Assembly (NCBI GenBank): GCA_977017645.1
Contig: OZ360223.1
Location: forward strand, 198,152,001-198,216,000
Reading direction: 5' to 3'
Origin: Torpedo marmorata
Lineage: Eukaryota
DNA length: 64,000 nt
Shown: piece by piece, positions 1 through 64,000 of the stretch
Layout of the letters: each line of letters starts with the position of its first letter
Position numbering within the stretch: the stretch's first letter is position 1
The notes under the pieces: generated by a model
What the model was told of the DNA's origin: nothing
The model's input: the letters and a program-made list of their open reading frames with translations, nothing else
The model's database searches: none
Translations under genes and position numbers: made by a program

Positions 1-1013
1 GTCGACAATCAAGACCACATTTTTAAAATCAAGACACAGCAGGTAGTATTAAATAGTTTCTGCTAATACCCTTGCCTCTTTTTGAATAGACCACGAGGTG
101 AAATTTCCCACATGTGTGTTTCACTCCCAGACCTCTATCTTGTCGCACGATGACAAAAATTAAAACCTTTTCTGGCATTTCTGGGGAAAAGATCACTTGT
201 CATCACCCTGTGTGTCTGCAGAATGTCATCAGAAAGTTGCATGTATTGCTGTTTTCATTGTTGCTTATGAAAACATGGCGCAGAGAGTTTATAGGAGGGG
301 TGGAAGTGAAATTTAAACCAGATTTTTATTGAACATTAATCTGAAACTCTAGAACAGTTATTTGCTCCTGATAAAGAGACTGAACTCTGCACTCTTTAGT
401 GAAAGAATGAAGGACTTTGTTTCCAGTTTGTGTAACAACTCCAGTATTTTATAATAAATTGCCAAGAACTTGGGATATTATAAACTCTCAGAAGGAATAT
501 CGTTCATGCTGTATTCATTATAGTTTGTGGGATAAGTAATTTTTGCAAGCTTTGGTGATGAATGAATATATTCTGACATTGGGCTGAAATCTAGCTCCTA
601 AAATTCACAGCCTTTTGAACCACCACTGTGTGTTTGAGTGGAATTTTTTTCTCGGTCCATTGTCCCTATGGTGAACCTGTCAGAAATCCAAAGATCAGCA
701 CATTAAAGTTAGGCCGGACACATGGGAGTCCTGCCAGCAATTGGGGAGATGTGCCTGAGAAGCTTGAATGTGTGGGAGAGGAAGAAACATATTAGTTGTG
801 GGCAAAACTGAGATTTAATACAGATTTGCAATGAAAGGGTCAACATCTCATAGGAAGGTGAAAACACAGCTCAGTAGACAGAGAAACTAACGTACACAAA
901 TATGACAGTTGTGAACATGTGAATTTCAATTATAAAGCCTTGGGGTGAAAACACAAAATGCCGGAGAAGCTCAGCAGGACAAACAGTGTCCTTTATGTAG
1001 CAAAGGTAAAAAT

Positions 1014-1058
1014 ACATAACTGATGTTTCGGGCTAGAGCCCTTCATCAAGGTATGAGA
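1014..1058 (-). ncRNA. Second copy of the hammerhead-like motif, in the inverted pseudo-LTR
   Basis: Minus strand reads CATACCTTGATGAAGGGCTCTAGCCCGAAACATCAGTTATG. Confidence 0.55.
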
Positions 1059-2510
1059 GAATGCCGGCAGGCATCCGAACAAAAGATCAGGGGGGAGGGG
1101 GGGTGGTAAAGGCAGGAGATGATAGGTGGAGAAGGAAGGGAGGGGACAGCAGTGATCAGGGGGAGGAGGGATGGCAGGGTGGGTAAGGGGGGGAGGGGAA
1201 AGAAGGCGAGCAAGTTTAGCATAAAGCAGAGAAGTCAATGTTAAGGCCATCTGGCTGGAGAGTGCCCAGATGAAAAATAAGGTGTTGTTCCTCCAATCTA
1301 CCGGTGGTCAGTGTGCGATAGTACATAAGGACATGGACAGGTGTGGGAGTGTGATTGAGAATTGAAATGGTTGGCTACTGGGAGGTCACTGTTGTTGTGG
1401 ACGGAGTAGAGGTGCTGAGTGAAGCGATCTCCCAATCTGCGACCGGTCTCTCCGATGTAGAGAAGGCCACAAAGGGAGCACCGGATGCAGTAAATATGCA
1501 AGTGAAGTGTTGCTTCACTTGAAAGGCCTGTTTGGGCCCCCAGACTGTGGTGAGGGAGGAGGTGTGGGCGTAAGTGTTGCACCTCCTGCGGCCACAGGTG
1601 AAGGTGCCAGGGGGGGGGGGCGATAGGTGGGGAGAGATTAATGCACGAGGGAATCATGGAGGGAGCGGTCCCTACGGAAGGCCGAGAGTGGAGGGGAAGG
1701 AAAAATATGTCTGGAGGTGGGATCCTGTAGTAAGTGCCGGAAATTCTGGCGGATAATGTGTTGGATGCGGAGGGTGAGGGTGAAGGGGATTCTATGTTTG
1801 TTGCGTCTGGGGGCAGAGCGGGACAGGGCAGATGAGCGGGAAATGGAGGAGATGCAGGTGAGGGCTGAGTTGATGGTGGTGGAGGGGAAGCCACGTTTGT
1901 GGAAGAAGGCAGACATTTCAGAAGATCTGGACTGGAAGACCTCATCTTGGGAACACATGCGGCAGAGACGGAGAAATTGAGAGAAGGGGATGAAATCCTT
2001 GCAGGGGAAAGGGTGTGAGGAAGTGTAGTCCAGATAATTGTGGGAGTTAGAGGGTTTGTAGTATATGTCGGTGGAAAGCTTATCTCCCGAGATGGAGACA
2101 GAGAGATCCAGGAAGGGGAGAGTGTTATCGGAGATGGACCAGGTGAGTTAGCCAACCATTTCAATTCTGAGTCACACTCCCACACTCACATGTCTGTCCA
2201 TGGCCTTATGTACTATCCCAACCTGACCATCTGCAGATTGGAGGAACAACACCTTATTTTCCGTCTGGGCACTCTCCAGCCAGATGGCCTTAACATTGAC
2301 TTCTCTGCTTTCTGCTAAACATGCTCGCCTTCTTTCCCCTCCCCCTTTCCAGTCTTTCCACTTCTCCCCTCCCTTCCCCCTTACCCACCCAGCCATCGCT
2401 CCTCCCCCTGATCGCTGCTGTCCCCTCCCTCCCTTCTCCACCTATCATCGCCTACCTTTCCCACCCCCCCTTCCCCCCTATCTTTTGTTCGGACGCCTGC
2501 CGGCATTTTC

Positions 2511-2553
2511 TCATATCTTGATGAAGGGCTCAAGCCCGAAACATCGGTTATGT
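2511..2553 (+). ncRNA. Minimal hammerhead-ribozyme-like motif in the Penelope pseudo-LTR
   Basis: CTTGATGA-A-GGGC-TCAA-GCCC-GAAAC-ATCG-GTTATG: CUGAUGA-like core with an extra U, short stem II, GAAA and a very short stem III. Minimal hammerheads are known in Penelope-like pLTRs. Confidence 0.6.
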
Positions 2554-2954
2554 ATTTTTACCTTTGCTACATAAAGGACACTGTTTGACCTGCTGAGCTT
2601 CTCCGGCATTTTGTGTTTTTACTTCAACCAGGGTGTCTACAGATTTTCATGATTTAATTATAAAGCCTTGATCATTTGTGTTGATCAGAATGCATTGATT
2701 TTCATAATATTTATGCTGGAAACTTGAACTTGCCAAGAATGTGAAAAGATATTAAAGATTCTGAGAAACAAAATGATCTGGCACTTCTGTAATGCATGCT
2801 GTATTCTGAAGTGTAATGAATTTTAATCTTGTGGTGTTTTGTGCTTATTACACATGTTTCACAGCTATAATATCTGACAATGACAACACTGAATTATTCT
2901 TAATTATTTTATGTCAGAGCTAAAATATTGCAACTTGCTGTTAGTTACTGTTAC

Positions 2955-3983
2955 TCAGCGAGGATTGGTAAGAACATTTCCTCCACAATCTCCATCAGTA
3001 CCACAGGGCTGCATTTTTAGCCCCCTGCTTTACTCACTTTACACCTATGACTGTGTGGCTTGATATGACAACAACACCATCTACAAATTCGCTGATGATC
3101 CGACAGTAGTGGGTAGTATAAAAAGGGGTGATGATTCAGCATACAGGAGGGAGATTGAAAACTTGGCCGAATGATGCACCAACAAAACCTCGCACTCAAT
3201 GTCAGCAAAACCAAGGAGCTGATTGTTGACTTCAGGAAAGGAAAACCAGAGATTCATTGGGGGATTAGAGGTGGAGAGGGTGAGCAAATTTAAGTTCTTG
3301 GGAGTCACTATCTCGGAGGGTCTTTCCTGGACCCAACACGCTAATTGCATCATGAAGAAAGCACGTCAGTGCCTCTACTTCCTCAGGAGCTTGTGGAGGT
3401 TTGGTATGACATCGGAAACCCTGGCAAACGTTTACAGATGTGTGGTGGAAAGTATGCTGACCGGCTGCATCATGGTCCGGTATGGGGACACCAATACCCT
3501 TGAGCGTAAAGCCCTGCAAAAGGTAGTGGACACAGCCCAGGACATCACAGGCAAAACCCTCCCCACTATTGAGAACATCTACGGGGAACGCTACCATTGG
3601 AGAGCAGCTGCAGTCAAGGATCCAGACCACCTAGCACATGTTCTGTTCTTATTGCTACCATCAGGAAAGAGGTATAGGTACCACAAGACTTGCACTACCA
3701 GGTTCAGGAACAGCTGCTACCCCTCCACCATCAGACTCCTCAACAATAAACTCAATCAGAGACTCATTTAAGGACTCTTACTTTTGCACTTATTGGTTTT
3801 TTTTCTTCTCTGTATTGCACAGTCAGTTTGTTTACATTTCTTTATTTGTTTACGTGTGTACGTTGAGTGCAGGTTTTTTTTGCACTACCAATAAGTGGTA
3901 ATTCTGCCTCACTCGCAGGAAAAAAAATCTCAAGGTTGTATGTGAAGTCATGTATGTACTCTGACAATAAATTTGAAATCTGA
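2955..3983 (+). mobile_element. Rex1/Babar-like LINE, 3' fragment
   Basis: Decayed RT end (KFADD), ORF 3223-3771 with KFLGVTISEGLSW...KKARQCLYFLR, and a 3' tail TGACAATAAATTTGAAATCTGA. Confidence 0.8.
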
Positions 3984-4908
3984 TCCTGGTAAATGCTTCG
4001 CCTATCCAAGTACTCCTGACTACATGGGATCATTTTCTTTGTTTTCTCAGTAGGATCCTGGATTTTTTGAGAAAATTAAATTCTAGGGAATGCAGAGAGA
4101 CACCACAAAGCATGATGATGTATAGAGGAGGGAATACCCCAGGCTTTCTCCAGCTGCATTCAGGCACCAAAATTGCTGAATAAGCATGCAAAATATCCTT
4201 CTTAGTTTTAAACTGACTCTGGATCACTGGTTTCCTTTCTTGCTGCTACTGCCTGTTGCAAAAATATCTCCAAGGTGCAATGAACCTATGCCCTAAATTG
4301 AGAGTAATTGAGGAAACTAGACGGCTAAGGGACAAAACATTGTGATAACTGCCTACTTTGATGCAAGCAATGGCTATCGCTGCACTCCCGTGGAATCACT
4401 TTGATATTTCTAATTTCAAGGACTAGTTGGCCATAATAGTACATTTAGGAGCAAGTACGGATTGAAGTCCAGTGATCTGATCAAAATTGAATGGCTGCCC
4501 ACTCATTTGTCTGGCTCCTGTGTCAAATGCATGGAAGTGGCAGGCAGAGTATTATTGGCCTTAGTGCACCAGCAGTCACTCGTTGTTGGAAAGTGAAATG
4601 CTGGGACCACTGTTAGAAAAATTGGAATGATCCAGTTTCTTCAAGAAAGTTTGCATACATGATGGCAAAAGTCATTTAGGCCTGCCAAAGTCTTTATACA
4701 CAACTCAAGAAAAAACCATCATGAAATAATATTTCCTGATTGCTGGAAGTCTAGATCTCCTTTGCTGCCTCAACAACCCAATTTGTTGAGTTGTCAACTG
4801 TTTTTCTTGTTCTGTTTTCTCTTTCTCTTTCAACTATGCACAGTTACGATAGATAGATTTTTGAATAATATAGGAGAATTAAGGGTTTTGAGGAAAATGT
4901 GGGTAAGT

Positions 4909-7707
4909 TAGTGAGACATGGTTGCAGGAGGGATGTGATTGGCAGTTGAATATCCCTGGGTTTCGTTGCTTTAGGTGTGATAGAGCCGGAGGAGCAAGAG
5001 GAGGTGGTGTTGCATTGCTTGTCAGGGAGAATATTACAGCGGTGCTTAGGCAGGATAGATTAGAGGGCTTGTCCACGGAGGCTGTTTGGGTAGAACTGAG
5101 GAGTGGGAAAGGAGAAGTTACACTTGTAGGGGTGTATTATAGACCACCCGGAGGGGACCGAGTCCTGGAGGAACATATCTGTAGGGAGATAGTGGATAAT
5201 TGTGATAAGCACAGGGTTGTGATTGTGGGAGATTTTAATTTTCCACATATAGATTGGGAGACCCATTCTGTGAAAGGGCTGGATGGGTTGGAATTTGTGA
5301 AATGTGTGCAGGAGAGTTTTTTTACAACAATATGTAGAGGTACCGACCAGAGAAGGAGCCGTGTTAGATCTACTGTTAGCAAATGAGATAGGTCAAGTGA
5401 CGGAGGTTTGTGTTGGCGAGCATTTCGGGTCCAGTGATCATAATGCTATCAGCTTCAATGTCATTATGGAAAGAGATAAGTCAGGGCCAAGGGTTGAGGT
5501 TTTTGATTGGGGAAAAGCTAGATTTGAGGGGATGCGAAAGGACTTAGAGGGTGTGCATTGGGACAATTTGTTTTATGGGCAGGATGTTGTAGAGAGATGG
5601 AAGTCTTTTAAAGATCAGATTTTGAGAGTGCAAAAGATTTATGTTCCTGTTAGGTTAAAAGGAGGGGCAAAAGGCTTGAGGGAGCCGTGGTTCTCGAGGA
5701 ATATTGGAAACTTGGTTCGGAAAAAAAGGGAGGCGTATATTAAGTATAAGAAGCATGGAAATAAGGAGATGTTTGTAAAATACATTGAATGTAAAAAGAA
5801 TCTTAAGAGAGGAATTAGGATAGCAAAAAGAAGGTATGAAGAGACTATAGCAAGCAGGGTGAAGGTTAATCCAAAAGGTTTCTACAAATACGTTAATGGT
5901 AAGAGGAAAGCAAGGGACAAAATTGGTCCCTTAGAGAATCAGAACGGAAAACTGTGTGTGGAGCCTAGTGAAATGGGGGAGATATTGAACAGTTTTTTTT
6001 CTTCGGTATTCACCAAGGAGAAGGATATTGATATATGCCAGATAAACAAAGCTAATGGGGTAAATATGGAGAATATAGGGATTACGAAAGATGTAGTGTT
6101 AGGGCTTTTGAGGAATATAAAGGTGGATAAGTCTCCAGGACCCGACGGGATCTTCCCCAGGACCTTGAGAGAAGTAAGAGAAGAAATAGCAGAGGCTCTG
6201 ACGGCGATTTTCCAAATGTCATTAGAGACGGGGATAGTGCCGGAGGATTGGCGTATTGCGCATGTGGTTCCGTTATTTAAAAAGGGTTCAAGGAGGAAGC
6301 CTGGCAATTATCGGCCTGTAAGTTTGACGTCTGTGGTAGGTAAATTAATGGAGAAAGTTCTCAGAGATAGGACTTATAAATATCTGGATAGGCAGGGTCT
6401 GATCAGGAACTCTCAACACGGATTTGTGAGCGGAAGGTCCTGTTTGACCAATCTGATTGAATTTTTTGAAGAGGTGACTAGGACTGTGGATGAGGGTAGT
6501 GCAGTGGATGTTGTCTATATGGACTTCAGTAAGGCCTTTGATAAGGTTCCGCATGGAAGGTTAGTGAGGAAGGTGCAGTCTTTAGGTATAGATTCTGAGG
6601 TAGTCAAATGGATTGAACATTGGCTGGAGGGGAGAGGCCAGAGAGTGGTAGTGGATAATTGTTTGTCAGGTTGGAAGCCCGTGACAAGCGGTGTGCCTCA
6701 GGGATCTGTATTGGGCCCATTGTTGTTTGTTATATATATCAATGATCTAGATGATGGGGTGGTAAACTGGATTAGTAAATATGCAGATGATACCAAGATA
6801 GGTGGAATAGTGGATAATGAAGAAGGTTTTCAAGGATTGCAGAAGGATTTGGGCTGCTTAGAAAAGTGGGCTGAAAAATGGCAGATGGAGTTTAATGCTG
6901 ATAAGTGTGAGGTGCTTCATTTTGGAAAGAAGAATCAGAACAGGACATATGTAGTAAATGGGAGAGCATTGATGAATACAGAAGAGCAGAAAGATTTAGG
7001 AATAACGGTGCATCGTTCCCTGAAGGTGGAAACTCATGTGAATAGGGTGGTGAAGAAGGCTTTCAGTATGCTGGCCTTCATCAATCAATGCATAGAATAT
7101 AGGAGTTGGGAAGTGATGTTGAGATTATATAAGGCTTTGGTGCGGCCTAATTTAGAGTTCTGTGTGCAGTTCTGGTCGCCAAATTATAGGAAGGATATCA
7201 ACAAATTGGAGAGAGTGCAGAGAAGGTTTACCAGAATGTTACCTGGGTTTAAGAATTTAGAGTACAAGGAGAGATTGAACAGATTAGGTCTTTATTCTTT
7301 GGAGCGTAGAAGGTTGAGAGGGGATTTGATAGAGGTATTTAAAATTATGAAAGGGATAGACAGAGTGGATGTGGATAAACTATTTCCATTAAGAATAGGA
7401 GAGATTGAAACAAGAGGACATGAGCTAAGAGTTAAGGGGCAGAGGTTTAGAGGTAACATGAGGGGGAACTTCTTTACTCAGAGAGTGGTAGCTGTGTGGA
7501 ATGACTTCCGGGAGAAGTAGTGGCAGCAGAGTCAATTTTAGTATTTAAGAAAAAGTTGGACAAGTATATGGATGTGAGGAAAGTGGAGGGTTATGGGCAA
7601 GGTGCAGGTAGGTGGGACTAGATAGGAATGTTTTGGTTCGGTGCGGACTGGAAGGGCCTAATGGCCTGTTTCCGTGCTGTAATTGTTATATGGTTATATT
7701 ATATGGT
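4909..7707 (+). mobile_element. CR1 LINE, 5'-truncated and young, inserted into an older CR1 3' end (about 4845-4908 and 7708-7805)
   Basis: APE endonuclease (VYYRPP, GDFNFP, SDH) plus RT (VPQGSVLGP, YADD); TTATATGG-type tail; TAAGT duplicated at 4904-4908 and 7708-7712. Confidence 0.93.
4922..7520 (+). pseudogene. CR1 ORF2 (endonuclease-reverse transcriptase), with frameshifts near 5320 (T run) and near 7505
   Basis: ORFs 4922-5386 and 5304-7520 join into one CR1 ORF2; the N-terminus is missing. Confidence 0.9.
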
Positions 7708-8039
7708 TAAGTGGAACTGAGTCCATGGCCAGATCAGCGATGATCTTGTTGAACAGTGGAGCAGGCTCGATGGACCAGACGGCCTGCTCCTACTCCTTGT
7801 ATTCTTGTGGGTTTTTTTTAGTATCTAAAGGGGAACCTGCACTGGGATGTAGCTAAAAAAAAAATCTGAGTTACATCCCCATGGTGTATTTGAGGGTTCT
7901 TTCTAAACAATCAGTTTTAAGTTGGACTCTCGAGTAAATCTCAGAGCCTCAGAAAAGTTTTGACAAAAGGCTTATCCAAAGGGAAGTTCAGAACTTGTAT
8001 CTCAAAAAATAAAGACTAATTGATCCTTATGATTGGCTG

Positions 8040-8385
8040 CACAGTTATGCAGTTAGAGGAGTTGCTGTCTCACAGCTCCTACAACTCTAGTTCAATCCTA
8101 ACCTCTGGCACTGTTGTGTGGTGTTTTTACATTCTCTCTAAGAGCACGTGGACTTCCTATTGGCTGCTTTAGTTTCCTCCCACTTCACAATGATATGCAG
8201 GTGTGACTGTAAATTTCCCCTAGTTTGTACTTGAGTGTAGTGGTGATGGTAGAACCTGAGAAGAGTTGATGAGAAGATGGGGATCATACAATGGGATTAG
8301 TGTAGGAGCAATGTAACTGGGTGTTCAGTGGTCAGCACAGACGGAGAGGGCTGTAGGACCTATTTCAGTGCTGTATGACTGTGAC
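8040..8385 (+). mobile_element. HE1-like V-SINE, diverged
   Basis: tRNA-like head, degenerate V-domain (...GCTTTAGTTTCCTCCCAC) and CR1-type tail (CCTATTTCAGTGCTGTATGACT). Confidence 0.7.
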
Positions 8386-8537
8386 TCTATCTCAGCATTG
8401 GGTTTCACTAGCTAAACTGTTTCTACTTTAGAAACAGAAATTTAGACCAACTTTAGACCAGCAGAAGTGATGGAATTTGTGGCCTTGGCTGTTGTCCAAG
8501 GGTGAGTTCGTTCTTCCTGTCCTCACTGCTGGCATCG

Positions 8538-11390
8538 GTTTGCATCTGAACCGGAAGGGGATTAATATCCGTGTGGGAAGGTTTGCTAGTGCTGCTCCGG
8601 TGGGTTTAAACTAGATTTGCAGGGGGAGGGGAACCAGAGTGCCAGAGCAGATAGAGGAGTGGAGGAGGGAAAAGATTATGTTAAAATTGCATGCACAGTT
8701 AGAAGTCAACGGGTTGAATGTGATGGAAATGTTCTCAGGTGCATCTATTTCAATGCAAGGAGTATTGTAGGAAAGGCAGATGAGCTTAGAGCGTGGATTA
8801 GCACATGGAATTATGACATTGTGGCCATTAGTGAAACTTGGTTGCAGGAGGGGCAGGACTGATAGCTCAATGTTCCGGGCTTCTGTTGCTTTAGACGCGA
8901 TAGAACGGGGGGGATGAAAGGGGGAGGAGTGGCATTGTTAGTCAGGGAAAATATCACAGCTGTGCTCAGGCAGGACAGACGAGAGGACTCGTCTACTGAG
9001 GCTATATAGGTGGAGCTGAAGAACAGGAAAGGTATGACCACACTCATAGGTTGTATTATAGACTGCCCAATAGTCAGCGAAAATTGGAGAAGCAAATCTG
9101 TAGAGAGATAGCAGACAGCTGCAGGAAACATAAAGTTGTGATAGTAAGAGATTTAAACTTTCCAAATATTGACGGGGACTCCCCTACTATAAAAGGGCTG
9201 GATGGGTTGGAGTTTGTCAAATGTGTTCAGGAAAGTTTTCTAAATCAATATACAGAGGTACCAACTAGAGAAAGTGCAATGCTGGATCTCCTATTAGGGA
9301 ATGAGACAGGACAGGTGACAGAAGTATGTGTAGGGGAACATTTTGGGTCCAGTGATCATAATGCCATTAGTTTCAGGTTAATTATAGAGAAGGATAGATC
9401 TGGGCCTCGGGTTGAGATTCTAAATTGGAGAAAGGCCAATTTTGAGGAAATGAGAAAGGATCTGGAATGCGTGGATTGGGATAAATAGTTTTTGGGCAAG
9501 GATGTGCGAGGTAAGTGGACGACCTTCAAAGGTGACATTTTGAGAGTACAGAGTTTGTATCTTCCTGTCAGGATTAAAGGCAAGGTTAGCAGGCATAGGG
9601 AACCTTGGTTTTCGAGGGAAAATCCTAAGGGTTTCAACAGGTATATTAAGAACAAAAGGATAGTAAGGGACAAAATTGGTCCCCTTGAAGATCAGAGTGG
9701 CCGGCTTTGTATGGAGGCAAAAGAGATGGGAGAGGTCTTAAATGTTTTTTTTTCATCAGTATTCACTCAGGAAAAGGGCACAGAGTCGTGGTAAGTAAGG
9801 AAAACAAGCAGTGAGGTCGTGGAACCTATACAGATTAAAGAGGAGGAAGTGCTTTCTATTATCAATCAGATACGGGTGGATAAATCCCCAGGGCCTGACA
9901 AGATATTCCCTCGGACCTTGAGGGAGGCTAATGTAGAAATTGCAGGGGCTTTGGCAAAAATACTTAAAATGTCCTCAGCCACGGGTGTGGTGCCAGAGGA
10001 CTGGAGGGTAGCTCACGTTGTTTAAAAAAGGCTCCAAAAGTAACCCTGAAAATTATAGGCCGGTGAGCCTGACGTCAGTAATAGGTAAATTATTGGAAGA
10101 TGTTCTAAGAGATCGGATATACAATTATTTTGATAGCCAGGGGCTGATTAGGGCTAGTCAACATGGCTTTGTGCGTGGTTGGTCGTGTTTAACCAATCTT
10201 GTAGAGTTTGACAAGGAGGTTATCTGGAAAGTTGACAAAGGAAAGGCTGTGGATGTTGTCTGCATGGACTTTAGTAAGGCCTTTAACAGGGTCCCGCATG
10301 GGAGGTTAGTCAGGAAGGTTCAGATGCTAGGTATTCATGGTGAAGTAGTGAACTGGAGTCGACAATGGCTGGATGGGAGAAGCCAGAGAGTAGTGGTGGA
10401 TGATTGCTTCTCAGACTGGAGGCCTGTGACTAGTGGTGTGCATTAGGGATCAGTGCTGGGACCATTGTTGTTTGTCATCTATATCAATGATCTGGATGAT
10501 AATGTGGTAAAATCGATCAGCAAGTTTGACACTAAGATTGGAGGTATTGTGGACAGCGAAGAAGGTTTTCAAAGCTTGCAGAGGGATCTGGACCAGCTGG
10601 AAAAATGGGCTGAAAAATGGCAGATGGAATTTAATGCAGACAAGTGTGAGGTGTTGCATTTTTGAAAGACAAACCAAGAAAGGACATACTCGATAAATGG
10701 TAGGGCTCTGAGGAGTGCGGTAGAACAAAGGGATCTGGGTCACAGGTGGATAGGGTTGTAAAGAGAGCTTTTGGCATATTAGCCTTCATAAATCAAAGTA
10801 TTGAGTATAGGAGTTGGGATGTTATGTTAAAGTTGTACAAGACATTGGTGAGGCCACATTTGGAGTATTGGGTGCGGTTTTGGTCACCTAACTACAGGAA
10901 AGACATCAATAAGATAGAAAGAGTGCAGAGAAGATTTACTAGGATGTTTCTTGGACTTCAGGAACTGAGTTACAGGGAAAGGTTAAACAGGTTAGGACTT
11001 TATTCCCTGGAGCGTAGAAGAATGAGGGAAGATTTGATAGAGTTATTTAAAATTATGAGGGGGATAGACAGAGTAAATGTAGATAGGCTTTTTCCACTGA
11101 GGGTAGGTGAGATACAAACCAGAGGATATGGGTTAAGAGTGAAAGGGGAAAAGTTTAGGGGGAACATAAGGGGGAACTTCTTCACACAGAGAGTGGTGAG
11201 GGTGTGGAACGAGCTTCCAGCTAAAGTGGTGAATGCGGGCTCAATTTTAACATTTAAGAGGAATTTGGACAGGTACATGGATGGGAGAGGTATGGAGGGC
11301 TATGGACTGGGTGCAGGTCAGTGGGACTAAGCGAAAAAAATGGTTCAGCCAGACTAGAAGTGCCGAAGAGGCCTGTTTCTGTGGTTCTAT
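8538..11390 (+). mobile_element. CR1 LINE, degraded (end of ORF1 plus disrupted ORF2)
   Basis: Begins with GLHLNRKG, resembling the end of an SGNH-esterase ORF1; then YFNARSI, ISETWL and RT fragments in ORFs 8617-11330 with several stops and frameshifts; CR1 tail. Confidence 0.92.
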
Positions 11391-12924
11391 GGAACTTGTT
11401 GACCAAGATGAAGCAATTATTGTGCTCTATTTGAAATACTGGAGCCTGCATGAGTAAGGTCCAAGTGCTCAGGTTTTCTATGTTTATCCATTGTGCTGGC
11501 AGTAGATAAGTGGGAGAGCTTCTACAAAAAAGTAACCCTGCAGTATCTGTTTACCCTCTGTGACACTAACTCTTTTCCAAAATATTGTTACGGTGCTTGC
11601 AGCCAAAGATATTATTGCCTCGTGTGTGTGACTTTTTAGTTTCCTGTAGGAAAAGGAGATGTGAAAAATCATGTTGAGTTGGATTTATAAGGGGAAGAAT
11701 ATTGTGACTATCAGCATATTGATTTAGTAGCACAGGTACTGGAACTATTGCTTAAAATAAAATCAAGTCCTACTATTGCCAATACTATCTATTGTTGAGG
11801 CCACTTGTTATTTGTGAAGCAAGTTCCCTTTATAGATTTCGTCTAACTCGCCTCTGGCTTCTTCACACCTCACAGATTGGCACTGACTGAACATATGGGT
11901 ACAGATTCAAAGCGTCATTAAAATTCCAACTGGCATCTATGCATTCACCCTTTTTTGGCAACTGAAATATCTCACATTTAAACTTAGGACACTGGGGGAA
12001 TTCAGTAAGTGTCTTTGTATCTCAACATTCTCTGTAATCATTTAATTAACTGTGTCAAAAGCTCGTTTGGAAAGACAAATAAAAAAATATTGTCTTAAAA
12101 TAGTTCAAGTTTAACTGTATCCTGACCTCAGTTAAGGCACTGCTGCATTAACTTTTCAGAAAAAGTCTTTTAAAGTAAAACCGTTGTTTAAAAAAGTAGC
12201 TCGAAGAAAGTGGAGGGGTTCTATAGATTGTATCTATGTTTGCAATAAAATACTGTATCTGATAGTTTAACTCTTAGATTGGCAAATGTATTGTAACCTT
12301 TGAATTCTATAGCATTTATCTGGATTAGTTATGTAGACTTACAAAAATATATGTAAAGTAAAAGAATAATAAACCTCACATTTTAGGGGTGAGTATTAAT
12401 AACAAAAATGTCTAATATTACGAATGGAAATAATAACAGGAGAAATAAAGAATTCTTGCAACTTAAGTGCATTTAGCTTTATCTACTATAACTTGAGTCC
12501 CTTGAATGCCTTAGAAATGCAGAAAAGATTTAAACTTCCACAAATGCACACTTGGGATCCTATCTTGTGGTTATTACCATGGACATCCCAATAAAGAAAA
12601 AATGACTTTGGAGGCTGTGGGAATTTGAGAATTCCTGGTATATTACACACACTGCGCTTCCCCACTCAAGCCAGCTACATGGACATCTGGCATCCCTTTC
12701 TGAGATAGGGATTCAACTGTCAAGAAGGAGGAACTGCAATCTTTTTTTTCTGCTATTATTGTTCTCTTGCGTTGCACCTGGGACTCTCTAATATTGTCAA
12801 TGTAACTCTGTGGCTTGATGCTTGAAGGATGACACCACATGTTGAAGTTGACTTTTCCCCAGTGGCAATGTGCCTTCTCCTGGTTTGGTTATTACAGGAA
12901 TCATGCCCTACACTTGAATATTGC

Positions 12925-13220
12925 ATGGTGCAGCCAAACAAACCCAGTTCCTATGATCTGGGTTTGATTCTGACCTACTTGGTATGTGTAGAATTTGCAC
13001 CATCATCTTGAGATTACATGGGTTCTTCTGTATGCTCCAGTTTCTCCCAGATCCCATTGATGTACTAGCTGGTTAGTTAATTGAATATTGTAAATTGCCC
13101 CTAATGTAATTGAGTGGCAGTAGGATCAGGGTGGATTTGATGGTAATACTTGGGGAATGGGATTAATGTGATGCTCTGAGAGCTGGCATACTTTTGATGG
13201 ACCAAATAGCCTCCTTTGTG
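12925..13220 (+). mobile_element. Old HE1-like V-SINE
   Basis: GATCTGGGTTTGATTC B-box-like sequence, TGTAGAATTTGCAC...TGCTCCAGTTTCTCCCA V-domain and a CR1-like tail. Confidence 0.6.
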
Positions 13221-13663
13221 GCAAGAAAGTATGAAAACTATTAAGAAGCTGCCTCGGTATACCACTCCCACCTTGCATATGCATACAATGCTGAAAGCTT
13301 TTAACTTGCCATTCTCTGAAGTTAATATGAAGATATGTCATTTCAAATTTTAGTTTGAATCTGCATCTTCTGTGCATTGTGTAGTAAAGACTTCAGTTCA
13401 TTTTCTATGTTGCAGATGTGTATGTGTATGTTTTTCTTAACTATTAATAACATGCATTGGGAATTGAGGTCAAATTGGATTGCTCTGAGAAATGTCTACC
13501 ACTCCCAGATATTTATAGCGCATCCCAGTTCAGTTATGAATTTTGCTTTAAAGTTGCATTTGAAAAAGAAATAGAAAAAATTGCAGCGAAAAGAGAGCTT
13601 GGTTATAAAGAGGAATTGCATCTAAATGATTTCTCTCATTTTAAACCAGACCTGTGAAAATGT

Positions 13664-13796
13664 CACAAGATCACAAGATATATGAGCAAGGTATAGGAGC
13701 AGAAGTAGGCCCAATGGCCCATCGAGTCTGCTCCGCCATTCTAATCATGAGCTGATCCATCCTCCCACTCAGCCCCACTCCCTGGCTTTCTCCCCA
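13664..13796 (-). mobile_element. CR1 3'-end fragment
   Basis: TAGGAGCAGAAGTAGGCC...GAGTCTGCTCCGCCATT is the reverse complement of the tail type seen at 7710-7805. Confidence 0.65.
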
Positions 13797-15626
13797 AACT
13801 ATCGTTCTTCTTGGAGCAAGATGCACTTTCCCTCCTCTTCCCCATATAAGATTTTATGTTGTAACTTGCCTAACTTCTGTTTAATCTTTAAAAATGAGTT
13901 TATCAATCATAATATTTGAAACATTTACAGTTCGCTTTATTTTTTAACTCGCTGTCTCTTCAAGAATTCTAATCATAAATTACTAAGGTTTTTCTGATTT
14001 GGTAAACAGCTTTAGTGATTCTTTCTTTGGGCTCAAAACACTAGGCTACCCTTTTACTGATTACCAAAAGTTGCCCAGTTAAGTTCCTCGTGAATGGCTA
14101 CTAATCTGGCATATAAAGATACTGCTGGTGAGATTTGTATTTTTTCGGTTTAGTACTGGATTAGGTGGAAATTTAAAAAAATGACATTCATCTGCATTAT
14201 TCTGACCCATGTTGCAAAATTAATTTGGTAACAATCCCTTTCATTGCAATGACATTAAGTAGGTTTCTTTAGGGATTTACCCAATCCCTATGTGACACAG
14301 TTTAAATATACTGGTATGTTGTCCAGTTCTCGAAATAGAACTGTTTCCAGACTTTGGAAATCTATCCCTCTTAGATACCAGTATCAAGTTTAGCATTAGC
14401 TCAGCTAAAGTCAGCTCGAGGTCAATTCATCATTTTTAAATAAATCCCATCCACCAATCCATTAGTGGTCTGCAGGTTTTATCTTATTGGCCCGAAATTT
14501 GCTGAATGTTTCTTGCCACTCATGCTGACTATTGAGATCATGCGCTTATCTGGTTAACATTTGGAAGGCTTAACTTGCTGGATACAAATATTCAGAACAC
14601 ATCCCATGGGGCCTTGTGTGGTGGAATGGCTTCATATGAAGCAATCTGCTTATGGGTGTTGGACAGCAAGAGCACTGCCCACAAGATAGCTGGGAAAACC
14701 ATTGACAGAGCGCAACGCACCCCACCTTGCCAAACCTGTTGGCTTCTGATTGTCCCTGATATTCTGAAACATTCAAAAAAAGTGCAAGAAGATTAAAGCA
14801 CGTATATAACTACAAATATTCTGAATACAAATGATTAACAGGATTCAATTTTGTTGCAACACCTGTTGCAGCACTGCATAACTGGTGAAATCCAGTAGGT
14901 TCAGGCTCTGCCCTGGGGTTCCAGGCAGAGCTCAGCATCAAGTCTGGGACTTAACATATTGGACTGGCTTTCACTTTAAAGGCACAAATGTTGGCATTTC
15001 ACTGCAGATCTGCTGGAACTTCACGCCAGATTCCAGCTAAATATTTCAAATAGTTCCATGCCAAAAGAATGGCAGCAACTGAGTTTGATAACTGGTGACT
15101 GAAGCGAAATTCAGCATTTCCTGAAAGGATCACTAAATTAACATTACACCTGTCCTAATCCACACTGTTACTATTGTGGAACAGACAAAGGAAATAACAG
15201 GTGTGTCCAGAATCTCTGCTGGGTCCACATTTTTTTTTTGGAGAATGTGGCCTGGAGATCAGGGGTTGAATTAAAGCTTCAGTCAAGAGGCAGTGGTTGG
15301 ATCAGGCATTGCCCAGGCAGTCAGGTCGGGTCAGTATCCCATTTTCAGGCCAGTCAGGGATTGGACTAGGGAGTTAGGTCATTCCAGGAGGTCATTCCAG
15401 GAGGCATATGGGTCATGGTTGGGGTTCAGTTAACGGATTGGAGTGAGAGGCCAATCGGAGTAGTTGTGAAAGTCATTGTCCTGTAACAGGGGAGTTGGGA
15501 GTGAAGTTGGTTGAGGGGAGGGTTGGTACTGCGACTGATCTGGGGGCTGAAATAGAGGAGGTAGGTAAAGGAGCCATGATTAGTGGAGTTCCCAAACCTC
15601 AGGGAGGAGAGTGAATTCTGAGAGAC

Positions 15627-18600
15627 TGATGAGCCCATCAATAACTTCAAAAGACTAGAAGTTGTACTTGAACTGAAAGGCTTTTATTAGCAATAGAATG
15701 GAGTCACATCCATGCTGGTAATCTGTCCTGGAGTGGGGGAGGAGCAGTGGCACAATCACCTTTATTCATGGGGTCTGTGGGAGGAACCACAGGAACAGTC
15801 AGCAGAGGGCATGTCCAGACATCTCACCCAGCCACAACCTATATACAGTGGTTTACCACATTCACCCCTCCTTTTAAAAGAGTCCCACGGGGTAAAGGGT
15901 GTAACCATATTTACAAATAAGGTACAAATCAGTATATTTACAGATCGAGTCTATCAGGCGGTCGAGTCCACCGCTGTGATCGGCGCAGCACTTGTGGTGA
16001 TTGGGCAGGCGGCGGTGCTTGTGCTGCCTCCTGCCTGATTTGAGGTAGTAGCACGTCTGGCGTCGGCAAGACCTCGTATGTGTATGCCACGGCCGGTATG
16101 GGGGTCGTTTGGTGTCTGTGTCGAGTGTGAATTAAGTGGTGTCTCCTGTGTGTATCTAGCAGTCGGTGTGGGGGTGACAGTAACCATGGAGTGTTCGGGG
16201 GCGGGCCCCAGTGCTCCCGCGGGCGCCAGGTCCCGGATGGAGACTGTGTCTTCCTGCCCATCAGGAAAAATCACGTAGGCGTACTGGGGGTTCGCGTGTA
16301 GTAGGTGAACCCTCACATGTTTCCAGAGTAGCACTGGCCCTGAGGACGTCAGCCATGCTGGTAGGGTAGTCCTGGTGGTCGACTTCCTGGGGAAGGAAAA
16401 GAGTCGCTTATGAGGGGTGGCATTGGTGGATGTGCATAGCAGGGAGCGGATGGAGTGGAGTGCCTCGGGAAGGACTTCCTGCCATCGGGAGACGGGTAGT
16501 TCCTTAGACCTGAGGGCTAAGAGTGTGGCCTTCCAGACCGTGGCGTTCTCCCTCTCCACTTGTCCATTCCCCCAGGAGTTATAGCTCGTGGTCCTGCTCG
16601 TCGCGATACCCCTGGCCAGCAGGTATTGGCGCAGATCGTCGCTCATAAAAGAGGAGCCTCGGTCACTATGAATATAGCAGGGCTATCCAAACAACATGAA
16701 GAGTTTACGTAGGGATTTATGACCGAAGTGATCGTGGTATCGGGGCAGGGAATGGCGAAAGGGAACCGCGAGTACTCGTCAATGACGTTAAGAAAGTACA
16801 CATTGCGATCGGTAGAGGGGAGGGGGCCCTTAAAGTCAACACTCAGTCGCTCAAGGGGTGGGTAGCTTTGATCAGCTGTGCCTTTTCAGGTCGGTAGAAG
16901 TATGGTTTGCAATCCGCGCAGACTTGGCAGTCCCCGGTCATCGGCCTGAGTTCGATTCTCCACCTCAGAATTTTATTATTTTTGATTTTACCCCACTGCT
17001 GATTGCTGAACATAAATGCGACTGAGCGTTGGTCAGTCAGCAGGGTAAACCTTTTGCCGGCAAGATAGTGCCTCCAGTGCCTGATGGCTTCCACTATGGC
17101 CTGGGCCTCTTTCTCCACTGCTGAGTGCCAAATTTCTGGGCCTTGAAGTGTACGGGAGAAGAACGCCACCGGTCTTCCCGCCTGGTTGAGGGTAGCAGCC
17201 AGTGCGAAGTCGGACGCGTCGCTCTCTACTTGGAAGGGAGTGGACTCGTTCACCGCGTGCATTGCTGCTTTGGCAATGTCCTCTTTGATGAGGCTGAAGG
17301 CCGCGCGGGCCTCAGCTGAGAGAGTAAAAGTGGTGGACTTGACTAGGGGGCGGGCCTTGTCCGCGTAATTAGGGACCCATTGGGTGTAATATGAAAAGAA
17401 GCCCAAGCACCTTTTGAGGGCTATGAGGGTGTGAGGAAGCGGTAGTTCCAGCAGGGAGCGCATGCGGTTGGGGTCAGGGCCGATGACTCCGTTCTCCATG
17501 ACGCTCCCCAGGATAGCGATTCGGGTGGTTCCGAACATGCACTTATCCTTGTTGTAGGTGAGGTTGAATGTTTAAGCCGCCTGGAGAAACTTCCGGAGAT
17601 TGTTATCATTATCCTGCCGGTTGTGACCACAGATGGTAATATTGTCCAGGTATGGGAATGTGGCCTTTTATTGGCACAGGTCCACCATCCTGTCCATCTC
17701 CCTCTGGAAGACAGATACCCCATTTGTGACCCCGAAGGGTACGCGCAGGAAGTGATAGAGTCTGCCGTCCGCCTCGAAGGCGGTGTAAGGGCGGTCCTCC
17801 CAGCGGATGGGGAGCTGATGGAAGGTGGATTTAAGGTATATAGTGGAATACTGCTTGTACTGCGCTATCTGGTTCACCTTATCCGCGATGCGTGGTAGAG
17901 GGTACGCGTCAAGCTGCGTGTATCTATTGACGGTCTGGCTATATATAGTCTACCACCATTCTATGTTTCTCCCCGTTTTTAACGACAACCACTTGGGCCC
18001 TCCAGGGACTTGTGCTCGTCTCAATGATCCCTTCCCTGAGCAGCCGCTGCACCTCTGACTTAATGAAGGCCCTGTCCCCCACGCTGTATCTCCTGCTTTT
18101 GGTTGCAACAGGGGTCAGGTTGGCGAACAGCGTTGGGGGATGGATCTTGAGGGTGGAGAGGCGGCAAGTAGTGTCTATGATGCGGCTGCGCGTGTGATGT
18201 GGTGGGATACTTCTAGTATGCCTGAGGAATTGAGGGTTACTGACAGTGATTGGTGGGAGGGGCCCATCATACTCCATCGTCACACTTTGAAGGTGGCTCT
18301 GGAAGTCGAGCCCCAGCAGCACAGGGGCACACAGTCGAGGCATGACCAGTAACGTAAAGTCCCAATATTCAGTGTCCTGCACCACTAGCGTTGCTACACA
18401 GCCCCCCCCCCCCAGCTGTCTGTTGTGTGGCACCCGGAAGCCATGGCGACCCTCTGGCTTACCGGCTGTGTCGTGAGTCCACAGTGCTGCACTGTGTCTG
18501 GGTGGATGAAGCTCTCCGTGCTGCCCGTGTCGAAAAGGCAGCTTGTCCTGTGTCCCTCAAACAGAATGTCCATCATAGACCTCGCGAGTTGGTGGGGTGC

Positions 18601-19925
18601 ACTTTGGTCGAGGGTAACGGAGGTCAAAGTTGAGTCGATGTCTTGATCCGACGCGATGGGATGACTGGTGTTCCGTTCCTGCAATGGAGGGGCCAGGGAT
18701 GACGGCACCCGTGGGTCGTGGGCCGCGTATTGTCGGCAAGATGGCGATGAACAAGATGGCCACTCCCATGACTTGCACGAGTTGGCCGCGGGTGTGTAAG
18801 ATGGCGACGACGGAAATGACGACAAACACGATGGCTGCCCCCGTGTCTCGCACATGATGGCAGCGGACGGGCAAGATGGCGACGGCAACAATGGCGACCC
18901 CCATGCCTCGCATGCAGCGCTGCTCGATCCCGCTCGCGGTTTGATTTACAGACCTTGGTGAAGAGGCCTTTCTTCCCGCTGCTGGTGCAGGTTATCTCTC
19001 GGGCCGGGCAGCATTTCCGGGGGTGCTTTTCGAGTCCGCAGAAGTAGCACTTTGCAGACTCACAACTGGCGGCAGCTGTGGTTGATTCACTGGTGTGGTG
19101 CAGGGTCTGCAGCATCCACGGAGCCGGCGGGAGATCGCGTGCCTGGATAGCGTCGGAGTTCTGCAGAGCAGCTTCCAGCATATCGGCCAGCTCTATCGCC
19201 GAGCGTAATGTGAGGTCGGCTTGTTCCAGCAGGTGCTGGTGCACATACACCTATCTGGTCCCAGTGACAAATGTGTCTCTTACTAGGAGCTGCGCATGTT
19301 CTCCGGGCGTCAGTCCCTGGCAATCGTAGGCCCACACGAGTGTCTGTAGGGCCCAGACGAACTCAGCGCTCGACCCACCGGGCCGCTGCTGCCGTGTCGC
19401 TAACCGATGTCGCGTGTAGATGGTATTTACTGGCCGTAGGTACTGTCTTTTGAGGGCGTTCATCGCGCCATCGTAGGTCTGCAGGTCTCGGATCATCGAG
19501 TAGACCCTTGGGCTGACCCTAGAGAGGAGAACTTTGCATTTTGAAGCATCTTCGCCCACCTTGATTTCTTCCAGGTACGACTCAAAGCAGGCTAGCCAGA
19601 GTTCGAAAGCATTGCCGGCCTCTGGTGTTTGAGGATCGAGGTCCAGCTTGTCGGGTCTCAGGACGTTTTCCATGACTTAAATATTGCTAATAAAATTGAT
19701 GAGCCCATCAATAACTTCAAAAGACTAGAAGTTGTACTTGAACTGAAAGGCTTTTATTACCAATCGAATTGAGTCACATCCATGCTGGTTATCTGTCCTG
19801 GACTGGGGGAGGAGCAGTGGCACAATCGCCTTTATTCAGGGGGTCTGTGGGAGGAGCCACAGGAACAGTCAGCAGAGGGCATGTCCAGACATCTCACCCA
19901 GCCACAACCACTGTGGTTTACCACA
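15627..19925 (-). mobile_element. Ty3/Gypsy LTR retrotransposon copy A, full length but defective
   Basis: LTRs 15627-15860 and 19697-19925 (TG..CA); TSD GAGAC (15622-15626, 19926-19930); PPT GGAGGGGTGAA; gag, protease (FDTGST), RT, RNase H and integrase split by stops, frameshifts and deletions. Confidence 0.96.
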
Positions 19926-20789
19926 GAGACATGGTGACAGGCGCACTTCTGAATAACATAATCACATTTCCTGGCAATAACTTAAGGGAGTATTTCATAG
20001 CAATTGATATTGTTCCATACACATCTGATACCAAAAAATTTAATTGTGCAAATGTGACTTGTGACCAGAGGATCTGATTGAACTTCCATAATATGATGGA
20101 ACCTAGACTCCATCTGCATATACATGATGCTGAGATAAAAATAACAGTACATGTATGAATTTCTTGGTCAGAGATATTCTAATTGGTTAATAAACCACAG
20201 CATGGATGTCATCTAAGAATAATGTTTCAGCCTTGAAGGTAAACTGTTTTGAAATGTCATAAGGCACAATAGTAATTTTTTTTAATTAAAAAAAAAATTA
20301 AAATTTTTGCTTCTGCCATCTTTTTATTTAATGTGAATTCCAATAGTTCAGCTCACACGGTGATTTTCAACTGACATCTTCTGAATTATTATTGCAGTCC
20401 TTCAATCCACAAGATAACCAGCACACAGTTGTGGTGTTCATTTACAATATTTTAAAATAAATTCTGTTCATCAACACTTAGACCAAAATGTTCAAGTTTA
20501 CCATGATTGTTAAATGGTGATAAAGGAAAGGAAATGTGACATAAATCTGATGTTGCCCATTTTCTATCCTGGCAATTTCAGCTTTTCTGCCTTAGATTCT
20601 CAGAATATTTCTTTAGAAAGCTACAGCTGACCTTTGTAATTTGAATGCAGTCAGCAGCGGTTGTCAGTTGGGTTTATAAATCTTTCCATGGGTAAATGGA
20701 TGTAGGCTTGATCTTTATCACTTGTCAAGTGTCTGCAGAAGTGTATAGCTTTCAGCTTGGTGATGAATTCCACTGCATGGATCCAGTTA

Positions 20790-21360
20790 TAGAATGATAC
20801 AGCACCTAAGGAGGCTGCTTATTGTGCTCTGCCTGGCCCTTTGGTAGAGTATCCGATTAATTCAATTCACCTACTTTTTCTTGCAATAGGCCTAGCATTT
20901 TCCCTTCTCCAAGTAGTTAGCCAATTCTTGTCTTGACATTATAATTACATCTGCTTCCACCAGTCTTTAGTATCATGTAAAAATAAAAGCTCCTTTGTAT
21001 TATCTCCGATTCTTTTGTCAGTCATCTTAGATCTATGTCCCCTTATGTTTAGTTTATTTCTATTGGAAAAGCACTCCCTTTATTTTATCAAAATATTCAT
21101 TTTTCTGAACACTTGCATCAAATCTCTTAATTGCCCCAGTTCTCAGAACAGCAACCCTAACTGATCTAGTCTCCCTAATTAACAGAAATCTCTCGTATCT
21201 GCACCCTCTCTAACTCCTTCCAAGCATATGTCCCAAGAGCTGACCACAGTCTTCCCAAGATAATTTCATTCCTTTCTACCCTGTTCTTTCATTAATAAAG
21301 CCAAAGTCCTTGTACTTTTGGAACACTCTTGTCAAATTATCCTGCCAATTTCAATTACAC
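20790..21360 (-). mobile_element. Ancient CR1 3' remnant
   Basis: Starts with ATAGAATGATACAGCAC (reverse-complement CR1 tail); weak similarity to CR1 RT-end sequence. Confidence 0.45.
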
Positions 21361-21614
21361 ATCCTGGGCCCTTTACTAAAAAATACCTCAATCATTAATT
21401 GTAATTAATTGGAAAATTAAAACTCAACTAGTACTCATTGTCATAATATGAAATTGATTCACTGGGCTATGTGAGCATGATGCTGTACGTACTGATGCAC
21501 AGTAGTCATTGGTTATGTGGCATTGATGTTTATACCCTACACCAGGCTCTGGCTCATGGTTGCACAAAATACCATTTGGAATGGGATTGACAACCTTAGA
21601 TCCATGTGTTGGGA

Positions 21615-21855
21615 ACAGATAAGCAGCGCGATTGGCTCAATGCTATTACGCCATCGACCTGGGTTAGAATCTGACGCTGTCTATAAGGAGTTTGTACGTT
21701 CTCCTCATGACCTGCTTGGGTATCCTCTGGGTGCTCCAATTTCCTCCTACCCTTGGAAATGTATGGTTTTGGTGGGTTAATTTGGTGCAAATGGGCAGGA
21801 TGGGTTTCATGGGCCAGAAAGGCCTTCTACCGCGCTGTATCATTAAATTTAAAAT
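21615..21855 (+). mobile_element. HE1-like V-SINE
   Basis: GACCTGGGTTAGAATC; AGGAGTTTGTACGTTCTCC...GGGTGCTCCAATTTCCTCC; tail GGGCCAGAAAGGCC...GCTGTAT. Confidence 0.75.
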
Positions 21856-23911
21856 ATGGTAGCCATATGAAGTTAGTGGAAGGAGCACATCTCTGCCAAA
21901 ATGCTGATGCCCAACGCACAATGAACTGAGCAACCTCCTTGGGTCATTCTATAATTGGACCCATGGATTGGAATTCAAAGATTGCTTTCATTGGATGACA
22001 GGACATTTAGAGTGGATGTGGGTGGGGTCCATGGAGCACTGAGAAAGTAAGCGAGTTGCTGGATTTGAACTTGGGTAGCACAGCTTGCAGAAATTGATTT
22101 TAAAATAGCAAACATCAAACAGAAGAAAAGCAAACCTTCAGCCTCCCATACAGTGAACATTTGCACTCTGGACATCTCAAAGTCACCTGGTTGCTTTCAT
22201 CTTGTGAGTAAATACAGTGTGAGCAGCCAGTGTGCACACAGCAAAGTTTCAACATGTAATCTCTATTACTAATGTTGGTGAGGACATTCCCGTTTAGCCA
22301 GGGGAATGAGAAAACTTCTATCTCTTATTGAATTTTGCAATGTGATCTTTACTTCAACAGACCTCAAAAATAGTAGTCTGTTAGTATTGTAGTGCAGGAT
22401 CAGCATAGCTGATGGTTTGAACTTGTAATCTGCTGACTCAAGTTCATACTTGCAGTAGGTATGTAGAACAGACTCTCTGGGAAATTAAAATGTTCCTATC
22501 TTGACATGCAATGTTATTGGGAGGTGTGGCTTCTCCACTTTGTCCTCAGAGGGTTAGTGCAATAATGCATTCAGCTGTTAACATCATCACAAGTATCTTC
22601 CCTGATCAAGCATTTAGTACAATCTCTGGGGAATGTTTTTTATTATATTTATTGAGCCATGCCTGATTATGTTGGAAATTGAATGCAATCAAAGATTTCT
22701 GCATTTTAAAATTTTTAATATTTAGCAAGGAATTATTGAAGAAAGAATATAATTTACAACATGAATTAACAAATAAAAGGACAATTCCAGAAATGTATTC
22801 ATCCTATGTGATTGCTTTGATCTCAAAAAAAATTTAAACGCTGCACACTTTGCAACAGCGGCAATTACCTGTTGAGCAATGACTTTGGTTTGCTGTAGTC
22901 AAATAAATCAGCTCAGAAGGTTGATGACGTTTCTCTATCAACTCAGCAGAGAGGAAAGCCATCTGCATTCTCACTGCACACCTAGTACACGCAACTTGTC
23001 AGCAAAGCATTTCAATGGACTTTCAGAAACATTAGACATGGATGGAATTAAAATTGTTTTGATTTGCACGCTGCGACATTGAGAGCATATCCAGTGTCAA
23101 TCTGTTATATAAAAAAATACTGTTGAATGGCAGGTGAACAGATGCAACTTTTCCAATTGCTGCTGATTTTTTTTAACAGCCATTTAAAATATAGTCATAA
23201 ACTGGAAACTATCAGGGTATACAAGGATCAATTTTCACTAAGTTGTATGGAAATTGGCAGGAAATATTGGAGATAAAGTTGTAGCAATAATAATCTGTGT
23301 GTAAGTATCTAGCTTTGTAATGATACAATATGTATATGAAGCAAAGAACCATAAAATATTACAGCACAGAAAACAGGTTGTACGGCCTTTCTAGTCTGTG
23401 CTGAACTATTATTCTGCCTAGTCCTATTGACCTTCACCCATTCCATATCCCCACATACTCCCTCCCAAATTTTTAAAATGTTAAAATTGAGCCCACATTC
23501 ACCATTTCAGCTGGCAGCTCATTCCAGACTCCCACCGCTCTCTGTGTGAAGGAATTCCCCCTAATGTTGCCTCTAAACTTCTTCCCTTTCACGCTGAACC
23601 CATATCCTCTGGTTTGTCCTCGCCTAACCTCAGTGGAAAAAGCCTACTTGCATTTACTCTATCTATGCCCATCATAATTGGTCACTTCATCAAATCTCCC
23701 CTCATTCTTCTATGCTCAAGGGAATAAAGTTCTAAACTGTTTAACCTTTGCCTGTAACTCAATTCCGCAAAGTCTGGTAACATCCTAGTAAATCTTCTTT
23801 GCACTATTTCAATTTTGTTGGTATCTTTCCTGTAGTTAGGTGACCAAAATTGCACACAATACTCCAAATTTGGCCTCACCAATGTCTTATACAACTTTAC
23901 CATAACATCCC

Positions 23912-26900
23912 TGATAGGCCTATCAATAACAACTCAAAGACTGTGAGAGCGAGTGAATCATAGGCTTTTATTGGCTAAGAATGGAGCTGAGCTTCCTCCT
24001 CGATCAGGTCCGGACTGAAGGGGGGTGGCCGAGATACAGTGGCCTTTATTCAGGTGAGGAAAGGGGAGGGATTACCTGGACACCCAAGGGAGGGGAGGGA
24101 GTAGCCATCAGTCCGGCCCGCAGTACCTATACGTACCACCAATACAAGCACAGTGGTTTACCACATTCACCCCTCCTTTTTAAAAAGAGTCCAGCGGGGT
24201 GACGTGACCACTCCATTTACACAAAAAAATATATACATATATACATACAGACCCTCCTTTTCACAGGTCGAGGCGATCCGGCGGCCGAATTTTCCGCTGT
24301 GACCTGCGTAATGGCGGGTCGGGCTGTGGTGCTGGGGAAGATATTAGAGATGGGGGAGGTGGTAGGGTCGTCTGTGCCGTCGCCTCCTGCCTGGCCTCTC
24401 GGAATGACTGCGGTGCCGTTGAGGGGGCGGGGTCTAGCACATCGGGTGGGGCGTTAGGAAGAGGTTGCTGCGTGTTCTGTGGTACGTGGACTTGCCCGTC
24501 GGAATGCCCAACTGGCGCCCCATCAGGCGCCAGGTCTCTGATGGAGACGGTGTCTTCTCGTCCATCCGGGAAGACCACGTACGCATACTGGGGGTTGGCG
24601 TGCGCCAACTGCACCCTCTGAACCGTCGGTTCATATTTGCTGCTCCGAAGGTGGTTCCGGAGCAGCACTGGTCCCGGGGACATCAGCCAGGCAGGTAGGG
24701 AGGTCCCGGTGGTCGACTTCCTAGGGAAAGAAAGAAATCGTTCATGAGGGGTTGCGTTGGTGGAAGTGCACAAAAGGGACCGGATAGAGTGGAGGGCTTC
24801 GGGGAGAACATCCTGCCAGCGGGAGACCGGCCAGCCCTTTGACTTAAGGGCTAGGAGCGCGGCCTTCCACACCGTGGCGTTCTCCCTTTCCACCTGTCCG
24901 TTTCCTCGGGGGTTGTATGCTGTTGTCCTGCTAGTGGCGATGCCTCGGTCCTGCAGGTACCGGCGCAGCTCCTCACTCATAAAAGCTGCTCCCCGGTCGC
25001 TATGTATGTAGTTTGGGAACCCAAACAGCGTGAATACCTGGTGGAGAGCTTTTATGGTTGAGGTAACTGAGGTGTCGGGGCAGGGGATGGCAAAGGGGAA
25101 CCGCGAGTACTCGTCAACAATGTTTAGGAAGTACACGTTGCGGTTCGTGGAGGGGAGGGGCCCCTTGAAGTCAATACTAAGACGTTCAAAGGGGCGCGTG
25201 GCTTTGATCAGCTGTGCCCTGTCCGGGCGGTAGAACTGAGGTTTGCACTCTGCGCAAACACGACAGTCTCTGGTCAAAGCCCTGACCTCTTCCAGGGAGT
25301 ATGGCAGGTTCTGTGCCTTCACGAAGTGAAAAAGCCTGGTAACTCCTGGGTGACAGAGGAGGTCATGTAGGGCATGTAATCGGTCGATCTGCGCGCTGGC
25401 GCACGATCCCCGGGATAGAGCGTCTGAGGGCTCATTGAGCTTCCCGGGCCGGTAGAGGATGTCGTAGTTATAGGTGGAGAGTTCTATTCTCCACCTCATG
25501 ATCTTATCGTTTTTGATCTTACCCCGCTGCTGGTTGCTGAACATAAATGCTACCGAGCGTTGGTCGGTCAGCAGGGTAAAATGCTTGCCGGCGAGATAGT
25601 GCCTCCAGTGCCTGATTGCTTCCACGATGGCCTGGGCTTCTTTCTCCACCGCGGAGTGCCGAATTTCGGGGCCCTGAAGGGTGCGCGAGAAAAACGCCAC
25701 CGGCCTTCCCGCCTGGTTGAGGGTAGCAGCCAGCGCGAAGTCCGACGCGTCACTCTCTACCTGGAAAGGTATCTCCTCATCCACCGCGTGCATTGTTGCT
25801 CGCGCAATGTCCCCTTTTATAAGGTCAAAGGCCTTACGTGCCTCCGAGTCAAGGGGAAATACGGTGGATTTTACCAGGGGTCGGGCCTTATCTGCATAAT
25901 TCGGTACCCACTGTGCATAATATGAAAAGAACCCGAGGCATCGCTTGAGTGCTTTGGGGGTGGAGGGTAGTGGAAGTTCCAGTAGGGGGCGCATGCGATC
26001 GGGGTCTGGCCCAATCACCCCGTTCTCTACCACGTACACACATTTATCTTTATTGTATGTTAAGTTAAGTGCTTTAGCCGCCTGCAGGAACTTCCGGAGG
26101 TTGGTGTCGTGATCCTGGCGATCCAGCCCACAGATGGTGATATCGTCCAGGTACGGGAAGGTGGCTTTAAGTTTATACACATCCACAATGTTATTCATCT
26201 CCCGCTGGAACACAGAAACACCATTAGTAACCCCGAACGGGACCCGCAGGAAGTGGAACAGTTTCCCGTCAGCCTCAAACGCAGTGTACTGGCGGTCCTC
26301 CCGGCGGATAGGGAGCTGATGGTACGCGGACTTCAGGTCAATCGTGGAAAAGACCTTGTACTGGGCGATCTGATTAACCATGTCCGCTATCCTTGGTAGC
26401 GGGTATGAGTCCAACAAGGTGAACCGGTTAATCGTCTGACTGTAGTCCACCACCATCCTCCTCTTGGCCCCTTTTACCACGACCACCTGGGCCCTCCAGG
26501 GACTATTGCTCTTTTCAATAATCCCCTCTTGTAGCAACCTCTGAACCTCCGCCCTGATAAACGCCCTGTCCTCCGAACTGTATCGCCTGCTCTTGGTTGC
26601 AACAGGCTTACAGTCCGGGGTCAGGTTGGCGAATAGCGACGGAGGCGAGATCTTAAGAGTGGAGAGGCCACAGGTAGTCTGGGGCTCATTATTAAGGAAC
26701 TGGGGGTTGACTACAGTGATCGCAGGGTGGGGACCATCGTACCGCATAGTGACACTGCGCAAGTGACTCTGAAAATCAAGCCCCAACAATACAGGTGCAC
26801 ATAAACGATTCATTATTAACAAAGAAAAATGTTTGTACTTAGTCCCCTGTACCACAATATCAGCCACACAAGCCCCCCGGATGTCTGTTGTGTGTGCCCC

Positions 26901-28619
26901 AGACGCCATGGCCACCTTCTGGCTTACCGGTATAATCGTGAGGCCACAGCGCTGGACAGTGTCCGGGTGGATGAAGCTCTCCGTACTGCCCGTATCGAAG
27001 AGACAGGTGGTCTTGTGTCCCTTCACCAGAATGTCCATCATGGATCTTGCTAACTGGTGAGGGATGCTCTGGTCGAGGGTGACTGACGCAAGAGTTGCGA
27101 TGTATTCATCGTCTTCTTCTTCCACCGCCGACAAGTATTCATCGTCTTCTTCTTCTTCCACCGCCGACAAAGATGGCCGCCCCCGCGGCTCGCACGTGTC
27201 GCTGCAAGATGGCCGCCCCCGTGGCTCGCACGTGTCGCTGCTGCCGCTGCTGTAAAATGGCGGCGGTAGTATCGCTGGAAGTACGGATGCGGGTGGTGCA
27301 GGAAGTGCCAGCATCAAAGATGGCCGCCTCCGCGGCTCACACGAGGCCGGTTCCGGAAGTGCCAGCATCAAAGATGGCCGCCCCCCGCGGTTTGCACGAG
27401 GCCGGTTCCGGAAGTGCCAGCGTCAAAGATGGCCGCCCCCGCGGCTCGCACGAGGTCGACGCTGGAAGCTGCTGCAGGTTCAGGTAGGATGGCTGCCCCC
27501 GCAGCTCGCACGCGGCGCTACTCGGACCCGGGCGCGACTTGGAGCGGCAGGCCTTCATGTAATGGCCTTTCCTGCCGCATCCGGAACAAGTTGCGTCGCG
27601 GGCCGGGCAGCGCTTCCGCGGGTGTTTTTCAAGCCCGCAGAAGTAACACTTCTCGGGCTCGCGGCTCGCGGCAGCGGCGGTGAGGATCGCGGTCGCGATC
27701 GGGTCGGCACAGATGGCGGCGGTCGCGATCGGGTCGGCACGGATGGCGGCGGCGGCGGTCAGTTCGTTCACCGGGCTAGGGGATGGGGCCGACCACATTG
27801 CGGGCTGGGCCTGCATGGCATCGGCGTTCCGCTGCGCGGTCTCCAGCGTGTTGACCATCGCTACCGCCCCCGAAAAGTCCAGGTCGGCGTGCTCTAATAG
27901 TCTCTGGCGCACATCTACCGACCTGAGCCCCATGATGAACGCATCTCGCTCCACCACTCGCAAGTGTTCCTCCGCAGTCTGGGCTTTACAGTCGCACGCC
28001 CGTGCAAGTGACTGGATGGCCCTGACATATTCCACAGTCGATTCCCCGGTTCGCTGCCTCCGTGAGTAGAGCCGGTATCGCGCGTAGACCGCGTTGACGG
28101 GCGCTAGGTAGATTCCTTTCAGGGCCTCGATGGCCCCCGTGTAGGTTCGGTGTTCTCTTACCGTCGTGTACACCCGATGGCTCACCCTGGAGGTAAGGAC
28201 TCTCAGTTGTTCCTCTTCACTTTCGGCTTTCACTGTGAACATGAACGATTCAAGGCAGGCCAGCCAGTGTTCAAAGATGTTACTAGCCTCGGGGGCTAGG
28301 TGGTCGAGGTCTAGGATAGCTGGTCGTAGTGCTCCTTCCATCAGAAGTTCTTTAGCCAATAAAATTGATAGGCCTATCAATAACAACTCAAAGACTGTGA
28401 GAGCAAGTGAATCATAGGCTTTTATTGGCTAAGAATGGAGCTGAGCTTCCTCCTCGATCAGGTCCGGACTGAAGGGGGGTGGCCGAGATACAGTGGCCTT
28501 TATTCAGGTGAGGAAAGGGGAGGGATTACCTGGACACCCAAGGGAGGGGAGGGAGTAGCCATCAGTCCGGCCCGCAGTACCTATACGTACCACCAATACA
28601 AGCACAGTGGTTTACCACA
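23912..28619 (-). mobile_element. Ty3/Gypsy LTR retrotransposon copy B, recent
   Basis: 254-bp LTRs 23912-24165 and 28366-28619 with one difference seen; TSD ATCCC (23907-23911, 28620-28624); PPT present. Confidence 0.97.
24261..28341 (-). pseudogene. gag-pol: gag-pol of copy B, with a 1-bp frameshift near 27380 and a 10-codon in-frame RT deletion
   Basis: Two CCHC knuckles, FDTGST, YLDD, RNase H and integrase DDE. DKCV-YVVENG lacks the FGxTRLAILG present in copies C and D. Confidence 0.9.
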
Positions 28620-29343
28620 ATCCCAACTCCTAATATTCAAAACTTTGATTTATGAAGGCCAAGGTGCCAAAAGCTCTCTTTACGACCCTAACTACCTGTG
28701 GCACCACTTTCAGGGAATTGTGCATCTGTATTCCCAGATCCTTCTGTTTTATCACACTCCAAATGCCCTACCATTTACCGTGTATGTCCTACCTTGGTTT
28801 GTCCTTCCAAAATGCATCATCTCACATTTGTCTGCATTAAATTCCATCTGCCATTTTGCAGCCCATGTTTCCAGCTGGTCCAGATCCCTCAGCAAGCTTT
28901 TAAAGCCTTCCTCACTGTCCACTACATCTCTAATCTTTGTGCCATCTGTAAACTTGCTGAATTTACTAGATGTAGATCATTGATTATAGATGACAAAAAC
29001 AGTGAACCTAGCACTGATCCTTGCAGCATTCCACTAGTCACCGGCCACCAGTCAGAGGCAATCATTCACTACCACTCTCTGGCTTCTACCATAAAGCCAA
29101 TGCCGAATCCAGTTCACTACCTCACCATGAATACTGAGCGACTGAACCTTCCTGACTAATCTTCCATGTGAGACCTTGTCAAAGGCCTTACTAAAGTCCA
29201 TGTAGACAACATCCACAGCCTTTCCTTAATAAACTTCCCTGGTAACCTCTTCAAAACTCTATAAGATTTGTTAAGCACAACCTACCACACACAAAGCCAT
29301 GTTGACTATCCCCAATTAGTCCCTGACTATCCAAATACTTGTA

Positions 29344-29770
29344 CAGGTGCTTATCCTTTTATCCGAAATTCTGAAAACCGAACATTTTTTCCAGTATATT
29401 TTCAGGTGTTTAGCTTAGTTTGAGCCAGTTAATGTTTGAAGTTTTACTTAAAAATAAAAAGTACGCTAGTAATTTTATGGTCCATCTTTATCTCACTTCA
29501 TTTACCACCCCACCCCACCCGGGTCCAGTGCTGTCCCCCCCCCGTCCAGTGCCGCCGCGAACACCCCCGTCCAGCGCCACCGCAACCCCCCACCATCAAA
29601 TGCCGCCGTCCAGAAACCCTTCTAGTTGGAGTGTGTCTTTGTTTTGCGTGAATCTGAAGCAACGCAATTATTTAAAAGTACCACCGTTAAAATAATTCTA
29701 TAATCCGAAAAAATCCAAAATCCGAAATGTGTCCGGCCCCAAGGATTTCGGATAAAAGGATAAGGACCTG
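29344..29770. mobile_element. Non-autonomous Tc1/mariner-pogo (Tigger-like) MITE
   Basis: 26-bp TIR CAGGT(G/C)CTTATCCTTTTATCCGAAAT with one mismatch; TA on both sides; splits the CR1 RT sequence cleanly. Confidence 0.9.
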
Positions 29771-30437
29771 TATATCCAAACTCTTAGAACACCTTCCAAT
29801 AACCTACCTACTACTGATGTCAGACTCACCGGCCTATAATTTCCTGGGTTATTTTTGGAGCCTTTTTTAAACAACAGAACAATATGAGCTGTCCTCCAAT
29901 CCTCTGGTACATCACCCGTGGCTAAGGATGTTTTATAAATATCTGAGAGAGCCCCTGCAATTTCTGCACGAGCCTCCCTCAAGGTCCAAGTGAATACCTT
30001 GTCAGGCCCTGGGGTTTCTCCACGTTTATTTGCTTTAAGACAGCAAGCACCTCCTCCTGTTTAATCTATATAGGCTCCATGACTTTACTGTTTGCCTCAC
30101 TTCCCTGGCAGAGATAAGCAGAGTATCAATCTACTCCAACCATTATTATTATCAGTAACCTATCTTGTGTTGAAATGAGTCCTTTGATGCATTTGGTGCA
30201 AAGGTAATTGACCTTTGGTGGATTATCTGGTGGATTTCTGGGTTGACGCTTTTCTTGGGATTTAGTTGCTATTCTAGCATGCTTTTTTTGGTGGAAATTT
30301 ATCTCTCTGCTGACCTTGGGTGGGACATCAAACCTTGACTCACTTTGTGATGGTTCTTGGGACCTGGACCAAAGGTACTCTCACTTTTGCATGTCTTCCC
30401 ACTAAACTGCCAGCTTAGTCTCCTTTTAAAAAAAAAA

Positions 30438-30730
30438 ACCTGCAGATGGTAGAAAGCTGAAATAAAAGCAAAGTACTAGAAACACTCAGCAGATCATGCA
30501 GCATCTGTTGAAAGAAAGCAGAGTTAACATTTCAAGTCACACTCTTTTTTTTTCTCTCTCTAATTCCCTCAATAATCTATTAGAGATGGCTCAAAAAATC
30601 CCTCGCATCATCTAAGCAACTACTTCCTCACTGACTTACCTGTCCCTCCCCCTCTCTGCAATTTAAAACTATTTTTCTCACCTTTGCAGTTCTGATAAAG
30701 GGTCTTCAATCAGCTGGGTATTTCTGTATT
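30438..30730. mobile_element. Old Penelope-like pseudo-LTR remnants in inverted arrangement
   Basis: AAACACTCAGCAGATCATGCAGCATCTG on - and TTCTGATAAAGGGTCTT on + resemble the ends of the 943-2655 element. Confidence 0.55.
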
Positions 30731-30845
30731 GATTGTTGTCAACATCACCCACTATCAAGCAGCTGATGAGGTGTCACAATGCTACATTAGTGGGATACTT
30801 CTGAAGTTCTGGCTAAAATGTTTCACTCCTGAAATCTCAACACTT

Positions 30846-31092
30846 GTTTTTAAATTTAGACATACAGCACGGTAACAGGCCTTTCCGGCCCACAAGCCCG
30901 TGCCGCCCAATTACACACAAAAGTCCTACAACCCCCGTACGTTTTGAAGGGTGGGAGGAAACCGGAGCACCCGGAGGAAACCCATGCAGACACGGGGATA
31001 ATGTACAAACTCCTTCAAGACAGCACTGGATTCGACCCCGGTTACTGGCGCTGTAACAGTGTTGCGCTAACCGCTATGCTAACCATGCTGCC
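30846..31092 (-). mobile_element. HE1-like V-SINE, young and full length
   Basis: GGGAGGAAACCGGAGCACCCGGAGGAAACCCA is the reverse complement of the V-domain; tRNA-like head at 31030-31092; CR1-like tail at 30850-30900. Confidence 0.88.
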
Positions 31093-31299
31093 TTATCAAC
31101 ATAAAAAATAAATCAGTTCTGTGGGAGTTTAGAATTATAAAAGCTAATAGTATGTCTAATGTAAATCCTCATTCAATTCTATTCCCCAATGGTGTCCAGA
31201 AATGGATTTTATCCCATTTGTAATCATTCCACATATTTCTTAAAGAAAAAAAAATCCTATTTCTCGTCCTTAGTTTGAAGAGCTGCTGAACTTCCCTTA

Positions 31300-31582
31300 C
31301 AGTCATGGATTCAGACAGTACAGACAGACGCCCTTCAGCCCACCATGTTTATGGTGACCTTTCTGCTCATCTGCAGCACTTTCGAGACACCAACCATTCT
31401 ATCTACCGGTATATTAAAAAAACCAGATCACTTTTAAAACTACTTTCTCCACTGTGTCCTCTTGTTTTTAATAGCCCTGGAATGTGGAAAAATATCTTCC
31501 CTATTTATGCCTCTACCTTGACTAGATTGACCTCTCAGCCTCCTTCACTCCAAGGAAAATAAACCCACCTATCCAATCACTC
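31300..31582 (-). mobile_element. Old CR1 3' remnant
   Basis: CAGTACAGACAG..CCCTTCAGCCCACC tail and CCTTCACTCCAAGGAAAATAAACCCA (reverse of GLFSLE). Confidence 0.5.
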
Positions 31583-31629
31583 CTTTTTGTGGAGGTGGTG
31601 AAACTCAATTTCACCACCTCCACAAAAAG
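31583..31629. repeat. Perfect 21-bp inverted repeat with a 5-nt loop
   Basis: CTTTTTGTGGAGGTGGTGAAA-CTCAA-TTTCACCACCTCCACAAAAAG. Confidence 0.95.
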
Positions 31630-33995
31630 TTGAGTATACTCTGCCATTTTAATTTCTAGAATTATTTTTATTTTGCTTCTGTGATTGACATTTGAACATG
31701 GTATACTAATTTCTGGTGATGTTTGACGTAATGAAACCCTTCTTGTTATGAACAGACTTGTGCTCACTTTGTTAAATCAGTTTTTAATTGTTTTTGCTGT
31801 TATTGATCACAACGATCCTTGTTTATGTGAGACAAATGGATAGTGAACCTTATATCTGAAGAATAGGAACAAGTAAGAGAAAAGAATTGCACTATGCAAA
31901 GCTTTTCTTGATATTCTCTGTATTTATACTCTGTCATTCTCTCTATTCCTTTCACCCACTTCACAACATTTGAACTGATTAATTGTGCCTGTTCCTCCTC
32001 TCCATCATCAATTCACTGGTGTACTCTTGTCTGACTCTACTCTAATACCAGCTAATGATTATAACCAGATATTTCCCCATATTCTCTCAATAAAACAGTC
32101 AATTGTGTTAAAGAAGCAATAGGTTTTGTCATATATATCAATACATCATCTGCAAATAAACTGATTTTATGCTCTTCTCTTCCAACTTTAATACCTGCAA
32201 TCTTAATATCTTGTCTCATTAGTTCTGCCAAAGGTTCTATTGCTAAAATAAACAATGCTGGCGACAAAGGGCATCCTTGTCTAGTTGACATAGTCAAAGA
32301 AAATTTTGAAGAAATGTGTCCATTTGTCACCACTTTAGCAGATGGTTCTTTATATACAGTTTTAATCCAATTAATAAATGTAGTTCCAAAACCAAATTTC
32401 CCCAATACCTTAAATAAATAATTCCACTCTAATCTATCAAAAGCCTTTTCAGCATCTAATGTTAATACTACTGCTAGGTCATCTTTTTTTCCACATTAAT
32501 TAAACTAATTAATCTAGCTATATTATCTTTTGAATATCTATTCTTAATAAAACCAGCTTGATCTACATGGATTAAATCTGGTAAATAGTTAGCCACTCTG
32601 TTTGCTAAAATTTTTGCCATTATCTTATAATCCACATTTAACAATGAAATTGGTCTATATGATTCTGTCTTCAACACATCTCTATCTTTTTTAGGTATAA
32701 CTAATTATTGCATTCGAAAATGTTTCCGGTAATGAATGAGTTTCCATTATTTGTTTCAACACATCCATATATGGAGGTATCAATGAATCTTTAAACTCCT
32801 TATGAAATTCTGATGGGAAGCCGTCCTCCCCTGGAGATTTACCACTCGTTAAAGAACTGAGAACATCATTAACTTCCCTCATTGAAAAAGACGAATCTAA
32901 AAGTTCTTTACTTTGAGTATTTAATCTAGGTAACTAAATTTTAGATAGAAATTCATTAATTTTAGAATCATCTTTATTAATCTGAGATTTATAAATATTC
33001 AAATAAAAATCCTTAAAATCATTTATTTCTTGAGGTTTATATGTTATTTTCTTAGAATTCATTTTTATAGCATTTATAGTTCTAGAGGTTTGATCTTTCT
33101 TTAATTGCCACACCAACACTTTATGTGCTCTTTCTCCCAATTCATAATATCTTTGCTTAGTTCTTTTAATTATTTTTTCCATTTTATATGTTTGTAAAAT
33201 ATTATAATGCAATTTTTTCCCAATTAAATTTTTCCTCTTTTCTTCTGATCTCTTTTTTTGCAAGTCCTTCTCCAAGAATTCAATCTCCCTCTCCAAATTA
33301 TCCACCTCCCAAACATATTCCTTCTTAACTTTTGCTGAATAACTTATTATTTGGCCTCTTAAATAAGCCTTTAAAGCTTCCCAAATAATAAATTTATTAT
33401 CAATCGAATTAGAATTAATCTGTAAAAATTCTTGAATTTCTATTATATAATCACAAAAATCCATTCTTTCTAATAAAGAGGAATTAAATCTCCACCTATA
33501 TATAGTTTTTTTCTTTTTCTGGAATTATACAAGACATTAATAAAGGCGAATGATCAGAAATTATTCTTGCTTTATAATGTGCTTGTGTTACCCTATCTTG
33601 CACTTGTGAGGTCAATAAAAACATATGTATCCTAGAATATGAATCATGTCTAAAAGAATAAAAGGAATAATCTTTTTCTCTTGGATTCAACTTTCTCCAA
33701 ATATCTATTAGGTTTAAATCTTTCATCAAAATAAGATTTATTTTAGCAATTTTAGTTTTAACAACTGATTTCGATATTTTATCCATTATCGGATCTAAAC
33801 AACAATTAAAATCCCCACCAATTAAAATATTGTCATTAGCTTCTAACAAATGCATAAAAGAATCTTGAATAAATTGTTCATCTTACATATTTGGTACATA
33901 TATATTCATAAGTGTCCACATTTCTGAATATATCTGACAATGTATTAAAACATATCTACCTACCACATCTATAACCACAGATTGTATTTTAAAAG

Positions 33996-34892
33996 TGTTA
34001 CAAAATCAAACCAGCAACGACAGAAGACGCAATGCAAAAGGGGTAAAATTGAAATTATTATTTATTAAACACAAGTAAACATATAATTTCACAACAATTA
34101 ACCCCACTATAAACGTCTATAAACTCTATTCTTATCTAAAAGGTGTATGTGTGTGTGTGTAAAGCCCAGACCATTACAGTCTGTGCCCAACCCTTATGTA
34201 AAAATGGAAAAACTTTCCCCAAAAACCCCAGGTCAGTCATAAAAAACAAGTCAGTCAAAAAAAGAGGATAATACAGACGACAAAATCCACTCTCTAAGTT
34301 CAGGCTTCAATACAGCTCTGAGTCTGGTAGAAGTACTTCTGAATGAACGTTGGAGAGAGACAATGACTGTTTATTCTTACAAATACTTGTTTTCTTCTCT
34401 GATGACGTCCCCTTCTTGTAGGTTCATAAGGATTGCAAGTTCCAGATCAGTATACTACTGATTTAGGCGTATGCTTGAATCTCACAGCTAGTCTCGCTGA
34501 TCTCACGCCTGTTCTCCACAGAAGTTGCTTTTTCACAGAATTTCTCTGAGACAGGAGGCCATGTGCTATTCTGTCAGTCTTTCTCTGACTTTGCACACAC
34601 CTGGATTTGGCTGTGTCTTGTAGCCTTGCAACTCACAACTGTGTCTGCTTTGCAGAGATCTGCCCCTGCTTTTTGCAGAAGTGAAACAAATGTATCTTGT
34701 CTAGTCTGTGTCTCTCTCTCTGGTCTCTCTCTGTCTGGGTACACCAAGAGTGCAACAATGTATCTTGTCTGGGTACACCAAGTAGCTGGGGAAGTTAACT
34801 CTTTCAGTACCTGGCCCCAGTGTATACTCCAAAAGACTTCATCCTTCCTGCTGACTGTCCGCAGTCCAAATGGTCAGTCATGGTCCATAACA
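33996..34892 (-). mobile_element. Solo LTR (897 bp) inserted in the L1 endonuclease region
   Basis: TGTTA...TAACA termini, 4-bp TSD AAAG, AATAAA on - near 34060; L1 ORF2 resumes on both sides. Confidence 0.8.
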
Positions 34893-35766
34893 AAAGGTAA
34901 CTTTTTATTAACTAATATAGCAACTCCTCTTGCTTTAGAATTAAATGAAGATGCAACCACTTGACCAACCCATTCTCTCTTCAACTTTTGATGTTCTAGA
35001 TCTGTCAAATGTGTCTCTTGTAAACAAAGCGAGATCGACATTTAACTTTTTAATATATGCTAAAGTTTTCTTCCTTTTAATCGGATTATTTAGCCCATTT
35101 ATATTAATACTTACTACATTTATTGTTTTACTATCCATCATTACTAATTCTTAATAACTCTCTCTCCATCAGATCCATCAGCACCCTCCTCCACATTTGT
35201 AATCTATTTGACATCTCCTTAAAAAGAAAAAGAAAGAAAAAGAAAATTAAAAAAAACCAAAACCCCACTGTATACAATACTGGCAAAATTACCCCAGTAT
35301 TACCCCCCCCCCTCCATTACTCGGGAAGTGGCCCTCACCACTAAAGTGGTATGCGGCTGGGAAGGAGATAACAAAAAGTTCACCCCCCCAACAGATTTTA
35401 CACAACATTCATTATCATATCTTCATTTAGCTTCTTCAAGGTCCTTATTAACTTGGTCTTCATCAACCTCGATCTCGGCCTCATCCTCTTTTCCTAAAGT
35501 ACTTGGCAAAGAAACTTGGGATGGTGAAATATCTTGAACTTGGTGATGTTCCATCAAATCTTGATCTTTCTTCAAATATGGAAGGGAATTTGCATGTTGG
35601 AGAGCTTGTTGACAATCCGTAAGAAAACAAGATTGATTCCCTGTTGACTGAACCTTCAAAACCGCAGGATATCTAAACGAAAACTTACCGTATATTTCGG
35701 CGTATAAGTCGACCGGCAGATAAGTTGACCCCCTTTTTCAGCCTCATTTTAATGGTTTTATGGTAT

Positions 35767-36090
35767 ATCCGGCGTATAAGTTGACCCCCAAAAAACGCGA
35801 TGCCTGAGATGTTGCGCATTGACCGGCGTATAAGTCGACCCTCAAAAAACGCGATGATTGAGCTGCTGGGCGTTGACCGGCATATAGGTCGACCCTCAAA
35901 AAACGCGATGATTGAGCTGCTGGCCGTTGACTGGCGTATAGATCGACCCACACCGATCGAGATCATTGAGCTGCTGGGCGTTGACTGGCGTATAGATCGA
36001 CCCACAATGATCACGATCATTGAGCTGCTGGGCGTTGACCGGCGTATAGGTTGACCCACAACGATCGCGATCATTGAGCTGCTGGGCGTT
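35767..36090 (+). repeat. Subterminal tandem array, 54-bp unit x6
   Basis: Units start near 35767, 35821, 35875, 35929, 35983 and 36037; each holds a variant of the TIR core GGCGTATAAGTCGACC. Confidence 0.9.
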
Positions 36091-36110
36091 GGCTGGAGGT
36101 GATTGTTATC

Positions 36111-37436
36111 ATGGAGGCTCCATTGAAACGACGAAAGTATGAGGCGAGTTTTAAATTGAAAGTAATAGAAATGGCCAAGAAAACCAACAACTGTGCTGCA
36201 GCAAGAAAATTTGATATATATGAGAAGTTGGTAAGAGATTGGAGGAAGAAAGAAGATACTTTAAGAAAAATACCAAAAAGGCAATGTTCCATGAGAAGAG
36301 GAATCACTCGTTGGCCAGAGTTGGAAAATCATGTAGCAGCATGGGTACGTGAACAGAGGCAAGATTGCTACATAGTCACCCGAAATAAAATGAGAACATT
36401 TGCACTGAACTGGGCAAAATCGCACCCAGAACTCAGTAATGATTTTGAAGCTTCAGTAGGCTGGTGCAACCGTTTTATGAACAGGAAAAATCTGGTATTA
36501 CGACAAAAAACTAAAATTGCTCAGAAACTACCAAAAGATCTTGATCATAAAGTTGTAAGTTTTCACCAGTTTATTTTACGTAACCGGAAGAAACACAAGT
36601 TTGCATTGGCAAATATTGGAAACATGGACGAAACCCCCATGAATTTTGACATGATAGGCAATAGAACAGTGGAATGGAAAGGTGTGAAAACTGTGCAAAC
36701 CAGGAGTACAGGACATGAAAGGACCAGGTTTACTGTGGTGTTATCGTGCATGGCCGACGGGACAAAGTTAAGACCCATGGTAATCTTCAAGCGCAAACTT
36801 AAACCTAAAATAAATTTCCCAGCAGGTATTTTTGTACATTTTCATGAAAAAGGATGGATGGATGAAAATGGTGTAAAACTATGGATAGACAATGTGTGGA
36901 ACAGGCGGCCAGGTGGTTTACGCAAGGAACGGAGTTTGCTGGTCTGGGATATGTTTCGTAGCCACTTAACTGAGAAGACTAAAAGTACATTAACACAACA
37001 TAAAACTTACATGGCGGTTATCCCGGGTGGTTTGACGTCTATATTGCAACCTCTCGATGTCTGCTTGAACAAGCCATTCAAAGACCACGTGCGTGAAGAG
37101 TGGAATACATGGATGACGAGTGCAGAAAAATCATTTACAAAAGGCGGGGCAATGCGTGCTGCATCGCTTGATGTGCTGTGTGACTTCGTGCTCAAGGCAT
37201 GGGACAAAGTGAAAGTAAAGACTATAATAAAATCATTTGAAAAGTGCGGTATCTCTTGTGCAATTGATGGTACGGAAGATGATTTATTGTGGGACACTGA
37301 CGACGAAGCTGAAGACGCCTCATCAGATACAGACTGGGACCCGTACGATGACTGTTTAAACAGTGAGACCCCGGATGTGCTTGCCGAGATCTTTGCCTCA
37401 GACGATGATAGCGAAAGTGATTTTGAAGGGTTCTAA
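36111..37436 (+). CDS. pogo transposase, 441 aa: Brinker-like DNA-binding domain, CENP-B HTH, DDE_1 domain and acidic tail
   Basis: RRKYEASFKLKVI; WPELE; ASVGWCNRFMNR; NMDETP...VWDMF-(35 aa between Asp residues)-QPLDV. Confidence 0.93.
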   Translation: MEAPLKRRKYEASFKLKVIEMAKKTNNCAAARKFDIYEKLVRDWRKKEDTLRKIPKRQCSMRRGITRWPELENHVAAWVREQRQDCYIVTRNKMRTFALNWAKSHPELSNDFEASVGWCNRFMNRKNLVLRQKTKIAQKLPKDLDHKVVSFHQFILRNRKKHKFALANIGNMDETPMNFDMIGNRTVEWKGVKTVQTRSTGHERTRFTVVLSCMADGTKLRPMVIFKRKLKPKINFPAGIFVHFHEKGWMDENGVKLWIDNVWNRRPGGLRKERSLLVWDMFRSHLTEKTKSTLTQHKTYMAVIPGGLTSILQPLDVCLNKPFKDHVREEWNTWMTSAEKSFTKGGAMRAASLDVLCDFVLKAWDKVKVKTIIKSFEKCGISCAIDGTEDDLLWDTDDEAEDASSDTDWDPYDDCLNSETPDVLAEIFASDDDSESDFEGF

Positions 37437-37500
37437 ATGTCTTGTTGTTTTCAATTAAAATGTCAATGAAAATTTGTTGCAGTCGGGTTTTTTTTTGGTT

Positions 37501-37588
37501 TTTCAGGGGTCGACTTATACGCCGAATCGTGTTTTCAGGGGTCGACTTATACGCCGAATCGTGTTTTCAGGGGTCGACTTATACGCCG
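37501..37588 (+). repeat. Subterminal tandem array, 32-bp unit x about 3
   Basis: TTTCAGGGGTCGACTTATACGCCGAATCGTGT repeated; it contains the inverted TIR core. Confidence 0.9.
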
Positions 37589-40402
37589 GATCGGCGTGAA
37601 CTCGATTTTGAGCTGAATTTAAGGTCTCAAAAGTATATCTGGCGTATAAGTCGACCCCCATGTTTTGAGACATTTTTGAGGGTTTCAAGGGTCGACTTAT
37701 ACGCCGAAATATACGGTATATCCCTTTTTCCAAAAAATCGCTTACGCTGGATTAAATTCCTTTCGTTTTTTAACTATAACTGAACTCAAATCAGGATAAA
37801 AAAAACTCTGTTCCCCTGAACCACCAATGGACCATTCTGCGACTTAGCGTTTTGAACAGCTAATTTCAATACCTTCTCTTTATCCGGAAATCGAAGACAT
37901 TTTAACTAAAACTGATCGTGGTCTTTGACCAACATATAGTTTCCCCCTGCCAACTCTATGTGCTCTCTCTACCTCCAGTCCAAACTGAAAATTATCAATA
38001 CCCAGAGCATCTGGAATCCATTTTTGAAAAAAATCAAAATTTTCAGGTAATCCCACAATTTTAATATTGTTCCTCCGGCTCTGATTGCCCAATACATCCA
38101 GCTTTTGTAAAAGTTCATTCCTTTGCTGCTCCCAACCTGTAAATGAATCTTCAACTTTATCAACTCTATCTTTAATCTCTTTTTCAATTTCTTGAACTTT
38201 CACTTTTACTATATTCACAGTATTTGTCTGTCTTCTCATATCTTGCTTGATATCTTTCATTTCTTCTTCAATTCCATTAAGTCTAAGTTCCAAACGATGT
38301 TCCATCATTGACATCTTCTTTGTTAAGTTATCAATAGCCTTAAGTATTTGTTGAGCTAGCGATACTTCAATCTCTTCTCCACTTGAATCTTCAGCCTCTC
38401 CCTCTCCCTCCATTTCTTCCATTTCTTCCTCCATTATTCCTTTCTTCGCTCTCTTTTTATCTTCTGAATCTGATGAAGTTTCAGGTCCCACATCATATTG
38501 TAATGATTGTGGGATGTTTCCTTTGCCGTCAGCCTTAGCTGACAGCTCCCGTTGTCTATCGCGCATGCGCACCGTTTCGCGCATGCGCGGTTGCTCACTT
38601 AAAATTTGTCATTTTGTTGTCTTCCTTCGAGCACCAGCGCCATCTTCCCCAGCTCCCCGGGATGGCAGCGCCGGCGCTTCGATGGCTCTAGGCACCCTCG
38701 TGTGAGTGTTCCTGGGAGGGAGAGAAACTTGAGCCTGAGCCTCCATCAAGCAGGTAGGCCGATCTTCCTCTTGAAATAAACTTTGTTGAAACACTACTTT
38801 CCTTGCCTTTTGTTCTTTCGTTTTTCTTGTAGCCATTCTTAAGCCTTTACTAAACACTCTTAACTTATTTTAAAACTAAATAAAGTTTCTTATAAACAGT
38901 TTTTGATTAATTCTGTGGGGAGAGGTGTATTTCCACGACTCCAACCTACGCCATCAAACCATGCACCCCCCGGCCCCCCCCCCCCCCATGAGTCAACTTT
39001 GAAAAATGTTTTTTTAGCAAGCTTTTTTAATGTTATAATAGGTAGCTTGGAACTCATTTAAGTTAGGCTAATTGTACCATTGTACTTTGCACATCTGCAA
39101 TAATATTATGTCTTTTGAGAATTGGGTACTGGAGTGAGCCAAGTCCCAACTGGTTCCAGTAAATAAATTAAAGTCTTAAATTGAAATGCAAAGAATGATG
39201 TACAGCTGGTTAGACTGATCTGTTTTTCCCCCATATAGGGTCTAACTGGTAAAAATATAAAAATTTGTGAAAACTGTACAGATTTAATATGAATATCTTT
39301 ATGCTACAAACATGTCCATAAAGACAGGCCAATGAATTTTTGTGTGGGGAGAAATCTTCCTCAGTTATGCTGTGTAACTTTTTTTCTGTGTAGAAGGCTA
39401 AACAAGCAGATTAGGTATTTTTTTTAGAAAATAAATATGAAGGACAAGGTCACTGGAGGACACAAAGATAGCTGTTGTTACCTAGTGGTTACACTAAGAT
39501 GAGACGAGAATAAAAATGACAACATAAATTGACCGGGCATTATTTGATGCCAAAGCATGTCCCAAGCTGCTTCATAAAGCATAATCAGTCAAAAATGTAT
39601 GCAAATTAAAGGAAATATAGCAATGGGGATCAATATAAATCACTTACTCTTTGTTTCTTGCTATATACAAGTTCTGTGTTGTAGATTTTGAATGAGAAGC
39701 AACAGAGGAGATAAAGAGGATCATAATCCTAATCCTCAATCAAATTTTAGCCCTAAGGGGGAATTCCTGAATTTGAATATTGAATTCAATAATTTCAGAT
39801 AATTGGATTCTCTTGAAGTTAGAGCCTGAATGACTAAAAGGAACAGGCACTGACTGAGGAGTGAAGAGATTGGGAAATCTACAAGAAGCCAGAATTGAAG
39901 GAAGGAAATAATTGTTCTATGTTATAAAATTCTTTCCAGTTGTGACAACTAATAAGTATAGATTCTCCCTCTGCTGTGAATTCAATATCAAAAGTGGATC
40001 ATGTAGAACAATTAACATGTCTTCAAAAGCTTTATGGTAACCTTCCAAATTGGGCAAAATTGTACAGATGAACCAAATTGGCATTAAATCTTCATACTGG
40101 ATACAAGCTTTAATTGTTTGGGAACTTTGCATCTTCAAATGTTTTTGGCATTTTTACAAAACTTCAGCAGCTGTGAAATAACTTTTGCAAATCTCAATAG
40201 AGCCAAATTAAAATTTACTGTTGATGGTTATAGCCAAGTAAATTGTTGTCCCATAATCCTCTGGGTATCCCCAAGGATGCAGTTGGATTTAATGGATTTA
40301 AGTTCAACATCTGGTTCTGATACTCTAACTTGTTATGATCTGTATTGATTAACAATCATTCTTCAATAACATATTTTCCATCATGAGTCTCAATATGAGT
40401 CT

Positions 40403-43400
40403 GAATCAGAATCAGAATTTATTGTCATGAACAAGTCATGAAATTCGGTGTTTTACGGCAGCATCATAGTGCAAACATTCACATTATACCATCTTACGAC
40501 ATTACTATAAAAATATATAAATTATATATGACAAAATCTGTTGCATCTTTAGTACAACTGTCTATTTTATTGAGAGAATATGGGGAAATATCTGGATATA
40601 AAATTAATTCTGATAAAAGTGAAATTATGGCATTATCACAAGGGGATTATAGTAGATGTAAAGAAATTACACAATTTAAATGGGCAAAGGAAGGAATTAA
40701 ATATTTGGGAGTAAGGGTTGATACAAAATTGGCTAATTTATATAAATTAAATTACCTACCATTATTCGTGAAAATAAAGAAAGATTTAGAAAATTGGAAA
40801 GATTTACTTATAACTTTATTGGGAAGAGTAAATTGTATTAAAATGAATATTTTTCCAAGAATTCAATATCTTTTTCAATCAATTCCTTATGGAATTCCTC
40901 AAAAAAAATTTAAGGATTTAAATTCAATTATTAGGAAATTTTTATGGAAAGGAAAGTTAGCAAGAGTAGGTATGGAAAAATTAACTTGGAATTATGAAAT
41001 GGGTGGCTTGCAACTTCCTAATTTTCAAAAAATATTATAAAGCAGCTCAATTAAAATTTGTTAATGAATTTTTTGACTCAACTAAATCTCCTGCTTGGAT
41101 TAAAATAGAATTAAACAATATAGGTGATGACTCTAAAGAAGAAATTATTTATAAATGGGATTCTAAATTAATATCAACAAGAAAGAAAAATTTGCCTATT
41201 TTTAAACATTTGTTAGAAATATGGAATAAGACGGATAAGGAAATAGGAGGAAAAGGATTGATTTCTCCAAGGATGCCTTTATATCAAAATGGACTTATTC
41301 CATTTACTATTAATAATCAATTATTTAAAATTTGGTTTCAAAAAGGAATTAAGAAGATTAGTGATTGTTTTGAAGCTGGGAAATTTATTACGTTTCAAAG
41401 AATGAAAGATAAATTTAATATATTAGATAATACACTTTTTGCTTATTATCAAACTAGACCTTTTCTGATTGAGAAATTAGGTTATGCTTTGATTTTACCA
41501 AGACAAAATGAATTAGAATTATTAGTTACTAATGGAGATATTAATAAATTTATTTTTCAAATGTATAAATTGTTTCAGAGGAAAATGCCTAAAGTAGGTT
41601 TGCATAAATCAAGATTAAAATGGGAATTAGATTTGAATGTAAGAATAGATGAAAATCATTGGAAAGAATTATGTAAATTAAGTATGACGAAGATTATTAA
41701 TGTTAGATATAGACTAGTACAATATAATTTTTTTCATCAATTATATTTAACACCTAAAAAATTAAAGAAATTTAATCCGACATTATCAGATTTATGTTTT
41801 AGATGTAATAAAGAGGAAGGGTCTTTTGTACATTGTACATGGTTTTGTCCAAAAGTTTATGATTTTTGGTTGAAAGTTAAAAAATGTTTAGATAAAGTAT
41901 TTAAGATTGCATTTCCAATGGATCCTATGATACTTTTGTTTGGAGATATTAGAAAATGTAGTATTAAGATGAAAATAAAAATGTATCAGATAGAATATTT
42001 GCGAATTGCTTTAGCTGTTTCAAAGAAGTGCATTGCTATTACTTGGAAATCTGATTTAGATTTAGGATTAGAAAGATGGCATGCAGAACTTCGTTCATGT
42101 ATACCACTTGAAAAAATTACTTATAATTTACGTAATAAATATCATTTCTTTTTAAAAATTTGGAGCCCATATATGAAAGCTGTTGGTTTAAGGATTTGAA
42201 GATCTCTAGATATCGGATCTGCTGGCATACTTGACCTCCATAATAGAATTAGTTTATAGATTGGCATTCCCCTTACTCTATCTTTTTCTTTCTTTATCTT
42301 CTTCTTTTTCTATTTTTATTTTTTATATATATTTTTTTTTATTAGATTAGTGGGGTTGGGAGGGTTGGGGAGGGGAGGGAGGGGGGGTGAAATTGTATCA
42401 CAAATAATTTGATAATTTTATATTCCATTTTATGTATTTTGTGATTTAAAAATTTTAAATAAAATATTTTTAAAAAAATATATATATATATAAATAATAG
42501 TGCACGAAAAGTAAGGCAGTGTCTTTGGTTCATTGATTATTCAGGAATCTGTTGGCAGCGGGGAAGAAGCTGTCCTTGTGCCGTTGAGTGCTCGTCTTTA
42601 GGCTCCTGTACCTTTTTCCCGATGGTAGCAGAGTGAAGAGGGCATGGCCTGGGTGGTGGGGGTCTTTGAGGATAGAGGCTGCTTTTTTAAGACACCGCCT
42701 CATGTAGATGTCCTCGATGGAGTGAAGTCTGGTGCCTGTGATGTCACAAGCCGAGTTAACAACCCTCTGGAGTTTACTCTTGTCCTGAGAGTTTGTGCCT
42801 ACATGCCAGGCAATGATGCAACCAGCCAGAATGCTGTCCATGGTACACCTGTAGAAGTTTACGAGAGTCTTCGGTGACATACCGAATCTCCTCAGACACC
42901 TCACAAAGTATAGCCGCTGGCGAGCCTTCTTTGTGATTACATCAACGTGGAGGCTCCAGGACAGATCCTCGGAGATGTTGACACCCAGGAATTTGAAGTT
43001 CTTGACCCTCTCCACTACTGAGGCCTCGATGAGGACTGGGTCGTGTTCCCCTGACTTCCTCCTGAAGTCCACAATCATTTCCTTGGTTTTGCTGATGTTG
43101 AGCGCAAGGTTGTTGTCATTACAACATTCAACGAGCTGATCTATCTCTCTCCTGTACACTTCCTCATTGCTGTTTGTGATTCTGCCGACAACTGTGGTGT
43201 CATCAGCAAACTTGTAGATGGCATTGGATTGTGCCTGGCCACACAGTCATGGGTGTATAACGAGTAGAGCAGTGGGCTAAGCACGCATCCTTGGGGTGCG
43301 CCTGTGTTGATAATCAGTGAGGAGGAGACGTTGTTTCCAATTCATACTGACTGTGGTCTTCCGATGAGAAAGTCAAGGATCCAGTTGCAGAGTGGGGTAC

Positions 43401-43757
43401 AGAGGCCTAGAGTTTGTAGCTTCTTGACCAGCACTGAGGGAATAATGGTATTGAAGGCCGAGCTGTAGCCGATGAAGAGCAGCCATATGTATGAATTGCT
43501 GTTTTCGAGGTGATCCAGAGCTGAGTGGAGAGCCAGCGATATTGTGTCTGCTGTGGAGCGATTGTGACGATAGGCGAAATGCAGTGGGTCTAGATCTAGC
43601 CATGACCAGCCTCTCAAAGCATTTCATCACAGTAGAAGTTAGTGCTACTTGGCGGTCGTCGTTGAGGCAGCTCACACTACTTTTCTTGGGTACCGGGATG
43701 ATTGATGTCCTTTTGAAGCAGGTGGGAACCTCTGACTGCCGCAATGCCTCAACATGG
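40403..43757 (-). mobile_element. Rex1/Babar-like LINE fragment (tail 40403-40520, body 42490-43757) split by an L1 insertion
   Basis: ORF 42530-43159 with KFLGVNISEDLSW...KKARQRLYF; RT start [14 protein letters not shown]; tail TGACAATAAA(TTCTGA)n on -. Confidence 0.88.
40522..42480 (+). mobile_element. 5'-truncated L1-clade LINE (RT end and C-terminal Cys-rich domain)
   Basis: SGYKINSDKSE, KYLGV, GGLQLP, CFRCNKEEGSFVHCTWFC; G-rich tract, AATAAA and A-rich tail; ATATATAAAT-like sequence on both flanks. Confidence 0.92.
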
Positions 43758-43759
43758 AC

Positions 43760-43813
43760 AAGACAAAGGAGATTGACCTGCTGAGTTTCTCCAGCATTTG
43801 TGGTTTTTACTTC
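43760..43813 (+). mobile_element. Penelope-like terminal fragment
   Basis: TTGACCTGCTGAGTTTCTCCAGCATTTGTGGTTTTTACTTC closely matches 2585-2625. Confidence 0.75.
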
Positions 43814-45188
43814 GATATTGAACAGACAGTGAGAAGATGTTGCATTTGTCAGGAGATGCAACCCAAAGCACCTCAAGCCGAAGCTAACCCATGGAAATGG
43901 CCATCACGACCATCGCACAGGATTCACATATTTTTCGTTGGTCCCTTTATGGGAGAAAACTTCCTTACTGTTGTCGATGCACACTCTAAATGGCCAGTAG
44001 TGTCACACATGCGAACAACAACAACAGACCAGACAATTGAAAGACTACGAAGTATGTTCACATCATATGGATTACCTATAGAACTAGTCTCCGATAATGG
44101 GCCATAATTTGTATCCGATGCTTTTAAGGTGTTCCTACATAATAACAATAGACGACACATCTTATCCGCACCCTACCACCCAAGCACGAATGGGGAAGTG
44201 GAACATTTTGTACAAACTTTTAAAAAGGCCATGAAGACTAAGAAAATCCTAAACATATCATGGAATCACAAAATCGCAGATTTTCTGTTAGGATATAGAA
44301 ACACGCCGCACTCTACAACCAAACAAACACCAGCAGAATTGATGTTTGGGCGTAACTTAAGGACAAGACTTTCCATAGTGCACCCGAACATCAACCTCTG
44401 CAAGGAACAATCCACGTCTCCAGGTAAATCTACCAGATCTCTGGAAGTAGGAGAGCGAGTACTGGTACGAGACAATAGGGAGCCGTGGGTGAGAGGCGTG
44501 ATTCTTAAAAAACTAAGTCCCTGTTCTTATTCTATACTGGTGGGAACTAAAATATGGAAACGGCACATCGACCAGTTAAGAGTGGTGGATGATCCTATGG
44601 CCACACCTACTGCTCATGATCCCGACGAGATTCAGATGAGATTCCATTTTGGGCTCCTGCCACCGACGACGTTCCAGAAATATCTTCGGGAAATGATGCC
44701 CGCTCGATGTTGACTGCTCAGCAGAGCAGTCCTACACTATGTACGGCTCATCAGAGCAGACCTACACTGCGTCCTGCTCAGAAGCGCAGTCCTATGCAAC
44801 TTCCAAATGGGGCTCGCCAAAGACTAAGTTCATAGTCCTTACCACCAACCGAGGAGAAGGTACTACCCCACAAGGCAGAGAGTCCGGAGAAGTCGCAAAG
44901 TATCCCAGTGGATTCTACCTCGCCAAGAAAATCCAAAAGGGAAAGACGTCCTCCAGAACGCCTAAGGGACTATGTACAGTGACTTGGCGGCTTAACATGT
45001 CATCCTTACGTTGTAGTGTAATTATGATTCTCACCATTAGTTCATGTGCACCATGTAGTTATCGAAGTTTAGTATAAGTGCTGCCTATATGTTATTTTCA
45101 CGAAGCATTTATTTTGTGGGGGGGGAAGAGTGTTGTGAATATACACCTGCGTGTGTATGACGTCATCACGCCCAGCGTGTGATGTCAT

Positions 45189-45228
<40 letters not shown>

Positions 45229-45324
45229 GTGCTGCAGAGGAACCATTTTAGAACTACAATAAAGAATGAATGAAGCATCACGTCTCCGTGTGCTAGTGTA
45301 TTTCTAAGCCTAGAATACACAACA
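43814..45324 (+). mobile_element. 3' part of a second Gypsy lineage (Mag-like): decayed integrase, PPT and 3' LTR 45131-45324
   Basis: WKWPSRP..RIHI, VVDAHSKWP, VSDNGP, PYHPSTNGEVE; purine tract GGGGGGGGAAGAG; LTR TGTTGTG...CACAACA containing (TA)n and AATAAA. Confidence 0.88.
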
Positions 45325-45715
45325 GAAGGTGCAGCAGCGCCTACACTTCCTAAGAAGGTTGAGGAGGGCCAGGCTACTGGCTCCCATCTTGACAAACTTT
45401 TACAGGAGCATAATTGAGGCTGCATCATTGTGTGTATGGTAGGTGCAAAGCATCGGACCAGAAGTCAATACAGAGGATCATCAAAATGATTGAGAAGATC
45501 ACGAGGTTTCCCTTTCCTCCATTAACAACATTTACTGGGAGTGTTGTTTATTAGGGCTCAAAGAATTATAGAAGACCCTTTCCATCCAGAACACAGTATC
45601 TTTGACTCACTACCATCAAGGAGGTGGTACAGGAGCATCAAAGTTAGAATTGCCAGGCTGGGAAATAGCTTCTTCCTGCAGGCTGTGAGACTGATGAACA
45701 GTATCCTGTAACTGA
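45325..45715 (+). mobile_element. Rex1/L2-group LINE 3' remnant, host of the Gypsy insertion
   Basis: Translates as QQRLHFLRRLRRA...LPSRRWYRSIK. Confidence 0.65.
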
Positions 45716-45805
45716 GTGAATAATATCAAAATATATATTTTTAAAATTTAGACATACAGCACAGTAACAGGCCATTTCGGCCCACGAGTCTTTGCAATTG
45801 GCTGC

Positions 45806-46420
45806 AATCAGAATCAGAATTTCAGAATCAGAATTTATTGTCATGAACATGTCACAAAATTTGTTGTTTTGCAGCAGCATTACAGGTGCAAATATTGCTA
45901 TAAATTATAGTTTAAAAAAAAAAATAACTGCAAAAAAGAGAAAGTGAGGTAGTGTCCATGGTTCGTTGTCCGTTCAGAAATCTGATGGCTGAGTGGAAGA
46001 AGCTGTTTATGTACCATTGGGTGTTCATCTTCAGGATCCTGTACCTCCTTCCTGATGGTAGCAGTGTGAACAGGGCATGGCCTGGGTGGTGAGGGTCCTT
46101 GAGGATAGAGGCTGCTTTCTTAAGACACCACCTCTTGTAGATGTCCTTGATAGAGTGAAGACTGATGCCCATGGTGGCACTGGCTAAGTTTACAACTCTC
46201 TGTAGTCTTTTCCTGTCCTGTGCTTTGGCACCTCCATACCAGACAGTGATGCAACCAGTCAGAAAGCTCTCCACGGTACACCTGTAGTAATTTGCAGGAG
46301 TCTTTGGTGACATACCAAATCTCCTCAAACTCCTCACGAAGTATAGTCTCAAACTCCTCACGAAGGCGAGCCTTCTTCGTGATTGCATCAACCTGGAGGC
46401 TACAGCACAGATCCTCAGAA
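45806..46420 (-). mobile_element. Rex1/Babar-like LINE 3' fragment, preceded by a SINE tail fragment at 45740-45790
   Basis: ORF 45912-46442 LYFVRSLRRFGMSP...DPHHPGHALF; (AATCAG)n tail. Confidence 0.85.
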
Positions 46421-46529
46421 ATCTGAATGCTTCAAAAGACATTTATTAGCTATGAATTTTAAGGTATACTGAGCTATTGAAGCTATGATATAAATTCTTT
46501 CTGTTGAATTTAACTTCAAAAAAGGAAGT

Positions 46530-47055
46530 GGCCAATTGTAAATTAGAGTTCAGAAGAATGAGAATTTTATTGAAATTATAATATATCTTGGGGGCTTGAC
46601 TGGGTAGACATAAGGTTTTGATGAAAAGCCAGTGAGCGGAAATGTTAACTATATTTCACACTACACAACACAACCTGAAACTGCTGTCAATTTCTAGCAT
46701 TCCTGCACTATTAGAATTCAGTTATCTGCAGAATTTTGTTTTTAGTTGAGAGGATGCTTCCACTTGTGTGGACATTTAAGGGGCAGACTTTCAGAATAGG
46801 GGTTTGCTCCTTCAAGTCAGAGATGGGGGAATTACTTTTCCATGGGGATCTTTGAATCTTTAAGAGTTCTTTACCTAGAGTTCTGCAGAGGCTGAATTCA
46901 AAGTAAAGCTGGTCAAGATTTTTGATAAGAGGGAAGTTGAAGAAAGGGGAATAGGTAGGTAAGAAAATTTGAGAATAAGATTGCATCGTGATTTTACAGA
47001 GTGGCAATACAGGCTTGAGGGAATTTGTGGCCAATTTCTTATCCTATTTCTTCGT
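46530..47055 (+). mobile_element. Old CR1 3' remnant containing a decayed Penelope-like end (about 46617-46743)
   Basis: AGAAGAATGAGA...GAGAGGATGCTTCCACTTGTG...CR1 tail; the insert begins TTTGATGAAAAG...GAAATGTTAACT. Confidence 0.5.
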
Positions 47056-47627
47056 ATGTTCAAATAATTGTGCAAATCTTGCTTCAGCTTACCTTTTTCC
47101 TGGAGGAGGAGGAGAGAAATGACAGTCAACCTGTTCTGCTGGGCCTGATGAGCCAAATGCTGATCAGCCATGGCAATACATTCTGTAGCCCCACCAGATT
47201 ACAAGTCATTGCACGGTATCCACTTCACAAGACAAGTCCCACACGCTGCAGATGCACCTCTTTGCAGTTCCCCACATTGTAAATCATCAATATGTTTTCC
47301 CCACACAATGCAGATGCATTAATCTGCAGTCCTCTCTCACTGTAGACGCATCACTCTGAAGTACCGACCCAGTGCCTACACAATGCTTTGCAGTTCCCTT
47401 GCTATTCTCTTTGCTTCCCTTGAATTTACATCGGAAACCCTGGCAAATTTCCACAGATGTGTGGTGGAATGTGTGCTGACTGGCTGCATCACAGTCTGGT
47501 ATGGGGACTGTGGTAAACCACTGTTTTAGTATTGTGTGGTATAGGTATGTACTGCAGGCTGTCCCGATGTCTACTCCCCCCCCCCCCTCCCTTGGGTGTC
47601 CAGGTAATCCCTCCCCCTTCCTCACCT

Positions 47628-47664
47628 GAATAAAGGCCACTGTGCCACAGTCCCTCCCTCAGTC
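47628..47664 (+). promoter_or_regulatory. Candidate LTR core promoter: TATA-like GAATAAAGG plus Inr-like YCAGTY about 30 nt downstream
   Basis: The same two motifs at similar spacing occur in all four otherwise divergent LTR subfamilies. Confidence 0.5.
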
Positions 47665-47791
47665 CGGGATTAGATCTGCAGGAATACTGCTGCTGTGTTT
47701 TAAGGTAATAAAAGCCTATGGTTCGTTCACACTCATAGTCTTTGAGTACTTATTGATAGGCCTACCAATTTTATTACCTTATAAAAATCTG

Positions 47792-50700
47792 ATGGAAGGC
47801 GCTCTAAGACCGGACCGTCTGGACATCGATCATCTAGCTCCTGATGCCGGTAACTCTTTTGAACACTGGCTACGCTGTCTCGAGTGCTTCATGATAACCA
47901 TCAAAGCGGAAAGCGAGGAGCAGCAACTAAGGGTCCTCGTGTCCAGGGTAAGCCCTCGGTTATTCTCAACAGTGAGAGACTGTAAAACCTATACGGAGGC
48001 GATGGATGCGCTGAAAAGGATCTACGTGACGCCTGTCAACGCGGTCTACGTGAGGTACAGCCTTTTTACGCGAAAGCAGCGAGCCGGGGAGTCCATCGTG
48101 GAGTATGTCCGGGACATACAGTCGCTGGTACGAGCGTGCGACTGTAAAGCCCTAACTGCCAAGGAGCACGTTGAATTGCTGGAGAGAGACACGTTCATCA
48201 TGGGGATCAGGTCGGTATACGTGCGCCAGAGGCTGCTGGAGCACGCCGACCTGGACCTCCGTTCTGCGGTCTCAATGGTCCACACGCTGGAGTCCGCGCT
48301 GCGGAACTCCGACGCCATGCAGGCGCGCGACCCCCAGCCCGCAGCGTGGCCAGCCCCGTCCCCCAGCCCTGCCAGCGATCTGACTGCCGCCGCCGTTTGC
48401 CGCGACCCGATCACTACCGCCGCTATCCTCACCGCCGCAGCCGTTAACCGTGAGCCCGAGAAGTGTTACTTCTGCGGGCTCGACAAGCACCAAAGGAAAC
48501 GCTGCCCGGCCCGCGACACGACTTGCTCCAGCTGCGGCAAGAAAGGCCATTATGTGAAGGCCTGCCGCTCCAAGTCGCGCACGGGTCCGAGGAGCGCCGC
48601 GTGCGAGCTGCGAGAGCGGCCATCTTTGATGCTGGCACTTCCGGCGTCAACCTCGTGCGAAGAGTGGAGGTGGCCATCTTTGATGCTGGCACTTCCGGCG
48701 CCACCTTCTTATAGGCATACGTCGGTACTTCCGGCACTACCACCGCCGCCATCGTGCAGCGCGAGCAGCAGCGACATGTGCGATCCACGGGAGCGGCCAT
48801 CTTTAGCAACGGCAGATCAAGACGACTACATCCCAACCTTAGCATCAGTCACCCTTGACCAGAGTGTCCCCCACCAGCTGTCGCGATCCATGATGGACAT
48901 CCTGGTGGAGGGGCACAAAACCACCTGTCTCTTCGATACGGGCAGTACGGAGAGCTTCATCCACCCGGACACTGTCCAGCGCTGTGGCCTCACTACTATA
49001 CCGGTAAGCCAGAGGGTGGCCATGGCGTCTGGGTCACACACAACAGACATCCGGGGGGCTTGTGTGGCAAATATCGTGGTACAAGGGACTGAGTATCGCC
49101 AATTTTCCCTGTTCATTATGAATCGTTTGTGTGCACCAGTGTTATTGGGTCTTGATTTTCAGAGCCACTTACGGAGTGTCACGATGCGGTATGACGGTCC
49201 ACACCCCGCGATCACTGTAGCGAACCACCAGTTCCTGAACGACACGTCCCAGACTACCTGTGGCCTCTCCACTCTTAAGATCTCGCCCCCGTCGCTATTC
49301 GCCAACCTGACCCCTGACTGTAAGCCTGTGGCAACCAAGAGCAGGCGATACAGTGCAGGGGACAGGGCGTTTATCAAGACGGAGGTGCAGAGGTTATTAC
49401 AGGAGGGGATTATTGAGAGGAGTAATAGTCCCTGGAGAGCCCAGGTAGTCGTCGTAAAAGGGGCCAAGAGTAGGATGGTGGTCGACTACAGCCAAACCAT
49501 CAACCGATTCACGCAGTTGGACGCATATCCGCTACCACGAATAGCGGATATAGTAAATCAGATTGCCCAATATAGGTTTTTTTCCACCATAGACCTAAAA
49601 TCGGCATATCACCAGCTCCCTATCCAAAGGGAGGACCGCCTATACACTGCGTTCGAGGCGGATGGCAGGCTGTTCCATTTCCTGCGTGTCCCTTTCGGGG
49701 TCACTAATGGTGTATCGGTATTTCAGCGGGAGATGGACAGGATTGTGGACCATTATAAACTCAAGGCCACTTTCCCATACCTGGATGACATTACTATCTG
49801 TGGTCTTGATCGTCAGGACCACGACAACAACCTCCGGAAGTTCCTGCAGGCGGCCAAAGCACTAAACCTAATGTATAATAAAGAGAAATGCGTGTTCGGT
49901 GCCACCCGCCTCGCTATTTTGGGATATGTGGTAGAGAACGGGGTGATTGGACCCGACCCCGACCGCATGCGGCCCCTGCTGGAACTTCCACTTCCCTCCA
50001 CACTCAAAGCACTTAAACGATGCCTCGGGTTCTTTTCGTACTATGCACAGTGGGTTCCAAATTATGCTGATAAGGCCCGACCCCTGGTGAAATCCACCGC
50101 ATTTCCCCTTGCTTCGGAGGCGCGTAAGGCGTTCGACCTTATAAAAGGGGACATTGCGCGAGCAACAATGCACGCGGTGGACGAAGAGACACCTTTTCAG
50201 GTAGAGAGCGACGCATCGGACTTCGCGCTGGCTGCTACCCTCAACCAGGCGGGAAGGCCGGTGGCGTTTTTCTCACGGACCCTCCAAGGCCCCGAAATTC
50301 GGCACTCCGCGGTGGAGAAGGAAGCCCAGGCCATAGTGGAAGCAATCAGGCACTGGAGGCATTATCTCGCCGGCAAGCATTTTACCCTGCTGACCGACCA
50401 ACGCTCGGTGGCATTTATGTTCAACAATCAGCAGCGGGGTAAGATCAAAAATGACTAGATCATGAGGTGGAGAATAGAACTCTCCACCTACAATTACGAC
50501 ATCCTTTACCGGCCCGGGAAGCTCAACGAGCCCTCCGACACTCTATCCCGGGGATCATGCGCCAGCGCGCAGATCGACCGATTACATGCCCTCCATGACG
50601 TCCTCTGCCACCCAGGAATTACCAGGCTCTTTCACTTTGTGAAGTCACAGAACCTGCCATACTCCCTGGAAGAGGTCAAGACAATGATCAGCAGTTGCCG

Positions 50701-51678
50701 GGTTTGCGCGGAGTGCAAACCCCAGTTCTACCGCCCCGACAAGGCACAGCTGATCAAAGCCACCCGCCCCTTTGAACGTCTCAGTATTGTTTCAAGGGCC
50801 CCCTTCCCTCCACGAACCGCAACGTGTACTTCTTGAACATTATTGACGAGTACTCGCGGTTCCCCTTTGCCATCCCCTGCCCCGACACTTCGGCTACCTC
50901 AACCATAAAAGCTCTTCACCAGGTTTTTACGCTGTTTGGCTTCCCAAACTATATACATAGCGACCGGGGAGCAGCTTTTATGAGTGAGGAGCTGCGACGG
51001 TACCTGCAGGCCCGAGGCATCGCCACTAGCAGGACCACCGGGTACAACCCCCGGGGAAATGGACAGGTGGAAAGGGAGAACGCTACAGTCTGGAAGGCCG
51101 CGCTCCAGGCTCTCAAGTCCAGGGGACTGCCGGTCTCCCATTGGCAGGACGTCCTCCCCGAAGCCCTCCACTCTATCCGGTCCCTGCTGTGCACGTCCAC
51201 AAACGCAACCCCTCATGAACGACTTTTCTCCTTCCCCAGGAAGTCGACCACCGGAACCGCCCTACCTGCCTGGCTGACGTCCCCGGGACCAGTGCTGCTC
51301 CGCAATCACCTTCGGAGCAGCAAATATGAGCCGACGGTCCAGAGGGTGCAGTTGGCGCACGCCAACCCACAGTATGCATACGTGGTCTTCCCTGATGGGC
51401 GAGAGGACACTGTCTCGATTCGTGACCTGGCGCCCGCTGGGGCACCAGAAGGAAATCCCGACGGGCAAGACCACCTGCTGCAACCCCTCCCCAATCCACC
51501 GTCCAGCGCGTCAGACCCAGCACCCTCGCCGGGACCACAGACACACCAAGAAGCCAGGCAGGAGGCGACTGAACAGACAATCCTACCATCTCCCCCATTA
51601 CCACAACCCGCCCCGTCACCACAAGGACTACGCAGGTCACAGCGGCAAATTCGATCGCCGGATCGCCTAGATCTGTGA
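47792..51678 (+). pseudogene. gag-pol: gag-pol of copy C: single frame, nonsense at 50456-50458, frameshift near 50788
   Basis: ORFs 47642-50458, 50462-50836 and 50824-51678; KIKND* versus KIKNDK in the paralogues. Confidence 0.92.
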
Positions 51679-52228
51679 AAGTGCATATATATATATGTTT
51701 CTGTATAATAGTCACTGTATATCTGCTTCTGTAATATAGTTAGAGTGGTCACGTCACCCCGCTGGACTCTTTTTAAAAAGGAGGGGTGAATGTGGTAAAC
51801 CACTGTTTTAGTATTGTGTGGTATAGGTATGTCCTGCAGGCTGTCCCGATGTCTACTCCCCCCCCTCCCTTGGGTGTCCAGGTAATCCCTCCCCCTTCCT
51901 CACCTGAATAAAGGCCACTGTGCCACAGTCCCTCCCTCAGTCCGGGATTAGATCTGCAGGAATACTGCTGCTGTGTTTTAAGGTAATAAAAGCCAATGGT
52001 TCGTTCACACTCATAGTCTTTGAGTACTTATTGATAGGCCTATCAGGGACACCAATACCCCGAGCGTAAAGCCCTCCAAAAGGTAGTGGACACAGCCCAG
52101 GATATCACAGGCAAAACCCTCCCCACTATCGAACATCTACAGGGAACGCTGCCGTCGGAGAGCAGCAGCAATCATCAAGGATCCACACCACCCAGCACAC
52201 GTTCTGTTCTCGCTTCTACCATAAGGAA

Positions 52229-52447
52229 AAAAGGTAAAGGTAAAGGTTCCATTATTGTCACGTAATACTACATTTTAGAATGTAACATACATGAAATTCT
52301 TTAATTTTTGTCTACCGTAAGGCAGACAAAGGGTTGTTATTTTGTCCAGCGCCCCTCACAGAAACCTACAGCACCTGGTGTTCCTAGGCGGTCGCCTGCT
52401 TAGCTTCTGAGATCAGACAATCCCAGTCGTATTCAGGCTATTGGTGC
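52229..52447 (-). mobile_element. 5S rRNA-derived SINE (SINE3-type) with a LINE-like tail
   Basis: 52363-52447 resembles reverse-complement 5S rRNA (CCTACAGCACCTGGTGTTCCTAGGCGGTC...CCTGCTTAGCTTCTGAGATCAGAC) with an internal deletion; minus-strand tail GTGACAATAATGGA(ACCTTT)n. Confidence 0.82.
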
Positions 52448-53489
52448 TAAAAGAGGTATAGGTGCCACAAGACTTGCACCACCAGGTTCAGGAACAGCTG
52501 CTACCCTTCCACCATCAGATTCCTCAACAACAAATTCAATCAGGGACTCATTTAAGGACTCTGACTTTTGCACTTATTGATTTTTTTAAATTCTCTCTAT
52601 TTCAGTTTGTTTACATTTCTTTATCTATTTACAGTTCTTTATTTGTTTGCATGTGGACATTGTGCACAGTTTTTTTTGCACTACCAATAAGTGGTAATTT
52701 TGCTGCACCCGCAGGAAAAAGAATCTCAGGGTTGTATGTGATGTCATTTATGTACACTACTTGACAATAAATCTGAAATCTGATTACATGAGGTACACTG
52801 TAATCCTGTTCTTGTAATTCCAAAGCGTGGCAGTCTACTCCTTTTTCAAGTCCAATACCTTGATTTCCACCCACATTGCAATTCAACATTCCAAACTCAA
52901 TTCCCAATGGCATTCTCAGCAACGTTCACTGCAATATCCAAACGGACTCTGTCCCGTCACATTTCAAATTCAATGTCCTGCAGTATATTCAAGATGTAAA
53001 CACAATTCTCTGCACTCTTCTCAATCTGTAAAAACCACCATCTGCAGTCCCTTCACATTGCCACAATCTGAGCACACCCCCCCCCCCACCGCTTCGTGTC
53101 ACTGCCTTCCCATCACTTCTCAAATTCAACCCCTATAATTTCCTCAAATTGCAAGCAGCAGAGTCTTTAATACGCTCTGCAGTCTGCTCACATTGCCACT
53201 GCGAAGGTCTACAGTCCCTCACAATGTAACAGGAACAAATTTGGCCACTGACTGTGATATAACACTGTTAAATTGTGCTGCTAAGTATTTGCTTTGTTTG
53301 ATGGTTATAATGTGTTGTTTCAGATTGAGACTTTTTTAAATAAGTGAATTGTCAGCAATGGCTGAAGGGTTAAAGCATCAGAAAACACCAGGAACTGCAA
53401 CCTTTGAGCTGTCTGCATTGTTGAATTTGTTTCTTATTGTTTTTTTTGTTTCCACCCAGCTGGTCTAACACAGGGCTGGTTGTTCATTA

Positions 53490-55177
53490 CCATATTTGAC
53501 GGCATGTAAGACTCCCCTTTTTTCCTAAAAAATCGCTCCAAAACCACCCCCCCCCCAGGTCTTATATGCGGTGACATTTTGGTGCCGCCATCTTGCGCAC
53601 TGAAATACAAACGTAGTGGAGGCTTTTATCCGCAAGATGGCGACAGGAGGAAAGCGCTCAAGCTACACTATTGCATACAAACTAAAAGTCATAATCTATG
53701 CTAAGGAGCATGGTAATAGAACGGCAGCTAAAGTTTTTGGAGGGCCGCCTACAGCAAAAATGGCACGTGCATGGAGAAAGCAAGAAAAACGGCTAGAGAC
53801 TGCTAAAAAGGGTAAAGGTAACCTTCGTTGTCCAGCCGCACGTTGGCCACAACTTGAGGAAGAGCTAAAAAAACTGGGTGATAAATGAAAGGGATTCAGG
53901 GCAATGCGTTTCTACCAAGATGATAATGCATGAGGCCAGGAGATTAGGAGAAGAACAAAGGCATCAGGATTTTGCAGGAACAGAAGGTTGGTGTTACCGG
54001 TTCATGAAAAGACACGGTTTATCAATGTGTACAAAAACATCCATTGCACAGAAAATGCCATTGGATTATGAAGAAAAAATACTAGAATTTCATAAATTTG
54101 TAATAAATGCACAAAAAATAACTTGTTTTGAACTGAGCCAAATAGGGAACATGGATGAAGTTCCAGTAACATTCGACGTACCATCCAACGAAAGTGTGAG
54201 TGTTAAAGGAGCTAAAACCGTCGTAGTAAAAACCACTGGTCATGAAAAGACACACTATACAGTAGTTCTGGCCTGTTGTGCTGATGGCACAAAACTGCCA
54301 TCGTTTGTAATATTTAAAAAAGAAAGACTCTCCCCAAAGAAAAAATACCACACGGTGTGTTTGTTCATGTTCATCCAAAAGGCTGGATGGACGAAGTTGG
54401 AATCAAATTATGGTTACAGAAAATATGGCGAAGGTGTCCCGGTGGACTCTTTATATAAAAAAAATAATTTAAAAATAAAATTTTTTAAAAACCTGCACTT
54501 CTGGTCTGGGATCAGTTCAGGGCACACAGAACTGAAACCGTTATTTTTAAAAAAAGGCAGGAGAATTGAAAACCCAGGTGGCTGTTATTCCTGGTGGTCT
54601 GACGAGCCAATTGCAGCCTTTAGATGTGTGTATAACCAAGCCGTTTAAAAATAGCATGAGGGAACACTGGAACAAATGGATGGGAGAAAATGACCATGCA
54701 CTAACACGAACAGGAAGAGTGAAACGTCCCACCATTACACAGGTGTGTGAGTGGGTGAAGACATCTTGGGAAAATGTAAGAGCTGGAATTATTGTGAAGG
54801 CTTTTAAGAAGTGTGGAATTAGTAATGCCCTTGATGGCACTGAAGACGATGCATTATTTGAAGACAGTGATACCAGCATTAGTGATGATGAGTTTTTTGG
54901 CTTTGATACAGATGAATGTTCAGGCTTTGAAGATGATTAAAGTGATGTTTCCCAAACCTTTTATTGTGTTTTTGTTTATGATAGTTACTTGTTTTAATGT
55001 TCTCTTATAAAACGTTTTCTCTTGTTAATTACAGCAGTATTATTATTAAAACAATTTTTACCGATGTCCTAGTTGCATGTTTTGTCCAAGTTTTACCTGT
55101 AAATACACTAAAACAATTTTTTCCTAAAATTTCCTGCTAAAATGGGGCGGGGGGGTCTTATATGCCGTCAAATACGA
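53490..55177 (+). mobile_element. Decayed pogo (POGK/Passer-like) transposon
   Basis: TIR CC(G/A)TATTTGACGGCAT(A/G)TAAGAC, TA flanks, frameshifted transposase 53637-54940 (NMDEVP, IPGGLTSQLQPLDV). Confidence 0.92.
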
Positions 55178-57082
55178 TAAATTTTTTAAAAAGCAAGGAC
55201 ATTCCCTATTTCCTTGAAATGCTTCAATGTATCGCACACCCTATTTGCACACTCGATCACATGACTAGTAATGCACGTAACTTAACCTGAACCAAATTTA
55301 GCAAAGCAACCATCCATATTGTCATGTGATTGGAAGCTTCGGGTAAGAAGACTTGCCTTGTAAATTGTATCCCAAGTGCTTTGATCATAATATATGGGAA
55401 GCAGCTTAAAAATTATTTTCATTAAAGCAGAAAGATGAATGAATGGCAAATGTTTCCTCTATTGCCTGTAGTTCTCTTTGGGTTAGATTAAAATAAAATG
55501 TTCTCCTTCATTACAAACGGTAAACAATGAGATAATTCATGAAGAGTTTACATTAACATGGACAAAGAGACAAAACACTGATTGTGTTGTACATTAGTAG
55601 AGAATAAGCCATTTGCCACAGGCAGGGATTTATAGATTGCTCAGCATATGACATTGTCAGAGAGAGTCTGGCATAATACACACTAGCAGTTGACAATCAC
55701 ATCAATTTTTGACTGCAAATAATGAAAACTGTATTTAAATAGCAAATTTAAAAATATATTTTTCATATTTTGCAACCAGTGCTGAATGACACTAATTCTA
55801 GGTTGTACTTTTGAGAGCAAGTGTTAACGATTTATGCTAGACTGTTTGGTACCATGTCAATTAAAGGCATTGAGCAATTTAGTGCAGGTATCTTGAGTCC
55901 TGGTAAGGTCTTAGCAGTATCTGAATGATGTCCCCCAATAGCCCATTTAATTTCCTTCATATTGCACAAAATTTAATTGGTACAGGTCTTAATTATATGT
56001 TGTCTCTGCTGAGGTCTTAATTTTCAGTTCTTTGCTCTTGGCCATATTTGAAAGTTCATATTTGGATCTACAATCAGATATTAAACAATGAAGCTTCAAC
56101 ATCTAAACCCAATTATATCACAATTACATGGTTTAGCGGAGTTGAGACTTCAGTTAATGTTTCTCATTTGTCTCCAAATATCTGCTGTGTTTTCTTTAAT
56201 TTCTTCACAACATGATTCACAGTTCAAAGTTTTAATCAATCCATTTTTGCCCCCGAAAGTAAAGACCCATCTAATTCAAACTGCTGGATGGCTTGTACAT
56301 TGGTGTTTCTCTGCTCGTGTTAATTCAGTCTTTGGCATACTAATAATGAAAGGAATATTGTTATATTTTCAAGTCAAAATGGTGTCTGATGTGAAGAGGT
56401 ATTGATGGTGTATCTAATACATTACAGTTCTTGACTCTCTTTCTTGAGGATATATGTCATTAGGCAGGAGGTGCTGTTGAAATTAACGATGAACTCAATC
56501 ATATCGAAGCAATTGTGCATTAGGAGCAGAGAGGGTGGATGAGGGTGGATATTGAGTCCAGTGGCTGGAATAATCAGTTGAGAAGACTGCTTAACCTGCA
56601 TGATGTTCTGGGTTTTCTTGAAGATTGTCATATTACATGCAAGTGAATGTTCAGTCACACTCCTTGATGACACATTGCAGGAATTGAAGGTACAATGAGG
56701 GATGAGAGGGTGCTGGATTCAGCATCAAATACACTTTCTCTGCCTTGACCGATTTTTAGTTGAGCCATGGAGTCACTTAACCACTTTAGACCCTACAGCA
56801 TGGTTTTAGTTTACCAGAGAGAGAAGATCAAGCGAAAATAAAAATGTTTTAAAGGATGTAGATGGTGTTGTTATCTCTTCAGCAATCCATTATAGATTTA
56901 TCCATATGGAATATGGAAACTCAGATCGTGTTATAGGTAGTCCAATCAAGATTTTAACCAGCTGTGAGAATCCCCAAATTCAGAGCAGTTACAACGTAGC
57001 TGAACACTGTAGATATACACAACTTACTCCATTTCTCGCATTATGGTGGATAGTGGGTTGCTGATGAAGTGGTTGTAGGTAG

Positions 57083-57494
57083 TGTAGCGACTACTATCCA
57101 TAAAAAAGCTGCTCGGAGGCTAAGTAGGCTCTTTACTGCGACGTGTTAGAACAAATTCATAACGAAGTCCAGATGCGTTTTACAACTTTTATTAGACAAC
57201 CCAAAAGGACTCATAACGTGGTAACGATCATGAACTTGGTAATTCTAATGTCTAACAACGTTCCTGATAATATCGTAATGTCCTTTCTAACGTCTAACGT
57301 CTGTAGTAATGTCTATGCTATAACGGTCAACAGAAAATATCGAAGCCCTACTCACCCTCTGTCTCTATCCCGCCATAACAGTCAACGCAGGCTAATGACT
57401 CTCCAAGCCCACGAAACCCCCGCGCATGCGCACCGGCAGAAACAGAATACGCGCAGCCTCTGGACCCCGGAATGCCGCCGACACCAGCAACTAC
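57083..57494. mobile_element. Probable LTR fragment(s) into which Gypsy copy E inserted
   Basis: Abrupt CpG-rich segment starting TGTAGCG (57083) and TGTTAG (57144), with AATAAA on - near 57190 and GCGCATGCGC. The other end would lie outside the window. Confidence 0.45.
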
Positions 57495-57836
57495 TGATGA
57501 GCCCATCAATAACTTCAAAAGACTAGAAGTTGTACCAGAACTGAAAAGCTTTTATTAGCAAAAGAATGGAGTCATATCCGTGCTGGTAATCTGTCCCAGA
57601 CTGGGGGAGGAGTGGTGGCACAATGGCCTTTATTCAGGGGGTCTATGGGAAGAGCCACCGGGACAGTCAGCAGAGGGCATGTCCAGACATCTCACCCAGC
57701 CACAACCTATACAAAGTGGTTTACCACATTCACCCCTCCTTTTAAATGTCCCACGGGGTGAAAGGTGTAACAATATTTACAAAAGAAATTACAAATTAGT
57801 ATATTTACAGGTCGAGTCGATCAGGCGGTCGAGTCC

Positions 57837-60800
57837 TGATATACCTATCAATAACCGACACGAGTCTAGAAGTGCAGGAATTAACAGGCTTTTATTAACA
57901 GAATCAAAGCCAGGGCTGACTATGCCTTGACCTGATGATCCCTGCTGGATTGTCCCGGAACTGGGGGAGGAGTTGCTGGCTCAAGGCCTTTATTCCAGGT
58001 AAAGGGGGAGGGGTCACCGGGACAGACAAACAGGTCATGGTCATACCTGCCTCAGGCCATAATACATACAAAGTGGTTTACCACATTCACCCCTTCTTTT
58101 AGAACAAGTCCGACGGGGGGGGTGAAGTGGAAAACTGTAAAAAGAGAAGAAAAAAAAAACAAAATACATAGATAATATACAGTTTTTACAGGTCGAGTTT
58201 CGCCGGCGGCCGGATTTGCCGCCGTGACCTGCGTAGCGCCAGCGGTGATGGTAGTGGTTGTGGAATGAGGGTACGGGTGAAAATACGTGATGCCCGCGGG
58301 GATGGTTGTGGCTGCGGAATGGGAGTAGGTACAGTAGGGTGGATCTGGGGCTGGTTCGCCTCCTGCCTGGCTAGTGGCCAGTACAGCTGTGACGGGGACA
58401 ACGTCGTGCTGGGAGGCGGATGGTCCGGAGGGGGCAGCTGCGACCCGGCGTTCCCGCTGTCGGGGACCTCTTCAGACGCTCCTGCAGGCCCCAGGTCCCG
58501 TATTGACACCGTGTCTTCCCGCCCGTCGGGGAGAACCACGAATGCGTACTGCGGGTTTGCATGGATCAGCTGCACCCTCTCGACTAAGGGCTCGTACTTG
58601 CTACTCCGAAGATGTTTGCGGAGTAGCACCGGCCCCGGGGACGTCAGCCAGGCAGGGAGTGTAGTCCCGGTGGTCGATTTTCTGGGGAAGGAAAAGATAC
58701 GTTCGTGAGGGGTAGTGTTAGTGGCGGTACATAAGAGGGATCGTATAGAGTGGAGGGCGTCCGGGAGAACCTCCTGCCAGCGAGCCACTGGCCACCCTTT
58801 TGCTTTCAGGGACAGTAGTGTCGCTGTCCATACAGTGGCGTTCTCCCTCTCCACCTGTCCGTTCCCCCGTGGGTTGTACCCCGTGGTCCTGCTGGTAGCG
58901 ATGCCTCGGGTCTGCAAGTGCTGTCGCAGCTCCCCGCTCATGAACGCGGACCCCCGGTCGCTGTGGACATAGCTGGGGAACCCGAACACGGTGAAAACCT
59001 GGTGGAGAGCCTTGATAGCCGACGCCGCTGAGGTGTCTGGGCAGGGGATGGCAAAGGGGAACCGCGAGTACTCATCGATGATGTTGAGGAAGTACACATT
59101 GCGGTTCGTGGAGGGGAGGGGGCCCTTGAAGTCTATACTGAGACGTTCGAACGGGCGGGTGGCTTTGACCAGCTGTGCTCTGTCAGGGCGGTAGTACTGC
59201 GGTTTGCATTCCGCACAGACTCGGCAGCTACTGGTCATGGTCTTGACCTCATCCAGGGAGAAAGGCAGGTTCCGTGCTTTAATGAAGTGGAACAGCCTGG
59301 TGACTCCTGGGTGGCAGAGGTCATTATGTAGGGCGTATAACCGGTCGATCTGCGCGCTGGCGCACGATCCCCGGGATAGAGCGTCAGGGGGCTCGTTGAG
59401 CTTCCCGGGCCGGTAAAGGATGTCGTAATTGTAGGTGGAGAGTTCTATTCTCCACCTCATGAGTTTATCATTTTTAATTTTACCCCGCTGCTGGCTGTTA
59501 AACATGAAAGCGACGGAGCGCTGGTCCGTCAGCAGGGTAAAATGTTTTCCGGCGAGATAGTGCCTCCAGTGCCGGACAGCCTCGACAATGGCCTGGGCCT
59601 CTTTCTCTACCGCGGAGTGCCGAATTTCGGGGCCTTGAAGGGTGCGGGAGAAAAACGCTACCGGTCTTCCCGCCTGGTTGAGGGTAGCAGCCAGTGCGAA
59701 GTCCGAGGCGTCACTCTCTACCTGAAAAGGTTCCGACTCGTCCACCGCGTGCATCGCTGCTCGGGCGATGTCCCCTTTTATGAGGTCGAAAGCCTCACGT
59801 GCCTCCGCTGCCAGGGGAAACTTGGTGGACTTGACGAGGGGTCGGGCTTTGTCCGAGTAGTTTGGGACCCACTGCGCATAATAGGAGAAAAACCCGAGGC
59901 ATCGTTTAAGTGCTTTGGGGGTAACGGGGATCGGAAGTTCCAACAGGGGGCGCATGCGGTCGGGGTCGGGTCCAATCACCCCGTTTTCCACGACGCACCC
60001 CAGGATAGCGAGTCGGGTAGTCCCGAACACGCATTTCTCCTTGTTATATGTGAGGTTCAGCGTCTCGGCCGCCTGTAAGAACTTCCGAAGGTTCCTGTCG
60101 TGATCCTGGCGATCATGACCACAGATGGTGATGTCGTCCAGGTACGGGAAGGTGGCAGTGAGCTTGAACTGGTCAATGATCCTGTCCATCTCCCTTTGGA
60201 ACACGGATACCCCATTTGTTACCCCGAAGGGGACGCGCAGAAAATGGAATAATCTGCCGTCCGCCTCGAAAGCGGTGTATACTCGGTCCTCCCGGCGGAT
60301 TGGGAGCTGGTGGTAAGCCGACTTAAGGTCGATGGTGGAGAAGACTTTGTATTGAGCAATCTGGTTGACCACGTCCGCGATCTTCGGCAGCGGATAGGCG
60401 TCCAGTTGCGTGAACCGGTTGATGGTCTGGCTATAGTCCACCACCATCCGGCTCTTAGCCCCGTTCTTCACCACGACTACCTGTGCTCTCCAGGGGCTGT
60501 TACTGGGTGCAATGATCCCTTCCCCCAGCAAACGCTGCACCTCCGCCTTAATGAATGCCCTGTCCCCTGCACTGTATCGCCTACTTTTAGTTGCGATGGG
60601 CTTACAGTCAGGGGTCAGGTTGGCGAAGAGTGGCGGGGGTTGGGTCTTTAGTGTGGAGAGACCACAGGTAGTCTGGGGCGTATTAATTAAATATTGGGGG
60701 TTAGTCACAACGATTGGGGGGTGGGGCCCATCATAGTGCATGGTGACGCTACGCAGGTGGCTTTGGAAGTCCAATCCCAGCAATACAGGAGCACACAAAC

Positions 60801-62565
60801 GGGGCATGATTAACAATGAAAACTCCCGATATTCCGTGCCCTGTACCACTATATTCGCCACACAACCCCCCCGGATGTCTGTTGTGTGCGTTCCAGACGC
60901 CATGGCCACCCTCTGGCTTACCGGTACAATGGTGAGGCCACAGCGCTGGGCAGTGTCAGGATGGATAAAACTTTCTGTACTGCCTGTGTCGAACAGGCAG
61001 GTGGTCTTATGCCCTTCAACGAGAATGTCCATCATGGATCTGGACAGTTGATGGGGCGCGTTCTGGTCCAGCGTCACGGATGCCAGGGTCGAGACGAAGT
61101 CTTGATCTTGATCCGGTGGCAGCTCCCGTAGCTCGTACGTGTCGCTACGAGGGGGTGGAGCCGGGAGTGCTGGAAGTGCTGCGGTGAGATTATAAAATGG
61201 CCGCGCCGGAAATGTAGAGATCGGATGTGTGGACCAAGATGGCCGCCTCCAGTCCTCACACGAGGTCTCCTCAGGAAGTGACGTCGGGTAAGATGGCCGC
61301 CCCCTCCCGTCGCACGTGGCGCTGCTGGAAAACGGAAGTGCTGCGCGCTGTGATGGCTGCCTCCAGACCTCACACGAGGTCTCCGCCGGAAGTGGAGTCG
61401 AGTAAGATGGCCGCTCCCGTACCTCGCACGTGGCGCTGCTCGGACCCGTGTGCGACTTGGAGCGGCAGACCTTAGCATAGTGGCCTTTCTTGCCACAGCT
61501 AGAACAAGTCGCGTCTCGGGCCGGGCAGCGCTTGCGCGGGTGCTTGTCGAGCCCGCAGAAGTAGCACTTCTCGGGCTCCCGGGTGATAGCGGCAGCGGTT
61601 AACTCACGGGTAGCGGCGGGCTTTCGGGCAGCGGCGGCAGCGGCCAACTCACGGATAGCGTCGGCGGCGGCGAGCGGGTCCCGGTAGACGGCAGCAGCCG
61701 TCGCGTTGCTTGTAGGGCTGACGGTTGGGGCAATCCAAGAAGCAGGCTGCGCCTGCATAGCGTCAGCGTTCTTTAGGGCTGAGTCCAGATTCAGGATGTT
61801 CTGGACAGTCGATTTCAGGGTCAGGTCGGCGTGTTCCAGCAATCGCTGGCGGATGTAGCCCGACCTGATCCCTTTTATGATAGTGTCCCTTGCCAGAATC
61901 TCGGAGTGTTGCTCAGCCATCAGGGCTCGACAGTCACACGCTCGTACCAGGAGCATCACGTCCTGGATATATTCGGAGACCGACTCTCCGGGTCGCTGGT
62001 ACCGCTGCGATATCCGGTGCCTTGCGAAAATCTCGTTCGCAGGCGTCAGGTACAGCGTTCGGAGGGTGAGCAAGGCATCATCAAAAGTCCCACAGTCTCT
62101 GACGGCGCCATACACTCGCTTGCTTACCCTGGACATGAGGATATCGAGTTTCTGCTCGTCGGTAGCCGCTCCGGACGACCTCACGTAGGCTGTGAAGCAG
62201 CGTTGCCACAGTTCGAAATCGCTTGCAGCGTCTTGGGCCAGGGGGTCGATGTCTAGCTTGTCTGGCTTTAACAAATTCTCCATTGATTCGTATTTTGTTG
62301 AAACTGTTAATAAAATTGATATACCTATCAATAACCGACACGAGTCTAGAAGTGCAGGAATTAACAGGCTTTTATTAACAGAATCAAAGCCAGGGCTGAC
62401 TATGCCTTGACCTGATGATCCCTGCTGGATTGTCCCGGAACTGGGGGAGGAGTTGCTGGCTCAAGGCCTTTATTCCAGGTAAAGGGGGAGGGGTCACCGG
62501 GACAGACAGACAGGTCATGGTCATACCTGCCTCAGGCCATAATACATACAAAGTGGTTTACCACA
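57837..62565 (-). mobile_element. Ty3/Gypsy copy D, intact and very recent
   Basis: 249-bp LTRs 57837-58085 and 62317-62565 with one difference seen; TSD AGTCC (57832-57836, 62566-62570); PPT present. Confidence 0.98.
58186..62283 (-). CDS. gag-pol: Single-frame Gag-Pol polyprotein, 1365 aa (2x CCHC, protease, RT, RNase H, integrase; no env, no chromodomain)
   Basis: CYFCGLDKHPRKRC and CSSCGKKGHYAKVC; LFDTGST; YLDD; ESDAS; HPG..CRVC; DFKG..HSDRG..ERENA; C-terminal RRSRRQIRPPAKLDL. Confidence 0.96.
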   Translation of the reverse strand: MENLLKPDKLDIDPLAQDAASDFELWQRCFTAYVRSSGAATDEQKLDILMSRVSKRVYGAVRDCGTFDDALLTLRTLYLTPANEIFARHRISQRYQRPGESVSEYIQDVMLLVRACDCRALMAEQHSEILARDTIIKGIRSGYIRQRLLEHADLTLKSTVQNILNLDSALKNADAMQAQPASWIAPTVSPTSNATAAAVYRDPLAAADAIRELAAAAAARKPAATRELTAAAITREPEKCYFCGLDKHPRKRCPARDATCSSCGKKGHYAKVCRSKSHTGPSSATCEVRERPSYSTPLPAETSCEVWRQPSQRAALPFSSSATCDGRGRPSYPTSLPEETSCEDWRRPSWSTHPISTFPARPFYNLTAALPALPAPPPRSDTYELRELPPDQDQDFVSTLASVTLDQNAPHQLSRSMMDILVEGHKTTCLFDTGSTESFIHPDTAQRCGLTIVPVSQRVAMASGTHTTDIRGGCVANIVVQGTEYREFSLLIMPRLCAPVLLGLDFQSHLRSVTMHYDGPHPPIVVTNPQYLINTPQTTCGLSTLKTQPPPLFANLTPDCKPIATKSRRYSAGDRAFIKAEVQRLLGEGIIAPSNSPWRAQVVVVKNGAKSRMVVDYSQTINRFTQLDAYPLPKIADVVNQIAQYKVFSTIDLKSAYHQLPIRREDRVYTAFEADGRLFHFLRVPFGVTNGVSVFQREMDRIIDQFKLTATFPYLDDITICGHDRQDHDRNLRKFLQAAETLNLTYNKEKCVFGTTRLAILGCVVENGVIGPDPDRMRPLLELPIPVTPKALKRCLGFFSYYAQWVPNYSDKARPLVKSTKFPLAAEAREAFDLIKGDIARAAMHAVDESEPFQVESDASDFALAATLNQAGRPVAFFSRTLQGPEIRHSAVEKEAQAIVEAVRHWRHYLAGKHFTLLTDQRSVAFMFNSQQRGKIKNDKLMRWRIELSTYNYDILYRPGKLNEPPDALSRGSCASAQIDRLYALHNDLCHPGVTRLFHFIKARNLPFSLDEVKTMTSSCRVCAECKPQYYRPDRAQLVKATRPFERLSIDFKGPLPSTNRNVYFLNIIDEYSRFPFAIPCPDTSAASAIKALHQVFTVFGFPSYVHSDRGSAFMSGELRQHLQTRGIATSRTTGYNPRGNGQVERENATVWTATLLSLKAKGWPVARWQEVLPDALHSIRSLLCTATNTTPHERIFSFPRKSTTGTTLPAWLTSPGPVLLRKHLRSSKYEPLVERVQLIHANPQYAFVVLPDGREDTVSIRDLGPAGASEEVPDSGNAGSQLPPPDHPPPSTTLSPSQLYWPLARQEANQPQIHPTVPTPIPQPQPSPRASRIFTRTLIPQPLPSPLALRRSRRQIRPPAKLDL

Positions 62566-64000
62566 AGTCCGCCGCTGTGATCGGCGCAGTACTTGTGGTG
62601 ATGGGGCAGGCGGCGGTGCTGCCTCCTGCCTGATTTGGGGTACCAGCACGTCTGGCGTCAGCAAAACCTCGTGAGTGTATGCCGGTACGGGGGTCTCATT
62701 TAGTGTCTGTTTTGAATTATGTGGTGTCTCCTGTGTGTCTCTCATGGTCAGTGCGGGGATGACAGTGACCATGGAGTGTTCGGGGGCGAGGCACCAGTGC
62801 TCCTGCGGGCGCCAAGTCCCGGATGGAGACCATGTCTTCCCGCCCATCAGGAAAAACCACGTAGGGATCCTGGGGGTTCGCATGTGGTAGTTGAACCCTC
62901 ACATGTTTCCAGAGCATCACTGGCCCTGAGGACGTCAGCCATGCTGGTAGGGTAGTCCCGGTGGCCGACTTCCTGTGGAAAGAAAAGAGTCTCTCATGAG
63001 GGGTGGCATTGGTGGATGTTCATAGCAGGGAGTGGATGGAGTGGAGTGCCTCGAGAAGGACTTCTTGCCAGCGGGAGACTGATAATCCCTTAGACCTGAG
63101 GGCTAACAGTGTGGCCTTCCAGACCGTGGCGTTCTCCCTCTCCACTTGTCCATTCCCCCGGGGGTTATAGCTCGTGGTCCTGCTAGTCGCGATACCCCTG
63201 GCCAGCAGGTATTGGCACAGCTCGTCACTCATAAACGAGGACCCTCGGTCACTATGGATATAGCAGGGGTATCCAAACAATGTGAAGAGTTTGCGGAGGG
63301 CTTTTATGACCGAGGTGATCGTGGCATCGGGGCAGGGAATAGTGAAAGGGAACCACGAGTACTCGTCAATGACGTTGAGAAAGTACACATTACGGTCGGT
63401 GGAGGGGAGGGGGCCCTTAAAGTCGACGTTCAGTCGTTCAAATGGGCGGGTTGCTTTTATCAATTGTGCCTTGTCAGGTTGGTAGAAGTGCGGTTTGCAC
63501 TCCACGCAGACTTGGCAGTCCCCGGTCATCGTCCTGACCTCTTCAAGGGAGTACGGCAGGTTTCGGGCTTTCACAAAGTGGAAAAGCCGGGTGACTCTGG
63601 GGTGGCAGAGGTCGCAGTGGAGGGCATATAACCGGTCGATCTGTGCGCTGGCGCACGTCCCCTGGGATAGGGCATCAGAGAGCTCGGTGAGCTTCCCGGG
63701 CCGGTACATGATATCATAGTTGTAGGTGGAGAGTTCGATTCTCCACCTCAGGATTTTATCATTTTTGATCTTACCCTGCTGCTGGTTGCTGAACATAAAT
63801 GCGATTGAGCGCTGGTCAGTCAGCAGGGTAAACCTTGTGCTGGCAAGATAGTGCCTCCAGTGCCTGATAGCTTCCACTATGGCCTGGGTCTCTTTCTCCA
63901 CCGCTGAGTGCCGAATTTCCGGGCCTTGAATGGTATGGGAGAAAAACGCCACTGGTCTTCCCGCCTGGTTGAGGATAGCAGCCAGTGCGAAGTCGGACGC

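Follow-up and report, generated by a model that had tools for sequence, protein, structure and literature searches.

A chromodomain-less Ty3/Gypsy family of Torpedo marmorata whose leader pairs with its own LTR and which very probably primes reverse transcription with its own RNA

The window analyzed here, a 64,000-nt stretch of the Torpedo marmorata genome (contig OZ360223.1), carries four insertions of 4.3-4.7 kb, copies A-D, with LTRs of 229-259 bp (TG...CA) and 5-bp target-site duplications (TSDs; Table 1). Copies A-D are Ty3/Gypsy LTR retrotransposons. The single ORF of copy D encodes gag and, according to Pfam, protease, reverse transcriptase (RT), RNase H and integrase, which is the Ty3/Gypsy order; its gag has two CCHC knuckles, no chromodomain was found after the integrase by Pfam, and the best solved-structure match of its RT is the Ty3 RT. 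A purine tract precedes the 3' LTR in all four copies. Copy A is older, with 9 differing positions and 5 gap bases between its two LTRs, and copy D is nested in another member of the same family, between the integrase region and the 3' LTR of the latter (57495-57728, 62566-64000). The LTRs start with a short inverted repeat, GTGGT-AA-ACCAC (window 47510-47521), that is identical across subfamilies.

Table 1. Positions of the four element copies and their features in the window
Feature	Positions	Strand	Remark
Copy A	15627-19925	-	5' LTR 19925-19697, TSD GTCTC
Copy A signals	box 19836-19829, initiator A 19804	-	
Copy A pairing segments	arm 19765-19752, primer site 19695-19682, 3' LTR arm 15695-15682	-	
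Copy B	23912-28619	-	5' LTR 28619-28366, TSD GGGAT
Copy B signals	box 28504-28497, initiator A 28470, ATG 28341	-	
Copy B pairing segments	arm 28432-28420, primer site 28364-28352	-	
Copy C	47509-52045	+	whole Ty3/Gypsy element, TSD GGGAC
Copy C LTRs	5' LTR 47509-47767, 3' LTR 51791-52045	+	
Copy C TATA-like box AATAAAGG	47629-47636	+	U3; putative promoter box
Copy C initiator-like YCAGT	47659-47663	+	A 47661 = putative RNA start, 53 nt before arm end
Copy C upstream arm (putative primer)	47701-47713	+	ends AATAAAA; putative cut after 47713
Copy C stacked helix, 5' side	47714-47719	+	predicted pairing with 47756-47761
Copy C 7-nt bulge	47762-47768	+	contains LTR end; predicted fold
Copy C leader arm (putative primer-binding site)	47769-47781	+	reverse complement of 47701-47713
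Copy C first ORF	47792-50458	+	premature stop
Copy C polypurine tract	51776-51790	+	precedes 3' LTR
Copy D	57837-62565	-	5' LTR 62565-62317, TSD GGACT
Copy D signals	box 62474-62467, initiator A 62442	-	
Copy D pairing segments	arm 62381-62370, primer site 62315-62304	-	
Copy D single ORF	62283-58186	-	1365 aa

Other repeats were noticed as well. An integrase fragment at 44231-44713 belongs to a second Gypsy family, also represented by L167-L171, in which the LTRs are short and the primer site begins with TGG; from its motifs we take this family to be of Mag type. Another abundant family (L172-L177, L248-L256) has its integrase ahead of RT/RNase H, presumably a Gmr1-like domain order. Further repeats at 5466-7520, 36111-37436, 37880-42199, 1298-1945 and 35717-36094 comprise what we take from their motifs to be LINE-type RT ORFs, a pogo-like transposase, L1/Tx1-like ORFs and a GIY-YIG-like ORF between inverted repeats, together with a 54-nt tandem array.

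A sequence-only reading of the window had proposed that these elements lack a tRNA primer-binding site and that their leader instead pairs with an LTR segment ending in AATAAAA. The arms it named are exact reverse complements in copies B, C and D, and the leader of copy A matches its 3' LTR perfectly and its 5' LTR with two mismatches, as had been described. In all four copies the leader begins one base past the CA of the LTR with A-TTT rather than TGG, and the gag ATG lies close by, with 23, 24, 24 and 33 nt between LTR end and ATG. Genome-wide, a pattern for the LTR-leader junction gave 21,143 matches (control 0) and a pattern for the LTR start 90,894 (control 98). Covariation was analyzed in the first 100 junctions listed, where the distance from arm to LTR end was 53-56 nt; the junction pattern fixes leader positions 1-7 and the copies are related, so that pairing counts are not independent events. 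As the sequence-only reading had noticed among the subfamilies of the window, the distal arm bases vary yet stay paired: at positions 8-14, counted from the arm's 3' end, Watson-Crick pairs were found in 92, 97, 98, 97, 96, 86 and 73 of the 100 copies, as compared to shuffled means of 60, 33, 82, 50, 50, 44 and 50, and none of 1000 shuffles reached the observed values. Position 15 was paired in only 28 copies, and an excess over shuffles at positions 16 and 18 is ascribed to the relatedness of the copies. The 100 junctions contain 51 distinct arm/leader pairs.

The kind of base pair is also informative. The primer helix contained 5 G-U pairs in 1200 cells, the neighboring helix between R and U5 158 in 1000 (counts over related copies, not events), and the G-U pairs of the latter are fixed across whole subfamilies. 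Such a contrast between two neighboring helices is expected if a primer is copied into DNA, and is not expected of an RNA helix kept by selection; covariation here need not mean compensatory selection, as primer copying would yield the same pattern. The pairing was kept, not lost, in the larger sample, including elements picked without the leader pattern: among the first 30 LTR-start matches, 14 are 5' LTRs with gag behind them, and all 14, new ATTAAA subfamilies included, pair at no fewer than 10 of the first 12 positions. None of these 14 has a leader that starts with TGG, the start seen in the Mag-type elements L167 and L168 of the same genome. Taken together, our results show that the arm-leader pairing is not due to chance.

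We compared 17 distinct leaders with 27 distinct host tRNA sequences (9 anticodon types, from 30 of 61 listed host tRNA loci) and found matches of at most 4 nt, which bears out the view that the leader is no tRNA site; within this partial set a host tRNA primer is rejected. A primer made by splicing is not needed, since the arm is a contiguous genomic sequence. Locus L309, considered as a case of a primer site directly behind a 3' LTR, was dropped when its junction turned out to be more complex. Searches of Rfam gave no match and of viral contigs no relatives, a sequence look-up brought up no look-alike, and a protein atlas returned generic gag and RT clusters only.

Rays and sharks supply the closest named proteins among the homologues listed (RT/RNase H at 79-84%), and further relatives come from a sea anemone, nematodes, an isopod (crustacean) and insects; the precomputed domains of 32 and 120 listed homologues contain no PF00385 chromodomain. 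Metagenomes provided 66 loci with 43-66% protein identity. Thirty of these include the gag start with upstream DNA, and the other 36 have no usable gag start. Pairing over 10-18 nt, with at most one of 100 shuffles equally good, was found in 23 of the 30, and of the seven misses four (L086, L091, L095, L101) have by eye the same layout with mismatches while three have no recognizable LTR end. About 15 distant families share this self-pairing geometry. Fifteen family representatives were compared, 14 of them from metagenomes and one from this genome. Behind the AAA that closes the arm comes G or A and then C, loops measure 23-67 nt, and in 11 a helix starts at the first loop base; across the family gag starts 16-33 nt past the LTR. 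An RT tree of 61 rows joined the metagenome relatives with the window copies and with ten named proteins from animals into a single clade of 53 rows (support 100/99), separate from three Mag-type rows and from the family with integrase before RT; the tree includes no chromovirus or named reference, its Mag rows are labeled by motif, and long branches meet at its root. Against the Ty3 RT, copy D scored 177 bits and a Mag-type protein 255, a weak proxy for placement. In a hunt for a chromovirus outgroup, none of the 6 of 15 chromodomain matches that were checked adjoined pol, and the PF17921 and PF24626 matches examined, 6 and 9 out of 150 each, came from a different family. Our guess is that the named clade of the family is Cigr-1.

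Whether the arm lies at the end of the RNA or inside it depends on the RNA start. Two expression runs, which consist of contigs, showed neither RNA starts nor poly(A) ends. The TATA-like box AATAAAGG is present in 96 of the 100 copies, YCAGY follows it in 85, in 84 of them at an offset of 31-34 nt, and the A of this motif lies 51-75 nt upstream of the arm end. This spacing fits a TATA box with an initiator. It also resembles a poly(A) signal with its cleavage site, a reading that we disfavor because an RNA ending there could presumably not support strand transfer from a cut behind the arm. Right before the box, U3 carries TTACCT or TCACCT (47620-47628; also seen upstream of the arm in the distant relatives L061, L063, L068 and L086), the reverse complement of which resembles a 5' splice site.

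Box and motif had been defined before we found copies in which the complementarity extends beyond the arm. A pattern for such extended complementarity gave 156 matches in the genome, and 100 listed junctions were read. In 63 of these the complementarity reaches the LTR start, which indicates that DNA fold-back also produces such copies; 6 of 19 examined have a TSD and are integrase-made insertions (for most, the other end was not covered). At 14 nt or less, three junctions are no true extensions. Another eleven reach 17-22 nt, and 10 of these rejoin the leader or the gag start, some with two bases changed, so that rewriting of the leader from the LTR, in that direction, is well supported in these aberrant copies. 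The remaining 23 extend over 38-102 nt, mostly joining internal sequence afterwards, and none end at 23-37. After removal of two duplicates, 21 independent partial extensions (at least 23 nt, short of the LTR start) were left, of which 17 end at or before the position two bases past the initiator A (A+2), where 4.8 are expected under a uniform null, and 6 are no more than 2 nt away from it (0.67 expected). Among the ends at or before A+2 alone, the surplus close to this edge is modest (6 of 17, 2.4 expected, P 0.025). The ends shift along with the motif between subfamilies, as they fall at 38, 45, 66 and 73 where the motif is at 72-73 and thirteen fall at 40-55 where it is at 51-53. In L369 the complementarity of the leader covers 73 of 73 positions and breaks off right at the initiator A. 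Four of the 21 overshoot the putative start, by 7, 8, 30 and 49 nt, and microhomology of 0-9 nt at the junctions blurs the exact ends. Likely, the read-through ends mark the 5' end of the RNA at the initiator; a C-rich run just 5' of the motif could also stall the polymerase and mimic an RNA end. In the simplest reading, plus-strand synthesis would have copied the RNA to its 5' end, which would place the arm inside R.

Other rearranged LTRs were seen as well. Forty-eight LTRs (L257-L304) mix arm and U5 markers of different subfamilies, which is compatible with template switching, although their single-site markers are too weak to position breakpoints; of the 21 that have a leader behind them, 15 lack full pairing at positions 1-14 and are possibly recent recombinants awaiting re-templating. 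L319, L330 and L332 are insertions of 260-280 bp, flanked by TSDs and built of LTR sequence alone, with an inverted U5 end in place of the loop. A search for recombination breakpoints found a two-parent fit in 18 of 100 copies and no clustering at the putative cut.

Structure predictions from single sequences place the arm-leader helix on top of a second one, which begins with the base right behind AAUAAAA and bulges out the LTR end. The register of this second helix with a 7-nt bulge was the best of nine tested and was predicted in 90 of 100 folds. The alignment fold favored a hairpin between U5 and leader instead, and this disagreement suggests that the two predicted structures may alternate. 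The whole 5' region folded better than shuffles in copy D (z -4.30), and no better than shuffles in the other three copies (z -1.36, -1.49, -1.46). A third helix, between a 5' extension and the leader behind the primer site or the gag start, was not supported (permutation P 0.10). The LTR end and the first leader bases (47750-47769 and the equivalents in A, B and D) also form a palindrome with a 7-bp stem and a 4-nt loop, which competes with the stacked helix; two-sided changes preserve it in this genome, and it is not obvious in distant relatives.

In the scheme that we propose, the transcript would begin with the A of YCAGT, about 32 nt past the TATA-like box, and the leader would be bound by the 12-15-nt arm, the end of which would lie 51-73 nt into the RNA. 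The duplex would stack on the second helix with the LTR end bulged out, and by analogy with Tf1 the RNase H of the element would cut the RNA after ...AAUAAAA, whereupon the new 3' end could be extended over one spacer base into U5. The arm hexamer in the 3' LTR would put the RNA 3' end within the loop and thereby provide homology for strand transfer. Plus-strand synthesis would then copy 12-15 nt of the attached primer, and only rarely continue toward the RNA 5' end. As the primer site would be rewritten from the LTR in every cycle, this would account for the strict complementarity of arm and leader. Masking of the 5' hexamer would be a possible by-product of the primer helix. That the elements prime reverse transcription with their own RNA, in whatever form, we regard as very probable. 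On this the sequence-only reading is well supported, by the geometry, the Watson-Crick covariation, the rewritten leaders and the distant families; the further part of its proposal, a primer from inside R, has gained indirect support, from the upstream TATA-like box and initiator and from the read-through copies bounded there. That the primer is such an internal segment rather than the first bases of the RNA we favor by a modest degree. No mechanism is apparent by which plus-strand copying would halt at 12-15 nt, which weighs against it.

The most serious competitor of an internal primer is a terminal one as in Tf1. The RNA would then start at or next to the arm, with a TCT-type start, its first 12-15 bases would be the primer, and the upstream box and initiator would drive a second transcript that gives rise to the long read-through copies. 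One cut would suffice and the fixed length of the primer site would be explained. In 69 of 100 copies normal pairing does stop at the C of TCT or one base short of it, in subfamilies with 12-, 14- and 15-nt spacing, a boundary that would fit a second start site at the arm, and Tf2 is regulated through a choice of start sites, just one of which supports reverse transcription (PMC5341516). Yet TCT is absent in several subfamilies (20 of 100 copies), no TATA-like box was seen by eye 30 nt before the arm, whereas a conserved box and initiator stand 51-75 nt upstream of the cut, and the extensions of 17-22 nt and 38-73 nt need a template upstream of the arm. We therefore consider a terminal primer unlikely, while giving it more weight than any reading without self-priming.

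Of the latter, a duplex that serves 5' poly(A) masking or translation control, with reverse transcription primed otherwise, would fit the position of the hexamer: 97 of 100 copies have AATAAA or ATTAAA in the arm, neither was ever seen in the loop, the well-paired copies, those of subfamilies chosen without the leader pattern included, switch only between these two forms, and the leader is present only behind the 5' LTR. The arm hexamer is probably the poly(A) signal of the element in this host. Nine of the 15 representatives likewise have AATAAA or ATTAAA at the arm end and one has GATAAA, but the arms of the remaining five (L063, L067, L069, L070, L071) end in TTAAAA, TTTAAA or GTTAAA, and in L067 and L070 a canonical hexamer sits in the loop instead. 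Nor does masking call for an arm that ends at one base's distance from the LTR edge, G-U pairs should be tolerated in a helix of purely structural role, as they are in the neighboring one, and with gag 16-33 nt after the LTR no space is left for another primer site. As the only function of the duplex, masking or translation control is thus highly improbable. The earlier suggestion that the duplex could silence the 5' poly(A) signal remains plausible for this host and does not hold in general; the relatives without an arm hexamer make masking secondary, and for an added masking role of the primer helix we see about an even chance. We give hardly more credit to an inverted repeat kept at the DNA level, through fold-back or template switching, or to priming by an unknown small RNA or by the arm of the 3' R copy. 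The many junctions that reach the LTR start, some of them with TSDs, would suit the former, but fold-back presupposes the repeat and provides no primer. A primer from outside would need to differ from subfamily to subfamily, given the 51 arm/leader pairs, and ends at the initiator do not follow from priming by the 3' R copy.

Returning to self-priming from inside R, our fullest version of it is tentative. A widespread clade of animal Gypsy elements outside the chromoviruses might independently have evolved tRNA-free priming by a capped 5' fragment of 51-73 nt, the last 12-15 bases of which would be the primer and carry the poly(A) signal; one helix would set the primer, silence 5' polyadenylation and be re-templated in each cycle, and aberrant copies would record the RNA start. 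To our knowledge, self-priming has been shown only for Tf1 and is tied mainly to its chromovirus kin. The family that bears the self-pairing signature reported here numbers about 90,000 LTR starts in a single vertebrate genome, and annotation that relies on tRNA sites misses such elements. If the primer is internal, the enzyme must cut within R, and copying must stop with neither a tRNA modification nor an RNA end, which raises a question of RT/RNase H specificity. Elements of this kind would presumably escape silencing by tRNA fragments at the primer site (see PMC7472051). Aberrant copies could also be used to read off RNA starts in further families that lack RNA data.

In the literature searched we found no description of self-priming in this Gypsy lineage; Butler 2001, Repbase Reports and GyDB lie outside that search, and a prior mention there is possible. 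The available parts of PMC3601003, PMC6238403, PMC3587641, PMC13524379, PMC5443660 and PMC7472051 make no mention of self-priming in an animal non-chromovirus Gypsy clade. PMC6238403 names the Cigr-1, Tor2 and MolGy clades, and peptide motifs of the family were not found in its readable supplementary files or in the supplements of PMC13524379.

The Mag lineage resembles our family in its short LTRs and in two CCHC gag knuckles, and gag homology links our family to P0032 (E 2e-16), which, like L167-L171, we take from its motifs to be Mag-lineage Gypsy. The Mag-type RT, in contrast, is just 28-33% identical and falls outside the 53-row clade, and the Mag primer site starts with TGG (L167, L168). 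HIV-1, which is primed by a tRNA, also holds its poly(A) hexamer in a helix near the RNA 5' end, in a local hairpin, whereas the partner strand here is the primer site and is present only after the 5' LTR.

The closest parallel is with Tf1, which, following a cut by RNase H, uses the initial 11 bases of its RNA as primer (PMC7175516), and about half of Tf1 cDNA retains the copied primer site at its 3' end (PMC11042837); a structure of three duplexes, the 'pretzel', is common to Tf1/sushi chromoviruses (PMC10085805, PMC4600332). Self-priming has been predicted from the same type of evidence as ours for the plant elements Tcn1, a chromovirus that groups with Tf1/sushi, and TAR, of Ty1/copia (PMC6317226), in other lineages and other hosts, and fungal GalEa and bivalve TRIMs do without tRNA sites in other ways (PMC5445492; PMC6934838). 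Like Tf1 and Tf2 of Schizosaccharomyces pombe, Tj1 and the Tf1/sushi group at large, the family described here has a primer site that pairs with its own LTR RNA, a flanking helix and signs that the primer is copied into cDNA ends. It differs in that the arm measures 12-18 nt and probably lies 37-61 nt within the RNA, usually ends in a poly(A) hexamer, is supported in two helices of the three (the central duplex and one predicted stacked helix), and belongs to elements without a chromodomain. Since the chromodomain is absent and the primer is probably not terminal, the family should not be filed under Tf1/sushi. Rather, it appears from its sequences to work like Tf1, with a probable variant of self-priming; the arm-leader pairing itself is real and strongly conserved.
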